Shown here one piece after another: positions 1 to 64,000 of a stretch of 64,000 nt of DNA. Below the pieces are notes generated by a model. It saw nothing but the letters and a program-made list of their open reading frames with translations. It ran no database searches and had not been told where the DNA came from. Each line of letters opens with the position of its first letter. Positions within the stretch are counted from its first letter, which is position 1. The position numbers and the translations under genes are program-made. Origin of the DNA: an uncultured Chloroflexia bacterium (GTDB lineage: Bacteria > Chloroflexota > Limnocylindria > Limnocylindrales > CSP1-4); contig CAWAHN010000016.1 in NCBI GenBank assembly GCA_963781845.1, positions 147,409 through 211,408 on the forward strand, in the 5' to 3' direction.

Positions 1-1182
1 ACCGTTGCTGCTGCTGTCCCACCTCGACGTGGTCCCGGCGCCGGCCGAGCGCTGGACCCACGACCCGTTCGCGGCGGACGTCGCCGACGGCTACGTCTGG
101 GGTCGCGGCGCGGTCGACATGAAGGGGATGGTCGCGATGGAGGTCGGGGTCCTGCGCCGGCTCGCGGCCGAGGCCGGGCGCGCCGGACGCGACCCCGCCG
201 ACCGACCCGATCCCGGGCCTGACCCGCGACGTCCTGTTCGCGTGCCACCGCCGACGAGGAGGCCGGTGGCGGGCACGGCGCCGGCTGGATCGTCGACCAT
301 CGCCCCGAGCTCCTCCAGGCGGCCGGCGCGCTCAACGAGTGCGGCGGCGTGTCGGTCGACTTCGGTGCGCATCGGTTCTACCCGATCGGGGTCGCCGAGA
401 AGGGCTATGTCGATTACCGGATCGTCGTCCGCGGGACCTGGGGACACGGCTCGATGCCGAGGGCCGGACAACGCCGCCGTCCGCGCTGCGGCGGTCGTCG
501 ACCCGGCTGGCGGAGCCGGGACCGACCCGCCTCGTCCCGGCCATGGCTCGCTTCTTCGAGACGGTGGCCGCCGAGATCGGCGGTCCGACCGGCGACCTCG
601 TCCGGCGGATCGCGTCCGCCGACGTCGCGACCAGCGAGACCGCGATCGCGCGAGGTCTGCCTCGACGAGATGTACGCGTCGGGCCGTCCGGGCCCTACTT
701 CGCGACACCGCCTCGCCCGAATGTCATCAAGGCCGGGGTCAAGTACAACGTCATCCCGGGCGTCGCCGAGATCGAGGTCGACTGCCGGACGCTGCCGGGG
801 ACCGACGAGGCGGCCATGACGGCCGAGCTCCGCCGCGCGGATCGGCGAGCGACCTGCTGGCCCACTGCGAGATCGAGGCGTTCCAGGTCGGCGCCGGCGG
901 TCGAGGCCTCCGCACGACACGGATCTGTACCGGATCCTGGAGACGACGCTGCGCGACCACGACCGGACGGGCATCCCCGTCCCGGTGCTGGCGCCGTTCG
1001 CCACGGATGCCAAGCACCTGGTCCGGCTCGGGGTCCCGACGTACGGCTTCTCCCCGCTCCGTCTCGAGCCGGGCGAACGGTTCCTCGAGCGGTTCCACGG
1101 GGTCGACGAGCGGGTCGGCCTCGATGCGCTCCGGTTCGGCCTGCCGGTCCTCTACGACGTCGTTCGGCGGTACTGCGGCTGA
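1..1182 (+). pseudogene. M20-family metallopeptidase (ArgE/DapE/CPG2-like), 5' end outside the window, multiple frame changes
   Basis: Opens with LLLSHLDVVPA..WTHDPF..GYVWGRGAVDMKGMVAMEV. Recognisable continuations lie in different frames: TADEEAGG, GVAEKGYVDYRIVVRGTWGHGSMPR, NVIKAGVKYNVIPGVAEIEVDCRTLPG, LAPFATDAKHLVRLGVPTYGFSP..FHGVDERV. At least six frame switches. Stop at 1180-1182. Confidence 0.6.
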
Positions 1183-1315
1183 GGCCTCGAGCTCGAGCAG
1201 GTCCCGGACATCCCGGTGACGCGCCGTCACCGGGTTCGATCGGCCGATGATCCACGGCCAACGACCCCGACTACGATGACTTGACCGCCGACCTATTCGG
1301 TGGAGGTGATCGACC

Positions 1316-3209
1316 ATGCCCACGCACCGGATCCTCGGGGTCCTCATCGCCGTCGCCTTCAGCGCCGCCCTGACCGGGTCGGTCGAGGCCGCCCCGCCGC
1401 CGCCCCGGGTGGCGGTCATCGTCGGACCGGCCGGTGACCTGACCGGGCTGTACCGCTCGATCGGGGCGGACGCGGCACGCGAGGCGCGGCGCTGGACGAG
1501 CGACGTGGTCACGGTGATGACACCCGACGCCACCTGGCCGGTGGTCAAGCGCGCGCTCCGCGGGGCGTCGGTCGTCGTCTACCTCGGTCACGGGAACGGG
1601 TTCCCGTCGCCGTACCGGAAGTCCCTCTATCCGCCGACCCAGGACGGACTCGGCCTGAATCCCGTCGCCGGCGGCGACGACACGTCCCACCAGTACTTCG
1701 GCGAGGCGTTCCTCGCACGCGAGGTCCGACTGGCTCCCGGCGCGGTCGTCCTCCTCCATCACCTGTGCTACGCGAGCGGCAACTCCGAGCCCGGCCTGCC
1801 CGAGGGATCGCTCGACGTCGCCCGCCAGCGTGTCGACAACTACGCCGCCGGATGGCTCGCGGCCGGGGCCGGCGCGGTGGTCGCCGACACGTTCGGGGCG
1901 CCGGGCCCCTACCTGAAGGCGCTGTTCGGGACGAACCAGACGATCGATCGGATCTGGCGCGATGCCCCGACCTTCCACGACCACGTCCTTTCCTTCCCGA
2001 GCATCCGGACGCACGGGGTACGACGCGACGATGGATCCGACCCGGGTCGACATCGGGGTTCAATCGCTCCTTGGTGACCCGGCCCGGACTGACCGCCGCC
2101 GACATGCGCGACGGAGCGGGCCGGGTCTCGACGCTCCCGGTGCGACCGGTCGGCCCCGTCGGCCCGCCCGTCGCCTCCCTGGCCTCCCTCGGCGTCGCCT
2201 TCCGGGCACCGACCCTGGCGCCGGCCTCGACCGACCTTCGAGGCTTGGTCGCCGGATCCCGGGCGACCCTCGAGTCTGCCGATCGCGATGCCGACCGGCG
2301 TCGCGCCTTCCGTCGAACCTCCAGCTCGGGCGTGCGATGGGATCCGATCGCGGTCGATCCGACGCTCGCGCACCGCCGCCCGCCGACCCGGGGTCGAGGC
2401 CGACCGCGGCGACCGACCGCCGACCGCGCACCGACGCCCGACCGCGACACCGAGCCCCGGTCGGCGCGGGCGTCCGATCCCCTCCCCCGAGCCCGAGCCC
2501 GAGCAGCGAGCCGACGCGACACCGCCGCCGGCGATCGAGCCGGTCGCGCCGAGGTCCTCGGCTCGGTCGTCACGACGGCACGAGCCAAGCTCGTCGAACG
2601 GGCGGCTCCGGGTGAGCGTCACGCTCCCCGCGGCCCCGGGACGCTATCGCCTGGTGACCACCGTCCACGGCGCGGATGGGATCGCCTTCGACGCCGCGAC
2701 CCAGGTCCTCGTGCCCGTCCTCACCGTTCGCGTCAGCCGACCCGTCTCGGCCGCCTACGGCGTCGACCCGACGCCTTCGCCTGGCGGCGGGCGCCACGGT
2801 CGCCCTGCCCGTCCGGGTGGCCAACGACGGTTCGCAGACCTGGGCGAACCCCGCCGTCGGCCCCGAGCCAGCCGATCGACCCGTCCGTCGTCCGCGCCCA
2901 CCCGACGCCCGGCTCGTCGGCCGCTGGATCCCGCTCGTTCGTCGGCGCCCGGCCTCGACGGTCTCCCTGACGTCGGCAGCCCGATCGACGCCGCGCCCGG
3001 CGCGGAGGTCACCGTCGACCTCGGGCTGATCGCCCCGACGGTCCCGGGCGACTACCTCCTCGCTGCTCGACGTCGACAGCCCACTCCACGGCTCGCTGGC
3101 CGCAGGCGGCGTTCCGTTCGGGCAGGTCCGCGTCTCGGTCGTCGCGGCGGCCGAGTCCCCGCTCCCCCAGCGCGACCCCGAGCCGGGCACTACTCCCGCG
3201 GCGCCTTGA
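1316..3209 (+). pseudogene. Secreted protein with a caspase-fold-like His/Cys N-domain and Ig-like (CARDB/NBR1-like) C-terminal repeats; several frame changes
   Basis: ATG at 1316 with a signal peptide (ILGVLIAVAFSAALTGSVEA). Contains YLGHGNG and LLHHLCYASGN. Later segments sit in other frames (APGRYRLVTTVHGADGIAFDAATQ, VALPVRVANDGSQTW, APGAEVTVDLGLIAPTVPGDYLL, GVPFGQVRVSVV). Last plausible stop at 3207-3209. Confidence 0.45.
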
Positions 3210-3792
3210 TCAGGCGCCCGCGGCGTGAGATCGCTCCGGTCGCGAGCGCAGCAACGCCCATCGCGATCAGCTTGCGCTCCGGCGGCGGCAGGGAACGGAC
3301 GGCCGACAGGAACTGATCGGCGCGACCTCGATCGACCACGCGGAGCAGGGCATGCCCGCGCTGGGTCAACCAGAGCGACCGCTGGCGTCGGTCCTCCTCC
3401 TCCTGGCGCCGCTCGACGAGGCGACGGCGGACGAGTCCGTCGACCAGGCGCGAGGTCGCCGACGGCGATCGCCCGAGGGCGTCGGCGAGATCGGCGACCG
3501 TCGTCGTCCCGGTGTCGGCGAGGACGTACAGCGCCGCCAGCTGGGTGAATCCGAGGCGGAGCTCCCCGAGCTGCCAGGCGAACCCGACGACGAGCTCGCG
3601 CCACAGCGCGCGCCCCATCGCGACCCGCTCGGAGATCTGGCGCGGGTTCTGGATCGACGTACCGGCGGCCTGGACCGGTCCGCTGAGCGCGGCCTCGAAG
3701 GTGCGCGCGATCGTCCGCTGGGACGCCGTGCGACGGACGAGCCGCGGCCCGGGTCGAGTGGACGGACGGGACGCGCCGGGTTCTGAGCTCAC
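3190..3792 (-). CDS. MarR-family transcriptional regulator
   Basis: Winged-HTH region LGFTQLAALYVLADTGTTTVADLADALGRSPSATSRLVDGLVRRRLVERRQEEEDRRQRSLWLTQRG. GTG at 3792 is chosen as the start and is uncertain. Divergent from fabD. Confidence 0.75.
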   Translation of the reverse strand: MSSEPGASRPSTRPGPRLVRRTASQRTIARTFEAALSGPVQAAGTSIQNPRQISERVAMGRALWRELVVGFAWQLGELRLGFTQLAALYVLADTGTTTVADLADALGRSPSATSRLVDGLVRRRLVERRQEEEDRRQRSLWLTQRGHALLRVVDRGRADQFLSAVRSLPPPERKLIAMGVAALATGAISRRGRLIKAPRE

Positions 3793-3822
3793 CCGGTGAG
3801 CGTACGCCGCCGGTCCCGATGC

Positions 3823-3836
3823 GTGCAACCTTGCAC
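3823..3836. promoter_or_regulatory. Palindrome GTGCAAccTTGCAC in the marR/fabD divergent intergenic region (candidate MarR operator)
   Basis: Perfect 6-2-6 inverted repeat. It is nested between the 9-bp inverted repeats GAGCGTACG (3798-3806) and CGTACGCTC (3867-3875). Confidence 0.35.
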
Positions 3837-3926
3837 ACGCCGGTCCGCACGAGGCGGCCGACTGGTCGTACGCTCCGGGCGAGCCGGCTCGCCGCCGGTG
3901 TCGCGCGTCCATGAAGCAGGAGCCCG

Positions 3927-4892
3927 ATGCCCACGTCCGCCTTCATCTTCCCCGGCCAGGGATCGCAGTCCGTCGGGATGGGCCGGTCCCTCGCCGCCGG
4001 GAGCCCAGCCGCCGCGACGGTCTTCGCCACCGCGGACGCGGCGCTCGGCGAACCGATCTCGACGCTGGCATGGGAGGGTCCGACCGAGGTCCTGGACCGG
4101 ACCGAGAACGCACAGCCCGCGCTCCTGGCGACGACGATCGCCTACCTGGCCGCCCTGCGCGAGCGCTGGACCGCGCTGGGAGTCGAGGCGCCCGCGCCCG
4201 CCTTCTACGCCGGCCATTCGATGGGTCAGTACAGCGCGATGGTCGCCGCCGGGGTCCTGTCGCTGCCCGACGGGCTCCGGCTCGTTCGCGAGCGGGGTCG
4301 CCTGATGCAGGCGTCGGGCGCCGGGCGCGAGGGCCGGATGGCCGCGATCATCGGGCTCGACGACGCTCGGCTCCCCGAGCTGGTCGACCGCGCGAGGACG
4401 CACGGCGTGTTCGAGGTGGCGAACCGGAACTCACCCGGCCAGGTGGTCGTGTCCGGCGAACGGGCCGCGGTCGAGGTCGCGCTGGCCGCGGCCCGCGAGC
4501 TCGGTGCGAAGCGGGCCATCGAGCTGCCGGTCTCGGTCGCGGCCCACTCCCCGCTGATGGCCGAGGCGGCGGACGGGATGCGCTCCGCCCTCGGCCCGGT
4601 CGCCTTCGCCGATCCGACGGCACCGCTGCTGGCCAACCGCGATGCGCGGCCGCTGACGACCGGCGAGGAGGCCCGCGCCGAGCTCGTCGAGCACCTTACC
4701 GCGGGCGTCGACTGGATCCGCGCCGTCGAGGCGATGGCCGCGGCCGGCGTTGATCGGTTCATCGAGATCGGACCCGGACGGGTGCTGACCGGCCTGGTCA
4801 AGCGCATCGTGCCCGACCTCGAAGCGATCGCCACCGACGCCCCGAACGCCCCCGACGGCCTGGCCGTGCCCGGCCTCGAGATCCCCGCCTGA
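3927..4892 (+). CDS. fabD: Malonyl-CoA:ACP transacylase
   Basis: FIFPGQGSQSVGMG at the N-terminus and the active-site motif GHSMGQYSA. 321 aa. Confidence 0.9.
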   Translation: MPTSAFIFPGQGSQSVGMGRSLAAGSPAAATVFATADAALGEPISTLAWEGPTEVLDRTENAQPALLATTIAYLAALRERWTALGVEAPAPAFYAGHSMGQYSAMVAAGVLSLPDGLRLVRERGRLMQASGAGREGRMAAIIGLDDARLPELVDRARTHGVFEVANRNSPGQVVVSGERAAVEVALAAARELGAKRAIELPVSVAAHSPLMAEAADGMRSALGPVAFADPTAPLLANRDARPLTTGEEARAELVEHLTAGVDWIRAVEAMAAAGVDRFIEIGPGRVLTGLVKRIVPDLEAIATDAPNAPDGLAVPGLEIPA

Positions 4893-4912
4893 CGCTGGAG
4901 GAGACCAAGCTC

Positions 4913-6175
4913 GTGCGTGCCCCAGATCACACTCGTCGCGTCGTCGTCACCGGCCTCGGCGTCATCAGCCCGGTCGGCAACGACAAGGCGACCGCCTGGT
5001 CCAACCTCCTGGCCGGCGTGTCCGGGATCCGCGAGATCACCAAGTTCGACGCGTCCGCCTACGACCAGCGCGCCGGCGGCGAGGTCCGCGACTTCGTCGC
5101 GACGGACTGGATGGACGCCAAGGCGGCTCGCCGCAGCGAGGCATCGCTCCACTACGGGGTCGCGGCCGCCAAGCAGGCCGTGGCCGACGCCGGCTTCGAG
5201 ATCACCGACGAGAACCGGACCGAGGTCGGGGTGGTGTTCGGGACCGGGGCCGGCGGCCAGTCGCTGATGATCGAGAACGTGAACGTGCTGCGCGAACGCG
5301 GGCCGCGCGGCGTGGCCCCGACGTTCATCGCCAACGCCCTGCCCGACTCGGCCTCCGGGATGATCGCCATCGAGACCGGCGCCATCGGTCACAACCTGTG
5401 CATCGTGTCGGCCTGCTCCACCGGCACCCACTGCGTGGCCGAGGCCGCCGAGGCGATCCGCCGCGGCGATTGCATCGCGATCATCTCCGGCTCGACCGAG
5501 ATGCCCCTGATCGAGGTCGGGCACGCCGGCTTCGCCAACATGCGCGGGCTCGGCGACCCGCGCCCGGGCGAGCCGCTCGGGACCGTGTCGCGCCCGTTCG
5601 ATCTGACCAGGAACGGCTTCGTGCTCGGCGAGGGGGCGGGCTCGCTGTTCCTCGAGGACCTCGAGCTGGCCAAGGCCCGCGGCGCGCGGATCTACGCCGA
5701 GGTCGTCGGCTACGGCTCGGCCGCCGACGGCTGGGACATGATCCAACCCATCGAGGGCGGCGCCGGGTCCGCGCGAGCGATGAAGATGGCGCTCGATCGA
5801 CGAGGCGTGCCGGCCGACGAGGTCGACCTGATCAACCCCCACGGGACCTCCACGCCGCTCGGCGATCGGCGCGAGGCCGAGGCGATCTGGGCGGTCTTCG
5901 GGGACCACACCCGGGACATCGAGATCAGCGCCACGAAGTCGATGACCGGCCACATGATGGGCGCGGCCGGCGCGTTCGAGGCGTTCGCGACGGTCATGTC
6001 CGTGGCCGAGCAGACGGTCCCCGCGACGCTCAACTACCGGGACCCGGACCCCGACTGCGACCTCAACATCGCGACCGAGACCCACGGTCGAGCGATCCGC
6101 TACGCGCTCTCGAACAACATCGGCCTGGGCGGCCACAATGGCGCAGTGATCTTCCGCCGCTACGACGGGGACTGA
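4913..6175 (+). CDS. fabF: Beta-ketoacyl-ACP synthase II (KAS II), copy 1
   Basis: VVVTGLGVISPVGN, active-site Cys in SACSTGTHC, then HGTSTPLGD and GHMMGAAG. GTG start 20 nt after the fabD stop. Confidence 0.9.
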   Translation: MRAPDHTRRVVVTGLGVISPVGNDKATAWSNLLAGVSGIREITKFDASAYDQRAGGEVRDFVATDWMDAKAARRSEASLHYGVAAAKQAVADAGFEITDENRTEVGVVFGTGAGGQSLMIENVNVLRERGPRGVAPTFIANALPDSASGMIAIETGAIGHNLCIVSACSTGTHCVAEAAEAIRRGDCIAIISGSTEMPLIEVGHAGFANMRGLGDPRPGEPLGTVSRPFDLTRNGFVLGEGAGSLFLEDLELAKARGARIYAEVVGYGSAADGWDMIQPIEGGAGSARAMKMALDRRGVPADEVDLINPHGTSTPLGDRREAEAIWAVFGDHTRDIEISATKSMTGHMMGAAGAFEAFATVMSVAEQTVPATLNYRDPDPDCDLNIATETHGRAIRYALSNNIGLGGHNGAVIFRRYDGD

Positions 6176-6226
6176 CGTGACGCGCTTCGCCATGTCGCCG
6201 TCCCCCGACCGTCCCTGAGGTATCCC

Positions 6227-7492
6227 GTGCGAAGTCAGGATCCTGCGCGCCGCGCCGTCATCACCGGGCTGGGCGCGGTGATGCCCATCGGCAACGACTT
6301 CCCGACGTACTGGGCGAACCTGCGGGCGGGCGTCACCGGGACCCGCCGGATCCAGAGCTTCGACGCCTCGGCCTTCGAGGTGCAGATCGCCGCCGAGGTC
6401 CTCGATTTCGATCCCGCCTCGGCCATGGACCCCAAGATGGCGCGCCGGATGAGCCGGTTCATCGCCTTCGCCATGGCGGCCGGCAAGGAGGCCATCGCGG
6501 ATGCGGGCATCGACTTCGAGGCGATGGACGAGGACCAGCGCGACCGGGTCGGGGTCGTGGTCAACACGGGCGGCGGCGGGATCGAGCAGATCATCCACGG
6601 GACGCAGGTCCACGACCAGCGTGGCCCACGCTTCGTGAGCCCGTTCGCCGTGCCGGCGCTGTCGGGGTCGATGGCCGGCTGCATGCTGTCGATGGAGCAC
6701 GGCCTGACCGGTCCGGTGATGACCCAGGTCGCCGCCTGTGCCTCCTCGGTCATCGCGTTCCACGACGCGCTCCGGCTGATCCAGAGCGGCGACTGTGACG
6801 TGGTCCTGACCGGGGGTTCGGAGGCACCCATCTGGCCGATGGGCGTGGCCGCGCTCGGCAACATGGGCGCCCTGTCCAAGCGCAACGACGACCCCGGGCA
6901 TGCCTCGCGACCGTTCGATCGGGATCGCGACGGCTTCGTCCTGGGCGAAGGGGGTGGGGTCGTCGTGGTCGAGTCGCTCGAGCACGCCCGGCGGCGCGGC
7001 GCCACGCCGATCGCCGAGATCATCGGCGGGGCGCTGACCGCCGACGCGTTCCACATCAGCGCTCCGGAGCCGACCGGGCGCGGCCAGGTCAAGGCGATGA
7101 CCGGGGCCCTGCGCAACTCGGGGGTGGCGGTCGACGAGATCGACTACATCGTGGCCCACGGCACGTCGACCTCGCTCAACGACGTGACCGAGACGCGCGC
7201 GATCAAGGGCGCCTTCGGCGACCAGGCCCGACGCGTCCAGATCAGCTCACCCAAGTCGATGATCGGGCACCTGGTCGGCGCGGCCGGGATCGCCAGCGTG
7301 CTGGCGGCCGTCGGGGCGATCCGCGACGGCATCATCCCGCCGACGGCGAACCTCGAGAACCCCGACGACGAGTGCGACCTCGACTACGTCCCGCTCGTCG
7401 CCCGGCCGGCGAACGTCGAGACCGTGATGGTGAACGGGTTCGGCTTCGGCGGCCAGAACGCCGTGGCGATCTTCCGGCGGGTCGTCGACTGA
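6227..7492 (+). CDS. fabF: Beta-ketoacyl-ACP synthase II (KAS II), copy 2 (kasA/kasB-like tandem paralog)
   Basis: VITGLGAVMPIGN, AACASSVIAF, AHGTSTSLND, GHLVGAAG. Confidence 0.9.
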   Translation: MRSQDPARRAVITGLGAVMPIGNDFPTYWANLRAGVTGTRRIQSFDASAFEVQIAAEVLDFDPASAMDPKMARRMSRFIAFAMAAGKEAIADAGIDFEAMDEDQRDRVGVVVNTGGGGIEQIIHGTQVHDQRGPRFVSPFAVPALSGSMAGCMLSMEHGLTGPVMTQVAACASSVIAFHDALRLIQSGDCDVVLTGGSEAPIWPMGVAALGNMGALSKRNDDPGHASRPFDRDRDGFVLGEGGGVVVVESLEHARRRGATPIAEIIGGALTADAFHISAPEPTGRGQVKAMTGALRNSGVAVDEIDYIVAHGTSTSLNDVTETRAIKGAFGDQARRVQISSPKSMIGHLVGAAGIASVLAAVGAIRDGIIPPTANLENPDDECDLDYVPLVARPANVETVMVNGFGFGGQNAVAIFRRVVD

Positions 7493-7648
7493 GCCACGAC
7501 CGGCACGGGACCGACGGTCGGCACGGGACCGACTGTCGCCCGGACGACAGGCGGCCTGTCTCTCCACCGGCTGACCGGCCACCGACGCGGGTCTACGGTT
7601 CGTCGTGACCTTCCCGACAGGGAGCAGGACCCCCGGAGGACCACCACG

Positions 7649-8326
7649 ATGACCGCCACGAGCAGCGCCGCCGACCAGACCTTCACCGTCGTCATCGATG
7701 ACGACGAGGCTCTGATGGCCGAGGGACGGATCCGTCGGATCGACGCCGGCCCGACCTGGGCGAAGCACCGTGTCCGGATCGTGCTCGATGACGACCAGGA
7801 CACGAGCGGGCACGCGAGCGCTTCGGACCTGGCGGTCAGCCTCCGGTTCGAGGACGACGTCGAGGGCCACGCCCTCAGCCTCCACTTCCCGAACGCCCAG
7901 AAGGCCGACGAGTTCCGCAAGCGGCTCCTGGCCGGCGGCGTCGTGGCCGGCGCGCTCATCGTCGGTGTGACCGCGGCGCAGCTGTCGGCCGGCGCCCCGA
8001 CCACATCGGTGGCGGCTCCCGCTCCGATCGTCGCCCCGGCGGCCGGGCCGATCGCACAACCCCTGACCAATCCGCGGATCCCGGCCACGGATCTGGCGCC
8101 GATCGCGGCACCGGTCGCGGCGCCGATCGCCGAGCCGGCGACCAACCCGCGGATCCCGGCCGAGGACCTGTCACCCATCGTGGCTCCGGTCGCGGCGCCG
8201 ATCGCCGAGCCGGCGACCAACCCGCGGATCCCGGCCGAGGATCTCGCACCGTCGAGCTCGAAGGTGGCCCCGGTCACCCCGGCGACGGCACCCACGGACT
8301 CCAGCCAGTTCCGACGCGGCAAGTAG
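7649..8326 (+). CDS. Single-pass membrane protein: N-domain with two D-x-[ES]-G-H motifs, one TM helix, Pro/Ala-rich 25-aa repeats
   Basis: GGAGGA lies 8 nt upstream of the ATG. Motifs DDQDTSGH and EDDVEGH. TM helix LLAGGVVAGALIVGVTAAQL. About three copies of APIAEPATNPRIPAEDLxPIxAPVA. Confidence 0.7.
   Translation: MTATSSAADQTFTVVIDDDEALMAEGRIRRIDAGPTWAKHRVRIVLDDDQDTSGHASASDLAVSLRFEDDVEGHALSLHFPNAQKADEFRKRLLAGGVVAGALIVGVTAAQLSAGAPTTSVAAPAPIVAPAAGPIAQPLTNPRIPATDLAPIAAPVAAPIAEPATNPRIPAEDLSPIVAPVAAPIAEPATNPRIPAEDLAPSSSKVAPVTPATAPTDSSQFRRGK
8030..8245 (+). repeat. 75-bp in-frame tandem repeat, about 2.8 copies
   Basis: CCGCGGATCCCGGCC recurs at 8072, 8147 and 8222, a period of 75 bp (25 codons). 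Confidence 0.85.
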
Positions 8327-8410
8327 TCCTGCGGCCCCGGGGAGACCCGGGCGCCCTTCGCTCCCAGCGGCGGACCGTCCTTCGGGACGGTCCGTTCGCG
8401 TCCGGTCCGA

Positions 8411-10771
8411 TCAGGCGGTCGTCCCGCCGAGGGTCCGTTCGGGGCGCGCGTCGAAGCCGCGCAGACGAAGCGAGTTGAGCACGACGCTGACGGACGACAA
8501 CGCCATCGCCCCCGCTGCCATCGCCGGGTCGAGCGTGATCCCGAACGCGGGGTAGAGGACCCCCATGGCCACCGGGATCAGCAGCACGTTGTAGCCGAAC
8601 GCCCAGAACAGGTTCTCGCGGATGACACGCATGGTCTGCCGCGACAGGGCGATCGACGACCCGACGAGGCGCGGGTCGCCGCCGACCAGCGTGACGTCCG
8701 AGGCCTCGATGGCGACGTCCGCCCCGGTCCCGATCGCGATGCCCAGATCGGCCTGAGCGAGGGCCGGGGCGTCGTTGATCCCGTCCCCGACCATGGCGAC
8801 CCGGCGCCCGACGATCTGGAGCGTCTCGATCGCCTCGGCCTTGCCACCGGGAAGGACGTCGGCCAGAACGCGGTCCGGGCGGATGCCGACCTGGCGCGCG
8901 ACGGCCTCGGCCGTGGCTCGCGCGTCCCCGCTGACGATCCATGCGTCGATCCCGCGGACGGCCAGGGCTCGGACCGCGTCGGCCGCTTCGGGACGGACCG
9001 GGTCCGCGATGACGATCAGGCCGGCCGCGCGACCGTCGACGCCGACGAACACCGACGTCCGCCCGTCGGCTTCGGCGCGGCCCCGCGGGTCGGCCAGCTC
9101 CGCCAGGTCGACCCCGTGATCGCTCATCAGCCGGGCGCTCCCGATGAGCACCTTGTGCGACCCGCCGGAGGGCGACCCCACGTCGCCCTGGACCCCGTAC
9201 CCGACCGATGCCTCGAAGCCGACGACGGTGCGGAACCCGAGCTCGCGCTCCCGACCCGCCGACAGGATCGCCGCGCCGACCGGGTGCTCGCTGCCCTTCT
9301 CGAGCGACGCGGCCAGGTCGAGCACCTCCGACTCGTCGAAGCCGGTCGCCGCCACGATCGACGCCAGCGCGGGACGCCCGAGCGTCAGCGTCCCCGTCTT
9401 GTCGAAGACGACGGTGTCGATCCGGCCGGCGGACTCGAGCGCCTCGCCGCCCCGGATGAGGATCCCCGCCTCCGCCCCGCGACCCGTCCCGACCATGATC
9501 GCGGTCGGCGTCGCCAGGCCCATCGCGCACGGGCAGGCGATGACCACGACCGTCACGAACGCGGTGAGGGCGTGGGTCACGCTCGGAGCGGGCCCGAGCG
9601 CGAGCCAGACGACGAAGGCGAGCGCGCCGAGGCCGAGGACGAGCGGGACGAACACCTCGCTGATGCGGTCGACCATCCGCTGGATCGGGGCCTTGCTGCC
9701 CTGAGCACGTCGGACCATGTCGACGATCCGGGCCAACGCGGTGTCCGCACCGACCCGGGTCACGCGGAAGACGAACGTCCCGGTCCGGTTCAGCGTCGCG
9801 CCGATGACCTCGTCCCCGATGACCTTGTCGACCGGCAGCGCCTCTCCGGTCAGCATCGACTCATCGACCGCCGACGACCCGTCGACGACGATCCCGTCGA
9901 TCGGGACCTTCTCACCCGGTCGGACTCGGACCAGATCGCCCGGTCGGAGCTCGGCCAGCTCGACGTCGAGGTCTCCGTCGGGCCCCACGCGACGGGCCGT
10001 CTTCGCCCCGAGGCTCACCAGGCTGCGGATGGCCCCGGCGGTCCGGCTCTTCGCCCGTGCCTCCAGCCACCGGCCGAGCAGGACGAGACCGATGATGATC
10101 GTCGACGAGTCGAAGTAGGTCACCGGATCGAGTCCGGCCGCGACGAAGACCTGCGGGAAGAGCGTCACGAACACGCTGAAGGCCCACGCGGCGCTCGTCC
10201 CGGCGACCACGAGGCTGTCCATGTTCGCCGAGCCGTGCCGGAGCGCCCGCCAGGCCGCCCGGTAGAAGACGCCACCGGCCCAGACCTGGATGAACGTCGC
10301 CGGGAACAGGACGACCAGATTGATGGTCTCCATCGGCACGGCCGTCTGGGGCCAGAACGTCACGAGCATGATCCCGAGGGCGACGGCGATCGACACCCCG
10401 GAGCGGATGGCCAGGGCACGCTGGGTCCGCGCCCGCTCGAGATCGTCGGCGGCCATGGTCGCGTCGACCGCCTCGATCGCCGCGTCCGCCGGCGCCTCGT
10501 CGGTGCCCGCCTTGAGGTCGTAGCCGGCAGCCTCGATCGCCCCGACCAGGTCGGCGCGCGATGCGACGTCGGGCAGATAGCGGATCGTGGCGACCTCGGT
10601 CGCCAGGTTGACCGCCGCGACCTCGACGCCTGGCGTCCGAGTGAGGAACCGCTCGATCCGGTTGACGCACGATGCACAGGTCATCCCGGCGATCGGCAGG
10701 GCGATCTCGATCGAACCCGCGGATCGCTCCACGTCGGCGGTGGGTAGGGTGGTCGGAGTCGAGGTCGACAT
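8411..10771 (-). CDS. copA: Copper-translocating P1B-type ATPase
   Basis: N-terminal HMA motif [12 protein letters not shown], the CPC motif in [18 protein letters not shown] and [10 protein letters not shown]. 786 aa. Confidence 0.92.
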
Positions 10772-10786
10772 ACTCCCAGGGAGTAT
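10770..10786. promoter_or_regulatory. Palindromic operator ATACTCCC-A-GGGAGTAT abutting the copA start codon
   Basis: Perfect 8-1-8 inverted repeat. The minus strand reads TATACTCCCTGGGAGTATG, a -10-like TATACT 10 nt before the ATG. Near-identical site at 51312-51328. Confidence 0.55.
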
Positions 10787-10881
10787 AGCATGAGTGGTCC
10801 GCGCCCCAGCCTCGTCGCGGTACGCTTCGCGGGCGATCGCCGGCCCATGCCGGGCGATCGGTCATCGAAGCCGGAGGCCGG

Positions 10882-11481
10882 ATGATCGGGATCGGCGCGG
10901 TCGAGGCGCCATGGGGGCCGGTGCACGTCGCCGCGGATGCGGACGGCGTGATCGCCCTCGAGGTCCTGACCACGCCCGCTGCGTTCGAAGCGTCGGTGCG
11001 GCGTCGCCGGCCCGGTGAGCCGATCGCCGAGGATGCCCGGCACGCGCTCGATCCGCCGGTCCGGCGTCAGCTCGTCGCCGCCGTCGACGCCGTGGAGGCG
11101 TATCTCGACGGACAGCCGGACCGTCTCGCGGCCCTGCGCTATGCGCTTCACGGTCTGACCGACTGGGACCGCCTCGTCCTCGGCGGCGTGCGAGCCATCC
11201 CGTGCGGCGAGGTGACCAGCTACGGACGGCTGGCCGAGCGGATCGGCCGACGAGGCAGCGCCCGCGCGGTCGGCGGCGCCGTCGGCCGGAACCCGATCGG
11301 TCTGGTCGTGCCCTGCCACCGGGTCATCGCCGGCGACGGCTCGCTCGGCGGCTACGGCGGGTCGTGGCTCGGCGACCGCGACGCCCTGCTGGCGATCAAG
11401 CGCACGCTGCTGACCCTCGAAGGCGCCTGGACCGGCACGGGGACTGTCGGGTGGACGACGTTCGGAGCGCGGCACGGGTGA
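10882..11481 (+). CDS. ogt: Methylated-DNA-protein-cysteine methyltransferase
   Basis: Active-site motif PCHRVI, plus SYGRLAERIGRRGSARAVGGAVGRNPIGLVVPCHRV. Confidence 0.85.
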   Translation: MIGIGAVEAPWGPVHVAADADGVIALEVLTTPAAFEASVRRRRPGEPIAEDARHALDPPVRRQLVAAVDAVEAYLDGQPDRLAALRYALHGLTDWDRLVLGGVRAIPCGEVTSYGRLAERIGRRGSARAVGGAVGRNPIGLVVPCHRVIAGDGSLGGYGGSWLGDRDALLAIKRTLLTLEGAWTGTGTVGWTTFGARHG

Positions 11482-11556
11482 CTTCCCGACCACGGCCCGG
11501 GGCGCCTAGACTCGGACGTGCGACGGTGCGGTCGCGAGCCCGACGAGGAGACCCCG

Positions 11557-11742
11557 ATGACCGAACCCAAGGATCAGCCGGCGAACCCGACCGACGAGGA
11601 CGACACCTCCGGTCACTCGTTCGGCGACGAATACGCGCGGCAGCATGCCAATCAGAAGGCCCGCGAAGCCGACACCTGGGCGATGAAGCAAGCGCTCCGC
11701 AAGCAGGTCAAGAGCCCGCTCGACCGACTCCGCGGGCGCTGA
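11557..11742 (+). CDS. Small acidic protein with one DEDDTSGH motif and a KSP element (61 aa)
   Basis: GAGGAG lies 6 nt upstream of ATG 11557. MTEPKDQPANPTDEDDTSGHSFGDEYARQHANQKAREAD..RKQVKSPLDRLRGR. The tail aligns with the tail of the 16404-17021 protein. Confidence 0.6.
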   Translation: MTEPKDQPANPTDEDDTSGHSFGDEYARQHANQKAREADTWAMKQALRKQVKSPLDRLRGR

Positions 11743-11758
11743 CCCGGCAGCGGTCCCG

Positions 11759-13471
11759 GTGAGCGTCCTTCACGCCTACCGGGGCCTCCTCTCGAACCGT
11801 CCGCTGGTCCGCCTCCTCGGCGGGGAGTTCGTCAGCTCGATCGGCGACTGGCTGTACCTCGTCGCCCTGCTGATCGTCGTCTACGACGTCAGCGCCGACC
11901 CGATCATCCTCGGGATCGTCGGCGCTGCCCGGATCCTGCCCTACGTCCTTCTGTCGATCCCGGCCGGGATCATCGCCGATCGCTTCGAGCGTCGGCTCGT
12001 CCTGCTCGTCACCGACGTCGCGCGCGGGGTGATCATGGTCGCGATGGCCTGGCTCGTCGCGATCGACGGTCCGCTCCTGGCGATCGTCGGATTGGCCGTC
12101 CTCGCGACCTGCTTCTCGTGCTTCTTCGGCCCGACGATCGGCGCCTACCTGCCGACCCTGGTCCGCGACGAGAACGAGCTCGGGCCGGCGAACAGCGCCT
12201 GGTCGACGCTCGACAATCTCGCGTTCGTGATCGGGCCGGCTGTCGCCGGGCTGCTGATCGCCGCGAGCGGCCTGACCCTCGCCTTCGTGCTCAACGCGAT
12301 CTCGTTCGCGATCGTCGCCGTCGTCCTGTGGCGCCTGCCACGCGAGTACGGGAAGGGTGCCGAGCCGGCGGCAGCTGACCTGAGCCGGACGGAGGCCGTC
12401 GGGGCCGGGACCGATGACGCCACCGTGGCCGCGTCCCCCGGTGCACCGTCGACGGGACCGGGCACGGGCACGGTCGCGCGGGGGTCGCTCGTCCCGCTGG
12501 CCGGGCTCGCGCTCATCGACACGGTCGCCGGCTTCGTGTTCGGCGGCCTCGGCGTACTGACCGTCATCATCGCCGTCGACCAGCTCGGTGCGAGCGAGGC
12601 GGCGACCGGCTACCTCAATGCCGCGATCGGGATCGGCGGCATCCTCGGGGCGATCGGCTCGTCGGCATTCGTCGTCCGCCCCGCGCTCCGCGTGCCGCTG
12701 GTCATCGGCTCGGTCGGCCTGGCCGTCGGCGTCGGCGCGCTCGGTCTGTCGTCGAGTCTCGGGCCCGCGCTCATCGCGATGGCCATCGCCTCGGCGGGGA
12801 GCCTCCTGACCGAGGTGGTCAGCACGACCATCTTCCAGCGGACGATCCCCGATGTGATCCGGGGCCGAGCGCTCGGGACCATCGCGACGATCTCGACGCT
12901 GGCCTACGCGGCCGGCTCGCTCGTCCTGCCGGTCGCCGCGGATGTCGTCGGGATCAGCGAGGTCCTGCTCGTGTCGGGCGGCCTGGTCGTGGTCGGGTCG
13001 CTCGTCGCCGTCGCGTTGATCGGCTCTGCCGGCGACCACGGTCCGTCGGCCGAGCTGACGACCGCCGCCGAGCGCGTCGCCATCCTCCCGGTCTTCGCCG
13101 GCGTGCCCGCCTCGCGCCTGGCCCAGGCGTTCGCGCGTGCGATCGAGCTCGACGTCGCGACCGGCACCGTCGTCATCCGCCAGGGTGATCCGGCCGATCG
13201 GTTCTACGTCATCCTCGCCGGCGCATTCGACGTCGACCGAGCGGAGACGGCCGATACGGCCCCGGTCAGGCTGCGGACGATGGGCCCGGACGAGGTCTTC
13301 GGCGAGATCGGGCTCCTGACCGGGTCGGCGCGGACGGCGACCGTCACGGCGACGAGCGACGGCCGCCTGCTGGCCCTCGACGCTCCGGTATTCCTCGAGC
13401 TCGTCGCGTCGGCGGCGGAGGTCGGACCGCGATTGCTCGCCATCCATCGCGGCGGAGCGGCCACCGGCTGA
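11759..13471 (+). CDS. MFS transporter fused to a C-terminal cyclic-nucleotide-binding domain
   Basis: About 410 aa of multi-TM MFS-like sequence. This is followed by RFYVILAGAFDV..GPDEVFGEIGLLTGSARTATVTA, the canonical cNMP-binding beta-barrel signature. Confidence 0.8.
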   Translation: MSVLHAYRGLLSNRPLVRLLGGEFVSSIGDWLYLVALLIVVYDVSADPIILGIVGAARILPYVLLSIPAGIIADRFERRLVLLVTDVARGVIMVAMAWLVAIDGPLLAIVGLAVLATCFSCFFGPTIGAYLPTLVRDENELGPANSAWSTLDNLAFVIGPAVAGLLIAASGLTLAFVLNAISFAIVAVVLWRLPREYGKGAEPAAADLSRTEAVGAGTDDATVAASPGAPSTGPGTGTVARGSLVPLAGLALIDTVAGFVFGGLGVLTVIIAVDQLGASEAATGYLNAAIGIGGILGAIGSSAFVVRPALRVPLVIGSVGLAVGVGALGLSSSLGPALIAMAIASAGSLLTEVVSTTIFQRTIPDVIRGRALGTIATISTLAYAAGSLVLPVAADVVGISEVLLVSGGLVVVGSLVAVALIGSAGDHGPSAELTTAAERVAILPVFAGVPASRLAQAFARAIELDVATGTVVIRQGDPADRFYVILAGAFDVDRAETADTAPVRLRTMGPDEVFGEIGLLTGSARTATVTATSDGRLLALDAPVFLELVASAAEVGPRLLAIHRGGAATG

Positions 13472-13618
13472 TCCGGGTGTCGCCCAGGCGACGCTCGGAC
13501 CGTCGCACGTCGGTCTGCCGCCGCGTCGGCGCGCGGTGTACGGTTGCCGACGGGTGGACAGGACCGCGGTCCATCCGATCTCGGTCGACCGAGGCCGCGC
13601 GGCCGGCAGGAGGCTTCG

Positions 13619-13834
13619 ATGCCAGAGCACGACGACACCAAGGCACCCGGGATGATGTCCCGGATCGACGACGACGACGTCGAGGGCCACGGCGGGCACG
13701 TCAAGTCGCCCCGAGCGACCGAAGACGACGTCGAGGGCCACGGCGGGCACGTCAAGTCGCCCCGAGCGACCGAGGACGACGACGTCGAGGGACATTTCGG
13801 ACAGCTCAAGAGCCCGTCCAGCCGCGGCGAGTAG
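13619..13834 (+). CDS. Small repeat protein, three DVEGH units (71 aa)
   Basis: GGCAGGAGG lies upstream of ATG 13619. MPEHDDTKAPGMMSRIDDDDVEGHGGHVKSPRATEDDVEGHGGHVKSPRATEDDDVEGHFGQLKSPSSRGE. Confidence 0.7.
   Translation: MPEHDDTKAPGMMSRIDDDDVEGHGGHVKSPRATEDDVEGHGGHVKSPRATEDDDVEGHFGQLKSPSSRGE
13670..13795 (+). repeat. 51-bp in-frame tandem repeat (2 copies plus a 54-bp variant), paralogous to the 16.7-17.0 kb array
   Basis: GACGTCGAGGGCCAC occurs at 13676 and 13727, and a variant at 13781. The unit is roughly 90% identical by eye to the reverse complement of the 51-bp unit at 16701. Confidence 0.8.
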
Positions 13835-13874
13835 TCGGCCCTGACCCTCGCCGCCGCCACGCCCGCGGGAACCG

Positions 13875-14702
13875 TCAGCCGCCCGGCCGCGCCCCGTTGG
13901 AGACGGCCGCCAGGATCGCCTTGACCTCGAACGGCGTCGCCCCCGGATGCTTCGCGCGGATGAGCGCGGCGAGGCCCGCGACGTGCGGGGCGGCGAAGCT
14001 GTTGCCGGTCGCGACCATCCGCGAGCCGTCCTTCCAGGCGACGTCCACGTCGACGCCGTACGCCCCGAACTCCACCGGCGGGCTCGGGTTGTAGAACCAC
14101 GTCCAGCGGTCCGGGATGTCGTGGGCCGCCACGGAGATGACCGACGCGAAGAGCGAGGGATAGCTCGGCCCCGGGACGTTGTTGGCGGCACTCACCAGGA
14201 CCACGTTCGCGAAGTACGCCTCGTCGACGATCTCGTGGAACACGGCGAACATGGCGTCGCTCTTCGACGACAGGCTGAGATTGATGACCGACGCCCCCTG
14301 GGCGACGGCCCACTCGAGTCCGGCCGCGAAGATCGAGCCCTTGCCCCGGTTGTCGGGTCCGAGGACGCGCACGGAGATGATGTCGGCACCCGGTGCCAGC
14401 CCGTGGATGATCCCCGCGCAGGCGGTGCCGTGACCGACGACGTCGATCGCCTCGGGATCGTCCACGACGACCGGATCCTCCTCGCCGGGCTCGACCCGGA
14501 CGCTTCGGATGAGCTTGCCCCCGACCGCCGGGTGGTCGCGCTCGACGCCGGAGTCGACGATGGCGACGGTCACGCCGGTCCCGTCGACGCCGCCGAAGGC
14601 CGTCTCGCGATCGATCCCCGCGATCGGCACGGACCGGTCGAGGGCGCCGCGCCGCTCCCCGATGAAGGGCTCGCTCCAGGCGGGCAGGTATGGATCGGTC
14701 AA
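13875..14702 (-). CDS. S8-family subtilisin-like serine peptidase with no obvious signal peptide
   Basis: Catalytic triad contexts AIVDSGV, GHGTACAG and GNSFAAPHVAG. The start is proposed at TTG 14702, which overlaps the GAF gene stop as TTGA. The ORF stays open up to 14861. Confidence 0.8.
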   Translation of the reverse strand: MTDPYLPAWSEPFIGERRGALDRSVPIAGIDRETAFGGVDGTGVTVAIVDSGVERDHPAVGGKLIRSVRVEPGEEDPVVVDDPEAIDVVGHGTACAGIIHGLAPGADIISVRVLGPDNRGKGSIFAAGLEWAVAQGASVINLSLSSKSDAMFAVFHEIVDEAYFANVVLVSAANNVPGPSYPSLFASVISVAAHDIPDRWTWFYNPSPPVEFGAYGVDVDVAWKDGSRMVATGNSFAAPHVAGLAALIRAKHPGATPFEVKAILAAVSNGARPGG

Positions 14703-15547
14703 CGGTCGTCGAGGCGCGGATCCGGGGCCATCCGCCCGCGTCGGCGCGACCGGACGTCGCGCTCGGCCTGGCGAGCCAGGGCGGCCAACAGGTCGGTCAC
14801 CAGCTCGAGCCGATCCGGGTCGACGCCGCGGATCCGGGCGACCTGCTCGACGAGCGTCCACAGATGCGAATCGTCGTCGCGGCCGAGCCCATCGGTCGCC
14901 GCCAGGACGAGCTCGTCGAGCGCGGCCTCCGTGACGGGATCCGTGCGATCGTCGTCGGACGTCGACGCCAGCTCGGCGAGCGTCGCGCGGAGCAGCCCGG
15001 CCAGGTCGCGCTCCACCCGGCTGGCCCGGATCGCGACGGCCGCCTGCCGGGCGAAGACGCCGGCCAGCTCGATGTCCCGCAGCGAGAACGCCGCCTGGCT
15101 GCGCTTGTCGAGGACCTCGAGGACGCCGATCGTGCCGTGGTCGTCGACCAGGGGGACGGCGACGATCGAGCGCGGCACGTACGCCGTCTTCTCGGCGACC
15201 GTCCGCCCGAAGCGCGGATCGCTCGCGACGTCCGACAGGGCGAGCGCCTGGCCCGACGTGTAGACGTAGCCGGCGATCCCCTGGTCGGGCCGGATCGCGA
15301 CCCCGATGACGCCCTGGCCCTGCTGGCCCGCCGCGACCTCGAAGACCAGCCGATCGGTGGCGGCGTCGTACAGCGCGATCGAGGCGGCCTCGGCCTCGAA
15401 CAGGGCCACGGTCGCCTCCACGACGGAACGGAGCACGGCCCGGGCGGAGCCGATCTCCAGGCGACGAGCGACATCGCCCCGGAGGGCGATGCGCTGCAGG
15501 AGTCCGACGGCCTCCGGACCGAGGGTCGGGGGCCGATCGTCAGTCAT
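14699..15547 (-). CDS. GAF-domain protein with a C-terminal helical extension
   Basis: ASIALYDAATDRLVFEVAAGQQG..GIAGYVYTSGQALALSDVASDPRF..SIVAVPLVDDHGTIGVLEVLDK. Confidence 0.75.
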   Translation of the reverse strand: MTDDRPPTLGPEAVGLLQRIALRGDVARRLEIGSARAVLRSVVEATVALFEAEAASIALYDAATDRLVFEVAAGQQGQGVIGVAIRPDQGIAGYVYTSGQALALSDVASDPRFGRTVAEKTAYVPRSIVAVPLVDDHGTIGVLEVLDKRSQAAFSLRDIELAGVFARQAAVAIRASRVERDLAGLLRATLAELASTSDDDRTDPVTEAALDELVLAATDGLGRDDDSHLWTLVEQVARIRGVDPDRLELVTDLLAALARQAERDVRSRRRGRMAPDPRLDDR

Positions 15548-15553
15548 CGCCGG

Positions 15554-16252
15554 TCATCGTTCGGCGGCGCGAGCGAGGCGATCCAGGTCGGGGATGATGA
15601 GCGCGTCGCGCTCGAGTCGCACCAGGTCCTGGGCGGTCATGTCGGCGAGCAGTCGATTGACCGTCTGACGTGTCCCGCCGATCATCGCGGCGAGGTCGCT
15701 CTGGGTGAATGGCCAATCGAGCCGGATGTCCTTCGTGACGCCGGGTTGCGCCTCGCGCGCGAGCCGGACGATGCGACTGGCGAGCCGCCCGGGCAGATCG
15801 AGGAAGTGCAGCTCCTCGACGTGGCCGGTCAACCGACGGAGCTCGGTCACCAGGCCGGCGAACAGGGCCTTGCGGAGCTGCGGCTGGGTCTCGACGAGGT
15901 CCTCGAAGCGATCGCGACGAAGGACGAGGGCCTCGGTCGACTCGATCGCGACCGCGGTCGCCGAGTGCGGGGCCCCATCGAGCAGGGCGAGCTCGCCGAA
16001 GAAGTCGCCGCGCATCAGGGTCGCGATGATCGCACCCTCCTCGCCCTCGGGTGATGGCAGGACGATCTTGACCGAGCCGGATTCGATGATGTAGAGCGAG
16101 TCGCCCGGGTCGCCCTGATGGAAGATGATCTCGTTCTTGCGGTAGCGCCGGACCCGGAGCGAGGAGGCGCACAGCTCGAGCGTCCCGTCGTCGACCTTGG
16201 CGAACAGCGCGCAGCGGCGCAGCGCCTCGACCGCGAACTCCGACTCGCTCAT
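15554..16252 (-). CDS. Crp/Fnr-family transcriptional regulator (cNMP-binding domain plus HTH)
   Basis: IIFHQGDPGDSLYIIESGSVKI..GDFFGELALLDGAPHSATAVA, with the C-terminal HTH QSDLAAMIGGTRQTVNRLL. GGAGGA lies upstream of ATG 16252. The ORF is open to 16288. Confidence 0.85.
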   Translation of the reverse strand: MSESEFAVEALRRCALFAKVDDGTLELCASSLRVRRYRKNEIIFHQGDPGDSLYIIESGSVKIVLPSPEGEEGAIIATLMRGDFFGELALLDGAPHSATAVAIESTEALVLRRDRFEDLVETQPQLRKALFAGLVTELRRLTGHVEELHFLDLPGRLASRIVRLAREAQPGVTKDIRLDWPFTQSDLAAMIGGTRQTVNRLLADMTAQDLVRLERDALIIPDLDRLARAAER

Positions 16253-16377
16253 CGATCCTCCGTTGACCGGTCCGTCGACACGTGGCACATCGTAGTCGGC
16301 ACCCGGCGGGCAGTCGAGGCGGGAATCAACGAGGCGGCGCCGGTCGGCGTCGCCTCGTCTTCGAGCCTGGTCCGGGT

Positions 16378-16395
16378 GGGCGCCTAGGGCGCCCC
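16378..16395 (-). terminator. GC hairpin GGGCGCC-tag-GGCGCCC just after the stop of the repeat gene
   Basis: 7-bp stem beginning 9 nt past stop codon 16404-16406. A second imperfect hairpin lies at 16331-16360 (ACGAGGCG..CGCCTCGT). Neither has a strong U-tract. Confidence 0.3.
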
Positions 16396-16403
16396 GACCA
16401 CGA

Positions 16404-17021
16404 TCACTTCTTGTGCGGTCGGCTCGCCTCGCGGGCCTCGTGGTTGCGCAGGTTGCGCTGGATGTCCTGCTCCCGCGCCCGAGCCAGGTGCTGGCTCAGC
16501 ACGGGGTTGCCGTACATGTGGCCTTCGGCATCGTCCTCGCCGTCCTCGATCGCGCGGCGCTTCCGATGTCCCTCGACATCCTCCTCGCCATCGTCGATCG
16601 CGCGGCGCTTCCGATGTCCCTCGACATCCTCCTCGCCATCGTCGATCGCGCGGCGCTTCCGATGTCCCTCGACGTCGTCGTCTTCGGTCGCTCGGGGCGA
16701 CTTGGTGTGCCCGCCGTGGCCTTCGACGTCGTCGTCGGTCGCTCGCGGCGACTTGGTGTGCCCGCCGTGGCCTTCGACGTCGTCGTCGGTCGCTCGCGGC
16801 GACTTGGTGTGCCCGCCGTGGCCTTCGACGTCGTCGTCGGTCGCTCGCGGCGACTTGGTGTGCCCGCCGTGGCCTTCGACGTCGTCGTCGGTCGCTCGCG
16901 GCGACTTGGTGTGCCCGCCGTGGCCTTCGACGTCGTCGTCGGTCGCTCGCGGCGACTTGGTGTGCCCGCCGTGGCCTTCGACGTCGTCGTCGGTCGCTCG
17001 CGGGGTCTGCTTGTTCGACAT
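16404..17021 (-). CDS. Acidic His-rich tandem-repeat protein with 10 D-[VA]-E-G-H units (205 aa)
   Basis: AGGAGA lies 7 nt upstream of ATG 17021. Six copies of TDDDVEGHGGHTKSPRA, three of DVEGHRKRRAIDDGEE, then DDAEGHMYGNPVLSQHLARAREQDIQRNLRNHEAREASRPHKK. Confidence 0.75.
   Translation of the reverse strand: MSNKQTPRATDDDVEGHGGHTKSPRATDDDVEGHGGHTKSPRATDDDVEGHGGHTKSPRATDDDVEGHGGHTKSPRATDDDVEGHGGHTKSPRATDDDVEGHGGHTKSPRATEDDDVEGHRKRRAIDDGEEDVEGHRKRRAIDDGEEDVEGHRKRRAIEDGEDDAEGHMYGNPVLSQHLARAREQDIQRNLRNHEAREASRPHKK
16541..16690 (-). repeat. 48-bp in-frame tandem repeat, about 3 copies
   Basis: GATCGCGCGGCGCTTCCGATGTCCCTCGAC occurs at 16547, 16595 and 16643. Confidence 0.85.
16684..17003 (-). repeat. 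51-bp in-frame tandem repeat, about 6 copies
   Basis: CTTGGTGTGCCCGCCGTGGCC occurs at 16701, 16752, 16803, 16854, 16905 and 16956. Five consecutive units read as identical. Confidence 0.9.
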
Positions 17022-17159
17022 CGTGATCTCCTATCGGCTGCCCGGACTTCGGCTCTTGTCATCGAGCCAGGCCATCTTGCGCTGGCGGCCGACCGACCGT
17101 CCAGCGTGTCGTGTGACGCTGAGAGTGTCGGACAGGCGACGTTCCTCGAGCGGGCGAGC

Positions 17160-17816
17160 TCAGCCGCGGGTGACCGGACGCATCGGGTAGACCCCGACCA
17201 CGATCGGCGCGACGGGATCGAGCTGGAGCTCGTAGCCGACCTCTCCGCCGCGGAGCAGCTCGCCGAGCATGAGGCCCTCGCGTTCCGGCAGCCCGACGAA
17301 GATCCGGCCGGGCGGGACGTCGATCCCGGTCACGTCGTCATCCTCAGCCGCGATCAGGAACCGGCGGCGGATCTCATGCATCGGGATGTACGCACGACTC
17401 TTGATGAAGCGCCGGAGCTGGGCGGTCGTGCACGTGCCGTGACGTTCGCCGGAGGGTGGCGGGGAACCCGCCCCGATCGGGGTCGTCGTCCGGGCGCCCG
17501 CGGGCGGCATGGACGCCGCCGGCGTCGGGGAGGTCGCATCGACGCGCGGCTCGGGAGCCGGGACCGCGACCGGCGTGGCGACCTGGGGGGTCGACGCAGC
17601 CGGATCCAGGTGAGCGTCGACGTCACCCCCGCCGACCTGCGCACGCGCCGAGGCCTGGTCGACGTCGAGCGTCGATCGGCCCGGATCGACATCCGCCGCA
17701 GCCGCGGTCGAGCTCGGTGCGGCGGGCCGCGCGACCCGCGTGGGATCGTGGGGGCGTGGTCCGCCACGGTGGTCCGGATGCCGCGGGCGGCCGCCACGGC
17801 CGGTCCGGCGGCTCAC
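17160..17816 (-). CDS. Hypothetical protein: low-complexity N-part, conserved-looking C-domain
   Basis: C-terminal about 100 aa: CTTAQLRRFIKSRAYIPMHEIRRRFLIAAEDDDVTGIDVPPGRIFVGLPEREGLMLGELLRGGEVGYELQLDPVAPIVVGVYPM. Alternative start at ATG 17510. Confidence 0.4.
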   Translation of the reverse strand: MSRRTGRGGRPRHPDHRGGPRPHDPTRVARPAAPSSTAAAADVDPGRSTLDVDQASARAQVGGGDVDAHLDPAASTPQVATPVAVPAPEPRVDATSPTPAASMPPAGARTTTPIGAGSPPPSGERHGTCTTAQLRRFIKSRAYIPMHEIRRRFLIAAEDDDVTGIDVPPGRIFVGLPEREGLMLGELLRGGEVGYELQLDPVAPIVVGVYPMRPVTRG

Positions 17817-17976
17817 GAGTGGGCCATCCGGGAGCGTCGCCGGGCGTGGCGAGTCAGGGTCGGCTGGGTTCCGTCATCGCCGAAGCGACGGTCGAAGGTG
17901 ACAGGCATCGGTCCGAACGCGTAGGGCTGGGCGCGCTCGTCTGGCGCGTCGGTCAGTCGATGATACCGCGCCCGGC

Positions 17977-19158
17977 TCAGACCCCGTCGACGACGAGCAG
18001 GTCGAGGGGCGCCCGGTTCAGGACGATCGGCCCGTCCGGACCGCACACGACGATGTCCTCGAGGCGAGCTCCGTACCGACCCTCGAGATAGATCCCCGGC
18101 TCGACGCTGAAGGCCATCCCCGGCTGGAGCGGATCCCGGTTGCCGGCGACGAGGTACGGATCCTCGTGGCCCTCGAGGCCGATGCCGTGCCCGGTCCGGT
18201 GGATGAATCGCTCGCCGTAGCCCCCGGCGTCGATGATCGACCGGGCGGCTGCGTCGATCGCCTCGCAGGCGATCCCGGGCCGGACCGCCGCGGTCGCCCG
18301 GGCCTGCGCCGTCCGAAGGACGCCGAACAGCTGGAGGAACGCCTCGTCGGGACCCTTTACGGGGTCGCCGCCGGTCACCCAGACCATCCGGGTGATGTCG
18401 CTGCCGTACCCGCCCAGGCTGCCGCCGATGTCGAGGACGATCGGCTCGCCCGGCTGGATCACCCGTCCCGACGCCTCGTGGTGGGGTGAAGCGCTGTTCG
18501 GGCCGGAGCCGACGATCGAGAACTCGGCGAGCTCGTGGCCCTCGGCCAGGAGCTGTTCCCGGACCTCGCGAGCGACGTCGGCCTCGGTCCGCCCGACGAG
18601 CCGCCCCGATGCGATCCGGGCGACGACCCGGTCGGCCGCCTCGGCCGCCAGGCGAAGAAGCTCGATCTCGTCGGCATCCTTGATCGAGCGGAGCGGTCCG
18701 AGCACCGTGCCGGCGCTCTCGAGACGGGCCGACGGCAGCCGATCGATCAGGCGGAGGACGTGCATCGCCCACAGGCGGTCGCTGACCGCCAGCCGATCGA
18801 TCGATCCGACCGATCGGTCGAGGGCCCGCGCCAGCAGGTCGGCGACGAGCGCGATCGCGTCGTCGGTCTCCTCCCATCCGGCCAGCTCGACGAAGCCGCC
18901 CCGGGCCGCCGGGCAGCCGCGGGCCGGGGTCAGCTCGAGGCGCGGTGCGATGAGGGTCGCCGGGCCGGCGGTGGGGACGACGAGCATCGTCAGGCGCTCG
19001 AGCGGCATCGCCCGGTAGCCGGTCAGGTACTCGAGATCGGGACCGACCCCGACGAGCAGGGCGTCGAACCCGGCCCGGCCGGCGGCGGCACGAGCTCGCT
19101 CGATCCGCTCGCCGAACCGATCGGGCGGGATGGTCGGACGCGCCGGCGCCTCGCTCAC
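17977..19158 (-). CDS. M24-family Xaa-Pro aminopeptidase/dipeptidase
   Basis: HRTGHGIGLEGHEDP and GMAFSVEPGIYLEGRYGARLEDIVV, with a creatinase-like N-domain. Confidence 0.85.
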   Translation of the reverse strand: MSEAPARPTIPPDRFGERIERARAAAGRAGFDALLVGVGPDLEYLTGYRAMPLERLTMLVVPTAGPATLIAPRLELTPARGCPAARGGFVELAGWEETDDAIALVADLLARALDRSVGSIDRLAVSDRLWAMHVLRLIDRLPSARLESAGTVLGPLRSIKDADEIELLRLAAEAADRVVARIASGRLVGRTEADVAREVREQLLAEGHELAEFSIVGSGPNSASPHHEASGRVIQPGEPIVLDIGGSLGGYGSDITRMVWVTGGDPVKGPDEAFLQLFGVLRTAQARATAAVRPGIACEAIDAAARSIIDAGGYGERFIHRTGHGIGLEGHEDPYLVAGNRDPLQPGMAFSVEPGIYLEGRYGARLEDIVVCGPDGPIVLNRAPLDLLVVDGV

Positions 19159-19565
19159 CTGGCGGATCCCGTGGGATGCGATGCAGACGGTGTGGCGGGT
19201 TCCGGCAGGTGCAGCCAGGCCGCCATGGTGCGCGGTCCGTCCTCGAACAGCTTGCTGTACGCATACACGCGCGCGGCCCCGGCGGCGAGCGCGCGTTTCC
19301 GGGCGGCGAGATCCTCGTGCGGGCCGACCGCCACCACCGGGACGCCCGCGGCCGCCGCATCGGCGACGGCGACGATCGGGTCGGCCCGTCGAAGCGACAG
19401 ATCGACGAGCGCGGCGTCCGCGCCGCGAAGCGCGTCGGCGAACAGCTCAGCGGTCGCGACCACGGTCGGCGCGGCGCCGGCGGCCCGGGCGATCGATGCG
19501 AGGCGCGTGGCCCAGATGAGGTCGTCGGCCAGGACCGCGAGTCCCGGCGGCCGACCCTCGGTCAC
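19155..19565 (-). CDS. Stand-alone receiver (CheY-like) domain protein, tentative
   Basis: VLADDLIW..AALVDLSL..VVAVGPH..KRALAAGAARVYAYSKL. The GTG start overlaps the upstream stop as GTGA. Confidence 0.4.
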   Translation of the reverse strand: MTEGRPPGLAVLADDLIWATRLASIARAAGAAPTVVATAELFADALRGADAALVDLSLRRADPIVAVADAAAAGVPVVAVGPHEDLAARKRALAAGAARVYAYSKLFEDGPRTMAAWLHLPEPATPSASHPTGSAR

Positions 19566-20065
19566 CCGATGACCTCGAGGAGGTGCCCGAACAGGTTGCG
19601 GGCCTGGACCAGCCCGACCAGCCGCCCGTCCTCGACGATCGGGATGTGGCGGAACCCACCGACCGCCATCTTGTGCAGCGCGACCGCGGTCGTGTCGTCG
19701 TGACGCAGGACGACCGGATCCGGGGTCATCAGCGCGTCCACCACCATCCCCTCGATCGACCGTCGGCTCAGCTTCACGATCGCGTCCTGGTAGGTCACGA
19801 TGCCACGCACCCGGTCGCCGTCGACGACGAGCACGCACTCGAGCCCGTCGTCCTTCATCCGGGCGATGGCCGCACGAGCGCTGGTCCCGGCGACGACCGT
19901 CGGCGGGATCTCGATGCCGAGCGTGTCCAGGTGCTCGCCGAGGAGGCGGCCGTGGAAGTCGACGGCGTCCTGGGGCACGTCGAGCGTGCGCAGATCCGCG
20001 CCGCATTCCTCGCAGGAATCCTCACCCGGGTAGTTGCCGTGGCCGCACGATGGGCACCGGATCAC
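19562..20065 (-). CDS. Zinc-ribbon plus CBS-pair domain protein
   Basis: CPSCGHGNYPGEDSCEECG, followed by two CBS-like modules (VLVVDGDRVRGIVTYQD; IPIVEDGRLVGLVQARN). Confidence 0.75.
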   Translation of the reverse strand: MIRCPSCGHGNYPGEDSCEECGADLRTLDVPQDAVDFHGRLLGEHLDTLGIEIPPTVVAGTSARAAIARMKDDGLECVLVVDGDRVRGIVTYQDAIVKLSRRSIEGMVVDALMTPDPVVLRHDDTTAVALHKMAVGGFRHIPIVEDGRLVGLVQARNLFGHLLEVIG

Positions 20066-21141
20066 GCCGTCACCTCCCAGGTCTCGCCCCCGTCGAGGAG
20101 GGTCCGGAGGTCGCCGACGCCGCGCTTCGCGACGGCCTCCTCCAGCTGGGCGCTGAGCAGCTCGTCATGGGTCGGTCGCTTGACATCGAGGATCACGCCC
20201 ACGGGGACGGGGAACTCGGGCCAGTAGATCCGACTGAGCATGTAGGCGATCAGCGGGTCGCTCTCGTCGTGGACGAGCAGGTCCGCCTCGGTCACGCCGT
20301 CGACGCCGAGCGTGACGATCTCCGGCTGGTGCCCGACCAGGCGGATCCCGCGGTCCCGGTCCTTGCCGAAGATCATCGGCCGACCGTGCTCGAGGATCAG
20401 CATCCGGTCCTCGCGGACCTCGCGGTCGGTGAAGTCGCGGTGCGCGCCGTCGTTGAAGATGTTGCAGTTCTGGAGGACCTCGAGGAAGACCGAGCCCTTG
20501 TGCCGGCCGACCCGATCGAGCGTCGCCTGGAGGTGCTCGGTGTGGGTGTCGACCGATCGGGCGATCAGGCTGGCCTCGGCGGCCAGCGCGATCGTCAACG
20601 GGCTGATCGGGTTGTCGACCGTGCCGGCCGGCGTGGACTTGGTGATCTTGCCGAACTCGGAGGTCGGCGACGCCTGGCCCTTGGTCAACCCGTAGATCCG
20701 GTTGTTGAACATGACGACCTTGATGTCGACGTTCCGGCGCATCGAGTGGAGCAGGTGGTTGCCACCGATCGACAGGGCGTCGCCGTCACCGGTGATGACC
20801 CAGACCATGAGGTCGGGCCGGGCCGCCTTGAGGCCGGTCGCCAGGGTGGTGGCGCGACCGTGGATGCTGTGGAACCCGTAGGTGTTCATGTAGTACGGGA
20901 GCCGGCCCGAGCAGCCGATCCCGCTGATGAACACGATGTTCTCCTTGGCGTAACCGAAGTCGGGCATCACCTTCTGGGTCTGGGCCAGGATCGAGTAGTC
21001 CCCGCAGCCGGGACACCAGCGGACCTCCTGGTCGGAAACGAAGTCCTTGCGGGTGAGCGGCACGGCGGCCTGGAGCTGCTGGAGGACGCGATCGTTCTCG
21101 GGGCTCAGCGGCGCATCGGCGCCGAGGGTCGGTTCGGTCAT
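20062..21141 (-). CDS. korB: 2-oxoacid:ferredoxin oxidoreductase, beta (TPP-binding) subunit
   Basis: RWCPGCGDYSIL, GIGCSGR and ITGDGDALSIGGNH. Confidence 0.88.
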   Translation of the reverse strand: MTEPTLGADAPLSPENDRVLQQLQAAVPLTRKDFVSDQEVRWCPGCGDYSILAQTQKVMPDFGYAKENIVFISGIGCSGRLPYYMNTYGFHSIHGRATTLATGLKAARPDLMVWVITGDGDALSIGGNHLLHSMRRNVDIKVVMFNNRIYGLTKGQASPTSEFGKITKSTPAGTVDNPISPLTIALAAEASLIARSVDTHTEHLQATLDRVGRHKGSVFLEVLQNCNIFNDGAHRDFTDREVREDRMLILEHGRPMIFGKDRDRGIRLVGHQPEIVTLGVDGVTEADLLVHDESDPLIAYMLSRIYWPEFPVPVGVILDVKRPTHDELLSAQLEEAVAKRGVGDLRTLLDGGETWEVTA

Positions 21142-23006
21142 CGTGGGGCCTCCCGGTCGTCGAGCAGGCGGACGGCCTCCTCCTCGATCTCGGCGATCCG
21201 GAACGGCTTGCCCCGGACCCGGTCGTAGCCGACCGCGTCGATCAGGTAGCGCGCCCGGATGAGGAGCAGCAACTGGCCCAGGTTGACCTCGGGGATGAGC
21301 ACCCGACGGTAGCTCCGGACCACGTCACCGGTGTTGCGCGGGAACGGGTTGAGATGGCGGAGGTGCGCGTGCGCCACGCTCCGGCCCTGCGCCTGGAGCC
21401 GCTCGACCGCGCTGCGGATGGCGCCGTAGGTCGACCCCCAGCCCAGGATGAGGAGATCGCCGCGATCGGGGCCGTAGACCTCCAGGTCCGCGATGTCGTC
21501 GGCGATCCGGGCGATCTTCTCGGCCCGCAGGAGCTGCATCCGGTGATGGTTGTCCGGGTCGTAGCTGACGTTGCCGGTCACGTCGGCCTTCTCGAGTCCG
21601 CCGATCCGGTGCTCGAGGCCGGGCGTTCCCGGGACCGCCCACGGGCGCGCCAGCGTGACCGGGTCCCGCGAGTACGGCTGGAACCCGGCCCGATCGGTCC
21701 GGTTGGGGACGGAGATGTCGGGCAGGTCGTCGACGCTCGGGATGGCCCACGGCTCCGAGCCGGTCGCGAGGAACGCGTCCGACAGGTAGACCACGGGGGT
21801 CATCGAGCGGAGCGCGATCCGCACCGCCTCGAACGCCATGTCGAAGCAGTCACCGGGCGTCGCCGGCGCCACGACCGCGATCGGCGAGTCGCCGTTCCGC
21901 CCGAACATCACCTGGAGCAGGTCCGATTGCTCGTTCTTGGTCGGCATCCCGGTCGAGGGACCCGCCCGCTGCACATCGATCACGATGAGCGGGAGCTCGA
22001 CCATCACCGCCAGGTTCATCGCCTCGCTCTTCAGGGCGATCCCCGGTCCCGATGTCCCGGTCATCCCGAGGGCCCCACCGTAGCTCGCCCCGATGGCCGA
22101 CCCGATCGCGGCGATCTCGTCTTCGGCCTGGAAGGTCGTGACCCCGAAGTCCTTGTAGCCCGACAGCTGATGGAGGATCTCGCTGGCCGGCGTGATCGGG
22201 TACGAGCCATAGAACAGCGGGCGGGAGGCCTTCCGGGAGGCGACGACGAACCCGAGGGCGGTCGCCTCGTTGCCGGTGATGTTCCGGTACCGGCCGGGTG
22301 GGAGGTGAGCCGGAGCGACCCGGTAGTGGGTGTGGAAGATCTCGGTCGTCTCGCCGAACGCGTAGCCGGCCTTGAGGGCTCGGGCGTTGGCCTCGGCGAT
22401 CACCGGGCGCTTGCCGAACTTCTGGTCGATCCACTGGAGGGTCGGCTCCATGCTCCGCTCGTAGAGCCAGAACATGATCCCGAGGGCGAAGAAGTTCTTG
22501 GTCAGGTCGACCTGCTTGGTGGTCATCTCCAGGCCGGCCAGGGCCCGGGTGTTGAGGGTCGAGATCGGGATCTCGAACAGCGTGAACGGCTTGAGCGAAC
22601 CGTCGGTCAACGGATTTGTCCCGTAGCCGACCTTCTGCAGGTTCGGACCGGTGAACGCATCGGTGTTGACGATCAGGGCGCCACCCGGCGGGAGATCGCC
22701 GATATTGGCCTTGAGCGCGGCCGGGTTCATCGCGACGAGGACGTCGGGTTCGTCGCCGGGGGTGTGGATGTCCGAGCTCGAGAAGCTGATCTGGAAGCCG
22801 GACACGCCGGGCAACGAGCCGGCGGGCGCGCGGATCTCGGCCGGGAAATCGGGCAACGTGCTGATGTCGTTCCCGAAGACGGCCGCGGTCCGCGTGAACT
22901 GGGTGCCCGTGACCTGCATCCCGTCGCCGGAATCACCGGCGAACCGGATCGTGACCCGTTCGAGCTCCTGGGTCGGGACGTCGCGTTCCGTGGTCGGGGT
23001 CGTCAC
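21138..23006 (-). CDS. korA: 2-oxoacid:ferredoxin oxidoreductase, alpha subunit (fused gamma-alpha type)
   Basis: 622 aa. FAGDSGDGMQVTG and YPITPASEILH. 4-nt overlaps with both neighbouring genes. Confidence 0.88.
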   Translation of the reverse strand: MTTPTTERDVPTQELERVTIRFAGDSGDGMQVTGTQFTRTAAVFGNDISTLPDFPAEIRAPAGSLPGVSGFQISFSSSDIHTPGDEPDVLVAMNPAALKANIGDLPPGGALIVNTDAFTGPNLQKVGYGTNPLTDGSLKPFTLFEIPISTLNTRALAGLEMTTKQVDLTKNFFALGIMFWLYERSMEPTLQWIDQKFGKRPVIAEANARALKAGYAFGETTEIFHTHYRVAPAHLPPGRYRNITGNEATALGFVVASRKASRPLFYGSYPITPASEILHQLSGYKDFGVTTFQAEDEIAAIGSAIGASYGGALGMTGTSGPGIALKSEAMNLAVMVELPLIVIDVQRAGPSTGMPTKNEQSDLLQVMFGRNGDSPIAVVAPATPGDCFDMAFEAVRIALRSMTPVVYLSDAFLATGSEPWAIPSVDDLPDISVPNRTDRAGFQPYSRDPVTLARPWAVPGTPGLEHRIGGLEKADVTGNVSYDPDNHHRMQLLRAEKIARIADDIADLEVYGPDRGDLLILGWGSTYGAIRSAVERLQAQGRSVAHAHLRHLNPFPRNTGDVVRSYRRVLIPEVNLGQLLLLIRARYLIDAVGYDRVRGKPFRIAEIEEEAVRLLDDREAPR

Positions 23007-23503
23007 GCGCCCTCGGTCTCCTTCATCCGCTGGTGAGGTCGTGGCGGCAGGTTGAGCAGCTCTTCCGGGAAGGCCTCGGCGAGGTACTTGAGGAGATCCT
23101 GCTGGCGGACGATCCCGACGACCCGACCGTCGTCGTCGACCAGGGGGACGTTCCGAAAGCGGCCGTCGGCGAACAGGGCGATCGCCTCGTGGACCGTCTG
23201 TTCGAGGCGCAGCGTCCGGGGTGTCCGGTTCATCAGCGTCTCGACCGGCGCGTCGAGGTCGATCTCGCCGCCGACGATGACCTTGAAGATGTCACGCTCC
23301 GTGAGGACGCCGCGGAGGACCCCGTCGGGGGTCGTGACGACGACCGAGTCCCCGATCCCGGACCCCTCGACCAAGCTCAGGCAGCTCCCGAGCGAGGTGC
23401 CTTCGACGACGGTCAGCGGGTCGCGTCGATTGACGACCCGGAGCGTCTCGCGAGCGAGGGACGGGACGCGCGCGGAGACGGCGCGTTCGGTGAGCTCAGC
23501 CAC
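23003..23503 (-). CDS. CBS-pair domain protein
   Basis: VVVTTPDGVLRGVLTERDIFK and VPLVDDDGRVVGIVRQQDLLK. Confidence 0.75.
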   Translation of the reverse strand: MAELTERAVSARVPSLARETLRVVNRRDPLTVVEGTSLGSCLSLVEGSGIGDSVVVTTPDGVLRGVLTERDIFKVIVGGEIDLDAPVETLMNRTPRTLRLEQTVHEAIALFADGRFRNVPLVDDDGRVVGIVRQQDLLKYLAEAFPEELLNLPPRPHQRMKETEGA

Positions 23504-23598
23504 GCCTCGAAGTGTAGTCCGTTCCCGCCGCGATGCGGCTCGGCGGAAGGCCGCGGCGGCCGCGACGGGGAGGCGTTCGGCCCTGCTAGGCTCGGGCC

Positions 23599-24564
23599 GT
23601 GGATCGCCAGCGGCTGGTCGGGGTCGGGCTCGTGCTCGTCTCGGCGGCCTCCTTCGGGTCGGGTGCCCTGTTCGCCAAGTCCGTCTACGGCGCCGGCGTC
23701 GATTGGCTCACCCTGCTGTCGTGGCGGTTCCTGATCGGCGCCGGCCTCGCCTGGGCCTGGCTGCTCGTCTCCCCGGAGCGACGGGCCGGCCTGTGGCGCC
23801 TGTCGCGTCGGCGAGTGGCGATCGCGTTCGGGCTGGGCATCATCTACCTCGGCAACTCGAGCACGTACTACGCCGCCCTCGAGACGGTATCCGCGTCCCT
23901 CGCCGCGGTCATCGTCTACATCTACCCGGCGGTCGTCGCGGTCCTGTCGATCCGGATCGGGCACCGCCTCGTCGGTCGACGCCCGTGGGTCGCCCTGGCG
24001 ATGACGCTGGCCGGCGTGGCGCTCGCCCTCGGGGGCATCCCGGCCGGCGAGGTCCCACCGCTCCTCGGCCTGGTCGAGATCGTCGCGTCGCCGTTGATCT
24101 ACTCGGTCTGGATCGTCCTGTCGGCCCGCTTCGCCGGCGAGCGCACCGATCGGATCGGGATCGAGGCCGACGACGGCGCCTCCACGACCGTGGCGACCGC
24201 GTTGATGATGACCTCGACCGCGATCGGGATGTGGACGCTCGCGATCGTCTTCGGACGACCGGTCATGCCGGCCCAGATCCCCGCTGCGGCCTGGCCCGGG
24301 ATGATCGCCATCGGCTTCGTCTGCACGTTCCTGGCCATCCAGACGTTCTACGCGGGGACGCGTCGGGTGGGTGCGGCGCAGGCCTCGCTGATCTCGACCT
24401 TCGAGCCGGTCTGGACGATCACCCTGGCGTCCCTCCTCTTCGGGGAGACGCTCGGGCCGATCCAGCTCCTCGGCGGCGCTCTCGTCATCGCCGGCGTCAT
24501 CCTCGCCCAGACGTCGTCCGGACCCGTCCCCGCGAGCGTGACCCTGCGAGTCGCCGACGAGTAG
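23599..24564 (+). CDS. EamA/DMT-family transporter
   Basis: About ten hydrophobic helices arranged as two EamA-like halves. GTG start. Confidence 0.7.
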   Translation: MDRQRLVGVGLVLVSAASFGSGALFAKSVYGAGVDWLTLLSWRFLIGAGLAWAWLLVSPERRAGLWRLSRRRVAIAFGLGIIYLGNSSTYYAALETVSASLAAVIVYIYPAVVAVLSIRIGHRLVGRRPWVALAMTLAGVALALGGIPAGEVPPLLGLVEIVASPLIYSVWIVLSARFAGERTDRIGIEADDGASTTVATALMMTSTAIGMWTLAIVFGRPVMPAQIPAAAWPGMIAIGFVCTFLAIQTFYAGTRRVGAAQASLISTFEPVWTITLASLLFGETLGPIQLLGGALVIAGVILAQTSSGPVPASVTLRVADE

Positions 24565-24589
24565 GCCCGCCCTCCGCCGACCTATCATC

Positions 24590-25249
24590 GTGGCCATGGC
24601 GCACCCGCTCTGGCCGCTCTACGACCTGCGCCTGGGGACGGAACGGCTCGAGCTGCGTCTTCCGACCGAGGACGAGATCGCGAGCCTATGCGCCCTGGCC
24701 ACGGCGGGCATCCATCCCGTCGACGAGATGCCGTTCGCGTATCCGTGGACGCGCAAGGAGAGCCCGCGCTTCGAGCGGGAGTTCTACCAGTTCTATCTCA
24801 AGGCCCGGGCCGACTGGCGGCCGGAACGCTGGAGCCTGATCCTGGGCGTCTTCCTCGGCGGTGAAGCGGTCGGGGTCCAGGAGCTCGCCGCGACCGACTT
24901 CGCGTCGCTGCGGACGGTGAACACGGGGTCCTGGCTCGGGCAGGCGCATCAGCGGCGAGGGATCGGCAAGGAGATGCGCGGCGCCGTCCTGGCCCTGGCG
25001 TTCGACGGCCTGGCCGCCGAGGCCGCCGAGACCGAGGCGTTCCTCGACAATCCGGCCTCGGCCGGCGTCAGCCGGGCGCTCGGCTACGCCTCGAACGGGA
25101 TCGGCCAGCTGGCTCCGGACGGCGTCCCACGCGAGACCGAGCGGTTCCGCATGACGAGCGAGGCGTGGCGTGCCCGCCCGAGGCCGCCGGTCTCGATCGA
25201 GGGGCTGGAGGCCGGACTCGAGCTGTTCGGGGTCACGCGGCCGGGCTGA
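24590..25249 (+). CDS. GNAT N-acetyltransferase (RimJ/RimL-like)
   Basis: LRLGTERLELRLPTEDE and QRRGIGKEMRGAVLALAF. Confidence 0.65.
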   Translation: MAMAHPLWPLYDLRLGTERLELRLPTEDEIASLCALATAGIHPVDEMPFAYPWTRKESPRFEREFYQFYLKARADWRPERWSLILGVFLGGEAVGVQELAATDFASLRTVNTGSWLGQAHQRRGIGKEMRGAVLALAFDGLAAEAAETEAFLDNPASAGVSRALGYASNGIGQLAPDGVPRETERFRMTSEAWRARPRPPVSIEGLEAGLELFGVTRPG

Positions 25250-25691
25250 CCGCGGCACGGCGGTCGAGCTCGCGCTGCATCCCCGCCAGAGCCCGCTTGC
25301 CGATCGAGTCGAAGGCCCGCCCGAGGAACGGCTGGGCGAGGCGAAGGATGCCGCCGAGACGGAGGTCGGCCTCGTAGTCGATCCTCGTCCCGCCGGTCGG
25401 CGTCGAGGCGAAGGCGATGCGGTCGACCGCGGAGATGCGCGACCCGGTACCGCGGAGCACGATCCGTCGACCAGGCTCGAGCTCGGTGACCGTGTAGGTC
25501 ATCGGCAGGCTCCGACCGTTGAAGGTCACCACGAGCCGGTAGCCCGCCCCGACCGTGACCGGCCCGTCGTCGACCCGAGTCGACGAGGCGACGCCGGGGT
25601 CCCATTCCTGGGCATTGGCGAAGTCGGCCACGTAGTCGAATGCCGGACCGATCGCCAGCGGCGTCTCGATCGTCTCGTGCAGGACGGTCAT
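25233..25691 (-). CDS. SRPBCC (polyketide cyclase/dehydrase-like) protein
   Basis: GGAGGA lies upstream of ATG 25691. MTVLHETIETPLAIGPAFDYVADFANAQEWDPGV. Confidence 0.6.
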   Translation of the reverse strand: MTVLHETIETPLAIGPAFDYVADFANAQEWDPGVASSTRVDDGPVTVGAGYRLVVTFNGRSLPMTYTVTELEPGRRIVLRGTGSRISAVDRIAFASTPTGGTRIDYEADLRLGGILRLAQPFLGRAFDSIGKRALAGMQRELDRRAAVSPAA

Positions 25692-25782
25692 CGGGGTCCT
25701 CCGTTCGGGTCCATGATTGGTGCATCCACCGGTTCGCAGCGGAGGCCGATCCGGACGGGTGGCCCTCGCGAAGGAGTCTTCG

Positions 25783-26769
25783 ATGGATCCGCGCACGCTC
25801 GCCGACGACATCCTGGAGATGCTCGTGCTGCCGAGCTTCAGCCGCATCGGCTACGACCTGCGTCGCCGGATGTTCGACTGGCAGCGACTCGACCAGCTGT
25901 CCCTTGCCGGGCGGACGGTGCTCGTGACTGGGCCGACCTCGGGGCTCGGACGGACCGCGGTGAGCGAGTTCGCCGCGATGGGCGCACGGGTCCTGCTGGT
26001 CGGTCGCGATCCGGAGAAGCTCGATCGGACGAAGACCGAGTTGATCGCCTGGTCCGGCAATGAGGAGGTCGCCTGCTACGCCGTCGACCTCGGCTCGCTC
26101 GCCTCCGTCCGCGCCGGAGCCGCGGCGATCATCGAGGGCGAGTCGCGCCTCGACGTCCTGGTCGACAACGCCGGGGCGATGTTCATGGACCGGCGCGTCT
26201 CCGTCGATGGCTTCGAGCTGAGTTTCGCCACGATGGTCGTCGGGCCGTTCGCCCTGACCTCACGGCTCCTGCCGTTGCTCCGTGCCGGTGCTCGCTCCGT
26301 GCCGCCGAGCCGGATCGTGGCGGTGACCAGCGGCGGCCAATACACCCAGCGGCTGCACCTCGACGATCTCCAGTACCTCCAGGGCGAGTACAACGGGCCG
26401 CTCGCGTACGCGCGGGCCAAGCGAGCCCAGGTCGCGCTGATGCGTGAGTGGGCACGCCGGCTCCGACCGGCCGGCATCGTGGCCAACGCGATGCACCCGG
26501 GATGGGCGGACACGCCCGGACTGGCCGCCTCCCTTCCGGGGTTCCGTGAGGCGCTCGGACCCTATGCCCGGACAGCCGAGGAGGGCACGGACACGATCAT
26601 CTGGCTGGCCGCCGCCCAGGAGGCGGGACGGGCGAGCGGCGGGTTGTACCTCGACCGCCGCCGGCGTCCGTTCGACCGGATCCCGCAGACGCGGTCCTCG
26701 GCCGAGGCGCGCCGAGAGCTGTGGGATCTCGTCGCGACGCTCTCCGGCGAGTCGCCCGACCTCGACTGA
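25783..26769 (+). CDS. Short-chain dehydrogenase/reductase (SDR)
   Basis: AAGGAG lies upstream of ATG 25783. TVLVTGPTSGLGR, LVDNAG and YARAKRA. Confidence 0.75.
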   Translation: MDPRTLADDILEMLVLPSFSRIGYDLRRRMFDWQRLDQLSLAGRTVLVTGPTSGLGRTAVSEFAAMGARVLLVGRDPEKLDRTKTELIAWSGNEEVACYAVDLGSLASVRAGAAAIIEGESRLDVLVDNAGAMFMDRRVSVDGFELSFATMVVGPFALTSRLLPLLRAGARSVPPSRIVAVTSGGQYTQRLHLDDLQYLQGEYNGPLAYARAKRAQVALMREWARRLRPAGIVANAMHPGWADTPGLAASLPGFREALGPYARTAEEGTDTIIWLAAAQEAGRASGGLYLDRRRRPFDRIPQTRSSAEARRELWDLVATLSGESPDLD

Positions 26770-26796
26770 ACGTTCCGGGTCGGCGACGCGCTCATA
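26767..26796 (+). promoter_or_regulatory. Candidate ECF-type promoter (TGAAC-N19-CTCATA) upstream of sigma gene 1
   Basis: The motif is shared with sites at 28334 and 29921. Confidence 0.3.
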
Positions 26797-26841
26797 GAGA
26801 GTGACGCCGGACCGACCGTGGTCCGGCCGACGGAGGGAGCG

Positions 26842-27393
26842 GTGGATCGAGACACCGTCGTGCGGGCCCAGGCCGGCGACCGGCAGGCATTCGCCCATCT
26901 GGTGCACCAGGTGAGCGGGAACCTGTACGCGGTCGCCTACCGGATCCTGCGCGATGCCGGTCTTGCCGAGGACGCCTTGCAGGACGCCCTCATCACGGCC
27001 TGGCGACAGCTCCCGCACCTGCGCGATCCGGAGCGGTTCGAGGCCTGGATCCACCGCATCCTCGTCCACGCCTGCTACGCCGAGGCGCGGCGGAGCCGAC
27101 GCTGGACCGGCAGCGTCCGTTCACTCCCGCTCGAGGGAGCGGCCGGACCCGATGAGCATGTCACCGTCGTCGACCGCGACGAGCTGGAGCGAGCGTTCCG
27201 CAGACTGCCGCTCGACCAGCGAGCGATCTTCGTCTACCACCACTACGTCGGGCTGCCCCTGGTCGAGATCGCCGAGACGCTCGGTATCCCCGCCGGGACC
27301 GCCCGATCGCGGCTCCACTACGCGACGCGGGCGCTTAAGGCGGCGATCGAAGCCGACGCGGCGCCCTCGACGCAGGAAGGGCGACTGGCGTGA
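26842..27393 (+). CDS. ECF (group IV) sigma-70 factor, paralog 1
   Basis: AQAGDRQAFAHLV..AYRILRDAGLAEDALQDALITAWRQLPHLRDPERFEAWIHRILVHACY, with region 4 GIPAGTARSRLHYA. GTG 26842 sits after GGAGGGAG. The ORF is open from 26818. Confidence 0.85.
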   Translation: MDRDTVVRAQAGDRQAFAHLVHQVSGNLYAVAYRILRDAGLAEDALQDALITAWRQLPHLRDPERFEAWIHRILVHACYAEARRSRRWTGSVRSLPLEGAAGPDEHVTVVDRDELERAFRRLPLDQRAIFVYHHYVGLPLVEIAETLGIPAGTARSRLHYATRALKAAIEADAAPSTQEGRLA

Positions 27394-28268
27394 GCGACGA
27401 CCGGAACTTCGAGCGGACCGCTCGGACCTGGCTCGAGCTCGGCCCCAGCGATGCCCCTGAGCGGGCGGTCGAGGCCGCATTGCTCGCCATCGAGACGACA
27501 CCACAGGAGCGGGCTCTTCGGATCCCGTGGAGGTTCCATACGATGAACACACCGGCCCGCGTGGCCGTGGCCGCCGTCATCGGCGTGTTGCTCGTCGGTT
27601 CGGCCGCACTGATCTTCGGTGGGCAGAGTGGCAATGGCGTCGGAGGACGCCCGAGTCCCGCGGCGAGCCCGGCGCCGAGCGGGACCCCCGCCCCGTCGGC
27701 CTCCGGCCAGGCCGCGACGCCGACCCCGGTCGTGATCCCGCCCCTCGCCGAGACCTACATCTCGCCGACCAAGGGGTACCGGATCGACCACCCGGCAGGC
27801 TGGACCGTCACCGGCTCGACGGCGGACTGGCCGGCCGGAGCGAACCTACAGTGGGGAGACCCGGCCCTCGATGAGCTGTCGGGACCGGGTGTGCGACTGG
27901 TGGCGACGTCGCAGGCGATCCCCGCCGGACAGACCGCGGACTCATGGCTTCAGGCACACCGATCGTCAACGACGCCCTGCACGGGCGGTGCCCCGGTCCC
28001 GAGGCAGGCGACGATCGATGGCCAGGTGGCCTGGCTCGCGATCGACGGCTGCAGCACCGATGGGTTCGGGGGGATCGTCACGCAGGGAGGCCGCATCTTC
28101 GACGTCTACGTCGTCAAGGCGGGCCGTGGCTACGACTTCACCCTCGATGGGAACGCGGATCACGCGTACTTCATGGCATTGCTGGACAGCATCAGATTGG
28201 ATCCGTCATCAGCCGTGTCCGCGACGCCGAAGCCATCTTCGTCGGCGTCGGGGGCCCCCACGCACTGA
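27390..28268 (+). CDS. Membrane partner of ECF sigma 1 (putative non-ZAS anti-sigma): N-motif, one TM, extracytoplasmic domain
   Basis: 4-nt overlap with the sigma gene. WLELGPSDAPERAVEAALLAIETTPQERALRIPWR, then a TM helix, then a PsbP/DUF1795-like GYRIDHPAGWT segment. Confidence 0.6.
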   Translation: MSDDRNFERTARTWLELGPSDAPERAVEAALLAIETTPQERALRIPWRFHTMNTPARVAVAAVIGVLLVGSAALIFGGQSGNGVGGRPSPAASPAPSGTPAPSASGQAATPTPVVIPPLAETYISPTKGYRIDHPAGWTVTGSTADWPAGANLQWGDPALDELSGPGVRLVATSQAIPAGQTADSWLQAHRSSTTPCTGGAPVPRQATIDGQVAWLAIDGCSTDGFGGIVTQGGRIFDVYVVKAGRGYDFTLDGNADHAYFMALLDSIRLDPSSAVSATPKPSSSASGAPTH

Positions 28269-28333
28269 GGTCGACCGGATCTGGCCAACGCTGTCCAAGC
28301 GGTGCACGTCGACGGACCTTCTGACGCGAAGAT

Positions 28334-28363
28334 CGAACCCTTGACACCCGTGGGCCACTCTTC
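28334..28363 (+). promoter_or_regulatory. Candidate ECF-type promoter (CGAAC-N19-CTCTTC) upstream of sigma gene 2
   Basis: Same architecture as the sites at 26767 and 29921. Confidence 0.3.
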
Positions 28364-28408
28364 TGTGTGACGCGCCGTTCCGGGCGTGTCCGGGATGGGG
28401 AGTGGAAC

Positions 28409-28963
28409 GTGCTCCGTGCACTCGTGGATCGAGCAAGGCAGGGCGACGAGGAGGCCTTCGGCGCCCTGGCTCGCACGGTCGGCGACCGTTGCATGGCGAT
28501 CGCGTATCGGATCCTTCGCGACGCCGACCTGGCCGAGGACGCCGTGCAGACGGCGCTCGTCTCGGCCTGGAAGGAGCTCCCGACCCTTCGCGATCCCGAC
28601 CGGTTCGAGCCGTGGCTCCACCGCATGCTCGTCCACGCCTGCTACGCCGAGGCCCGGCGGAGCCGACGCTGGGCGACGAACGTCCGCGCGCTCCCGCTCG
28701 ACGGGGCGATGGCCGCGGACGACGTCCTGACCGTCAACGACCGCGACCAGCTCGATCGGGGCCTTCGCCGGCTCCCGGTCGACCAGCGGGCCGTGCTCGT
28801 CTTCCACCACTACCTCGGGCTGACGCTGCCCGAGGTCGCGGATCGACTCGGCATCCCCGTCGGGACCGCGAAGTCCCGGCTCCACTACGCCTCGGCGGCG
28901 CTGCGCTCGGTCCTCGAGGCCGACGCACGGACGCCGTCTCTCTCCCAGGAGCGACCCGCATGA
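28409..28963 (+). CDS. ECF sigma-70 factor, paralog 2
   Basis: ARQGDEEAFGAL..AYRILRDADLAEDAVQTALVSAWKELPTLRDPDRFEPWLHRMLVHACY. GTG 28409 is chosen by alignment to the paralogs. The ORF is open from 28367. Confidence 0.85.
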   Translation: MLRALVDRARQGDEEAFGALARTVGDRCMAIAYRILRDADLAEDAVQTALVSAWKELPTLRDPDRFEPWLHRMLVHACYAEARRSRRWATNVRALPLDGAMAADDVLTVNDRDQLDRGLRRLPVDQRAVLVFHHYLGLTLPEVADRLGIPVGTAKSRLHYASAALRSVLEADARTPSLSQERPA

Positions 28964-29859
28964 CCGAACCGCGCGAGCCCGATCGTCTCATCCGAGCCGT
29001 GCTCGAGGACGGGCCGACCGTGCTTCCGGACCGGGTGCTGGAGTCCGTCCTGGGCGAGGTCCATCGAACGCGACAGCGGGCCGCTCTCGGCCCGTGGAGG
29101 ATCCAGCCCATGTCACGCACTGCACTCGCAGCCGCGGCGGTGATCGCCGTGGTCCTCGTCGGCGGGCTCGTGCTCGTCGGTCGGGGCCAGTCAGCCCCCG
29201 TCGTCGGAGGCCTGGCGACCGCGTCGCCCGCGCCCTCGCTCGCACCCTCGCCATTGCCGTCGAACCCGCCTTCCCCGGCGCCCTCCGTCGTAGCCTCGGA
29301 GGCACCGGCTGCGGTCGGTCCCCTGGCAGTCGGTACCACGTACCGGGCCAACGGCCTCAGTCAGCCCTTGAGCTTCGTCATGCCGCTCGGCTTCCCGTCC
29401 ACGGGCGTCGCTGTGACCGGCGATCCGTGGGCCGACGGGAACACGCTCCGCGTCTACTCGGAGGGGTTCTACGCCCTCACGATCCACGACGACGTGACCA
29501 TGGCCAAGGACCTGTGCAATGACACCAAGGGTCAGATCGACCTGCCGGCGACGCCCGACGCGATCGATTCGTGGCTGAGATCGAGCTCGCAGACGACCGT
29601 ATCCAAGACGACGTCACTCGAAGTCGACGGTCGAACGGCGTATCGCTGGGACCTGACCTTCGGCCCACGTTGCCAGCAGGTCCCACCGCCCTCAGGATCC
29701 GGGACGGAGGTCTGGATGGGGCCGCACGAGAAGCATCGCTTCTACGCGATCCCGACCGGCACGGACACGATCCTCGCGATCACCTGGGGGGATGGCGTGA
29801 ACGATGCCGCGATCGACGCGGCCGCCGACAAGCTCGTTCAGTCGATGACCTTCCCTTGA
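28960..29859 (+). CDS. Membrane partner of ECF sigma 2
   Basis: ATGA overlap with the sigma stop. DRLIRAVLEDGPTVLPDRVLESVLGEVHRTRQRAALGPWR, then a TM helix and a Pro/Ser-rich linker. Confidence 0.6.
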   Translation: MTEPREPDRLIRAVLEDGPTVLPDRVLESVLGEVHRTRQRAALGPWRIQPMSRTALAAAAVIAVVLVGGLVLVGRGQSAPVVGGLATASPAPSLAPSPLPSNPPSPAPSVVASEAPAAVGPLAVGTTYRANGLSQPLSFVMPLGFPSTGVAVTGDPWADGNTLRVYSEGFYALTIHDDVTMAKDLCNDTKGQIDLPATPDAIDSWLRSSSQTTVSKTTSLEVDGRTAYRWDLTFGPRCQQVPPPSGSGTEVWMGPHEKHRFYAIPTGTDTILAITWGDGVNDAAIDAAADKLVQSMTFP

Positions 29860-29880
29860 TCGGGATCCGCACAGGCTCCA

Positions 29881-29911
29881 CGACCCGACGGGCGTCTCGC
29901 TCGTCGGGTCG
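29881..29911 (+). terminator. Rho-independent terminator-like hairpin
   Basis: Perfect 10-bp stem CGACCCGACG/CGTCGGGTCG with an 11-nt loop, followed by TTCGATTCTT. Confidence 0.55.
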
Positions 29912-29920
29912 TTCGATTCT

Positions 29921-29949
29921 TGAACGGACGACTGCCCCTCACACTCTTG
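29921..29949 (+). promoter_or_regulatory. Candidate ECF-type promoter (TGAAC-N18-CTCTTG) upstream of sigma gene 3
   Basis: Same architecture as the sites at 26767 and 28334. Confidence 0.3.
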
Positions 29950-29996
29950 GATGAGTGGAACCTGCTCGACCGTGAGCGGGACACGAGGGGACGCGG

Positions 29997-30548
29997 GTGG
30001 ACCTGGACCTCGTCGAGTCGGCACGGAACGGTGACCGGGAGGCGTTCGCCATCCTGGCTCGGACGCGTGGCGATCGGCTGTTCGGGATCGCCCAGCGGAT
30101 CCTCCGCGACATCGACCGGGCCGAGGACGCCGTTCAGCAGACGCTGGTGATCGCCTGGCGCGAGCTGCCCCGGCTCCGCGATCCGGACCGGTTCGATGCG
30201 TGGATCACCCGCCTCCTCGTCCACAGCTGCTATGCCGAGGCGAGGCGGGTCCGCCGCCACGCCGCCAACATCCGGGTGCTGCCGGCTGACGGGCCGACGG
30301 CGCCCGACGAGATGCACTCGATCCTCGATCGTGACCAGCTCGACCGCGGGTTCCGGCGTCTGCCGCCGGAGCAGCGGGCCGTGCTGGTCATGCGCCACTA
30401 CCTCGGGCTGGAGCCCGGCGAGATCGCCGACTACCTGGGCATCCCGGAGGGCACCGCCCGTTCCCGACTCCACTACGCCCACCGCGCGATGCGGGCCGCC
30501 CTCGAGGCGGACCTGCGCCCGACGGCGGCCGGAGGACAAGCGTCATGA
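29997..30548 (+). CDS. ECF sigma-70 factor, paralog 3
   Basis: ARNGDREAFAIL..AQRILRDIDRAEDAVQQTLVIAWRELPRLRDPDRFDAWITRLLVHSCY. Confidence 0.85.
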   Translation: MDLDLVESARNGDREAFAILARTRGDRLFGIAQRILRDIDRAEDAVQQTLVIAWRELPRLRDPDRFDAWITRLLVHSCYAEARRVRRHAANIRVLPADGPTAPDEMHSILDRDQLDRGFRRLPPEQRAVLVMRHYLGLEPGEIADYLGIPEGTARSRLHYAHRAMRAALEADLRPTAAGGQAS

Positions 30549-31879
30549 CCCGACCGATCGACATCGAGCATGAGCTCGACCGGTGGTTCTCCGACGGCCC
30601 CGACGAGGTCGCCGACCGGGTCATCGATGCCGCCCTCGCCGACATCGACCTGACTTCACAGCGGTCGGCGGGTATCGGTCGACCGTGGAGGACCTCGACC
30701 ATGAAGCGATCCATGCCGATGATGGCAGCCGCCGCCTTCGTCGTATTCGTCGGGGCGGTCGCGCTCTCCTATCTCCTAGTCACGTCGCCGAAGGCGGCGA
30801 GCCCGTCGACCGCGCCGTCGACGGATCGTCCCGACGTCAGTCCGGCGGCGACGATCTCGACGGAGGGCTGGACGACCTTCGTCTCGACCCGCTGGGGTTA
30901 CACGATCGGCGTTCCCGCCGGGTGGACGCCGCGATTTAACGCGCGCGGCGACGTCGTCGAGGACCCGGCCCTCGACTGGTTCGCCTCGTCGGACCCGAAT
31001 GTGGCGTTCGCCGTGAGGTCGTGGCCGATCGACACCGGGACGACGCTCGATGGCTGGATCGAGTCGTACAATCCGGTCTCCCTGCGGTCCGACACGAGCT
31101 GGGGTCCGCGATGCTCCGTGCCCGCTGGGGGATGGCAGCCGATCGTCGTGGCGGGTCTTCCCGGCCTGATCCACGGCGGATCGCCGGACTGCTCGTACAC
31201 CGAGGCCGCCGCCATCACGGGCGATCGTGTCTACGTCTTCTCGGGCTTCGCCAAGGGCGGTGACATCGATCGGTCGACATTCGACACGTTCGTGGGATCG
31301 GCCCGCCTCGACCCGACCGCCATCGTCGTCCCGCCCTCGCCACCGCCGCCGCCGACGCCGACCCCCGGGCCGAGCCCGAACCCGGCGGTCGCGCTCGCCG
31401 ACGACGCCCAAGCCATGGAAGCGCTGATGCCCACGACGCTCTGTGACAAGCCCGCGACCGTTACCACTCTTGACCCAACCAGGATCCAACTCGCGATCCC
31501 GCCGGGGCATCCCTTCCACTACCGCTATGACTTCGCGACGATGGTTACGGACACGCTCATCGAGACCGGTCGCTCCCCTGGCGACGCCATCGTCGTCCTG
31601 GATGAAGTCACAGGCCCGTCCGCGTGTTCGGACCTCGGCGTGTTCCGGCTGAAGGGCGCCGATCCGATCGAGTTCGAGTCGGCCGTCCTCAAGTCCCCGC
31701 GGAGTGCGCCGTACGGAGTCTCGCGCTCGCTCGCAGGCAGGCAAGTCCATGTCGCCACATTCCAGGGCCCCGGTGGTGGAACGAGCAACACCTACCTCTA
31801 CTTCACGGGGGATGCCGTCTTCTTCTTCACCGCGCGGGACGATGCCTGGGCCAAGCACGTGCTGAGAACGCTGCCCTAG
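30545..31879 (+). CDS. Membrane partner of ECF sigma 3
   Basis: 4-nt overlap. LDRWFSDGPDEVADRVIDAALADIDLTSQRSAGIGRPWR, then a TM helix, WGYTIGVPAGWT and a PPSPPPPPTPTPGPSP linker. Confidence 0.6.
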   Translation: MTRPIDIEHELDRWFSDGPDEVADRVIDAALADIDLTSQRSAGIGRPWRTSTMKRSMPMMAAAAFVVFVGAVALSYLLVTSPKAASPSTAPSTDRPDVSPAATISTEGWTTFVSTRWGYTIGVPAGWTPRFNARGDVVEDPALDWFASSDPNVAFAVRSWPIDTGTTLDGWIESYNPVSLRSDTSWGPRCSVPAGGWQPIVVAGLPGLIHGGSPDCSYTEAAAITGDRVYVFSGFAKGGDIDRSTFDTFVGSARLDPTAIVVPPSPPPPPTPTPGPSPNPAVALADDAQAMEALMPTTLCDKPATVTTLDPTRIQLAIPPGHPFHYRYDFATMVTDTLIETGRSPGDAIVVLDEVTGPSACSDLGVFRLKGADPIEFESAVLKSPRSAPYGVSRSLAGRQVHVATFQGPGGGTSNTYLYFTGDAVFFFTARDDAWAKHVLRTLP

Positions 31880-31881
31880 CC

Positions 31882-33105
31882 TCAGTCCGGGAACGCCTCG
31901 GGCCCGCGCTCGGCGAGTGCTTCGGCCTCGCCGGGCGCGTCGGCCGACGGCAGCCAGGAGAACGGGTAGCGCGGGTCGTCGAGGCCGGCCGCCTGCTTGG
32001 TGATCCGCAGCGGCCGGAACGTATCCACCATCACGGCCAGCTCCTCGGTCGCCTCCTTGCCGATCGAGGCCTCGACCGTGCCCGGATGCGGCCCGTGCGG
32101 GATCCCGGCCGGGTGGAGGGTGAAGCTCGAGATGTCGACCCCGCGTCGGCTCATGAAGTTGCCGGCGACGTAGTAGATGACCTCGTCGCTGTTGATGTTC
32201 GAGTGGTTGTACGGCGCCGGGATCGCCAGCGGGTGATAGTCGAACTTGCGGGGCACGAACGAGCAGACGACGAAGTTGTGGGCCTGGAACGTCTGGTGGA
32301 CCGGCGGCGGCTGATGGACCCGACCGGTGATCGGCTCGAAGTCACCGATGTTGAAGATGTACGGCCACAGGTAGCCGTCCCAGCCGACCAGGTCGAACGG
32401 ATGGGTCGTGTAGTGGTACGCGGTCCGCCGTCCCCGCGCTTTGACGTGGACGCGGAACTCACCGACGTCCCTCCGCGCCGGGACCGCCCGTGGGACCCGG
32501 ATGTCCCGCTGCGAGTACGGGCTGTGCTCGAGCAGCTGGCCGTAGTCGTTCCGATAGCGCTTGGGGGGCTCGAGCTCGCTCGGGCATTCGAGCCAGAGGT
32601 GTCGCTGCTCCGACCCGGCGTCGGGCGCCAGGCGCCAGGTCGTCCCGATCGGGATGACGATGTAGTCGCCGGGGCCGTAGCGGAGCGGACCGAAGACGCT
32701 GTCGAACAGCCCGGTCCCCTCGTGGATGAACAGCATCTCGTCGGCTTCGCCGTTCCGGTAGAAGACGGTCTCCGGCATCGGGTCGGCCGGTCGGACGACG
32801 CCCAGGGTCACGTCGGCGTTGAAGAACAACGGGATCCGGCCGGTGATCGCGTCGCCCTTGGCCGGCAGGCTGGCGGTGTCGATCAGACGGTGGCGGTGGA
32901 CGCCGTCGTCGGCCTCCTCGAGCGCCACCGAGTCGAGCGCCTCGATCCGATGCGTCCGGGTCGGCGGCACGACGTGGTAGAGCAGCGAGCTCCGCCCGAC
33001 GAACCCTTCGACCCCGAACAGCTCCTCGGCGTAGAGCGAGCCGTCCCGCGCCCGATGCTGGGTATGGCGCTTGTGCGGGACCCTGCCGCGCGAGACGTAG
33101 AACAT
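31882..33105 (-). CDS. hmgA: Homogentisate 1,2-dioxygenase
   Basis: 407 aa. SLLYHVVPPTR, FNIGDFEPITGRVHQPPPVHQTF and HPAGIPHGPHPG. Confidence 0.8.
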   Translation of the reverse strand: MFYVSRGRVPHKRHTQHRARDGSLYAEELFGVEGFVGRSSLLYHVVPPTRTHRIEALDSVALEEADDGVHRHRLIDTASLPAKGDAITGRIPLFFNADVTLGVVRPADPMPETVFYRNGEADEMLFIHEGTGLFDSVFGPLRYGPGDYIVIPIGTTWRLAPDAGSEQRHLWLECPSELEPPKRYRNDYGQLLEHSPYSQRDIRVPRAVPARRDVGEFRVHVKARGRRTAYHYTTHPFDLVGWDGYLWPYIFNIGDFEPITGRVHQPPPVHQTFQAHNFVVCSFVPRKFDYHPLAIPAPYNHSNINSDEVIYYVAGNFMSRRGVDISSFTLHPAGIPHGPHPGTVEASIGKEATEELAVMVDTFRPLRITKQAAGLDDPRYPFSWLPSADAPGEAEALAERGPEAFPD

Positions 33106-33196
33106 CGCCGAGTCGACCTCCCCTGGCTCGGTCCAAGTCTACGGGCTAACTGACTCGCGAGGCCCGGCACCCCGCCCGGTCCGAGGCCGCGCTCGC

Positions 33197-33691
33197 TCAG
33201 TCCGACTCGGTCCGCCGCTCCATGAGGACGACGTCCCGCCAGCGGTCCGATGCGTCGCGCCCCAGGCGGTGCTGGATGCCGATCCGGCGGAACCCGGCTC
33301 GCCGATGGAGCGCGAGGCTGGGGGCGTTCTCCGGCAGGATCCCGACCATCAGGGTCCAGATGCCCGCCTCGTCGGCGGCCTCGATCGCCGCCGCGACGAG
33401 GTTGCTCCCGATCCCGCGGCCCTGCGCGTCCGGCGCCACGTAGACGCTCAGCCATGCGACGCCGGTGTAGGCGCGTCGACCGGAGAACGGCGACAGGGCC
33501 ACCCAGCCGAGCACCCGGTCGCCGTCGACCGCGACGAACCGGCCGTCGGGTCGATGCCCGATGTTCCAGGCCTCCCAGTCGGGGACGTCGCGTTCGAGCG
33601 TGGCATCTCCGGACTTGATCCCGGCGGCGTAGATGGCCTGGACCGCCGGCCAGTGCCCCGGACGCATCCGCTCGATCCGGGTCGCGCTCAT
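33197..33691 (-). CDS. GNAT acetyltransferase (phosphinothricin-N-acetyltransferase-like)
   Basis: WPAVQAIYAAGI..ATLE, VYVAPDAQGRGIGSNL and GILPENAPSLALHRRAGF. Confidence 0.7.
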   Translation of the reverse strand: MSATRIERMRPGHWPAVQAIYAAGIKSGDATLERDVPDWEAWNIGHRPDGRFVAVDGDRVLGWVALSPFSGRRAYTGVAWLSVYVAPDAQGRGIGSNLVAAAIEAADEAGIWTLMVGILPENAPSLALHRRAGFRRIGIQHRLGRDASDRWRDVVLMERRTESD

Positions 33692-34728
33692 CGAGGGCTC
33701 GCGCCGGGTCGCTCGACGATCGGCGTCCGGAGCTCGCCGAGCCGCTCGATCCGGGCGACGACCTCATCGCCCGGCTGGAGATACCGACCGAGGGTCTCGT
33801 CGCGGACCTCGAGCAGGCAGCCCGTGCCGACGGTCCCGCTGCCGATCAGGTCGCCCGGCCGGAGCCTGACGTCGGCTGACGCCCGCTCGAGCATCTGGCC
33901 GAACGAGAAATGGGCCGTCGACCACGACCCGCGCGTGACGGCCACGGTCGGTCCGTCAGCCGTCCGGACATCGACCGCCATCGCCAGGTCCGGTCCGGTC
34001 GCGCCCGGCGGTCTGGCGTCCGCGAGCTCGTCGGGCGTCACCAGCCACGGTCCGATCGTCGACGCGAAGTCCTTGCCCTTGGCCGGACCGAGCCGGACGG
34101 TCGTCTCGTCACGCTGGAGGTCACGCGCCGACCAGTCGTTGAGGATCGTGAACCCTCCGATCGCCTCCTCCGCCCGGTCCGCCGGGAGGTCACGCGCCGG
34201 CGTGTCGATCAGGGCGCAGACCTCGAGCTCGAAGTCGAGCTCGACGCTGTCGCGGGGAGCCCACACGGGATCGGCCGGCCCGCGGAGCTCGGAGACATTG
34301 CTGAAGTAGAAGATCGGCAGCCGGTACCACGCCTCGGGCACCTCGGCGTTCCGACGACCCCAGACCGTCGCGACGTGGCGCTCGAACGCGTAGAAATCGC
34401 GAAGGCTGGTCGGGTGGAGGACGGGCGGCCCGAAGACGAGATCCGCGAGATCGAGGATCGCCTCGTCCTCCTCCTCGGCCGGGACGAAGTGGTCGAGCAG
34501 CTCGCCGAGCGCCGCGACCCGCAAGCCGGCCGCGAGGTGGGCGTCGAGGGTCGAGATCGGGTGCCGGAACAGCGACCCTTCATGCGGGCGTCGAGGGTCG
34601 GCCGCGACCAGCCGTCGCCTCGCCGGTTCGAGGTCGAGCCACTCGGTCGCATCCGGGTCGAGCGCGGCTGCAAGCCGGTACGGCGTCCCCGCGGGAGCAT
34701 TGCGCTCGCGGACGTGGGCGACCTTCAT
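33688..34728 (-). CDS. Fumarylacetoacetate hydrolase-family protein
   Basis: FTILNDWSARDLQ, GPAKGKDFA and GDLIGSGT. 4-nt overlap with the GNAT gene. Confidence 0.75.
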   Translation of the reverse strand: MKVAHVRERNAPAGTPYRLAAALDPDATEWLDLEPARRRLVAADPRRPHEGSLFRHPISTLDAHLAAGLRVAALGELLDHFVPAEEEDEAILDLADLVFGPPVLHPTSLRDFYAFERHVATVWGRRNAEVPEAWYRLPIFYFSNVSELRGPADPVWAPRDSVELDFELEVCALIDTPARDLPADRAEEAIGGFTILNDWSARDLQRDETTVRLGPAKGKDFASTIGPWLVTPDELADARPPGATGPDLAMAVDVRTADGPTVAVTRGSWSTAHFSFGQMLERASADVRLRPGDLIGSGTVGTGCLLEVRDETLGRYLQPGDEVVARIERLGELRTPIVERPGASPR

Positions 34729-34784
34729 GGCGCCAGTCTAGCCAGCCATCCCGGTCAGGCCTGGAGGGCGCACTCGCCCGGCCC

Positions 34785-35255
34785 TCAGCCGGGCTTGAGG
34801 ACCATCAGCCAGACGAGCACGACCAGACCGAGCCCACCGACGGTGGCAAGGATGTCCGGTACCCGCGAGTCCAAGAGCTTGGCCAGGTCCTCCTCCGTGA
34901 TCGGCTCGGGGTTGGCGCCGTCCTTACCGCTCAAGCGATCACGGACGGGGTAGTAGTAGCGGGAGCCGACGAGGAACATCGCGGCCGTGACCAGGACGAG
35001 GACGAGGACCGATCCCCCGACCCACGCCTTGGACCAGAGGCCTCCCGATGATGCGGCGGCGACCCCGCCGATGGCCATGAGGATGAACCCGATCCCCGCC
35101 ACGTTCGTGGCCGTACGCGAGAGCGCCAGCGCGGCGATCACGTTCTCGACCTTCCGCTCCGTCCGGAGCCGGAACGACGTCACCATCGAGAAACCGTGGG
35201 CACCCACGAATATGAGCAACCCGACGAGGTGGGCGAACACGAACCAGGCGTACAT
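34785..35255 (-). CDS. Small integral membrane protein (DUF2269-like, 4 TM)
   Basis: GAGGAGGG lies upstream of ATG 35255. MYAWFVFAHLVGLLIFVGAHGFSM. Confidence 0.55.
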   Translation of the reverse strand: MYAWFVFAHLVGLLIFVGAHGFSMVTSFRLRTERKVENVIAALALSRTATNVAGIGFILMAIGGVAAASSGGLWSKAWVGGSVLVLVLVTAAMFLVGSRYYYPVRDRLSGKDGANPEPITEEDLAKLLDSRVPDILATVGGLGLVVLVWLMVLKPG

Positions 35256-35415
35256 CGGCCGACCCTCCTCTACATCGGTGGCGGAAAGGATACCCATCCT
35301 GAGACCGTCGGTCAGGGTACCGCTGGCTCGTCCGAGCAGGCCATGAGGACGCCGCCGCCCGATCCGGAGCGCCCGGTTCCCGAAGCGGCTCTCTGAACGC
35401 GGCCGAGGCCAAGAA

Positions 35416-35445
35416 TGAACGTCTCGGTCCGACGCCTCGCCATTA
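35416..35445 (+). promoter_or_regulatory. Candidate ECF -35-like TGAAC upstream of sigma gene 4; -10 element unclear
   Basis: ATGAACGT at 35415-35422. The downstream element does not match the CTCTT of the other three sites. Confidence 0.2.
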
Positions 35446-35490
35446 GAGTCGGACGGCGCCCCCGTTGGGCGCAGAAAGAGGCGGAGCAGG

Positions 35491-36042
35491 GTGGATCGCG
35501 ATCTCGTGGAGGCGGCACGGAACGGGGATCGGGAGGCATATGTCGACCTGATCCGCGTTCGCATGGACCGGCTCTTCGCGGTCGCGCAACGGATCCTGCG
35601 CGATGTCGACCGAACCGAGGATGCCCTCCAGGACGCACTGGTGATCGCCTGGCGCGACCTGAAGGGACTCCGCGATCCGGACCGGTTCGACGCGTGGCTG
35701 CACCGTCTCGTCGTCCACAGCTGCCTGACCCACGCGACGCGTGAGCGCCGCCGGGTCGCCAACCTGCGGGTCCTGCCGATCGACGGTCCGGCGGCCCCCG
35801 ACGAGCTCCTGACCGTCGCCGACCGGGACCAGCTCGAACGCGGGTTCCGACGGCTGCCGCCCGAGCAGCGGGCGATCCTCGTGCTCCACCACTACGCGGG
35901 CTATGGACCGTCCGAGATCGCCGAGACGCTCGGCATCCCGGCGGGAACGGCCCGCTCTCGACTCCATCACGCCCATCGCGCCATGCGCGCCGCCCTCGAG
36001 GCGGACGCTCGGGCCATGGTCAGGGAAGGTCGTCCGGCATGA
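35491..36042 (+). CDS. ECF sigma-70 factor, paralog 4
   Basis: ARNGDREAYVDL..AQRILRDVDRTEDALQDALVIAWRDLKGLRDPDRFDAWLHRLVVHSC. Confidence 0.85.
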   Translation: MDRDLVEAARNGDREAYVDLIRVRMDRLFAVAQRILRDVDRTEDALQDALVIAWRDLKGLRDPDRFDAWLHRLVVHSCLTHATRERRRVANLRVLPIDGPAAPDELLTVADRDQLERGFRRLPPEQRAILVLHHYAGYGPSEIAETLGIPAGTARSRLHHAHRAMRAALEADARAMVREGRPA

Positions 36043-37079
36043 ACCACGAACGCGACATCGACCGCCTTCTCGACCGCTGGCTGGGCGACGGCGCGACCGA
36101 GGCCCCGGACCGGGTCCTCGACGTCGTCACCGCCCGCATCGAACGTCAGCCCCAACGACCCGCATGGCGCCTCCTCTGGAGGGATATCCACGTGCGTGTC
36201 GAATCCCAGACCGCCGTTGTCGTCGGCGCTCTGACCGTTCTCGCAGTCGCCATCGTGGCCACGTTGATGATCACGTCGGCCCGTCCGGCGGCGATCGGCT
36301 CGTCTCCCACCCCCTTCGCCTCGGGAGCGTCCGTCGTGACGTCCCCCTCGCCGGAGGCCTCGCCGCTCGCGCCCAGCGCCGCCCCCACGGCGCCCGATGC
36401 ATCGTCGCCGAACGGGAACGCACCATCGTCCGCCGTGCCTCACCTACCGACCGCCGGCTGCGAGTTCTGGACGATGCCTACCGAATGTTCCGGCCCCGTC
36501 ACGGCCGGCACCCATTCCTCGGTGCGTTTCGGGGCGCCGTTCTCCTACACGGTGCCCAAGGGCTGGGTGAACTCAACGGACGACCCGACGCTCTTCGCGT
36601 TGGTCCGGCCGGAGACCGTCTCCTCCGAGGAGCGGATCCAGCTGTGGATGGACCCGCTGATCGCCAGTCAGGGCCTCGACAACTGCCTGAACAGGGCCAG
36701 CAGTGACGGCGTCCCATCCGTGGATGACTGGCTCTCGTTCCTGGCAGGCGAACAGGACCTGACCGTCACCTCACCGGCCCACATCGCACTCGGCAACGCC
36801 ACCGGAACCTATGTCGATGTTCGAATGACCGGTGATCCAAGGTATGTGTGCAACAAGTCCGGCCGAGCCCAACCTGTCGTGACACCCGTCACCGACGGGC
36901 GAGAAGGGGGGATGCACTGGTCCCTGACCAGAGATGTCCCTCAGCAATTCCTGTTCCTCGAGACGAAGGACGGAACGGTCGTCCTCGTCATCGTCGCCGA
37001 TGGCGGGACCGGGAAGAGCTTCGGGGCCATCACCAAGCTGGCGATGCCTGTCATCGAGTCGTTCACATTCGGGCACTGA
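36039..37079 (+). CDS. Membrane partner of ECF sigma 4
   Basis: 4-nt overlap. LDRWLGDGATEAPDRVLDVVTARIERQPQRPAWRLLWR, then a TM helix and a distinct extracytoplasmic domain. Confidence 0.6.
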   Translation: MNHERDIDRLLDRWLGDGATEAPDRVLDVVTARIERQPQRPAWRLLWRDIHVRVESQTAVVVGALTVLAVAIVATLMITSARPAAIGSSPTPFASGASVVTSPSPEASPLAPSAAPTAPDASSPNGNAPSSAVPHLPTAGCEFWTMPTECSGPVTAGTHSSVRFGAPFSYTVPKGWVNSTDDPTLFALVRPETVSSEERIQLWMDPLIASQGLDNCLNRASSDGVPSVDDWLSFLAGEQDLTVTSPAHIALGNATGTYVDVRMTGDPRYVCNKSGRAQPVVTPVTDGREGGMHWSLTRDVPQQFLFLETKDGTVVLVIVADGGTGKSFGAITKLAMPVIESFTFGH

Positions 37080-37119
37080 GTGGGAGCACGGACACGGCGA
37101 GGTTCTGGGCGCGCCTCGG

Positions 37120-38301
37120 CTAGAGGTTCCCGCGCTTCGCCTGTTCGCGCTCGATCGCCTCGAACAGCGCCTTGAAGTTGCCGACGCCGAAGCCGCGCGA
37201 GCCGTGCCGCTCGATGATCTCGAAGAAGAACGTCGGGCGGTCCTGGACCGGTCGGGTGAAGATCTGCAGGAGGTAGCCCTCCTCGTCGCGATCCGCCTCG
37301 ATGCCGAGCTCCTCGAGCGTGTCGATCGGGACGCCGACGTCGCCGACCCGCTCGGCCAGCGTCGCGTAGTACTCGTGCGGCAGGCCGAGGAATTCGACCC
37401 CGTTGTCCCGCAGCCGGCGGACGGTCCCGACGATGTCCTCGGTGCGCAAGGCGATGTGCTGGCAGCCCGGCGACCCGTACCAGTCCAGGTACTCCTGGAT
37501 CTGACTGCGCTTCTTGCCCGTGGCCGGCTCGTTGATCGGGAACTTGATCCGGCCGTTGCCGTTGGTCATGACCTTGCTCATCAACGCCGAGTAGTCGGTG
37601 TGGATGACCTTGTCGTCGTAGTGGATGAGCTGGCTGAAGCCCATGACATCGCGGTAGAAGTCGACCGACCGGTCCATCTCCCCGAGCGCGACGTTGCCGA
37701 CGCAGTGGTCGACCTCGAGCAGGGACAGGCCACCGGCAGCCGCCGCGGCCGCCTTGACCCGGCGGTAGCCCGGTGCGAACGCACCGTGGTACGCGCTCCG
37801 GTCGACGAACGAGTGGAGCGTCTCGCCGTAGGTCCTGATCGAGGCCGTGCGGAGGACGCCGTCCGCGCCACCGTCGAGCTCGGTCGGGGCGAGCGCCGAG
37901 ACCGCACCGCGCTCGGTGGTCGCTCGCCAGGCCGCCTCGACGTCGTCGACCGCGAAGGCGATGTCGTGGACGCCGTCGCCGTGGGCGCGGACGTGCTCGG
38001 CGATCTCGCCGTCGGGGGTGAGCGGCGCGGTCAGCACGAACCGGATCCCGTTCTGGACCATGACGTACGACGCCCGGTCGCGGACCTTGGTCTCGAGACC
38101 GCTGAAGGCGACCGGCGAGAAGCCCCACAGCGCCCGGTAGTAGGCGGACGCCTGCCGCGCGTTGCCGACCCAGAACTCGATGTGGTCGATCCCCTGGAGC
38201 GGGAGGAAGTCGCCCGCCTTGGCATAGGCGTCGCGGTCGATCCGCGCCCCAGCCTGGTTCGCCGCTCCGCGCGCAGCGGAACGGGCGGCCGTGTCGGTCA
38301 T
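37120..38301 (-). CDS. hppD: 4-hydroxyphenylpyruvate dioxygenase
   Basis: AGGAGG lies upstream of ATG 38301. HIEFWVGNARQA, HGDGVHDIAF, IKFPINEP, QHIALRTEDI and FFFEIIER..GFGVGNFKALFEAIE. Confidence 0.9.
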   Translation of the reverse strand: MTDTAARSAARGAANQAGARIDRDAYAKAGDFLPLQGIDHIEFWVGNARQASAYYRALWGFSPVAFSGLETKVRDRASYVMVQNGIRFVLTAPLTPDGEIAEHVRAHGDGVHDIAFAVDDVEAAWRATTERGAVSALAPTELDGGADGVLRTASIRTYGETLHSFVDRSAYHGAFAPGYRRVKAAAAAAGGLSLLEVDHCVGNVALGEMDRSVDFYRDVMGFSQLIHYDDKVIHTDYSALMSKVMTNGNGRIKFPINEPATGKKRSQIQEYLDWYGSPGCQHIALRTEDIVGTVRRLRDNGVEFLGLPHEYYATLAERVGDVGVPIDTLEELGIEADRDEEGYLLQIFTRPVQDRPTFFFEIIERHGSRGFGVGNFKALFEAIEREQAKRGNL

Positions 38302-38457
38302 CGCAAGAGCCTCCTGGCGACCGTTCGGGACTGTGGCCGTCCAGTATGAGGACAGCGGTCCTCTGCGTCGACGCCGGATGGACCGTGGTGCGGTCGTTCG
38401 CCGCCGCGGGGATGACGGTCGCGTGCAGCGGGGCCCCGGCGTGCGACACTGCGTCCG

Positions 38458-38979
38458 ATGGACACCACCAGCGCGACCGTCGCGCGGCTGCGCGCCGCCT
38501 CGCAGGGCTTCGGCGCGTTCCGCGGCGAGCTCGAGGCCGGGCGACCATGGCCGCTCCACAACGTCGAGCACGATGCCGGGCCCGAGTCCGAGTGGGGTCC
38601 GACCGAGGTCCTCGCCCACGTGACCGAGATGCTCCCGTTCTGGCTCGGCGAGATCGCGCGGATCCTCGACGGCTCGCCGGACCCGGTCCCGTTCGGCCGG
38701 ACGGCCACGGATCGGCTGCGCGTCCAGACGATCGAGCGCGACCGGACCCTGCCACCGGACGAGCTCCTCGATCGGGTCGACGCCGCCGTCGAGCGGTACG
38801 CGCGTCGACTCGGCCAGATGACCATGACCGATTTGGCCCGGCGTGGCCTGCATCCGACCCTGGGCGAGATGTCGGTCGGCGACATCCTCGAGCGGTTCGT
38901 GACGAGTCACGCCGAGGGCCACGTCGTCCAGCTGTCCCAGACGCTCGGCGCGACCACGCCCACGGCGGTCGATCGCTGA
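38458..38979 (+). CDS. DinB-family (DinB_2-like) protein
   Basis: WGPTEVLAHVTEMLPFW and RFVTSHAEGHVVQL. Confidence 0.6.
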   Translation: MDTTSATVARLRAASQGFGAFRGELEAGRPWPLHNVEHDAGPESEWGPTEVLAHVTEMLPFWLGEIARILDGSPDPVPFGRTATDRLRVQTIERDRTLPPDELLDRVDAAVERYARRLGQMTMTDLARRGLHPTLGEMSVGDILERFVTSHAEGHVVQLSQTLGATTPTAVDR

Positions 38980-39006
38980 CGAGCGGAGGGTAGACTCCGC
39001 GTCATC

Positions 39007-39483
39007 GTGAGCTTCCTGGATCTCGGCTCGACGCCCATCGAGGTCGCGGTGCGGACCGCGATCGTCTACCTGTTCCTCGTGGTCATCCTCCGGATCGCCG
39101 GACGGCGCGAGGTCGGCCAGATGTCGATCCTCGATCTGGTGGTGATCCTGATCATCGCCAACGGCGTCCAGAACGCGATGGTCGGCGAGAACACGACGCT
39201 CGCCGGCGGGCTCATCTCGGCCACCACGCTGGTCATCCTCGACCGTCTGCTGAACACCGTGACGCGGAGGAATGCCACGCTGGGCCGGATCCTCGAGGGC
39301 GAGCCCGTCCTGCTCATCAGCGGCGGGCGGATCCTGCCATCGGCGCTCGGCCGGGCATCGATCGACCGGGCCGAGCTGGACGCCGCGCTCCGGGCCCACG
39401 GCGTCGCGACCGTCCATGACGTGAGCCTGGCCGTGCTGGAGACCGACGGCTCGATCAGCGTGATCCCGCGCGACCCGGCCTGA
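39007..39483 (+). CDS. DUF421/YetF-like membrane protein
   Basis: VAVRTAIVYLFLVVILRIAGRREVGQMSILDLVVILIIANGVQNAM. Confidence 0.7.
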   Translation: MSFLDLGSTPIEVAVRTAIVYLFLVVILRIAGRREVGQMSILDLVVILIIANGVQNAMVGENTTLAGGLISATTLVILDRLLNTVTRRNATLGRILEGEPVLLISGGRILPSALGRASIDRAELDAALRAHGVATVHDVSLAVLETDGSISVIPRDPA

Positions 39484-39518
39484 CCTCGACCAGCTCCGCC
39501 GGTCCGGTCGGACGGACC

Positions 39519-41559
39519 CTACCCTCGGTCGCGCGACGGCGCCTCGGGAACGTGCTGGCGCAGGAAGGCCAGGATCCGGTTCCAGGCGTCGCGCCGGTCC
39601 TCGCGTCGCCGCCAGCCGTGCGCCTCGTCGTCGTACCAGTGGACCTCGTGGACCTTGTCCTCGATGACCAGGGCCTCGACCATCCGCTCGGTCATCAGCG
39701 GGACGACCCGCTTGTCCTTGCGACCGTGCATCAGCAGCAGCGGAGCTTCGATCCGTTCGGCGCGATAGACGGGCGAGCCGCGCCGGAAGCCGTCCACCCG
39801 CCCTGGATCGTCGGGCGCGCCCATCATCCGGTGGAGATCGAGGCGACCGGGTCGGTCGGTGCGCCGATAGGCCTCGGCGATCTCCGAGTCCCCGAACAGG
39901 TCGACTCCGGCGTTGCCAGATCCCGGGCTCCTCGACCAGCGCGGACAGCACCAGGTAGCCGCCGTACGACGCGCCGTAGGCGATCGATCGGCCATCGGAC
40001 CAGGGTTGCGCGGCCGCCCAGCGCGCCGCGTCGATGCAGTCGAGGGCGTCGGCGTGACCCCACTCGCCGACGTTGGCCAACCGGAACGTACGCCCGTACC
40101 CGGTGGACCCGCGGAAGTCGATGTCCAGGACCGCATAGCCCTCCCGGACCAGGATCTGCTTGAACGGCAGCCAGGCCCGAAAGCTTTGTGCGGTCGGACC
40201 GCCGTGCAAGTAGACGACCGTCGGGACACGACGACCACCGCGCTTCCCGGTCGCCCCGGCCGGTCGGAACAGGTTGCCCTCGAGTCGGAGGCCGTCGCGA
40301 GCCTCGAACCCGATCCGCTCGGCGTCGGCGAACCGGGCGCCGCGCAGCACCGCCGGCAGCGAGTCGGTCAGCTGGCGCGGCCGGGCGCCCTCGGGCGCGA
40401 CGCCCGGGACCGGCAGCAGCCACAGGTCCTGCGGCCGGCGCTCGGTCTCGCCCACGGCGGCGACCCACGCGCCGTCGGCCGTCCAGTCGATCGCCAGCCA
40501 TCGGCCGGGCCACGGGTTGACCACGACCGTCGCGCCGGTCGAGGCGACGGGACGGGGCTTCTTCGGCGGCCGACCGCGCGGTCGCTTGACCACGCCGATG
40601 CCGGCCATCGACGCCACGATCAGGTCGGCCGTCCCGTCGTGGATCTCCGGGTGGACGAAGCGGCCCCCGTCCGGCGAGGCGATCGGCACGAACCCGAACG
40701 ACCCGCCGGCCTCGCCGTGTTCGCGACCGGCGCCGGTCAGGACGGTCCGCCCGCGCAGGCTCGGGTCGACCCGCACGACCTGGAACCAGCCGTCGGCATC
40801 CGACAGGAAGAGCAGTGACCCGTCCGGCGCCCAGCTCGGCCCGCACTCCCACGCGTCCCCGGGCGGGATCAGGTGCTCGGCGCCGCTCGCGACATCGACG
40901 ACCGACAGCGCCGACCACCAGTCGTGGTCCTCTCGCTCGGCGGCCAGCGCGATCCGCGTCCCATCGGGCGACCAGCAGTACTCGTCGACATCGAGTCCCG
41001 GGGCGGTCAGGGCCGTGGGCTCGGCGGGCTTCGGGTTCGTCGCCGGTCGGCCTCGCCGCGGGACCGGAGCGTCGATCAGCCAGATCTGCGACCAGCCGCG
41101 CCGGCGGGAGACGAACGCGAGGCGATGACCGTCGGGTGACCATCGAGGTCGCGTGTCGCCGCCGGGGTGGTCCGTCACCCGGACCTGCCGCGACCCGTCG
41201 GCATCGACGACCCAGATCGCACGATCGCGGACGTACGCGAGCCTGCGCCCATCCGGTGACCACTGCGGATCCGAGACGTCGAGCTCGGATGCCGTCACCT
41301 GGAGGGGAGCTCCTCCGCGCAGCGACATGACGAACAGCTGCCGTGCCCCACCGGCTTCGTCGGTGAACGCGACCGACCGGTCCCGCGGGTGGAGTCGGTA
41401 TTCGCGCGGCGGATCGAACGCATCGAGCCGCTCGACGGTGATCGGATCGCCCGGCGTGGATCGGGTCTCGACGACCGGGGCCGGGGCGCGTCGGCCCTCA
41501 TCGAGTCGTCCGGACAGGACCGGAGCGCGGACGGACGTCGACGGTCGATCCCACGCCGT
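39519..41559 (-). pseudogene. S9-family (prolyl oligopeptidase/acylaminoacyl-peptidase-like) serine peptidase; frameshift near 39908-39916; start codon unresolved
   Basis: Beta-propeller repeats (WSPDGRRLAY, WSPDGHRLAF, WSPDGTRIAL, WAPDGSLLF), VVYLHGGP and the nucleophile motif GASYGGYL. After ALVEEPGIW the sequence continues in another frame as AGVDLFGDSEI..LLLMHGRKDKRV..DEAHGW. Conserved-looking sequence runs from first ATG 41328 up to the proC stop. Confidence 0.7.
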
Positions 41560-42426
41560 TCATCGCCGGGCGGGCGCTCCCGGCTCGGCGGATGCACTCG
41601 CCTCGAGCTGGTCGCCGAGCTCGACGGTCCGACGGTACGCCGCCCAGACGGCCTCGGACAGGACCGTCCGCAATCGGCCCGACTCCAGCTCGTGGAGCGC
41701 GGCCGCGCTCGTCCCGCCGGGCGAGGTCACCATGTTCCGGAGGACGGCCGGGTGATCGCCCGACTGCTTCGCGAAGTAGGTGCTGCCTTCGAGCGTCTCG
41801 ACGACCAGGTCGTGGGCCACGTGTCTCGGGAAGCCCAGATGGACCGCGGCGTCGACCAACGCCTCCATGACCAGGAAGACGTAGGTCGGGCCGGTCCCCG
41901 AGACCGCGGTCGCCATGGCCACGAACTTCTCGTCGTCGACCTCGAGCTCCATCCCGAGCGCGCCGAGGAGGGCGCTCGCCTGGGCGCGCTGCTCGGCGGT
42001 GGACTCCGGGGTCGCGTACCAGACCGTCACGCCGCGGCCGAGGCGGGCGGGCGTGTTGGGCATGCTTCGGACGATCCGGCGATGACCGAGGAACCCCTCG
42101 AGCGCCGTCGTGGTCGCGCCGGCGATCACCGACAGGACCAGTTGGTCGTCGCGCAGGTGCGGCCGCAGCTCGGCGCCGACCCTGGCCAGCATCTGGGGCT
42201 TGATCGCCAGCAGGATCACGTCCGCGCCGGCGACGGCTTCGACGTTCGAGGCGACCGTCCGGATGCCGTACAGACGCGCGAGCTCCTCTCGGCGTTCGGC
42301 GCGCGGATGGCTGGCGACGACCTGTTCCGGGGCGACGAGCTGGCCGCGCAACAGCCCGGCGATCATCGCCTCAGCCATCACGCCGGATCCGACCGTCGCG
42401 ATCGTCCGCTTCGACAGGGGGGACAT
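41560..42426 (-). CDS. proC: Pyrroline-5-carboxylate reductase
   Basis: IATVGSGVMAEAMIAGLL, LLAIKPQ, RSMPNTPA and VTSPGGTS. Confidence 0.88.
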   Translation of the reverse strand: MSPLSKRTIATVGSGVMAEAMIAGLLRGQLVAPEQVVASHPRAERREELARLYGIRTVASNVEAVAGADVILLAIKPQMLARVGAELRPHLRDDQLVLSVIAGATTTALEGFLGHRRIVRSMPNTPARLGRGVTVWYATPESTAEQRAQASALLGALGMELEVDDEKFVAMATAVSGTGPTYVFLVMEALVDAAVHLGFPRHVAHDLVVETLEGSTYFAKQSGDHPAVLRNMVTSPGGTSAAALHELESGRLRTVLSEAVWAAYRRTVELGDQLEASASAEPGAPARR

Positions 42427-43442
42427 GACCACGAGTATACGTGTCGACCCTGCCGCCTGGACCCATTCGGACCGGCTGATCCCGGGCCGTGCGGGCCGCC
42501 ATCTCGTGGCCGGGCGGCGGGCCGCCGGGCGCGCATGGTCCGCTCGTTGAGCCTCGTGGTCGGGCTGCGGGCCGCCGGGCGCGCATGGTCCGCACGTTGA
42601 GCCTCGTGGTCGGGCTGCGGGCCGCCGGGCGCGCATGGTCCGCACGTTGGGGGCTCTACCGGCCCTCCCGGCGCCTGGATCGACCGTCGACCCGATCCTG
42701 GTGCACGCTCGGGAGGGACCTGCGCGCCGCCTCGGACACGGCGGATCGGGGCGGATCCACCGCGAACGTGCGTGGCCTGCGCGCCTGACCAGAAGGACAG
42801 GCCGGCCATGGGCACCGACGGGTCACGGAGCCACCCCGGGATCGCGCGGCCGTCCATCGGGAACGCACTGCGAAGCACCGTTCGATGCGCTTCGACCCGA
42901 CGACGGTTGGTGCTCGATTCCGCGACGACGACCCAGCAGCCGACGATGGACGCATCCCACCCACGTGCCTGAGCGATGCCGCGCGCGAGGCGTCGCTTCC
43001 GGTCGAGCGTTCCCATCAACTCGTTGACGTCGACGATGTCCGTCTTGATCTCGACGACCAGCACGGCTCGACGCACCGCGTGCCAGGCCAAGACATCGAC
43101 GATCCCACGCTCACCGTACGTCGAGAACGACACCTCCGGTGCCGCGACCCATCCCGACAGGCCGGCAAAGGTCCGGGCGAGCTCCTCATGCAGTCGAGAA
43201 TGGCGAGCGTTCAGCAGTCGATCAAGGTCGCCGCCGCGCCAACGCGGCACGAGGTCTAACCGGACGTCGAGCGCCGCTGCCATCCGCCGGATCGCGTCGA
43301 GCGTGTGATCCTCAAGGTGTCCTCGCTCGACACGAGACACCGACGACCGATGGACGCCGATCGCCTCGGCCAGGTCGACCTGGCGCCAGCCTCGTCGATG
43401 CCTGACCAGTCGAAGCGCTGCACCGACATGCTGATCGTCCAC
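42378..43442 (-). CDS. XRE-family HTH protein with a PD-(D/E)xK-like C-domain; 3' end unreliable
   Basis: HTH WRQVDLAEAIGVHRSSVSRVERG, then ERGIVDVLAW..LVVEIKTDI. GTG 43442 is proposed as the start. Past about 42790 the ORF becomes low-complexity, crosses the 50-bp repeats and overlaps the proC start. Confidence 0.5.
   Translation of the reverse strand: MDDQHVGAALRLVRHRRGWRQVDLAEAIGVHRSSVSRVERGHLEDHTLDAIRRMAAALDVRLDLVPRWRGGDLDRLLNARHSRLHEELARTFAGLSGWVAAPEVSFSTYGERGIVDVLAWHAVRRAVLVVEIKTDIVDVNELMGTLDRKRRLARGIAQARGWDASIVGCWVVVAESSTNRRRVEAHRTVLRSAFPMDGRAIPGWLRDPSVPMAGLSFWSGAQATHVRGGSAPIRRVRGGAQVPPERAPGSGRRSIQAPGGPVEPPTCGPCAPGGPQPDHEAQRADHARPAARSPTTRLNERTMRARRPAARPRDGGPHGPGSAGPNGSRRQGRHVYSWSCPPCRSGRSRRSDPA
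42503..42648. repeat. Non-coding 50-bp tandem repeat, about 2.9 copies
   Basis: GCCGCCGGGCGCGCATGGTCCGC(T/A)CGTTGAGCCTCGTGGTCGGGCTGCGG, with GCCGCCGGGC at 42521, 42571 and 42621. The period is not a multiple of 3. Confidence 0.85.
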
Positions 43443-43519
43443 GAGCCGAAGTGTCTTCGGGGCCCATCGACCTCGACTTATCCCGCCGATGAGTCGGTCG
43501 CGCTGCTCGGCCGACCGGG

Positions 43520-44529
43520 CTAGTCGATCGCGACCCCGAGCACGAAGAACCGTGGCGTGGCAGCCGACGTCCACGGCGCTGAAGCCGGCCGCCGCGAGCG
43601 CTCGACCGAGTCGTGCCGGGTCGCGGCGGACCTTGATGACCCGGAACTCGCGTCCGTCGGCGAGGCGCCGGCGGTCGATGCCGAGCTCGACCTCGTCGGT
43701 CGGCGTGTCGGGCTGGTCGGTCGCACCGGACGCCGGATCCGACCCGCGAATCGATGAAGGCGAACCGTCCACCCGGCTTGAGCCAGCGGCGGACGAGATC
43801 GAGGAACTCGCCGAGCCGATCGTCGGGAACGTGGCTCAGCCAGAAGCCGCAGAACACCGCGTCGACCGCCCGGTCCGGCTCGGCCCAGGCATCGCGAACG
43901 TGGATGTGGGCCCGCAGCCGATGAGCCAGCAGGCGCTCCCGCGCTCGGTCGAGGGGCGCCTCCGCCGCGTCGTAGATCGACAGCTCGCCCTTGGAGGCGA
44001 GCAGCGGGCTCCACCATCCGGTGCCCGCCGCGAGCTCGACGATCTCCCCGCTCAGCGGTAGGCCGTCGAGCCACAGCGTCGCCTGGTCGAGCTCGGCGGT
44101 CCAGACCGCGTCATCGATCGGACCGTGCGCGTAGCGGCCGCGGCGCAGGTACCAGTCGTCGTACTCGCCGGCCCGTGCCGCGTAGTAGGCGACCATCTCG
44201 GACGACAGGTCCGGCGCGATCGCCGTCGGGACCGTGACCTGGGCCGGGACGAGATCTTCCGTCGGGTCCGCGACCGACGCGACGGCCGGGACCGACGCGA
44301 CGGCCGGGACTGACGCCACGACCGGGAGCGTGGCCCCGACGGACGCCTGGCTCATCGTGCGTGCCCGCTCGTCGAGGGCGGCTTTCAGGCGGAAGCGCAG
44401 GAAGCCGTTCTCGCCCGCCCTGCCGATGCAGTCCGGACACAGCTGGGCGAACCCCTCGAGGTCGTCGGGGCCGCGGACCGTCCAGGGGCTGCCGCACCAG
44501 AGGCACTCGAACGTCGGCCGGAACGGCAT
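43520..44529 (-). pseudogene. Class I SAM-dependent methyltransferase with an N-terminal Cys4 zinc-ribbon-like segment; two frameshifts
   Basis: CLWCGSPW..CPDC, the SAM motif IVELAAGTGWW and KPGGRFAFIDS. The frame changes near 43745 (to DPASGATDQPD..REFRVIKV..) and near 43558 (to TPRFFVLGVAID-stop). Confidence 0.6.
44273..44326 (-). repeat. 18-bp in-frame tandem repeat, 3 copies
   Basis: ACCGACGCGACGGCCGGG repeated, encoding (VPAVAS)n in the methyltransferase linker. Confidence 0.7.
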
Positions 44530-44546
44530 GGCGATCTCGCTCGTCG

Positions 44547-45473
44547 TCAGACGAGCGGCGTCCAGCTTCCGAGCGGCGACGTCTCGACGAACCCATCCGG
44601 GTCGAAGATCTCCGCCAGCAACGCGATCCCGTCGATGACCCGCGGCCCCGGCCGCGAGAAGTAGGACGAGCCGTCGACCGCGAAGACCTGGCCGCGCCGA
44701 ACGGCTTCCAGCTCGCGCCAGAAGGTCGGTCTCGGGGTCCGCTCCCACTCCGCCACCGTCTCTGCGAGGTGATAACCGCAGGGCATGAGGATCAGCGACT
44801 CCGGGTCGACCGCGCGGATCGCGTCCCACGTCGTCGGGGTCGACTTCTCGCCCTCGCGACCGAGCAGATCCCAGCCGCCGGCCCGCCGGACCTGCTCCGG
44901 CACCCAATGGCCGAGCGCGAACGGCGGGTCCAGCCACTCGAGCGCGACCACCCGGACGGCCGGCTGACCGCCCTCGCGACGCCGGGCCTGGCGGGTCTCG
45001 AGCTTGCGCAGGCGCTCGCGAAGCTCGGCCACCACGTCGATCGCCGCGTCCTCGGCCTCGGTCATCGCGCCGACCGTCGAGATCGAGTTCAGGATCCCCT
45101 CGATCGACGTGGGTTCGAGCGACACGACGCGGATGTCGGCGTCGATCGCGCGGGCGACCTCGTTGACCTCGCGGTACCCGACCGCGCAGACCTCGCACAG
45201 CTCCTGGGTCAGGATCAGGTCCGGTTCGGCCGCGGCCAACGCCTCCTCGTCCAGCTCATACAGCGACGAACCACCGTGGAGGGCCTCACCGACCAGTCGG
45301 TCGATCTCTCGAGACGACCGCCCGGTCAGGTCCTGGGTACTACGCGTGACGACCGGGATCCCGGACGTCTCGGGCGGCCAGTCGCATTCGTGCGTCAAAC
45401 CGACCAGCTCGTCGCCGAGACCCAGGGCGAACACGATCTCGGTCGCCGAAGGAAGGAGCGAGACGATCCGCAT
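44547..45473 (-). CDS. Periplasmic-binding-protein fold (BtuF/FhuD class) protein with no signal peptide
   Basis: MRIVSLLPSATEIVFALGLGDELVGLTHECDWP and PDLILTQELCEVC. Confidence 0.7.
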   Translation of the reverse strand: MRIVSLLPSATEIVFALGLGDELVGLTHECDWPPETSGIPVVTRSTQDLTGRSSREIDRLVGEALHGGSSLYELDEEALAAAEPDLILTQELCEVCAVGYREVNEVARAIDADIRVVSLEPTSIEGILNSISTVGAMTEAEDAAIDVVAELRERLRKLETRQARRREGGQPAVRVVALEWLDPPFALGHWVPEQVRRAGGWDLLGREGEKSTPTTWDAIRAVDPESLILMPCGYHLAETVAEWERTPRPTFWRELEAVRRGQVFAVDGSSYFSRPGPRVIDGIALLAEIFDPDGFVETSPLGSWTPLV

Positions 45474-45527
45474 GCGGGATGGCCGGGCCGGTCGACGCTG
45501 GGCGGCGTCCCAGCGGACCCGCTCGGG

Positions 45528-45815
45528 TCAGGCCGGCTTGAGCCGGTCGACCTCCGCTCGTGCAGCCGCCTTGTCGGTGAACCAGATCGCGTCGACCTGC
45601 GTGTAGGCCGCCCACTCGACCGGGACCGACTCCTCAGGGAAGATCGCGTTGACGGGGCACTCAGGCTCGCACGCACCGCAGTCGATGCACTCGTTCGGGT
45701 CGATGAACAGCTTCCGGTCGGTGCCTTCCTCGAAATGGATGCAGTCGACCGGGCAGACCGATACGCACGACGTGTCGATCACGTCGACACAGGGCTCGGC
45801 GATCACATAGGTCAT
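45528..45815 (-). CDS. fdxA: 7Fe-type ferredoxin
   Basis: CVDVIDTSCVSVCPVDCI and CIDCGACEPECP. Confidence 0.88.
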   Translation of the reverse strand: MTYVIAEPCVDVIDTSCVSVCPVDCIHFEEGTDRKLFIDPNECIDCGACEPECPVNAIFPEESVPVEWAAYTQVDAIWFTDKAAARAEVDRLKPA

Positions 45816-45915
45816 TCGGGTTGTTCTCCCTGGAGCATCGTCTCGACCTGTCCTCGCGACACGTTCCGCGGGACGGCGAAGAGCGTATCACCGAGCCGCC
45901 CTCGACCGCCGGGCG

Positions 45916-46419
45916 TCACGAAGCCGGCGCCACGAAGTGGACCGGGACCTGCATCCCCTTCTCCCAATGACCCGGGATGTGGCACCCGACGATGAGCGGG
46001 TCGGTCGAGGTCGGGACCGTCCATGTCACGTCGACGCGCTCACCCGAGCGGACGACGACCCGGAGACCCTGCCGGTCGGGCGGCACGCTGACCCGTGGGG
46101 TGGGGCCCGGCGGTGCGCCGACGGTCGCCGCCTCGGCGACCTCCCAGGCGTCCTGGGTCGCCACATCGCCGATGACGACCTCGTGGGTCTCGAGGCCGCC
46201 GTTGATGATGTGGAACACCACCGTCTCACCCGGTGCCAGGTCGATCGCGGGCGGGTCGAAGCGGTATTCGCGCGCGATGATGTTGACGTCCCGCGGGGAT
46301 GCGGCGGTCCCCGGCGAGATGGGCGGCGTCGCGACGGGAGCCGAGCTCGCACAGGCCGCGACGCTCGCCGCCAGGACCACCAGAAGGAACGGCGCGCGGA
46401 GCGTTCCGAGGGGGAGCAT
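45916..46419 (-). CDS. Cupredoxin (type-1 copper) lipoprotein
   Basis: Lipobox LAASVAAC. Copper ligands in ETHEV and CHIPGHWEKGM. Confidence 0.75.
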   Translation of the reverse strand: MLPLGTLRAPFLLVVLAASVAACASSAPVATPPISPGTAASPRDVNIIAREYRFDPPAIDLAPGETVVFHIINGGLETHEVVIGDVATQDAWEVAEAATVGAPPGPTPRVSVPPDRQGLRVVVRSGERVDVTWTVPTSTDPLIVGCHIPGHWEKGMQVPVHFVAPAS

Positions 46420-46478
46420 CGGGGGCGAGTCTAGGCGGTTCTCGTCGTGCTTGACATCGGCGCGCCCGACGCGCCACA

Positions 46479-47648
46479 GTGCCCGGACTCGCGCGTTCGG
46501 ACGAACCCTCGCCACCCGTCGGTGGGTGCCCGCCGACGACCGTCCCGGTCACCCCAAGGAGACGCTTGACGGTCCCTACCCTTCCCGGCGACAGGGACGC
46601 CCGTCGGACCGCTGCCCCGACGGCGCCCGCGGCCGTGCGCCTCGAAGGCGTCCACAAGCGATTCGGCGAGGTCGAGGCGGTCGCCGGCGTGGACCTCGAG
46701 ATCCTCGACGGTGAGTTCTTCTCCATGCTCGGGCCGTCGGGCTCGGGCAAGACCACGACGCTCCGGATGATCGCCGGGTTCGAGGAGCCGAGCGCGGGCC
46801 GCGTCGTGCTCCACGGCGAGGACGTCACCGGCAAGGCACCCTTCGAGCGCGACGTCAACACCGTCTTCCAGGACTACGCCCTGTTCCCGCACATGACCGT
46901 CGGCGACAACGTCGGCTACGGCCTGATGATCCGCAAGGTCCCCAAGGCGGATCGAACGAGGCAGGTCACCGACGCTCTGCGGATGGTCAGACTCGATGGC
47001 TACGAGGCGCGCAAGCCCGGCCAGCTGTCGGGCGGCCAGCGCCAACGCGTCGCGCTCGCCCGCGCGCTCGTCAACCGGCCGAGGGTCCTCCTGCTCGACG
47101 AGCCGCTCGGAGCGCTCGATCTCAAGCTCCGGGAGGAGATGCAGATCGAGCTGAAGGCGATCCAGCACCAGGTCGGGATCACGTTCATCTACGTGACCCA
47201 CGACCAGGAAGAGGCGCTCACGATGAGCGACCGGATCGCCGTCTTCAACCGCGGCCTGGTCGAACAGATCGGCTCCCCTGCGGAGGTCTACGAGCGGCCC
47301 CGGACGGCATTCGTGGCTGGGTTCGTCGGGACCTCGAACCTGCTCCGGGGCGAGGTCGCCGAGCGGATCGTCGGCCGGGCGGGCACGTTCACCGTGCGCC
47401 CCGAGAAGATCCGCCTGGCCGCGCCGGGTGACGCGGTCGCGGAGGACGAGACGTCCGCGACCGGGACCGTCCGCGAGGTCATCTATCTCGGCCCCGACAC
47501 CCGATACATCGTCGCCCTCGATGCAGGGAGCGAGCTCGTGGTGACCGCCCCGAACCAGTCGATCTCGTCGATGGAGGCCCTCGCCGCACAAGGCCGGGCG
47601 GTCCGTCTGATCTGGAACCAGCGATCGAATTTCCCGGTCGGAGCCTGA
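46479..47648 (+). CDS. ABC importer ATPase (PotA-like)
   Basis: GPSGSGKTT, LSGGQRQRVALARAL and LLLDEPL. The start is uncertain because the N-terminus is low-complexity. Confidence 0.8.
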   Translation: MPGLARSDEPSPPVGGCPPTTVPVTPRRRLTVPTLPGDRDARRTAAPTAPAAVRLEGVHKRFGEVEAVAGVDLEILDGEFFSMLGPSGSGKTTTLRMIAGFEEPSAGRVVLHGEDVTGKAPFERDVNTVFQDYALFPHMTVGDNVGYGLMIRKVPKADRTRQVTDALRMVRLDGYEARKPGQLSGGQRQRVALARALVNRPRVLLLDEPLGALDLKLREEMQIELKAIQHQVGITFIYVTHDQEEALTMSDRIAVFNRGLVEQIGSPAEVYERPRTAFVAGFVGTSNLLRGEVAERIVGRAGTFTVRPEKIRLAAPGDAVAEDETSATGTVREVIYLGPDTRYIVALDAGSELVVTAPNQSISSMEALAAQGRAVRLIWNQRSNFPVGA

Positions 47649-47676
47649 CCGGGGTCGCACGAGGAGGAGACGGGTC

Positions 47677-48955
47677 ATGATCAATCGCAAGGGACTCATC
47701 GCGGCCGCGATCGTCGCGATCCTGGCCGCGGCATGCTCGTCGGCGTCGACATCGCCGGCCGCGAGCAGCGCTCCGGCCACCCAGCCACCCGGCAGCCAGG
47801 CGGCGGCCAGCGAAGCGGCGGTCAGTCCACCGGCCAGCGAGACACCCGTCGCGTCGATCGGCCCGGGCGAGGGTGAGCTCGACCTGGTGGCGTGGGTCGG
47901 GTACGCCGAGGACGGCTCGAACGTCAAGGAGTACGACTGGGTCCACCCCTTCGTCGCCGCCAACCCGGACTGCGCCAAGGTGGTCGTCAAGACCGCGAAC
48001 ACATCCGACGAGATGTACACATTGATGACGAACGGCCACGGCCTGTACGACGGCGTCTCGGCATCGGGTGACGCGTCGAACCGGCTGATCGACCGGGCGG
48101 AGGTCGCGCCCGTCGACCCTGCCCTGATCCCGGATTTCAAGGACCTGACCCCATTCCTCCAGGATCCGCCGAACAACACCGTCAACGGGTTCCATTACGG
48201 GGTCTCCCACGGCTGGGGCGGCAACACCCTGATGTACCGCACGGACAAGATCGCCGAGCCCCCGACGAGCTGGGACTCCGTCTTCGATCCGGCGAAAGCC
48301 GCGGCCAACAAGGGCAAGATCACGGACTACGGCGGCGCGATCTACATCGCCGACGCGGCGCTCTATCTCAAGACCCACAAGCCCGAGCTTCGGGATCACC
48401 GATCCGTACGAGCTGACCCAGGAGCAGTTCGATGCGGCGGTCGCCCTTCTCAAGGCCCAGCATCCGTTCGTCGGGAAGTACTGGACGGCCGCCGCGGACG
48501 AGGTCGACAACTTCAGCACCGGGACCTCGACGATCGGCACGACCTGGCAGTACCAGACGAACACGCTCAAGGGCTCCAACGTCCCGGTCGAGGCCGTCGT
48601 GCCGACGGAGGGGATGACCGGCTGGTCCGACACCTGGATGCTGTCGCGATACGCGAAGCACCCGAACTGCATGCTCAAGTGGATGGCCTGGATGGTCACG
48701 CCCGAGACCCAGGCGCAGGTCGCGGAATACTTCGGTGAGGCGCCGGCGAACCCGAAGGCCTGCGACATCCTGAACTCGAGCACGAAGCCGTACGCGATCA
48801 AGGACTTCTGCACCGCCTATCACGTCACCGACGAGGCCTTCTACAAGGCGATCAGCTTCTGGAAGACACCGAGCCGGGACTGCGGCGACAGCCGGGGGAA
48901 CACCTGCGTCCCGTACGACCAATGGGTCGCCGCCTTCACCGGCGTGCAGGGCTGA
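47677..48955 (+). CDS. ABC importer substrate-binding lipoprotein (PotD-like); 1-nt frame disruption near 48390-48394
   Basis: Lipobox ILAAAC. After KTHKPEL the sequence continues in the next frame as GITDPYELTQEQFDAAVALLKAQHP..TEGMTGWSDTWML. Confidence 0.7.
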
Positions 48956-49041
48956 GCGTCGGCCCCTGGGACGACCCGAGGCCGCGCGATCCAGCCGGAT
49001 CCGCGGCCTCGGACCACCGTCGCTGACCGGGACCCCCTGCG

Positions 49042-49959
49042 ATGACCACCGCCGAGCCCGCCCGCCCGAGCGCGCCGGCACCCAGCGCCCAGCGGCGCCT
49101 GTCCGCGTGGCTCCATGAACGACCCCGGGTCCGGCTCGGGGCGCTCCTCGTCGCCCCGTTCGGCTGGTTCGGGATCGTCTACTTCGGCTCGCTCGCGGTG
49201 CTGTTCGCCTACGCGTTCTGGTCGCTCGACCCGCAGACCGGGGTCGTCGTCAAGTCGTTCACGCTGTCGAACTTCCAGCGGATGGTCACCGACCCGGTCT
49301 ACGGTGCGATCGTCCAGAGGACCGTCGCCGTGTCGGCGATCGTCACGGTCGTGGATGCGCTGATCGCCTTCCCGATCGCCTACTACATGGCCCGGGTCGC
49401 CTCGCCACGACGACGAGCGTTGCTGTTCATGTCCGTGCTGCTGCCGCTCTGGGCGAGCTACCTGGTCAAGGTCTACGCGTGGCGGGTCATCGTCGCCCCG
49501 AGCGGCATCCTCGACTGGGCCTTCCAGCTGGTCGGCATCACCGACTCGTCAAGCGTCCTGGGCGTGTCGGACGTCTCGATGACCATCGTCTTCATCTACA
49601 TGTGGCTGCCCTACATGATCCTGCCGATCTATGCCGGGCTGGAGCGGATCCCGAACTCCTACCTCGAAGCCTCGGCCGACCTCGGAGCGCGGAGCGGTCA
49701 GACGTTCCGCCGGGTCATCCTCCCGCTCGCCCTGCCCGCGCTGGTCGCCGGCTCGATCTTCACCTTCTCGCTGACGCTCGGCGACTTCATCATCCCGCAG
49801 CTGGTCTCGAACACGCAGTTCATCGGGAATGTGGTCTACGTGAGCCAGGGCGTGGCGGGCGACATCCCGTTCGCGGCCGCGTTCGCCCTCGTGCCCGTCG
49901 GGATCATGGCCGTCTATCTGCTCGTCGCCCGCCGCCTCGGTGCCTTCGATGCGATCTGA
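49042..49959 (+). CDS. ABC importer permease (PotB-like)
   Basis: Six TM helices and the EAA-like loop SYLEASADLGARSGQTFRRVILPLALPAL. Confidence 0.8.
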   Translation: MTTAEPARPSAPAPSAQRRLSAWLHERPRVRLGALLVAPFGWFGIVYFGSLAVLFAYAFWSLDPQTGVVVKSFTLSNFQRMVTDPVYGAIVQRTVAVSAIVTVVDALIAFPIAYYMARVASPRRRALLFMSVLLPLWASYLVKVYAWRVIVAPSGILDWAFQLVGITDSSSVLGVSDVSMTIVFIYMWLPYMILPIYAGLERIPNSYLEASADLGARSGQTFRRVILPLALPALVAGSIFTFSLTLGDFIIPQLVSNTQFIGNVVYVSQGVAGDIPFAAAFALVPVGIMAVYLLVARRLGAFDAI

Positions 49960-49983
49960 GGGCGGTCCAACGGGGGTGCGCCG

Positions 49984-50775
49984 ATGAGCCGGATCCTGCT
50001 CCGGATCGCGACCGGGCTGACCCTCGGGTTCCTGTACTTCCCGATCGCGGTGATCATCCTCTACGCGTTCAACGCCCAGCGCATCCAGGTCTGGCCGATC
50101 CAGGAGTACAGCACGAAGTGGTTCGGCGAGGCGCTCGCCAATGAGAGCGTGCGCTCCGCCCTCCTCCTGTCCCTGACCGTCGGCCTCGCCGCGACGGTGG
50201 TGGCGATCGTCCTCGGCAGCCTCGCCTCGTTCGCGGTCCACCGCCACCGGTACTTCGGGCGCGAGGTCATCTCGTTCGCCCTCGTCCTGCCGATCGCGCT
50301 GCCCGGGATCATCACCGGCATCGCGCTCAACGCCACCTTCAACAACTTCGGGATCCCGTTGGGCACGCTGACGATCGTCGTGGGCCACGCCACGTTCTGC
50401 GTGGTCGTCGTCTACAACAACGTCATCGCCCGGCTGCGCCGGAGCTCGACGACGATCGAGGAGGCATCGGCCGACCTCGGCGCGGACTCGTGGCAGACCT
50501 TCCGGTTCGTGACCTTCCCGGTCCTGCGCACCGCGATCGTGGCGGCCGGGCTCCTCGCCTTCGCCCTGTCCTTCGACGAGATCATCGTCACGACCTTCAC
50601 CGCCGGGACCCAGGAGACGCTCCCGATCTGGATCTTCAACCACCTGCGGCTGCCGAACCAGCGCCCGATCGTCAACGTCGTCGCGATGTTCCTCATCCTG
50701 ATGTCCGTGATCCCGGTCTACCTCGCTCAGCGAGTCAGCTCGGAGACCACCGGCGCGGCCGCGACGAACCGCTGA
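49984..50775 (+). CDS. ABC importer permease (PotC-like)
   Basis: IEEASADLGADSWQTFRFVTFPVLRTAIV. Confidence 0.8.
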   Translation: MSRILLRIATGLTLGFLYFPIAVIILYAFNAQRIQVWPIQEYSTKWFGEALANESVRSALLLSLTVGLAATVVAIVLGSLASFAVHRHRYFGREVISFALVLPIALPGIITGIALNATFNNFGIPLGTLTIVVGHATFCVVVVYNNVIARLRRSSTTIEEASADLGADSWQTFRFVTFPVLRTAIVAAGLLAFALSFDEIIVTTFTAGTQETLPIWIFNHLRLPNQRPIVNVVAMFLILMSVIPVYLAQRVSSETTGAAATNR

Positions 50776-51082
50776 CCGCCGTCGGCCGCGGCCGACGTCC
50801 GATGACCCGCTGCGTCCCAGCGCATCCCGGCGAGCGCCGGACCCTGGGTCGCCGCGACGCACGCGATCAGCAGACCGACCGTCGCGAGCACAGCGCCGGC
50901 GACCGAACGAAGATCCCGGATCCTGGACATGGGCACGTCGTCTCCTCGTGCCCCTGGCGATCCCGGCCGCGACCCATGTCGCGGGGTACGGACCGGAAGA
51001 CCAGTCTGCCGACGACCGCTTAGCTGCGGCTTATCGGCGGGCGAGCCGGCCGCTCATCCGGCGCTCGTGAGCCGGACCGCGA

Positions 51083-51268
51083 TCACATCGACGGCGTGTA
51101 CGCCGGGTCGAGGTACTTGTCGGGATCGTCCCGGAACTCGAGCAGGCAGCCACGCCCGCAGAACCAATAGACCTTGCCGTCATGGGTCACGGAGAGTTGC
51201 GATGTGCTCGTGTCGACCGTCATCCCGCACACCGGGTCGGTCGCCATCTTCGGTCGCTCGTCCATCAT
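51083..51268 (-). CDS. YHS-domain protein (metal-associated)
   Basis: DPVCGMTVD..HDGKVYWFCGRGCLLEF. Confidence 0.8.
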   Translation of the reverse strand: MMDERPKMATDPVCGMTVDTSTSQLSVTHDGKVYWFCGRGCLLEFRDDPDKYLDPAYTPSM

Positions 51269-51311
51269 CGCCCTCGTGCTCGGTCGGTGACCCGGTCGTC
51301 GGTGTGGCCCG

Positions 51312-51328
51312 GTACTCCCCGGGAGTAT
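51312..51328. promoter_or_regulatory. Palindromic operator GTACTCCC-C-GGGAGTAT between the YHS gene and the DksA-like gene
   Basis: Near-identical to the site at 10770-10786. The minus strand reads TATACTCCCGGGGAGTAC, with the -10-like TATACT facing the YHS gene. Confidence 0.5.
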
Positions 51329-51371
51329 ACCCGCCCGGACGCCGGGGCAGGCCGCGGCGTAGCATCCGCGG

Positions 51372-51713
51372 ATGGACCCCGTCGTCGCCCAGACCGCGCG
51401 CGCCGCCCTCGACGCCGAGCGCGCCAGACTCCGCGCCGAGCTCGACGCGGGGATCGAGGCGCCCGGTCAGATGACCTACGGCTCGCAGGCGGCCGCCGCC
51501 AGCCAGGTGTTCGCCCAGCAGCGCGACCTCGCCCTCCATGACAAGGCGATCAAGGAGCTCGAGCTGGTCGACGCCGCCCTCGAGCGGCTGGATGCCGGGA
51601 CCTTCGGGACCTGCCTCCGGTGCGGCAACGAGATCGCCGTGGCGCGGCTCGAGGCGCTCCCCTGGGCCGCCTACTGCATCACCTGCCAGAAGCTCGCGGC
51701 CGACGGCCGATGA
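51372..51713 (+). CDS. DksA/TraR-family C4 zinc-finger protein
   Basis: CLRCGNEIAVARLEALPWAAYCITC. Confidence 0.8.
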   Translation: MDPVVAQTARAALDAERARLRAELDAGIEAPGQMTYGSQAAAASQVFAQQRDLALHDKAIKELELVDAALERLDAGTFGTCLRCGNEIAVARLEALPWAAYCITCQKLAADGR

Positions 51714-52711
51714 CGAGATCGGCCGTCGGCGCTGCTCGCCTGGTCTCGATCGACGACATCCGGGCGGCCGCTCGGACCCTCGATGGGGTCGCGCTGCGCA
51801 GCCCGCTGCTCCCGTTCGGGCCGACGCCGCGCCGCTACCTCAAGGCCGAGTCGCTCCAACCGATCGGGGCGTTCAAGATCCGCGGCGCCTACGTCGCCGT
51901 GGCCAGCCTGTCGACGGAGGCCCGCGGCCGCGGCGTGATCACCTATTCGAGCGGCAACCATGCGCAGGGGGTCGCCCGGGCGGCTCGCCTGCTCGGGGCA
52001 CCCGCCGTCGTGGTCATGCCGTCCGATGCGCCGGAGATCAAGCGTCGGCGCGTCGAGGCGGACGGGGCCGAGGTCGTCGTGGTCGGGCCGGCCAGCGAGG
52101 AGCGCCGCCTGGTCGCCGAACGCCTCGCGGTCGAGCGCGGCCTGACGATCATCCCGCCCTACGACGACGACCGGATCATCGCCGGTCAGGGCACCTGCGG
52201 GCTCGAGATCGTCGAGGACCTTCCGGACGTCGCGGCGGTCCTCGTCCCGATCGGCGGGGGCGGCCTGGCGAGCGGCGTGGCCGCCGCGGTTCGGGCGGTC
52301 CGACCCGCCTGCCGGATCATCGGCGTCGAGCCCGAGCTGGCGGCCGATGCTCGCGAGTCGCTCGAGGCCGGCCGGATCGTCGAGTGGCCCGCCGAGCGGG
52401 TCAGCCGGACGATCGCCGACGGGACCCGGACCCAGTCGCTCGGCGTGCGCACGTTCGCCCATCTCAGCGCGCTACTCGATCGGATCGTGACGGTGTCCGA
52501 GGCGGAGATCGCCGCGGCCGTCCGCATCGCGGCCGAGGAGGCCCGGCTCGTCGTCGAACCCTCGGGTGCCCTGACCGTCGCGGCGCTGCGATCCCGGGCC
52601 GACGAAGCGGGCCTGGCCGACGAGACCGGGCCGGTGGTCGCGGTCGTCAGCGGCGGCAATGTCGACCCGGACCGCTATCGCGAGCTGTTGACGAGCCCGA
52701 TCCCTGGCTGA
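51710..52711 (+). CDS. PLP-dependent threonine/serine dehydratase
   Basis: ATGA overlap with the upstream stop. SLQPIGAFKIRGA, SSGNHAQG and GGGGLASG. Confidence 0.85.
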   Translation: MTRSAVGAARLVSIDDIRAAARTLDGVALRSPLLPFGPTPRRYLKAESLQPIGAFKIRGAYVAVASLSTEARGRGVITYSSGNHAQGVARAARLLGAPAVVVMPSDAPEIKRRRVEADGAEVVVVGPASEERRLVAERLAVERGLTIIPPYDDDRIIAGQGTCGLEIVEDLPDVAAVLVPIGGGGLASGVAAAVRAVRPACRIIGVEPELAADARESLEAGRIVEWPAERVSRTIADGTRTQSLGVRTFAHLSALLDRIVTVSEAEIAAAVRIAAEEARLVVEPSGALTVAALRSRADEAGLADETGPVVAVVSGGNVDPDRYRELLTSPIPG

Positions 52712-52724
52712 GGCGAAGGGACCC

Positions 52725-53837
52725 TTAGCTCTCGCCCCGCTCCCGGGCGAGCCGCTCGGCGAGCCGGGCCTCACGTTCGCGGATCGCCGCCCTGGCGGAG
52801 TCCTCGCGTGCGTCGGCCGCGGCCGATTCCCGTTCCTCCCGGCGCATCCAGCCGACGACGATGCCGAGGATCGCCACGAGGAAGACGAGGTCGCCGACGA
52901 CCCACATGACGGCGCCGGCCATCTGCTGGTCGCCGAGCGGGCCTGGGCCCCAGTCGAGGCCGAGCGTCGCGTAGTGCGAGTAGAGCGGCGCGGGGGCACT
53001 GATGATCGCCAGCCCGAGGAACGTGTTCTGCGGCATCTGGAGGAACGTGTACAGGATCCGAGCGGGCTCGCGCATCCGCCACGGGCTCGGGTCGAGCGCG
53101 ACGACCGGCCACCAGAACAGGCAGGCCGTGACGATGTACAGCAGGTGCTCGAACTGGTGGACCGTCGGCTCCTCGAGCGAGCGCTCGAAGATCGGCGAGA
53201 AGTGGGTCCCCCACATCACGGCGGCGAACAGGACCCAGGTGATCACCGGGAACGTGATGATCCGGACCGGCAGCGAGTGGAGGATCGGCAGGACGACCCG
53301 ACGGCGGGTCTCCGGGCGGACCGTCCGGAGGACCAGGGTGATCGGTGCCCCGAGCGCAAGGAACGGCGCCGCGAAGAGCATCAGCAGGACGTGCTGGATC
53401 ATGTGGATGCTGAACAGGGTCGTGTCGTAGCGCTCGATCGGCGATTGGAGCGCCACGAAGATCGTGGCCAGGCCGAGCAGCCAGAAGAACGTCCGCGCGC
53501 GGGGCACAGGATTGGCCGGATGCGCCTCGTCGACGTGGCGGACCGCCAGGACGTACCCGATGGCCAGGACGGCAAGCGGGATCACGACGGTCGGATCGAA
53601 CGACCAGGCCAGGAGCACATCGGGCAGGACCGGCACCGGACCGGTCGTGCCGTGGGCGCTCACGACCGACGGTGCGACGAGCCAGCCCAGACCCAGGCTG
53701 GCGGCGACGCCGACGCGGACGGCCGGGCGACCGGCGGGGATGGGGATCACCTCGTCATTCTGCCTCCGAACCGCTCGGGCGGCCGTCGTCCGCGGTCGTC
53801 CGCGGGTCGTCCGCCGACTCGACAGCTTGACCGGCAC
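52725..53837 (-). CDS. ctaG: Cytochrome c oxidase assembly factor CtaG (Caa3_CtaG type)
   Basis: Multi-TM protein with SPIERYDTTLFSIHMIQHVLLMLFAAPFLALGAP. GTG 53837 is proposed as the start. The ORF is open to 54032. Confidence 0.7.
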   Translation of the reverse strand: MPVKLSSRRTTRGRPRTTAARAVRRQNDEVIPIPAGRPAVRVGVAASLGLGWLVAPSVVSAHGTTGPVPVLPDVLLAWSFDPTVVIPLAVLAIGYVLAVRHVDEAHPANPVPRARTFFWLLGLATIFVALQSPIERYDTTLFSIHMIQHVLLMLFAAPFLALGAPITLVLRTVRPETRRRVVLPILHSLPVRIITFPVITWVLFAAVMWGTHFSPIFERSLEEPTVHQFEHLLYIVTACLFWWPVVALDPSPWRMREPARILYTFLQMPQNTFLGLAIISAPAPLYSHYATLGLDWGPGPLGDQQMAGAVMWVVGDLVFLVAILGIVVGWMRREERESAAADAREDSARAAIREREARLAERLARERGES

Positions 53838-53910
53838 GGTGGACCGCCTGCCGTTATCATGACCGTCGTCTTGTCCTGCCCCGCCCCACGAGTCGCGAGG
53901 ACACCACCCC

Positions 53911-54972
53911 ATGTCGCTGCCCAGGCTCTCCCGCTCGCGCCTCGCGACGATCGTCGCGCTGGTCGCGATGGGGGCCCTGCTGTCGGGGTGCGGGGTCATG
54001 CAGCCGCCGGAGGCGGTGACCAGCCAGGGCAAGGAGGTCCGCGGCCTCTACGAGTTCGTCTTCGCCATCGCGGTCGGCGTCTTCGTCCTCGTCGAGGGGC
54101 TGATCATCTTCGCGGTCATCCGCTATCGCCGGAAGCCGACCGACACCGAGCTCCCGCCCCAGATCCACGGCAACAACGTGCTCGAGATCATCTGGACGGT
54201 CGTCCCGGCGATCATCGTCGCGGTGATGTTCCTGTTCTCCTACTCCGCGCTCCAGAAGGTCCAGGCGACCACGCCGACGGACATCCAGGTCCGGGCGGTC
54301 GCCGCCCAGTTCCAGTGGGAGTTCGACTACCTGTCGGCGGACGGCCAGACGGTCCTGTTCCAGGAGCTCGAGCCGCAGATGACGGTCCCCGCCGGCAAGA
54401 CCGTCCACCTGCAGCTCAAGTCGAACGACGTCATCCACGCGTTCTACGTCCCGAAGTTCCTGTTCAAGCGAGACGTCGTGCCGGGCGTGAACAACAGCTT
54501 CGACTTCATGGTCGACGCCGCCGACGCCGGCCAGACGTTCAACGGCCAGTGCGCCGAGCTGTGCGGGACCTACCACGGGGCGATGCTGTTCACGGTCAAG
54601 GCGCTCAGCCCTGCCGACTACGACACCTGGCTGGCGGCCCAGATCGCCAAGGCGAACGCCACGCCGCCGCCGGCGCCGAGCGGCGGAGCGGGCGAGGTCC
54701 AGCTCGACCTCGCGGCCAAGGACGTCCAGTTCAGCACCGCGACGCTCGAAGCGCCGGCCGACAAGCCGTTCACGATCAAGTTCCAGAACAACGATCCGAC
54801 GATCACCCACAACGTGGCGATCGCGGACAGCGCCGGGCAGGAGGTCTTCAAGGGCGAGATCTTCCCGGGCGTCGACAGCCGGGTCTACCCGATCCCGACG
54901 CTCAAGGCCGGCGAGTACAAGTTCTCGTGTTCGGTCCATCCGGCGATGACCGGGACCCTGACGGTCAAGTAA
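53911..54972 (+). CDS. ctaC: Cytochrome c oxidase subunit II with a C-terminal type-1 cupredoxin domain
   Basis: CuA site in VIHAFYVP..CAELCGTYHGAM. An extra domain follows: PFTIKFQNNDPTITHNVAI..YKFSCSVHPAMTGTLTVK. Confidence 0.85.
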   Translation: MSLPRLSRSRLATIVALVAMGALLSGCGVMQPPEAVTSQGKEVRGLYEFVFAIAVGVFVLVEGLIIFAVIRYRRKPTDTELPPQIHGNNVLEIIWTVVPAIIVAVMFLFSYSALQKVQATTPTDIQVRAVAAQFQWEFDYLSADGQTVLFQELEPQMTVPAGKTVHLQLKSNDVIHAFYVPKFLFKRDVVPGVNNSFDFMVDAADAGQTFNGQCAELCGTYHGAMLFTVKALSPADYDTWLAAQIAKANATPPPAPSGGAGEVQLDLAAKDVQFSTATLEAPADKPFTIKFQNNDPTITHNVAIADSAGQEVFKGEIFPGVDSRVYPIPTLKAGEYKFSCSVHPAMTGTLTVK

Positions 54973-54982
54973 GGAGCCTCCG

Positions 54983-56638
54983 ATGGCGACGACCGCCCTG
55001 ACGCCCGCCGCCACCGGCGCCCGAGCCGGGTTGTACGACTGGCTCACGACGACCGACCACAAGAAGATCGGGATCCTGTACCTGATCAACTCGCTGCTGA
55101 TGTTCTTCCTCGGCGGGATCCTGGCCCTCGTCGTCCGGGCGCAGCTCGCCGTCCCGGCCCTCATCGAGCACGGCCTCGCGGCCCCCGGGTTCAAGGTGGT
55201 CAGCGAGTCGTTCTACAACCAGGCGTTCACGATCCACGCCTCGCTGATGCTGTTCCTGTTCATCATCCCGATCCTCGCGGGCTTCGGGAACTACGTCGTG
55301 CCGCTGATGATCGGCGCGCCCGACATGGCCTTCCCGCGGATCAACGCCCTGTCGTTCTGGATGCTGCCGCTGGCCGGGATCATGATCCTGACCGGGTTCC
55401 TCGTCGGTGGGGCGGCCGCGGCGGGTTGGACGAGCTACAGCCCACTCGCCCAGGCCAAGTACTCGGGAGTCGGCGAGGACCTCTGGATCGTCGGCGTCAT
55501 CCTGATCGGCACGAGCTCCATCCTCGGAGCGATCAACTTCCTGGTCACGATCTTCAAGATGCGCGCGCCCGGGATGACGATGTTCCGGATGCCGATCATG
55601 GTCTGGACGATCCTGGTCACGAGCACGCTCGTCCTGATGGCGACCCCGGTCCTGACCAGCGCCCTGATCATGCTGTTCATCGACCGGAACTACGGCGGCC
55701 ACTTCTTCAACCCGGCGACCGGCGGCAGCGCCATCCTCTGGCAGAACGTGTTCTGGTTCTACTCGCACCCCGCCGTCTACATCATGGTCCTGCCGGCGAT
55801 GGGCATCGTCAGCGAGATCCTGCCCGTCTTCAGCCGCAAGCCGCTGTTCGGCTACAAGGCGTTCGTCTTCGCGACGGCCGCGATCGGGGCCCTCGGGTTC
55901 AGCGTCTGGGCCCACCACATGTTCACCACCGGCCAGGTCGCCCTCGGGTTCTTCAGCTTCATGACGTTCCTGATCGCGATCCCGACCGGGGTCAAGATGT
56001 TCAACTGGACCGCGACGATGTACAAGGGTCAGCTGTCGTTCGCGACGCCGATGCTGTACGCCCTCGGGTTCCTGACGATGTTCCTGATCGGCGGGATCAA
56101 CGGTGCGTTCAGTGCGGCGGTGCCGGTCGACTTCGCGCTCCACGACACCTACTGGGTGGTCGCCCATCTGCACTACGTCCTGTTCGGCGGGTCCGTCTTC
56201 GGCGTCTTCGCCGGGATCTACTACTGGTTCCCGAAGATGTTCGGCCGGAAGCTCGGTGAGGGCCTGGGCAAGATCCAGTTCGTGATCATGTTCATCGGCT
56301 TCAACCTGACGTTCTTCCCGATGCACATCCTGGGACTCGACGGGATGCCGCGACGGATCGCCAACTACTCGCCGGATGCGGGCTGGAGCGACCTCAACCT
56401 GCTGGCGACGATCGGCGGCTTCACGATCGCGCTGAGCATGCTGCCGTTCCTGTGGAACGTGTTCACGACGCTCCGCAACGGCGAGCCGGCCGGGGACGAC
56501 CCGTGGGAGGGCAACACCCTCGAGTGGGCGACCTCGTCGCCGCCACCGCCCGTACAACTTCGACCGGCTGCCTGAGATCCGTTCGGAGCGTCCGGTCTTC
56601 GACGCCCGCCACGGGCTGGCCGGAGGTGGCCACGGATG
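54983..56638 (+). CDS. ctaD: Cytochrome c oxidase subunit I; 1-nt frame disruption near 56545-56553
   Basis: WFYSHPAVYIMVLPAMG and WAHHMFTTG. After EWATSSPPPP the conserved tail YNFDRLPEIRSERPVFDARHG lies in the next frame and ends in an ATGA overlap with ctaE. Confidence 0.85.
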
Positions 56639-57283
56639 ACCGCGAGCTCGACGGCCGTCGTCGCCCACGTCGAGGAGGGCCACGCCCGCGAGGGCGGGAT
56701 CAGCAACGTCATCCTCGGGATGCTCCTGTTCATCACCAGCGAGATCATGTTCTTCGCCGGGCTGTTCGCCGCGTACTTCAGCCTGCGGGCCGCTGCACCA
56801 GGCTGGCCCCCACCGGAGTTCGAGGGCAAGCTCCTCTGGTTGCCGAGCGCCGAGCACGTCATCCCGGTCGTCACGATCGCCACCATCCTCCTGGTGCTCA
56901 GCTCGTGGACCTGCCAGGTCGGCGTGTGGGGCATCCGGCGCGGCGATCACACGGCACTCGTGCGCGGCATCGGCGTGACGGTCGTCCTGGGGGCGATCTT
57001 CCTGGCGATGCAGCTGTACGACTACACCGTCCTGTACAGCGAGGAGGTCCGGCTCGATGCCGGCCCGTTCGGGACCACCTACTACACGCTGACCGGGTTC
57101 CACGGGGCGCACGTCCTGGGTGGGGTGATCATGCTGTCGGTGGTGCTCTATCGGGCGATGGCGGGGCAGTTCTCCAAGGATCATCACGACATGGTCGAAG
57201 CGGCCTCCATCTACTGGCACTTCGTCGACATCGTCTGGATCCTCCTGTTCTCGACGCTCTACATCATCCCGAACGTGCGTTGA
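56636..57283 (+). CDS. ctaE: Cytochrome c oxidase subunit III
   Basis: GMLLFITSEIMFFAGLFAAYF, TGFHGAHVLGG and YWHFVDIVW. Confidence 0.85.
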   Translation: MTASSTAVVAHVEEGHAREGGISNVILGMLLFITSEIMFFAGLFAAYFSLRAAAPGWPPPEFEGKLLWLPSAEHVIPVVTIATILLVLSSWTCQVGVWGIRRGDHTALVRGIGVTVVLGAIFLAMQLYDYTVLYSEEVRLDAGPFGTTYYTLTGFHGAHVLGGVIMLSVVLYRAMAGQFSKDHHDMVEAASIYWHFVDIVWILLFSTLYIIPNVR

Positions 57284-57294
57284 CGGAGGACCCG

Positions 57295-57474
57295 ATGGAA
57301 CATCCGATCGCCCACCCCCGCAACGTCGCCCTGCTCGGGCTCCTGATCGCGACCGTCGCCACGATCTTCCTGGCGGTCAGTCACGACGCCGGTGGCGCGG
57401 CCATGCTCTACGGGCTGTCGATCGCGATGACCATGGCGGCGTACGTCCTGGCCATCGGCTCGCCGCACGGCTGA
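57295..57474 (+). CDS. Small 2-TM membrane protein in the oxidase operon
   Basis: GGAGGA lies upstream of ATG 57295. MEHPIAHPRNVALLGLLIATVATIFLAV..LYGLSIAMTMAAYVLAIG. Confidence 0.5.
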   Translation: MEHPIAHPRNVALLGLLIATVATIFLAVSHDAGGAAMLYGLSIAMTMAAYVLAIGSPHG

Positions 57475-57498
57475 TCCGTCGAGCGACCGCAGCCGACC

Positions 57499-58617
57499 AT
57501 GGAACAGATCTGGAACTCGATCCTCGACCTGACGGCGAAGTTCGTCACGCCGGATTGGGGTTCGCTGATCGCGCTGATCCCGATCGCCATCCTGGCCCTG
57601 GTCGTGCTGTTCGTGGCCTGGCTCCTGTGGCGGGTCACCCGCCTCGGACCGAAGCGTCGCGGCAAGGGGAAGGTCAGGCCCGCCCCGCCGGCCGGCGTCC
57701 ACATGCCCGGACCGTCGCTCGCGCCGATCTTCGGGGCGATCGGAACGGCCCTGCTCCTGTTCGGCCTCGTGTTCGGCGGGATCATGCTGTTCCTCGGGTT
57801 CGCGGCGCTGGTCCTGACGCTCCTGTACTGGGGCCGCGAGGCGATGCGCGACTACGATCGCGCGACGGGGGCCGAGAACCGGCTGCCCGCGGTCGTCCAC
57901 ACCGGTCCCCCGCCCGGCGTCCACATGCCCGGGCCGTCGTTCCGCCCGTTCGTGGCCGCCCTGGCCGCCGCCGCCCTCCTGTTCGGCCTCGTCTTCGGCG
58001 GCTGGCTGCTCGCGGTCGGCTTCATCATGCTGATCGTCAGCCTGGTCGGCTGGCTTCGCGACGCTCGGGCCGAGTACAACCTCACCGAGGCGGCCGATCG
58101 GACCGGCCATCTCGAGAGCATGCCCGCACCGAGGGTCCCGAAGGGCACGTTCGCCCTGTTCGGGGCTCTGTTCGTGCTCGCGATCATCCTCAACAGCGGC
58201 CTGATCCCGCCGGGTTCGGCGAACGGTTCGACGGGTGGGTCACCGGCCCCCGGCGGATCGGGCGGGCCGGCCGGATCGGGCGCTCCCGGGCCGGGCGCTC
58301 CCGGGACGTCGGCCGCTCCGGCCGCCCAGAGCCTGCCGCCCGCCGACGTGACCGTGACCGTCCAGGGCGTCCAGTTCGATACCGCCACCCTGACCGCGAC
58401 CGCCGGCAAGCCGTGGACGATCGCCTTCGTCAACAACGATCCGGGCGTCCCGCACGACATGGAGTTCCTCGACTCCGCCGGGGTGACGGCCTTCCTCGGC
58501 GACAAGGTCACCGGCGTGAGCTCGGCCATCTACAACGTCCCGGCCCTGGCCGCCGGGACCTACAAGTTCGTCTGCACCTTCCACCCGAACATGGTCGGGG
58601 AGCTGACCGTCAAGTAG
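57499..58617 (+). CDS. Membrane protein: two tandem subunit-IV-like 2-TM modules plus a C-terminal type-1 cupredoxin domain
   Basis: Duplicated PxGVHMPGPSxxP..LLFGLVFGG..W module, a Gly/Pro linker, then PWTIAFVNNDPGVPHDMEF..YKFVCTFHPNMVGELTVK. Confidence 0.7.
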   Translation: MEQIWNSILDLTAKFVTPDWGSLIALIPIAILALVVLFVAWLLWRVTRLGPKRRGKGKVRPAPPAGVHMPGPSLAPIFGAIGTALLLFGLVFGGIMLFLGFAALVLTLLYWGREAMRDYDRATGAENRLPAVVHTGPPPGVHMPGPSFRPFVAALAAAALLFGLVFGGWLLAVGFIMLIVSLVGWLRDARAEYNLTEAADRTGHLESMPAPRVPKGTFALFGALFVLAIILNSGLIPPGSANGSTGGSPAPGGSGGPAGSGAPGPGAPGTSAAPAAQSLPPADVTVTVQGVQFDTATLTATAGKPWTIAFVNNDPGVPHDMEFLDSAGVTAFLGDKVTGVSSAIYNVPALAAGTYKFVCTFHPNMVGELTVK

Positions 58618-59167
58618 GGGTCCGTCACGTTCAGTCCCGCGCGCCGGCGCCCGCGCTTCGGGCTCGCCGCGATCGTCGTCCTCCTCGTCATCCTCGCGGT
58701 CGGCTGCGGTGTCGGAGCCGGTCCGTCCGGCAGCGTCTCGAGCGGTGCCGGCGCCGGCGACCCCGCACCCGCCCTGACCGGGACGACCCTCGACGGCGTC
58801 CCGTTCGACCTGACCAGCCTCCGCGGTCGGCCCGTGATCGTGAACTACTGGGCGTCGTGGTGCGTCCCATGCCGGGACGAGTTCCCGCTGTTCAAGCAGG
58901 CGCTCGCGGACCACGCCGCCGATGGGCTGGCCGTCGTCGGGACGGTGTACCTGGACAGCGACGACGCGGCGAAGGCGTTCATGGCCAAGACCGGTGCCGA
59001 CTGGCCGAGCGTGACCGATCCGGACGGCTCGCGGGCCAAGGCCTGGCGCGTGGTCGCCCCACCGCAGACGTACTTCGTCGACCGCAACGGCGTGATCGTC
59101 TCGCGCCAGATCGGCGAGGTCGGCGCCGGCCGACTTCCAGCGTCAGCTCGACGCCATCCTCAGGTGA
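58618..59167 (+). CDS. TlpA/ResA-like thiol:disulfide oxidoreductase lipoprotein; no canonical start and a frame disruption near 59125-59131
   Basis: Lipobox ILAVGC and WASWCVPC. The C-terminal ADFQRQLDAILR-stop is in the next frame. Between the upstream TAG at 58615 and the signal peptide there is no ATG, GTG or TTG. Confidence 0.6.
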
Positions 59168-60130
59168 CCGGCGGGAAACCGGCGATCGAGATCCGGGGCC
59201 TGGCCAAGAGGTACGCGGGACGCGCCGTGGTCGACGGGATCGACCTGGCGGTGCCGGCCGGGTCGATCGTCGCCCTGCTCGGGCCCGAACGGCGCCGGGA
59301 AGACCACGACGGTCGAGATCGTCGAGGGCTACCGCCGGCCGGACGACGGCGAGGTCCGCGTGCTCGGCCTCGATCCCACCCGTGACGGTCGAGCGCTGCG
59401 CGGCCGGCTCGGCCTGATGCTCCAGGGCGGCGGGATCTACCCGCAGGCCCGGCCGCTCGAGCTCATCCGGCTGTACGCGAGGTTCTATCGGCAGCCGCTC
59501 GATCCCGAACGGCTGCTCGAGCGGGTCGGGCTGGGCGACGCCGCGGGCGCCCGCTACAAGGTCCTGTCGGGCGGCCAGCGCCAGCGGCTGGCCCTCGCCC
59601 TGGCGCTCGTCGGCCGCCCGGAGCTGGTGATCCTGGACGAGCCGACGGCCGGGATGGACCCGGCCGCCAAGGTCTCCACCCGGGAGCTCGTCGGGTCGCT
59701 CCGTGACGACGGGGTGACCGTGCTCCTGACGACCCACGAGCTGGCCGACGTCGAGCGCCTGGCCGACCGGATCGCGATCATCGACGCGGGACGGATCGTC
59801 GCCCGGGGCACGCTCGCCGAGCTGGCGTCCGGCGCGGCGGCCCGCCTCCGGTTCACGCTCGCCACGCCGCTCGACGACGAGGACCGGGTCGCACTCGCGA
59901 CGAGCCTCGGCCCGGGGTCGGCGAGTGACTCCGGTGCCCGGCTGGTCGACGACGGCGGGGTCGGTCGCTACCGGCTCGATGGGATCGACCCGGACCCGCG
60001 GATCGTCGGGGTCGTCGCGGCCTGGGCGGCCGAACGCGGCATCCTGATCGCCGAGCTGCGCACGGGTGGGGCCACGCTCGAGGAACGCTACCTCGAGCTG
60101 ACCGGTCCGGCGGACGGCGACAGACCGTGA
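59164..60130 (+). CDS. ABC-2-type exporter ATPase (DrrA-like); 1-nt frame disruption near 59284-59288
   Basis: GTGA overlap with the upstream stop. The Walker A motif is split (LLGP / NGAGKTT). LSGGQRQRLALALAL and LVILDEPT. Confidence 0.75.
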
Positions 60131-60936
60131 GCGCGACGCCCATCGACCCGCCGAGCGACCGGACGGGACCAGCCAGCGACACGGGGCCGGTCGGCGACAA
60201 TGCCGCCCCGGTCGCCCAGGCGACGCTCGCGCAGGTCGGGATGGAGCTTCGACTCCTGGCCAGGCGAGGCGAGAACCTGTTCGTCACGATGGTCGTGCCG
60301 CTCGTCCTGCTGGTGTTCTTCTCGGTCGTCCCGGCCGTCGCCCAGGGCGGGGTCACCTTCGTGCTCCCGGGGATCCTCGCGCTGGCGATCATCGCGACCA
60401 GCCTGGTCAACCTCGGCATCTCGACGGCCTTCGAGCGCTCGTACGGCGTCCTCAAGCGACTCGGCGGGTCGCCCCTGCCGCGAGGCGGCCTGATCGCCGC
60501 CAAGATGGCGACCGTCGCCCTGGTCGAGATCGGCCAGGTCGTGGTCCTGATCGTCGTCGCGGCGACGGCCTTCGGCTGGGCGCCCGGACCGGGTGCGAGC
60601 GCGGCCGTCTGCCTCGCCGCCTTCGTCCTCGGGACGCTCGCGTTCTCCGGCCTCGGGCTGCTCCTGGCCGGTGCGCTCCGCGCGGAGGCGACGCTCGCGA
60701 TCGCCAACGGGCTGTTCCTGATCCTGCTCCTGCTCGGCGGCATCGTCCTGCCGGTCGACCACCTGCCCCCCGTGCTCGCCGACGTGGCCCGCGTGCTCCC
60801 GGCGGCAGCGCTGGCGGACGCGCTCCGGATCGGCCTCGGCGGCGCCGCTGGCGACGCGCTCGGGTCGCTGGCCGTCCTCGCCGTCTGGGCAGCAGTCACG
60901 ACCGGCCTGGCGGCCCGCACCTTCCGCTGGGAGTGA
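60127..60936 (+). CDS. ABC-2-type exporter permease
   Basis: Six TM helices and a 4-nt overlap with the ATPase gene. Confidence 0.75.
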   Translation: MSATPIDPPSDRTGPASDTGPVGDNAAPVAQATLAQVGMELRLLARRGENLFVTMVVPLVLLVFFSVVPAVAQGGVTFVLPGILALAIIATSLVNLGISTAFERSYGVLKRLGGSPLPRGGLIAAKMATVALVEIGQVVVLIVVAATAFGWAPGPGASAAVCLAAFVLGTLAFSGLGLLLAGALRAEATLAIANGLFLILLLLGGIVLPVDHLPPVLADVARVLPAAALADALRIGLGGAAGDALGSLAVLAVWAAVTTGLAARTFRWE

Positions 60937-60951
60937 CCGAACGGGCGCCGT

Positions 60952-61218
60952 TCAGCCGCCCTTGCGTTCCTCGAGCGCCCGGTCCACCTCGCGCTGGACC
61001 TCCTCGTCGCGCCGCTCCTTGACCCGGCGTCCGATGTAGATCGCCACGATCCACGGCCACAGGATGGCGACGATGGCCCCGGCGATCACGGCGATGGCGA
61101 ACGACCGGCTCGAGTCGCCCGCGGTCCCCACCAGCAGGAGCAGCAGGAGATAGCACACGATCGCCCCGAGGACGACCCCGATGATCCGTTGCATCCGACC
61201 TCCGATGGCGTCCGTCAC
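60952..61218 (-). CDS. Small 2-TM membrane protein with a charged C-terminal tail
   Basis: IIGVVLGAIVCYLLLLLLVG and IAVIAGAIVAILWPWIVAIYIG. Confidence 0.45.
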   Translation of the reverse strand: MTDAIGGRMQRIIGVVLGAIVCYLLLLLLVGTAGDSSRSFAIAVIAGAIVAILWPWIVAIYIGRRVKERRDEEVQREVDRALEERKGG

Positions 61219-61293
61219 GGTTGCGATCCCGCGGCCTGGAGCCCAGCCTATGGGGAGCGACCACGCGGCGTCAACGTAGGCGGCGACGTCCGG

Positions 61294-62262
61294 TCAGGCG
61301 GTGCCGATCACCCGTACGGAACCAACCCCGCCCGAGACGTCGATGTCGACCCGGTTGGCCGCCGTCGCGTAGTCCGGCGACTGGTAGCCGTCGGCCACCC
61401 GCGGGAATCGAGACTGGTCGATCTGGCTGCTGCCCAGCGCCATCCGGCTGCGGATCCGCGCGGCGACGCCCGACGGGACCTCCATCGTCAGCGAGGCGGC
61501 ACCGGACTCGGCCCGGACCGATGTGACCCCGGCGGCACGCGGGAGCAGGACCCGCGTATCGCTCGCGCCGGTGTGCAGGTCGAGGCTGCGCAGGCGGAGG
61601 TCGCGCAGGTCGAGCGTCGCCCGGCTGGCTCCAGTGTCGAGCCGCAGGTCGAGCGGGACCTCGGCCGTGAGTCCGACGTCCCAGCGGGATCCGTGGTCGA
61701 GCCACGGCAGCCCGTAGGTCGTGTCCTGCTCGAGGCTGATCCGGTTCGGCCCATCGGCCCGGTGGCGGACCCCGCCCTCGAACGTCCCGTCGAGGAGATG
61801 GCCGGCGGCGGCCGCACGGGCCGACAGGTCGCCGGCCCCGAACCGGATCCGGACGCTCGCGTCGGTGACCGGTGCGAGCGGGAGGGCGAGCTGTTCGGTC
61901 GGACCGTGGCCGGCGGCGACGAACGCTCCGATGAGGAACCACACGCCGATCGCGACCGCCACCCATGGCCAGGACCGTGCGATCGTCTCGGCGGGTCCCT
62001 GGCCGAGCCGACCGGTCGTGCTCGCCAGGAGGACGACCCCACCGAGTGTCCAGGCGATCGGCCAGGTGAACGACCAGATCCCGGCGAGGCCCGGGCGCCG
62101 GGTGAAGAGCGTCGAGATGAACGACGCGACGCCGGCGAGGATGACGAACATCGGCCAGGCCTCGGCCCACGTCCAGTCCATCGCCTGGCGGACGAGGAAG
62201 ACGAGGCCGATGCCGATCAGCCAGGTGGCGCCGACGATCGAACCACGACGCTGGCCGGTCAC
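61294..62262 (-). CDS. LiaF-like (DUF2154) membrane protein
   Basis: N-terminal TM helices, then repetitive beta-strand-like units (LDLRLDTGASRATLDLRDLRLRSLDLHTGASDTRVLL). Confidence 0.6.
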   Translation of the reverse strand: MTGQRRGSIVGATWLIGIGLVFLVRQAMDWTWAEAWPMFVILAGVASFISTLFTRRPGLAGIWSFTWPIAWTLGGVVLLASTTGRLGQGPAETIARSWPWVAVAIGVWFLIGAFVAAGHGPTEQLALPLAPVTDASVRIRFGAGDLSARAAAAGHLLDGTFEGGVRHRADGPNRISLEQDTTYGLPWLDHGSRWDVGLTAEVPLDLRLDTGASRATLDLRDLRLRSLDLHTGASDTRVLLPRAAGVTSVRAESGAASLTMEVPSGVAARIRSRMALGSSQIDQSRFPRVADGYQSPDYATAANRVDIDVSGGVGSVRVIGTA

Positions 62263-62768
62263 GCGGTCGGCCCCGAGCCGCGGCCGGAGTCCCTGGCGAT
62301 GCCGACCGCGAGGAGGACGACGCCGAGGCCCACCAGGACCAGCGGCCAGAACCAGTCGAAGTCGAGGGCGGGGAGGAACTGGCGGACGAGGAACAGGCCG
62401 CCGGCCGCGATGAGCAGGATGCCGACCACGATCCCGGCCGAGCCGTCACGACGGGATGCCCGGCGGGCCGCCCGGGCGGCGCGGCGCGCTTCGCGCCGGT
62501 CCATGGCCGGAGCGGCACCGGCGGCCGTCGGGCCGACCGGCGGGGCACCCGGCGGGACGCTCGACATCGGCTGCCCCGTGTCCTCCGGGACGACGATCGC
62601 CATGACGATGTAGACGAGGACCGCGATCCCGCCGGTCAGGAACGCGAGGACCACCCAGACGATCCGGATCAGCGACGGGTCGGCATCCCACATCTCGGCG
62701 AGTCCGCCGGCGACGCCGGCGATCATCCGGTCGTCGCGCGACCGGTACAGATGCTCGTTCATCGACAT
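62259..62768 (-). CDS. PspC-domain membrane protein
   Basis: LYRSRDDRMIAGVAGGLAEMWDADPSLIRIVWVVLAF. Confidence 0.8.
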   Translation of the reverse strand: MSMNEHLYRSRDDRMIAGVAGGLAEMWDADPSLIRIVWVVLAFLTGGIAVLVYIVMAIVVPEDTGQPMSSVPPGAPPVGPTAAGAAPAMDRREARRAARAARRASRRDGSAGIVVGILLIAAGGLFLVRQFLPALDFDWFWPLVLVGLGVVLLAVGIARDSGRGSGPTA

Positions 62769-62984
62769 CCTCCATCGGAGTCAATCGTGAGGCTACCGGC
62801 ACTCCCGTCGATCCGCAGGTCGATGGCGTTGCCGCCGGACGAGGCCGTCCGGACTGTCGCCCCGTCAGGCGGCGCGAGCGAGCGGCCTGTCACGTGGCTT
62901 CACCGAATCATCCACGCGGGAGCAAGCGCGAGCGTGTGCCGAACGTCACGGAACGTCGGGTCGCCCGTCATCGCGCCCGTCGCC

Positions 62985-63024
62985 GGACAAAAGGAAGAAC
63001 CCAGGCCGGTCGGAGCCTGGGTTC
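62985..63024 (-). terminator. Rho-independent terminator downstream of tRNA-fMet
   Basis: Perfect 10-bp stem GAACCCAGGC/GCCTGGGTTC with an 8-nt loop, followed on the minus strand by TTCCTTTTGTCC. Confidence 0.7.
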
Positions 63025-63037
63025 AAGGTAGATGCGA

Positions 63038-63112
63038 TGGTTGCGGGGGACGGATTCGAACCGCCGACCTTCGGGTTATGAGCCCGACGAGCTGCCGCTG
63101 CTCCACCCCGCG
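63038..63112 (-). tRNA. metZ: Initiator tRNA-Met (anticodon CAU), CCA encoded
   Basis: The reverse complement reads CGCGGGGTGGAGCAGCGGCAGCTCGTCGGGCTCATAACCCGAAGGTCGGCGGTTCGAATCCGTCCCCCGCAACCA. It has the C1:A72 mismatch, the GGG/CCC anticodon stem and a TTCGAAT T-loop. Confidence 0.92.
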
Positions 63113-63217
63113 ACCTCCTATCCTAGCGACGCGACGGCGAATCGTCAACGGAGGACGGGCGACCCCACCGCCGGCCGCCCGCGCCGAGCTCGGCGCCGTG
63201 TGCGCGGGAGGGAGCAG

Positions 63218-63649
63218 ATGATCGAGATCCGACGCATGACGGCGGGCGACGAGGACCTGGTCGTGGCCGGCGGCCACCTGTTCGACGGGCCCGCCGACCC
63301 CGCCGCCACCGAGCGGTTCCTGACCGAGCCCGGCCATCATCTGCTGTTCGCCCTGAGCGGCGGGCAGCCGGTCGGATTCGTGTCCGGGGTCGAGCTGACG
63401 CATCCGGACAAGGGCACGGAGATGTTCCTGTACGAGCTGGCGGTCGACGAGGAGCACCGGCGGCAAGGGATCGGGGCGGCATTGGTCGAGGCCTTGCGCG
63501 ACCTCGCCCGATCGCTCGGCTGCTACGGGATGTGGGTCCTCACCGATCACGACAACGCGGCCGCCCTCGCCACCTATCTCGGCGCCGGGTCGAGGCCACC
63601 GTCCAGCCACGTCCTGCTCGACTGGGACCTTCGGGCACCCGGAGGCTGA
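63218..63649 (+). CDS. GNAT N-acetyltransferase
   Basis: GGGAGGGAG lies upstream of ATG 63218. LYELAVDEEHRRQGIGAALVEAL. Confidence 0.7.
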   Translation: MIEIRRMTAGDEDLVVAGGHLFDGPADPAATERFLTEPGHHLLFALSGGQPVGFVSGVELTHPDKGTEMFLYELAVDEEHRRQGIGAALVEALRDLARSLGCYGMWVLTDHDNAAALATYLGAGSRPPSSHVLLDWDLRAPGG

Positions 63650-63655
63650 TGCCGG

Positions 63656-64000
63656 TCAGGCGAGCGGTTGCTCCACGACCCCGCGCGCCGGGCGGAGTGC
63701 CTGGATCGACCGCCCGCCGATCGCCAGGCCGATGGCCAGACAGGCCCCGCTGGTCAGCACGAACATCACGAACGGGATGCGGATGCCGACCTCGGCCAGC
63801 TGACCGGCGATGAGGGCCGAGACGATGAAGCCGACCGTGCCCGCCGACCCGAACAATCCCTGGGCGGTCGACGATCGCCCGACCGGGCTGCCGGCGGCCA
63901 CGACCGCGAACAGCGCGGGGAACAGCACGGCGAAGCCGGTCGACTCGATCAGGATGAGCGGGAACGCGAGCAGCGGGTTCTGGATGAGCGTGTATGCGAC
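63656..64000 (-). CDS. MFS transporter, C-terminal part; the gene continues beyond the window
   Basis: Hydrophobic helices SAGTVGFIVSALIAGQLAEVG and FVMFVLTSGACLAIGLAIG. The frame stays open to the window edge. Confidence 0.55.
   Translation of the reverse strand, partial: VAYTLIQNPLLAFPLILIESTGFAVLFPALFAVVAAGSPVGRSSTAQGLFGSAGTVGFIVSALIAGQLAEVGIRIPFVMFVLTSGACLAIGLAIGGRSIQALRPARGVVEQPLA

Follow-up and report, generated by a model that had tools for sequence, protein, structure and literature searches.

DVEGH-repeat proteins are encoded beside a GAF protein and a subtilase lacking a signal peptide in Chloroflexota and Actinomycetota

In Chloroflexota and Actinomycetota, genes for proteins with the pentapeptide DVEGH lie together with those for a GAF protein and for an S8 subtilase that has no signal peptide, and this neighbourhood is conserved. 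It is described here from a window of 64,000 nucleotides (the whole stretch of DNA that was analysed). Judged from their sequences, the DVEGH proteins are an undescribed modular family of small disordered proteins. The preliminary description of this DNA could place the motif in no named family, and this was borne out: no model in Pfam, NCBIfam or PADLOC covers DVEGH-motif proteins and no description was found in the searchable literature. The architecture consists of the invariant pentapeptide, in up to 13 tandem copies, rapidly diverging basic spacers and optional conserved tails. Acidic and basic blocks alternate along the proteins, and many spacers contain extra histidines (for example GGH and HKHHHGR).

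A six-frame scan of the window gave exactly 16 copies of D-[VTA]-[ES]-G-H over four ORFs, the number first reported, with two copies in 7649-8326, one in 11557-11742, three in 13619-13834 and ten in 16404-17021. Only three motif-like matches were found outside these ORFs in the six frames of the whole 64 kb. The good ribosome-binding sites and start codons noted for all four were borne out (GGAG or GGAGG before ATG), and their GC1, GC2 and GC3 values resemble those of adjacent bona fide genes. All DVEGH codons vary synonymously (385 distinct contexts). DVEGH proteins are evidently a genuine coding family with selection at the protein level, because there are 104 homologues of the long protein and 515 cluster representatives in 1.84 billion, with synonymous variation of the motif codons, ribosome-binding sites with ATG and a conserved promoter before the long gene. 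An inverted repeat of 127 nt with 93% identity (13619 ORF against 16662-16788) links the repeats of 13619 to those of 16404, so that the two sets are not independent occurrences.

The long DVEGH protein (205 aa, 16404..17021, from ORF and motif scan) is encoded on the minus strand, which corrects the preliminary description, and its gene is the first of the minus-strand run DVEGH-Crp-GAF-S8. The protein has six units of 17 aa, TKSPRATDDDVEGHGGH, three of 16 aa, RKRRAIDDGEEDVEGH, and after these a final DDAEGH, with a conserved basic helical tail, MYGNPVLSQHLARAREQDIQRNLRNHEAREASRPHKK, directly behind it. The corresponding DNA repeats are 51 nt in 6.4 copies (99%) and 48 nt in 3.1 copies (96%). 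GRAVY is -1.73, the glycine content 12.7% and pI 5.5; D, G and H are invariant in the tail alignment of the homologues. The spacing from the last motif to the tail is fixed at 2-4 residues in every tail-bearing member. A second element, [VTL]-K-S-P, had been thought to follow the motif, but it is not conserved: a relative with a 96% identical GAF protein has a long DVEGH protein with KVPKAT spacers, in which motif, N-terminus and tail are retained. The spacer swap in this close relative and the fixed motif-tail junction suggest that the DVEGH motif is the functional unit.

The one place where K-S-P is conserved is the short tail, FGxLKSPSSRGE, that ends proteins of the 13619 type at the C-terminus. 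This type is represented in the window by a short DVEGH protein of 71 aa with three motifs (13619..13834, plus strand, from ORF and motif scan and orthologues with the same tail) and the conserved C-terminal end EGHFGQLKSPSSRGE, encoded 3' of the MFS gene and convergent with the S8 gene. The same tail occurs at loci L001, L003, L016, L022, L024, L046, L106, L120 and L208. The single-motif protein of 61 aa (11557..11742, plus strand, from ORF and motif scan) has an acidic N-terminus, DEDDTSGH and a basic helical tail, and its ORF ends 17 nt 5' of the MFS gene; the orthologue in L208 is a called gene of 61 aa. Relatives with a single motif and a tail adjoin the MFS gene in L038, L040 and L074, and the one in L039 is found 1.6 kb past the S8 gene, about 2.9 kb from an MFS fragment. 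The likeness earlier seen between the tails of the 11557 and 16404 proteins is real, but it is weak, and 11557 has better relatives of its own type at other loci. A more distant motif carrier, 3 kb from the cluster, is a membrane protein (7649..8326, plus strand, from ORF and motif scan and 27 close homologues). The protein combines a cytoplasmic N-domain, in which DTSGH and DDVEGHALSLHFP lie, with a single transmembrane helix and Pro/Ala-rich repeats (8065-8251, 75 nt in 2.5 copies), and its type is found near the S8 cluster at several other loci. In the AF2 model (pLDDT 63), DVEGH lies in the turn that joins strands 60-67 and 73-79, a position in this predicted domain that appears to suit a structural or binding role no less than a cleavage site.

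DVEGH repeats were found in Actinomycetota and Chloroflexota when 185,579 species genomes were scanned with a DNA pattern for the tandem motif. Among 94 species-level 8-kb blocks from these phyla, picked by tandem motif only, 69 contain an S8 orthologue and 69 a GAF gene, with a median gap of 731 nt between motif gene and S8. The chance of meeting a single-copy gene in a random 8-kb block of a 3-8 Mb genome is about 0.1-0.3% by our estimate. With anchoring reversed, on S8 alone, motif ORFs were found at 56 of 80 loci, and the remaining 24 are mostly contigs under about 2.5 kb. A strict-motif ORF was absent from six longer S8 loci (3.0-9.6 kb), one of which has D[TV]SGH variants, and a recognisable motif gene from five S8 clusters on contigs of at least 3 kb (for example L187). 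Orphan motif genes also occur far from any S8. The gene order differs between Actinomycetota and Chloroflexota while the adjacency is kept, and L002 has the same cassette in a different outer context. The hosts are soil and Antarctic-soil Actinomycetota, Geodermatophilus included, and Limnocylindria. That the motif proteins are functionally linked to the protease and sensor genes is well supported by these sequence comparisons, since the anticipated co-occurrence of homologues with S8, GAF, Crp and MFS-CNB genes is strongly positive in two phyla.

The neighbours of the motif genes are those originally named. The minimal S8 subtilase (275 aa, 13875..14702, minus strand) was recognised by a Peptidase_S8 match and an alignment of 18 orthologues from both phyla. 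It has neither a signal peptide nor a classical prodomain, and it has a conserved N-terminal LPAWSEPF. The catalytic Asp50, His91 and Ser235 and the oxyanion Asn175 are invariant, by which the enzyme is predicted to be catalytically intact. The start is most likely the TTG at 14702, which overlaps the GAF stop (cgTTGAcc), rather than 14861. Subtilisin BPN' is found among the closest solved structures. Identity with mycosin, QhpE or PatA/PatG was rejected, all scores being below the model cut-offs. The S1-pocket residues are uncharged when alignment A2 is read against subtilisin BPN' numbering, and this alignment holds no predictor of Asp, Glu or His specificity from which a cleavage position could be deduced. 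DVEGH resembles the catalytic-His loop DVVGHGT of this protease, a curiosity rather than evidence.

The GAF protein (282 aa, 14699..15547, minus strand; GAF match, PDB sequence matches, AF2/Foldseek) has its core at about residues 35-175, followed by a helical C-terminal extension. The best PDB sequence matches are the HD-GYP GAF 4mcw, GAF-B of PDE10A and PDE2A, and CyaB2; in the AF2 model the core has a pLDDT of about 85-90, and the cAMP-bound Lcd1 GAF 5w10 is among the top Foldseek matches. The module-specific motif TGYVP has an invariant proline where PDE-type GAFs have a second phosphate-contacting threonine. The NKFDE motif is partial: most of it (DK..F..D.E) remains in the Chloroflexota clade, but less in Actinomycetota. 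For these reasons the ligand may be something other than a cyclic nucleotide. GAF and S8 are on one strand at 132 of 132 loci, and in most of them the stop codon of GAF touches the S8 start or overlaps it, as in the window with its TTG/TGA overlap; the S8 PAWS codons begin 2-20 nt past the GAF stop at about 80 of 125 loci. In a single genome, Nocardioides tweenelious (L098), GAF and Peptidase_S8 share one reading frame. We propose that the GAF protein is a regulatory partner of the S8 protease.

The cluster is often accompanied by genes for Crp-like regulators, an MFS transporter with a cNMP domain and a class III cyclase. A cNMP gene was found at 64 of 75 and 25 of 26 S8 loci, and a DZR-cyclase-AAA_16 gene adjoins the cluster at about 38 loci in both phyla. 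Domain matches identify an MFS_3-type (EntS-like) transporter with a C-terminal cNMP-binding domain (11759..13471, plus strand) and a Crp/FNR-family regulator with cNMP_binding and HTH_Crp_2 domains (15554..16288, minus strand). The cassette of the transporter is canonical, GE...RTA, with R[TS]A in 60 of 63 orthologues. In the window's clade the phosphate-binding cassette of the Crp-like protein is PHSAT, with His for the canonical Arg; its orthologues have RSA or RTA (n = 60) or HSA (n = 32). A connection to cyclic nucleotides is thus suggested by the resemblance of the GAF to cAMP/cGMP-type domains, the canonical MFS cassette, the cNMP genes and the adjacent cyclase gene. Alignment of orthologous upstream regions revealed a promoter/operator-like element before the long DVEGH gene (17073..17131, minus strand). 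It comprises CGACAC (17130-17125), GTCAC (17117-17113), a -35-like CTGGAC (17104-17099) and a -10-like CAAGAT (17079-17074), and the GTC, CTGG.C and CA..AT columns are invariant in 11 aligned regions. The co-encoded Crp-like regulator might bind this element.

Our tentative reading, which we hold to fall somewhat short of an even chance, is that the cluster is a cyclic-nucleotide-linked proteolytic module in which DVEGH proteins are cut by a cytoplasmic subtilase under GAF control, with peptides or basic tails set free. The GAF protein would form a complex with the subtilase and gate it on a small ligand, probably cAMP or cGMP, and the pentapeptide would be the determinant for recognition and cutting of dedicated disordered substrates. 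Multi-copy proteins would then yield many acidic/basic peptides of 15-17 residues, and in tail-bearing members the basic helical C-terminal peptide would also be released from an acidic pro-region. More speculatively, the products might be exported by the cNMP-gated MFS_3 exporter and the conserved promoter of the long precursor driven by the Crp-like regulator. The export step is weakened by the presence of the MFS gene in only 40 of the 94 Actinomycetota/Chloroflexota blocks with a repeat ORF and because highly charged 15-17-mers would be an unusual MFS cargo. The Crp/cNMP step is weakened by the His for Arg in the window's Crp-like protein and by the lack of a TGTGA-N6-TCACA box within the cluster, and the reading in general by orphan motif genes and S8 clusters without a motif gene. 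If it is true, soil Chloroflexota and Actinomycetota would have a new pathway in which a messenger controls the cutting of proteins.

Other explanations take the same features differently. The DVEGH proteins might be hydrophilin-like polyampholytes with a protective or storage role in dormancy or desiccation, and GAF-S8 a dedicated disposal protease; by analogy with small acid-soluble spore proteins (SASPs) and their germination protease (GPR), a cyclic-nucleotide signal of recovery would trigger degradation and the motif would give rapid multi-site cutting. This suits two extremely hydrophilic repeat proteins (GRAVY -1.3 to -1.7, Gly 13-14%), the alternating charge blocks, spacers that drift in sequence with composition retained, the soil and Antarctic-soil hosts such as Geodermatophilus, and the lack of a signal peptide on protease, substrates and GAF protein. 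We nevertheless consider it unlikely, as it leaves unexplained the conserved specific tails, the fixed motif junction, the membrane-anchored member and the small single-motif genes by the exporter. There is also no match to LEA or SASP families, and short proteins in few copies per genome fit bulk protectants poorly. The earlier suggestion of disordered proteins under cNMP control agrees with composition and cNMP gene content but leaves the dedicated protease unexplained. A metal-binding role is improbable: the Asp/Glu/His-rich motif would chelate Cu, Ni, Zn or Ca, possibly by a DxDxEG-type loop, as a buffer or chaperone, with exporter and protease serving turnover. The invariant Asp, Glu and His with a Gly turn, the additional spacer histidines, a Cu-type P1B-ATPase adjoining the cluster in the window and its clade, a cupredoxin in L001 and the siderophore exporters among MFS_3 transporters (NCBIfam EntS similarity) speak for it. 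However, the ATPase adjacency is synteny of the window's own clade and is missing at other motif loci, so the Cu/Ni/Zn-buffering first proposed gained nothing. What is conserved beside the motif genes is a protease and a GAF sensor rather than any metal transporter or metalloregulator, the motif is without EF-hand positions 8 and 12 of the consensus, and many members have neither Cys nor His clusters.

The motif proteins might instead regulate the protease as pseudo-substrate inhibitors, adaptors or multivalent decoys titrating GAF-S8 off other targets, or the motif might itself be bound by the GAF or the Crp-like sensor. Tight linkage, repeat numbers that vary between close relatives in a stoichiometry-like manner and the hairpin-turn position of the motif in the AF2 model are compatible with this, and there is a precedent in Bacillus intracellular subtilisins, which are restrained by peptide segments across the active site (PMC6220982). 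Yet an inhibitor needs neither up to 13 tandem copies nor several paralogues with differing tails, the cluster is linked to no other candidate substrate, and no likeness to known subtilisin inhibitors is seen; we doubt this explanation as much as metal binding. That the small ORFs are unexpressed, or the linkage inherited synteny without function, is already disfavoured and most improbable. Spurious ORFs are common in high-GC genomes and the antisense frame of 16404-17021 is open too, with equal GC3, but there is conservation at the protein level with synonymous codon variation, tails, ribosome-binding sites and promoter are conserved, and the linkage survives differing gene orders, two phyla and unrelated outer contexts.

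Multi-core precursors cut by subtilases are known from cyanobactins (PatE with PatA/PatG) and from fungal dikaritins (with Kex2). Like these, the DVEGH cluster has a short recognition-like element repeated between variable segments, spacers that diverge fast between relatives, an S8 protease encoded alongside and a transporter. The cyanobactin-like logic initially suggested was not sustained: the S8 scores 31 bits against a PatA/PatG cut-off of 421 bits, the examined cluster genes encode no heterocyclase, oxidase, prenyltransferase or other tailoring domain, and the precursors lack an N-terminal leader and have conserved C-terminal tails. Moreover, repeats within one DVEGH protein are identical rather than diverse, and those systems have nothing that corresponds to its GAF partner and cNMP genes. 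A cyanobactin, ISP, mycosin or QhpE system was rejected on S8 scores, motif mismatch and partners. The intracellular subtilisins (ISPs) of Bacillus and Planococcus are likewise cytoplasmic S8 proteases of about 30 kDa that lack both a signal peptide and a classical prodomain and have a short conserved hydrophobic-Pro-aromatic segment at the N-terminus (PMC6220982), LPAW in the cluster S8. However, their motif [LVI]-[IFLV]-P-[YFH] is unmatched there, and ISPs serve as general proteases of stationary phase, with neither a GAF partner nor substrate genes dedicated to them.

In Myxococcus xanthus the subtilisin-like protease PopC builds up in the cytoplasm, complexed and restrained by PopD, and upon a nucleotide second-messenger response PopC is released and cleaves one dedicated substrate to give a signal (PMC6434023). 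The likeness to the partner-restrained cytoplasmic subtilase proposed here is one of description, with these differences: PopC is secreted, targets a surface protein, depends on (p)ppGpp-dependent PopD degradation and has no repeat substrates. The GAFs of PDE2A, PDE10A, CyaB2 and Lcd1 match the GAF core best in sequence or structure, but the cluster GAF, besides its proline for the second ligand-contacting threonine, stands alone as a protein with a helical extension, and its coupling is to a protease rather than to a cyclase or phosphodiesterase. SASPs are small, abundant, hydrophilic proteins with a short conserved cleavage motif for GPR, which acts on dormancy exit. One dedicated cytoplasmic protease for motif-bearing hydrophilic proteins may be an analogous arrangement, although GPR does not belong to the subtilases, SASPs bind DNA, on which they take up a defined fold, there is no sequence relation and the DVEGH hosts are not endospore formers. 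In heterocyst-forming cyanobacteria, the pentapeptide RGSGR of PatS, HetN and PatX is embedded in small proteins that are otherwise unrelated and in a larger membrane-associated one. The motif and phyla are different, PatS has no tandem amplification and no subtilase or GAF gene is linked, but by analogy the pentapeptide rather than its carrier would be the conserved unit in both.

The decisive result of the analysis is the conservation of the neighbourhood of the motif genes. The preliminary description had seen D-[VTA]-[ES]-G-H repeats beside transporter, protease and sensor genes, and Pfam and NCBIfam bear out these neighbours: an MFS_3 transporter with a C-terminal cNMP-binding domain (MFS-CNB; 11759-13471, plus strand), a Peptidase_S8 subtilase (S8; 13875-14702, minus strand), a GAF protein (14699-15547, minus strand) and a Crp-type regulator (15554-16288, minus strand). 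It had proposed to look for the same company in other genomes, and when blocks are counted the motif homologues do co-occur with S8, GAF, Crp and MFS-CNB genes in two phyla. Three homologue contigs carry the cassette long DVEGH-Crp-GAF-S8-small DVEGH-MFS-CNB-small DVEGH, one of them in a completely different outer context, and the pattern is repeated in a fourth and a fifth locus. The genes flanking the cluster are two tandem ketoacyl-ACP synthase genes (4913-6175 and 6227-7492), a CopA-like P1B-type ATPase (8411-10771, recognised by sequence motifs and by Pfam-annotated orthologues in the related loci L003 and L208) and a methylated-DNA-protein-cysteine methyltransferase (MGMT, 10882-11481); this flank arrangement is syntenic in the window's own clade only.

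A forward scan with a degenerate tandem-motif DNA pattern, covering one genome per GTDB species, gave at least 120 blocks from two phyla plus a few chance matches (Lentzea, Streptomyces and Prevotella); the pattern favours tandem motifs with GAC first, and each block is an 8-kb stretch with arbitrary borders. The carriers are Limnocylindria and others in Chloroflexota, and in Actinomycetota Geodermatophilus, Nocardioides, Marmoricola, Naasia, Jatrophihabitans, Frankiaceae, Gaiellaceae, Solirubrobacterales, Thermoleophilaceae and Acidimicrobiia. Among the matches listed, 94 blocks from the two phyla hold a genuine repeat ORF (56 from Actinomycetota and 38 from Chloroflexota). An S8 orthologue, 46-93% identical to that of the window over about 270 amino acids, lies in the same block in 69 of these 94 (40/56 and 29/38, respectively), a GAF gene also in 69 (39/56 and 30/38), a Crp-like gene in 55 (26/56 and 29/38) and an MFS-CNB gene in 40 (19/56 and 21/38). 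By our own rough estimate a given single-copy gene would fall in a random 8-kb block at a rate of about 0.1-0.3%. The median distance from motif gene to S8 among the matches listed is 731 nt, the length of one GAF gene.

In Chloroflexota the motif gene lies upstream of (Crp-)GAF-S8 on the same strand and a small convergent motif gene lies downstream, whereas in Actinomycetota the motif gene is mostly found directly downstream of S8; the linkage has thus survived rearrangement. The reverse test used 80 metagenome loci fetched on S8 similarity alone, all 56-80% identical and therefore a Chloroflexota-like sample. Motif ORFs are present in 56 of them, and the remaining 24 are mostly contigs shorter than about 2.5 kb, with seven longer ones. 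Two of these seven carry diverged units next to the S8 orthologue: ten copies of EPEVEGH (Glu for Asp) at L203 4502-5095, and D[TV]SGH units at L193 2003-2482. In a reduced cluster, L187 (S8 at 6001-6792), neither a Crp or MFS match nor a motif gene was found; MGMT and a Cu-ATPase flank it on one side and an M24 peptidase on the other, and only some 1.2 kb of uncharacterised DNA precedes S8. Orphan motif genes far from any S8 exist as well.

All 16 motifs attributed to four ORFs of the window are found there in a six-frame scan of the 64 kb, which gives only three motif-like matches elsewhere. The ORFs are a membrane-type protein of 225 amino acids (7649-8326, plus strand), a single-motif protein of 61 (11557-11742, plus strand), a short protein of 71 (13619-13834, plus strand) and a long protein of 205 (16404-17021). 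The last is a repeat ORF as claimed and is now assigned to the minus strand. GGAG or GGAGG precedes the ATG in all four, in agreement with the good ribosome-binding sites and start codons reported, and in this DNA of about 72% G+C the GC1, GC2 and GC3 values of each motif ORF resemble those of flanking genes.

The proteins are strongly hydrophilic, rich in glycine and of acidic pI (glycine 12.7% and GRAVY -1.73 for the 16404 protein, 14.1% and -1.34 for the 13619 protein), and no signal peptide or transmembrane segment is found in them except in the 7649 type. The initial failure to place the motif in a named family holds, as 14 of 14 family members scanned have no match in Pfam, NCBIfam or PADLOC, and the DVEGH motif in this context was not found in the searchable literature. 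The 205-amino-acid protein has 104 homologues in a collection of 5.8 billion proteins, all annotated as hypothetical; they stem from metagenomes of soil and from MAGs of Chloroflexota/Limnocylindrales. When 1.84 billion cluster representatives were searched with a profile, 515 members came up at E <=1e-3 and 111 at E <=1e-10, mostly 58-240 amino acids long. The family is modular: an acidic run closes with D-[V>T>A]-E-G-H, which is nearly invariant, the spacer after it starts with small or hydrophobic residues and then becomes basic, and a tail is optional; the repeat period is most often 15-16 amino acids. Conserved tail types include a helical basic NPxLARELARAxERDIQR...RPHKK, a short FGxLKSPSSRGE and an actinobacterial VQPPRDLDIER, and some members consist of repeats alone. 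In tail-bearing members the last motif is always 2-4 residues from the tail, whose profile has no relative among solved structures.

Every motif codon shows synonymous variation (385 distinct contexts), so that it is the peptide, rather than a DNA element, that is under selection. In a close relative, L208, where the GAF protein is 96% identical to that of the window, the long motif protein (6641-7141) has an identical N-terminus and tail and is 166 amino acids long compared with 205. Its unit is KVPKATDDDVEGHGGH (16 amino acids, eight motif copies) with a KVPKAT spacer. The K-S-P sequence, earlier described as a second element, is accordingly part of a variable spacer and not conserved. Comparison of the two proteins indicates that motif and tail stay constant while the spacers are replaced and homogenised, and repeat turnover is evidently fast.

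Proteins of the 7649 type consist of a cytoplasmic N-domain, a single transmembrane helix and a Pro/Ala-rich repeat region. In an AF2 model of modest quality (pLDDT 63) DVEGH lies at the turn of a beta-hairpin, and Foldseek with this model found no structural neighbour of the N-domain with E <0.3. In the extracytoplasmic part of the protein, a 75-nt tandem repeat (8065-8251, 2.5 copies, 88%) encodes PIAEPATNPRIPAEDLAP units.

The S8 subtilase of the window has 275 amino acids and starts with MTDPYLPAWSEPF. It had been described as lacking a signal peptide, which stands, but the start is most probably a TTG at 14702 over the GAF stop. Among 18 aligned orthologues from both phyla (270-280 amino acids), Asp50, His91, Asn175 and Ser235 are invariant, neither a signal peptide nor a classical prodomain is present, and the conserved N-terminal LPAWSEPF includes a Trp that never varies. 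Plain subtilisins are the closest solved structures. The loop of the catalytic His91 reads DVVGHGT (D-x-x-G-H-G-T in orthologues) and is like the substrate motif DVEGHG, possibly by coincidence.

In each of 132 loci the GAF and S8 genes share one strand. The PAWS codons start 2-20 nt past the GAF stop in about 80 of 125 loci, which makes the S8 start overlap this stop or lie directly against it; in the window this overlap reads TTGA. Nocardioides tweenelious CN2-186 (L098 6796-7998) has GAF and Peptidase_S8 domains (Pfam) in one stop-free frame, which, barring an assembly error, is apparently a natural fusion that lacks the helical extension of GAF; the block stops within the GAF domain, and the N-terminus of the fusion lies beyond it. 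The shared strand, the overlap and this frame are strong evidence that GAF and S8 work together as one unit. AF2 models the GAF core confidently and gives the C-terminal extension a pLDDT below 50. Best Foldseek matches of the core are 4mcw, 5w10 (with cAMP), 1mc0, 2zmf and 1ykd (E 1e-13 to 1e-9), and by sequence and fold the nearest domains are the cAMP/cGMP-binding GAFs of PDE2A, PDE10A, CyaB2 and Lcd1 (with cAMP) and an HD-GYP GAF. The NKFDE motif is partly kept (DK..F..D.E in the window, with Asp for Asn) and is eroded in Actinomycetota, and the PDE-type TG[FY]xT segment has become an invariant TGYVP, with Pro for the second Thr, in the module GAFs examined.

Cyclic-nucleotide genes are frequent companions of S8: one or more cNMP-related genes are present in 64 of the 75 loci anchored on the pattern and in 25 of the 26 anchored on S8 that are at least 6 kb long. 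The Crp protein of the window scores 102.9 bits for cNMP_binding and 59.6 bits for HTH_Crp_2, both above the Pfam cut-offs. Cyclic AMP-binding CRPs carry a phosphate-contacting Arg in the phosphate-binding cassette; this position is Arg in 60 orthologues and His in 32, and His (PHSAT in the window) marks the window's clade while Arg is kept in sister clades. In 60 of 63 orthologues of the MFS protein, the cassette of the cNMP domain is the canonical GE...R[TS]A. A large gene with zinc-ribbon (DZR), class III adenylate-guanylate cyclase and AAA_16 domains (Pfam) adjoins the cassette in Chloroflexota (L002 15365-18994) and in Marmoricola (L112 1-4887), and tblastn places the same cyclase type adjacent in about 38 loci from both phyla; none was found in the 64-kb window. 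When up to two mismatches are allowed, the Crp box of E. coli type, TGTGA-N6-TCACA, occurs five times in the window against 8.65 expected, and never in the cluster. Upstream of the long motif gene (17073-17131, minus strand) and in ten orthologous loci, 11 regions in all, CGACAC-N7/8-GTCRC is followed by CTGGAC and, 17-19 nt on, by CAnnAT. The element is unique within the window and resembles a conserved promoter that includes a candidate operator.

A domain scan of the four motif ORFs and six neighbours (7649-17816, leaving out the CopA-like gene at 8411-10771) found only MFS-CNB, S8, GAF, Crp, MGMT and three unassigned proteins, and related loci are alike. The cyanobactin-like logic first suggested is not borne out, since S8 scores 31.2 bits against a TIGR03895 (PatA/PatG) cut-off of 421; neither a YcaO-type heterocyclase nor a tailoring domain occurs among the scanned genes. 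The repeated pentapeptide with variable spacers resembles the core and recognition layout of a cyanobactin precursor; there is no N-terminal leader, the units are identical within a protein and the conserved part is C-terminal. Mycosins are proteases of type VII secretion and QhpE is the maturation protease of quinohemoprotein amine dehydrogenase. S8 reaches 126.7 bits against the mycosin cut-off of 278.75 (TIGR03921), with no ESX genes among called neighbours, and 107.2 bits against the QhpE cut-off of 165 (NF049966), with no radical-SAM or Qhp subunit genes nearby. Like S8, intracellular subtilisins (ISPs) have an intact catalytic triad and neither signal peptide nor classical prodomain. Their inhibitory N-terminal LIPY/F segment, [LVI]-[IFLV]-P-[YFH] (PMC6220982), is unmatched by the xLPAWS of the S8 orthologues, which has Ala at position 4 and an invariant Trp at position 5. 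Phr/Rap-type peptides do not fit either, as the N-termini of the motif proteins are hydrophilic with no Sec signal and the cluster has no TPR/Rap gene. For anti-phage defence no PADLOC system was matched; there was only generic similarity to cNMP and subtilase domains, and no match for the GAF protein.

Scores below the PatA/PatG, mycosin and QhpE cut-offs, together with the missing ISP motif, tailoring domains, leader or Sec signal and PADLOC system, indicate that the cluster belongs to none of the compared systems. It would work most like precursor-protease-exporter systems such as cyanobactins and dikaritins with Kex2, and like the partner-controlled cytoplasmic subtilases PopC-PopD (PMC6434023) and ISPs (PMC6220982); there are also analogies with SASP/GPR and with the PatS RGSGR pentapeptide. 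Each part comes from a domain family already known, and in its logic the cluster is similar to protease and precursor modules described before. Within the libraries searched, no account was found of the substrate family, of the GAF-subtilase coupling or of the cNMP gene set, and literature searches for a multicore precursor with subtilisin and MFS, and for an intracellular subtilisin with GAF and cAMP, returned nothing relevant.

At the level of sequence, the comparisons establish a motif family selected as protein and linked to a catalytically intact, cytoplasmic subtilase, with tight GAF-S8 coupling that includes one apparent fusion; cNMP genes are often close by. A tentative reading, somewhat short of probable, is that the GAF protein gates the subtilase and that DVEGH is the determinant for recognition or cleavage. 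Multi-copy motif proteins would then be cut into peptides of 15-17 residues, and tail-bearing members would release a basic helix from an acidic pro-region. Export of the peptides through the MFS protein and Crp-like control of the precursor promoter are more speculative. Counting against this reading are the atypical ligand site of the GAF domain, the incomplete presence of MFS across loci, the orphan motif genes and the modelled position of the motif in a folded hairpin of the 7649 protein. A wider version is rather unlikely: an unrecognised second-messenger output pathway of Terrabacteria in which a cyclic-nucleotide-sensing GAF subunit would turn on the cytoplasmic subtilase, with DVEGH-tagged proteins as its sole clients. 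The multi-copy precursors would give a conserved peptide family, acting as exported signals or intracellular effectors, as well as basic helical tails, and the pathway would have its own cyclase, transcription factor and nucleotide-gated exporter.

That the motif proteins are protective disordered proteins with a disposal protease is less likely again. The 16404 and 13619 proteins have the composition of hydrophilins (glycine above 6% and high hydrophilicity), a compositional class and not a homology family, but no LEA, dehydrin or SASP match was obtained in Pfam or NCBIfam for the 14 members. Metal binding by the motif proteins is improbable; the copper ATPase that might suggest it adjoins the cluster in the window's own clade only, so its adjacency is clade-specific synteny. 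A role of the motif proteins as pseudo-substrate regulators of the protease or as ligands of the sensor seems equally improbable, and non-functional ORFs or mere synteny would be a very improbable explanation.

To our knowledge, bacterial cAMP/cGMP signalling has so far been described mainly through transcription factors, acetyltransferases, cyclases and phosphodiesterases. If true, gating of the subtilase by the GAF protein would add a proteolytic branch, give a function to unannotated small disordered proteins of soil Actinomycetota and Chloroflexota, and make available a protease whose recognition motif is short and portable. Should that motif determine cleavage, GAF and S8 together might be developed into a site-specific protease switched by a ligand. 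Cultured strains of Nocardioides, Marmoricola and Geodermatophilus carry the module and offer a testable entry point, among them Nocardioides tweenelious, Marmoricola sp. RAF53 and Geodermatophilus amargosae. Nocardioides sp. Root240 has a tandem-motif gene as well (L073), with neither S8 nor GAF found in the 8-kb block around it.

As DNA, the long motif gene is made up of 51-nt units in 6.4 copies (99% identical) and 48-nt units in 3.1 copies (96%). Units of the 13619 and 16404 genes form an inverted repeat of 127 nt with 93% identity (13669-13795 and 16662-16788) that brackets the 2.9-kb S8-GAF-Crp block. The repeat suggests gene conversion between the two paralogues and might in principle let the block invert. 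An antisense open frame of 503 amino acids (16413-17924, plus strand) runs over the entire long motif gene and has an equal GC3; shadow ORFs of this kind are typical of high-GC DNA, and an annotator may call this one by mistake.

Follow-up and report, generated by a model that had tools for sequence, protein, structure and literature searches.

Yeast prepro-alpha-factor and the fungal Kex2-processed repeat proteins are secreted precursors with a signal peptide; in the Golgi, a kexin that has a P-domain cleaves them at dibasic KR sites. The intracellular subtilisins (ISPs) of Bacillus are subtilases that have neither a signal peptide nor a classical prodomain and carry an N-terminal extension that is short and conserved. 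LicP and CylA, S8 proteases of class II lanthipeptide pathways, are preproenzymes that are secreted and have lanthionine peptides as substrates; with Glu at P1, they cut after the hexapeptides N-D-V-N-P-E and G-D-V-Q-A-E (PMC10885120).

In the window, which is the whole stretch of 64,000 nucleotides analysed here, we found four genes with DDVEGH-type motifs (types A, B, C and D), each with an operator-like palindrome upstream (Table 1). Type A is a member of an undescribed family of intrinsically disordered cytoplasmic "DDVEGH-repeat" small proteins, whose hosts are soil Chloroflexota and Actinomycetota, and its features point to a protease substrate under regulation, not to a protein that binds copper. 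Comparing this locus with the Kex2 systems showed a similar pairing of an S8 protease with what would be a small tandem-cassette precursor, in which each cassette ends in a short conserved site and the cassette number varies among relatives. However, the DDVEGH site is acidic and a signal peptide is missing; in place of the kexin there is a bacterial subtilase of 275 aa, cytoplasmic and coupled to a GAF protein, and any processing here is hypothetical. The hexapeptide also appears to share the x-D-V-x-small-X layout of the LicP and CylA sites (Asp at P5, Val at P4, a small residue at P2), although its P1 residue would be His, the window S8 has no specific relationship to these enzymes, and no lanthipeptide synthetase is encoded at the locus. 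Like the ISPs, the window S8 lacks a signal peptide and prodomain and has a characteristic N-terminal motif (LPAWSEPF), but it belongs to a different subfamily, found in Actinomycetota and Chloroflexota, and is paired with a GAF protein and the motif genes.

Table 1 Features of the DDVEGH locus, in window coordinates.
Feature	Position	Strand	Evidence or remark
Palindrome GTCG-N6-CGAC, 107 nt upstream of type D start	7535..7548	.	
Type D gene, 225-aa membrane-anchored protein	7649..8326	+	homologue alignment, AF2
HMA P-type ATPase	8411..10861		about 700 bp from cluster edge
Palindrome GTCG-N6-CGAC, 104 nt upstream of type C start	11446..11459	.	
Palindrome GTCG-N6-CGAC, second copy upstream of type C	11531..11544	.	
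Type C gene, 61 aa, one DDTSGH motif and conserved helical-looking tail	11557..11742	+	directly upstream of MFS gene
MFS_3-type transporter fused to C-terminal cNMP-binding domain	11759..13471	+	PF07690 1e-31, PF05977 8e-29, PF00027 1e-18
Palindrome GTCG-N6-CGAC, 133 nt upstream of type B start	13479..13492	.	
Type B gene, 71 aa, 3 DVEGH units (also H-G-G-H) and conserved 12-aa end FGQLKSPSSRGE	13619..13834	+	convergent with S8
Minimal subtilase (S8), 275 aa, TTG start	13875..14702	-	PF00082 3e-30; subtilisin BPN' 1e-27
GAF-domain protein with helical C-terminal part	14699..15547	-	PF01590 2.5e-18
Crp/Fnr-family regulator, cNMP-binding domain and HTH_Crp_2	15554..16288	-	PF00027 9.5e-30, PF13545 3e-16
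Type A gene, 205-aa DVEGH-repeat protein with conserved basic tail	16404..17021	-	translation, codons, GC3, homologues
Type A 37-aa tail MYGNPVLSQHLARAREQDIQRNLRNHEAREASRPHKK, begins right after final GH	16407..16517	-	conserved across Limnocylindria, including single-unit proteins
48-nt tandem array, 3.1 copies, encodes DVEGHRKRRAIDDGEE	16525..16673	-	Tandem Repeats Finder, 96% matches, score 270
51-nt tandem array, 6.4 copies, encodes TDDDVEGHGGHTKSPRA	16676..17003	-	Tandem Repeats Finder, 99% matches, score 642
Palindrome GTCG-N6-CGAC, 112 nt upstream of type A start	17127..17140	.	putative Crp/Fnr-family operator
218-aa protein upstream of type A, Pro/Ala-rich N-terminus, conserved ~95-aa C-terminal domain	17160..17816	-	

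Translation of the type A frame bore out what an earlier note on this DNA had described, namely ten D(V/A)EGH units (six of 17 aa, three of 16 aa and one more) with H-G-G-H present in every 17-aa unit. The protein reads MSNKQTPRA, six copies of TDDDVEGHGGHTKSPRA, three of DVEGHRKRRAI(D/E)DGE(E/D), then DDAEGH and MYGNPVLSQHLARAREQDIQRNLRNHEAREASRPHKK. Its N-terminus is hydrophilic, as in relatives, with no signal peptide. The underlying tandem arrays are far above chance, and the frame looks coding, with GC3 of 0.87 and GC2 of 0.46 in a window of 71% GC and a GGAG 8 nt ahead of the ATG. Because the codons for DVEGH differ synonymously between the arrays (GAC GTC GAA GGC CAC versus GAT GTC GAG GGA CAT), the motif is kept at the protein level. 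The 99% identity of repeat copies and the long open frames that occur on both strands in 71% GC DNA could also be expected without any gene, from translating a tandem repeat of the DNA or from faulty assembly. This explanation has a negligible probability, being contradicted by the gene-like codon-position GC, the synonymous differences between arrays, hundreds of homologues in two phyla that share motif and tail despite divergent spacers, and the conserved position, upstream palindrome and ribosome-binding site. AlphaFold2 with 30 homologues predicted the repeat part to be disordered (pLDDT < 50), and it would therefore be accessible to a protease; the tail was modelled as a single helix (residues 173-199, pLDDT 82-95). 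A GC-rich hairpin directly 3' of the type A stop was no better than shuffled sequence (z -0.34) and had no T tract, and a scan for consensus promoters and terminators was uninformative in this GC-rich DNA.

The other three motif genes differ in architecture. Type B, a shorter paralogue of type A, directly adjoins the S8 gene at a distance of 40 nt and occupies the same place in the four loci L001, L002, L004 and L005. Type D consists of an N-terminal beta domain, in which DTSGH and DDVEGH lie, then a single TM helix and a tail rich in Pro; D69, G73 and H74 are invariant among 30 homologues, and AlphaFold2 places the motif in a predicted beta-hairpin. A Foldseek search of the PDB with the type D model gave no match at E < 0.1.

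Homologue searches placed type A in a large set of unnamed proteins. All 123 type A homologues are annotated as "hypothetical", and none of the 508 family clusters at 50% identity (E<=1e-3) has a name or a Pfam domain. Scans of types A and B, of the tails alone, of the 218-aa protein and of the GAF C-terminus against Pfam and NCBIfam returned only an insignificant match to DUF7553, no PDB entry matched the family, and literature searches on the DVEGH, DDVEGH, DTEGH and DVEAH motifs, on Limnocylindria subtilisins, and on multi-core or repeat precursors with subtilisin-like proteases in Actinobacteria yielded nothing on it. Family proteins carry from 1 to about 14 cassettes, a range seen even between close relatives. 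Each cassette is closed by the near-invariant hexapeptide [DE]-D-[VT]-E-G-H, which is followed by small or basic, hydrophobic, and Arg/Lys residues; the motif with its flanks reads [RK][RK]A[AT][DE][DE]D-DVEGH-[GRSA]-hydrophobic-[RK]. Conserved dibasic residues are absent. Spacers differ in both sequence and length, with a unit period of 13-40 aa (mode 15-16), and diverge fast: the window has GGHTKSPRAT where its closest relative, whose units are GKGPAPRATEDDVEGH, has GKGPAPRAT, despite S8 and Crp proteins that are 94% identical. The segments behind the final GH come in distinct size classes of 4-6, 12 and 38-43 aa, and proteins with a single unit are made up of a short leader, an EDDVEGH and a tail. 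These tail classes and single-unit proteins have the layout of propeptide junctions.

The genes next to type A encode a candidate processing and control apparatus. The window S8 has no signal peptide, I9 propeptide or P-domain, shares the motif LPAWSEPF with its subfamily, and contains the catalytic motifs VDSG, GHGT, AANN and GNSFAAP, with D-H-N-S kept in 78 homologues; it looks active and cytoplasmic. A PDB sequence search with it found generic subtilisins only. The S8 TTG start codon overlaps the GAF stop codon (TTGA), and the two genes are translationally coupled. The C-terminus of the GAF protein had no significant match in Pfam or NCBIfam, and neither did the 218-aa protein, which is syntenic within Limnocylindria only and present in 12/112 motif loci. 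In the Crp protein, PHSA replaces PRSA, the phosphate-binding Arg site expected for a cyclic-nucleotide ligand; among orthologues, 22 have His and 21 Arg at this site. The earlier note had called the S8 gene adjacent to type A. It is indeed near, but strict adjacency does not hold, since the Crp and GAF genes lie between.

To find motif loci, genomes were scanned with a two-motif DNA pattern. Among the 112 loci found through the repeat motif alone and scored within arbitrary 8-kb chunks, S8 was present in 78, GAF in 78, Crp in 82, MFS in 58 and at least one of these partners in 97, with both phyla represented and a median gap of 751 bp between motif gene and S8. Conversely, in loci found via S8 alone, motif density was 0.66 per kb beside S8 and 0.04 per kb further off, and the motif was present in 15/20 S8 loci with full flanks. 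The subtilase link and processed-peptide role suggested in the earlier note thus hold up in outline. Motif genes, the coupled GAF/S8 pair, a Crp/Fnr regulator and an MFS transporter with a cNMP-binding domain form a conserved module, whose linkage spans Limnocylindria and many Actinomycetota. Apart from these four partner families, no gene family reached beyond roughly a quarter of 120 loci; shared cNMP domains and read-through ORFs blurred the all-against-all clustering of neighbourhood ORFs behind this count, and the clustering shows only that no other family is widespread.

This neighbourhood bears on the resemblance to the cyanobactin precursor PatE, in which conserved recognition sequences likewise surround variable repeated segments and subtilase-type proteases are encoded nearby. 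With tandem variable segments between conserved recognition sequences, beside an S8 and a transporter, type A could be a multi-core RiPP precursor, with an enzyme encoded elsewhere modifying its cores chemically, either ahead of cleavage or afterwards. We consider this very improbable. Unlike cyanobactin loci (PatA/PatG), the window module lacks a macrocyclase, DUF domain, heterocyclase and conserved N-terminal leader, and its S8 scores 31.2 bits against the PatA/PatG model TIGR03895 (cut-off 421). No modifying-enzyme family recurs in the 120 loci or among the window neighbours (YcaO, radical SAM, LanM, P450 and methyltransferase families were not recurrent in the 120 loci), and most spacers are without Cys and have little Ser/Thr.

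Upstream of the motif genes, at about 105-135 nt, lies a TGTCG-N6-CGACA palindrome, and in the window its centre is 104-133 nt from the start codon of all four motif genes (Poisson P about 1e-6). Across 107 loci, including stand-alone motif genes, it occurs at 1.15 per kb upstream versus 0.14 per kb in the background, an 8-fold difference. A regulator with cNMP-binding and HTH_Crp domains and a 5-6-5 inverted repeat upstream of motif genes, the hallmarks of a Crp/Fnr regulon, were thus both found, and the palindrome is a putative operator of the Crp/Fnr family.

The earlier note had considered a metal-binding role for type A plausible, pointing to the ATCUN motif Gly-Gly-His, to the HGG-type prion octarepeats and to frequent copper genes in the window. 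An ATCUN Cu/Ni site has His at position 3 and a free N-terminal amine. In type A, GGH comes after every EGH in six units, and fragments cut after EGH would start with GGH, but the free N-terminus, which would require a cut after His, is hypothetical. Compared with ATCUN, GHK and the prion octarepeats, the likeness comes down to one H-G-G-H per window 17-mer, a trait that is absent from relatives and comes without homology or a conserved metal context. The HGGGW-type prion octarepeat has no Pfam or PDB similarity to the family, and H-G-G occurs in the window only. Among 1024 distinct units across the family, 34 (3.3%) have His at +3 after EGH; no GGH unit was found outside the window, and the nearest relative, with an S8 that is 94% identical, has GKG. 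The supposed abundance of copper genes reduced to one HMA P-type ATPase and, at a distance of over 35 kb, an operon for cytochrome c oxidase. As the ATPase adjoins the cluster in 5 loci only and is missing there in the closest relative, we rejected a copper link as a conserved feature. The H-G-G-H of type A is best read as a lineage-specific trait of a fast-evolving spacer and not as the point of the family.

A broader metal-binding role was weighed separately. Asp, Glu and His of D-V-E-G-H (i, i+2, i+4), together with the preceding Asp, might chelate a divalent metal, and the disordered protein would then buffer, store or deliver Cu, Ni, Zn or Fe, with H-G-G-H adding Cu/Ni sites in the window. 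D, E and H are indeed invariant and would face one side of an extended strand, in 88/384 proteins a further His follows GH at a distance of up to 5 residues, GHK-like and KHHH units among them, and the ATPase lies close to the window cluster. However, in the last unit of 30 aligned proteins D, E, G and H are all invariant, and Val and Gly vary no more than the possible ligands do; the rarity of x-x-H after GH and the sporadic ATPase also count against this role, and what is conserved around the motif genes is a protease and regulators of cNMP type, with no conserved metal sensor or metal transporter. Metal binding is accordingly an explanation to which we give a low probability.

We tentatively favour, at somewhat below even confidence, the view that DDVEGH proteins are disordered chains of multiple cassettes, placed under Crp control, and serve as substrates for the co-encoded subtilase. 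Under this model, the Crp-family protein would toggle the motif genes on and off upon binding of a small ligand, and the subtilase, perhaps gated by its GAF partner, would recognise DDVEGH as a cleavage site. The cut would probably fall after His, placing Val at P4, Gly at P2 and His at P1, in a stretch such as ...RATDDDVEGHGGHTKS... Cleavage of the precursors would yield short peptides, and in Limnocylindria it might also free the 37-aa basic helix of type A, the type B 12-mer and the type C tail; the type D N-domain might likewise be detached. The released peptides may act intracellularly or exit via the MFS transporter.

Several points count against a substrate role. The gene linkage fits a substrate, a regulator or an inhibitor of the protease alike, and 5 S8 loci with full flanks contain no recognisable motif gene. 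Glu at P3 is invariant, and P3 is usually solvent-exposed in subtilase complexes. The window S8 is not specifically related to LicP/CylA, its best PDB matches being generic subtilisins, and the type D motif, lying in a predicted beta-hairpin, would be less accessible to a protease. Export is the weakest link, because MFS transporters are, to our knowledge, not established peptide exporters. A resemblance of DVEGHG to the active-site His motif of the subtilase itself (IDVVGHGT), as a form of mimicry, was also considered and dismissed as unsupported.

The same linkage data could also be explained by DDVEGH units that serve as short linear docking motifs binding the subtilase active site or the GAF protein, with the repeat protein acting as a multivalent competitive inhibitor, a decoy, a folding helper for the propeptide-less subtilase, or a concentrating scaffold. 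Classical subtilisins need their I9 prodomain for folding and inhibition, and the window S8 is without one; multivalent repeats in a disordered chain are moreover typical of docking motifs, and the type D motif is predicted to sit in a folded hairpin. Yet copy numbers that differ from 1 to about 14 among close relatives would be strange for an inhibitor acting in stoichiometric amounts, the precise start of the conserved tails after GH suits release better than docking, and the Pfam and NCBIfam scans revealed no similarity to known subtilisin inhibitors or propeptides. Docking is therefore, in our judgement, an unlikely alternative.

Taking the substrate model one step further, the module may be a hitherto unknown cytoplasmic system for ligand-gated peptide generation in soil Actinomycetota and Chloroflexota, with the peptides serving as intracellular or exported signals; we regard this as possible but doubtful. 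Disordered polyprecursors would be switched on by a small-molecule signal, and a protease dedicated to them would cut at the acidic site ending in His, giving many short peptides along with conserved helical effectors. In bacterial peptide biology we know of no described equivalent, the known cases being either secreted or RiPPs with modifying enzymes.

For annotation, hundreds of small "hypothetical" ORFs receive a family and a genomic context, together with a putative new Crp-family operator and regulon, and several cultured bacteria carry the module, among them Aeromicrobium panaciterrae JCM 16926, Naasia lichenicola YIM 131853, Nocardioides tweenelious CN2-186, Marmoricola sp. RAF53 and Geodermatophilus sp. 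CPCC 205761. The eye-catching H-G-G-H copper motif would be a local accident of a fast-evolving spacer. If the substrate model is true, DDVEGH would be a defined protease recognition hexapeptide, maybe usable as a sequence-specific cleavage tool like those of LicP/CylA, and two abundant soil phyla would share a dedicated cytoplasmic subtilase that processes tandem-cassette precursors under Crp/GAF/cNMP-type control. The peptide-generating reading, if true, would make the module a bacterial counterpart of eukaryotic prohormone processing.

Translation of the type A ORF bore out the earlier note's claim of a 205-aa repeat protein. Its N-terminus, MSNKQTPRA, is followed by six copies of TDDDVEGHGGHTKSPRA, a second block of three DVEGHRKRRAI(D/E)DGE(E/D) units, a DDAEGH and the C-terminal tail MYGNPVLSQHLARAREQDIQRNLRNHEAREASRPHKK. 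GGAG lies upstream of the ATG, and the codon-position GC content (GC3 0.87, GC2 0.46; window GC 71%) is that of a real gene; we regard the chance of an artefact as vanishingly small. Because the 51-nt and 48-nt arrays spell DVEGH with differing synonymous codons, the motif is maintained as protein and not as DNA. AlphaFold2 with 30 homologues predicted a disordered repeat region (pLDDT < 50) and one confident helix in the tail (residues 173-199, pLDDT 82-95). In Limnocylindria, type A is always immediately preceded by the gene for a 218-aa protein, which occurs in none of the Actinomycetota loci; its conserved domain includes …TTAQLRRFIKSRAYIPMHEIRRRF…GVYPMRPVTRG, and a Pfam scan gave no match.

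Features of the window, with coordinates and strand
Feature	Position	Strand	Description
Type D	7649..8326	+	225 aa, membrane-anchored; N-terminal domain with DTSGH and DDVEGH
HMA P-type ATPase	8411..10861	-	copper-related
Type C	11557..11742	+	61 aa, single DDTSGH, then conserved tail
MFS_3 transporter	11759..13471	+	fused to cNMP-binding domain
Type B	13619..13834	+	71 aa, 3 DVEGH units, also H-G-G-H; C-terminal end FGQLKSPSSRGE
Subtilase (S8)	13875..14702	-	275 aa
GAF protein	14699..15547	-	
Crp/Fnr regulator	15554..16288	-	
Type A	16404..17021	-	205 aa, translation
48-nt tandem array in type A	16525-16673		3.1 copies, 96%
51-nt tandem array in type A	16676-17003		6.4 copies, 99% matches, score 642
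Unknown 218-aa protein	17160..17816	-	Pro/Ala-rich N-terminus, conserved ~95-aa C-terminal domain
Palindromes upstream of motif genes	7535, 11446, 11531, 13479, 17127		
2-oxoacid:ferredoxin oxidoreductase pair	19562..23707	-	flanked by two CBS-domain genes and an M24 peptidase
ECF-type sigma factors	26770..27393, 28325..28963, 29976..30548, 35419..36042	+	four within 10 kb
ORFs after ECF sigma genes	27339..28268, 30335..31879		no Pfam match; may be anti-sigma factors

A search of 5.8 billion proteins with type A returned 123 matches, all 'hypothetical', from Chloroflexota/Limnocylindrales metagenomes and none with a Pfam domain, while 508 clusters (E <= 1e-3) emerged when a profile was run against 1.84 billion representatives. 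The number of cassettes per member ranges from 1 to ~14, and every cassette closes with [DE]-D-[VT]-E-G-H; the period is mostly 15-16 aa (range 13-40). Across 30 aligned members, the last unit never varies in its D, E, G and H. The motif is preceded by basic residues, Ala, Ala/Thr and acidic residues, and followed after GH by a small/basic residue, a hydrophobic residue and Arg/Lys. By length, the sequences beyond the last GH form discrete classes: 4-6 residues with Arg/Lys at the end, chiefly in Actinomycetota; 12 residues, in type B; and 38-43 residues, the type A tails with their several subtypes. Single-cassette members consist only of a short leader, one EDDVEGH and a tail. Neither the family nor its tails matched anything in Pfam, NCBIfam, the PDB or the literature. 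Motif variants adjoining S8 in three loci (L195 4502..5098, L204 2..319, L184 2003..2485) include a PEVEGH cassette with Lys/Pro/Ala-rich spacers (…EPEVEGHRMKPRAKPKA…) and a D(T/V)SGH cassette. Frameshifts split type A arrays into overlapping ORFs in six long-read MAGs (L023, L091, L092, L099, L108, L128), and repeat copy numbers and annotations of type A genes in such MAGs are unreliable.

The H-G-G-H spacing, read earlier as a possible ATCUN copper site, was found in no other family member collected. Among 1024 distinct units, x-x-H follows EGH in 34 and GGH in none. The closest relative (L210; S8 and Crp 94%, GAF 87% identical) retains the two-array architecture with the units GKGPAPRATEDDVEGH and HKHRATGDEDDADVEGH instead. 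The copper-related genes of the window are the HMA P-type ATPase and a cytochrome c oxidase operon that includes CtaG and cupredoxin domains and lies over 35 kb away; they have no conserved link to the family. Among the loci listed, the ATPase adjoins the cluster in only five; it lies between type D and an MGMT gene in the window and in L001, L002 and L005, and its absence there from L210, where synteny is otherwise conserved, points to insertion or loss. With H-G-G-H unique to the window and the ATPase linkage sparse, we discarded copper/ATCUN binding as the explanation. We give a small chance to the broader idea of a metal-binding disordered protein, which would be compatible with the other models: in a strand, the invariant Asp, Glu and His would all point the same way, but the invariance extends equally to Val and Gly, and the family has no metal gene as a conserved neighbour. 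In Limnocylindria (L001, L004, L005, L210), the synteny of the cluster also takes in the 2-oxoacid:ferredoxin oxidoreductase/CBS/M24 arrangement.

All four motif genes of the window lie in one cluster, with the MFS, Crp, GAF and S8 genes between them. A motif-to-protease scan with a two-motif DNA pattern, covering one genome per GTDB species, yielded at least 120 loci. Among the matches listed, these came from Limnocylindria and many Actinomycetota (Nocardioides, Aeromicrobium, Marmoricola, Naasia, Geodermatophilus, Frankiaceae, Sporichthyaceae, Gaiellaceae, Acidimicrobiales and others), and in 112 loci an ORF contained D[VT]EGH two or more times. Counted in arbitrary 8-kb chunks around that ORF, 78 of the 112 had an S8 homologue, 78 GAF, 74 both, 82 Crp, 58 MFS and 97 any partner gene, and the median distance to S8 was 751 bp. 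No other widely recurring gene family was found around the motif genes in the loci listed. The reverse scan, with the S8 alignment against metagenome contigs, gave 521 relatives. In the best 80 of these, the density of a relaxed motif was 0.66 per kb close to S8 (up to 3 kb upstream or 1 kb downstream) versus 0.04 per kb further off. Of the 20 loci whose flanks were complete, 15 had the motif. Lower-GC lineages are among the other five, one of which carries a small ORF without repeats (…GPEVVAH…) at the corresponding position. Three loci of GC 0.48-0.58 (L203, L205, L208) keep the order Crp, gap, GAF, S8 without DVEGH repeats; L203 has, between Crp and GAF, an ORF of 69 aa that lacks repeats and contains …GGPEVVAHAMTP…; it may be a diverged single-site counterpart of the DVEGH proteins.

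Alignment of six Limnocylindria loci revealed a conserved GTC-N7-CGACA block upstream of type A. The palindrome GTCG-N6-CGAC occurs 14 times in the window, which is chance level overall, yet five of them precede the four motif genes (~0.18 expected in the 800 nt upstream; P ~1e-6). Their centres are 107 (type D), 133 (type B), 112 (type A) and 104 nt (type C) from the start codon, with a second type C copy at 19 nt. Across 107 loci, palindrome density was 1.15 per kb over the 350 nt ahead of the first motif versus 0.14 per kb elsewhere, and 42 loci had the exact core; the bearers (from loci L010-L129, besides the window) span both phyla and include lone motif genes without nearby S8. Flanking bases extend the site to TGTCG-N6-CGACA, a 5-6-5 layout like that of Crp/Fnr operators; its natural candidate binder would be the cluster's own Crp, and as a candidate operator the site would define a small regulon. 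Where an Arg of the Crp family contacts the cyclic phosphate, the window Crp has His (~PHSA), as do 22 orthologues, with Arg in 21. With about half of the orthologues thus altered, the ligand is uncertain and, judged by this residue, may be something other than cAMP in half the lineages.

The TTG start codon of S8 shares TTGA with the GAF stop codon. S8 aligns to mature subtilisin BPN' from near its N-terminus (1e-27, PDB sequence search), its catalytic Asp, His and Ser and oxyanion Asn are intact, likewise in 78 homologues, and no signal peptide or I9 propeptide was found in its 275 aa. The subfamily shares an N-terminal LPAWSEPF motif; (L)PAWS(E)xF, invariant ~35 residues ahead of the catalytic Asp, may by analogy with intracellular subtilisins be a short regulatory extension. 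We tentatively propose that a Crp-family regulator would control the motif genes, and that a GAF-coupled cytoplasmic subtilase would recognise DDVEGH in the disordered precursors and cut them, freeing cassette peptides and conserved C-terminal pieces. There is a modest chance that the cassettes are instead docking or inhibitory motifs for the prodomain-less subtilase or the GAF protein. If the cassettes are substrates, the cut would probably fall after His, with Val at P4 and Gly at P2, which suits the preference of classical subtilases for a small hydrophobic residue at P4 and Gly at P2. Moreover, every conserved tail starts exactly past GH, and in proteins that have no tail the last GH is invariably followed by 4-6 residues, as though something had to fill the P' side. 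Two S8 proteases, LicP and CylA, cut after NDVNPE and GDVQAE, respectively (PMC10885120). Type D, whose homologues (65 clusters, all Limnocylindria/Chloroflexota) are all unnamed, comprises an N-terminal beta domain, a TM helix (~residues 99-115) and Pro-rich NPRIPAEDLAP repeats. AF2 placed its two Asp at the turn of a hairpin and VEGHALSL on a strand (pLDDT 66-85) directly preceding an amphipathic helix and then the TM helix; in this model the motif would be less exposed to cutting, and a cut would free the N-domain from the membrane. GAF gating of cleavage, any MFS export and the function of the products are likewise putative.

Our searches turned up no characterised representative of the family or module. 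Mechanistically, the module most resembles S8-processed tandem-cassette precursors (alpha-factor/Kex2, fungal KEPs, cyanobactins) but lacks their defining features: DVEGH proteins have no secretion signal, the DDVEGH site is not dibasic, the window protease is not of PatA/PatG type, and the cluster has no modifying enzymes. It is very improbable that the cassettes form a RiPP precursor whose modifying enzymes are encoded elsewhere. There is a sizeable chance that the module represents a distinct ligand-gated cytoplasmic peptide-generating system.
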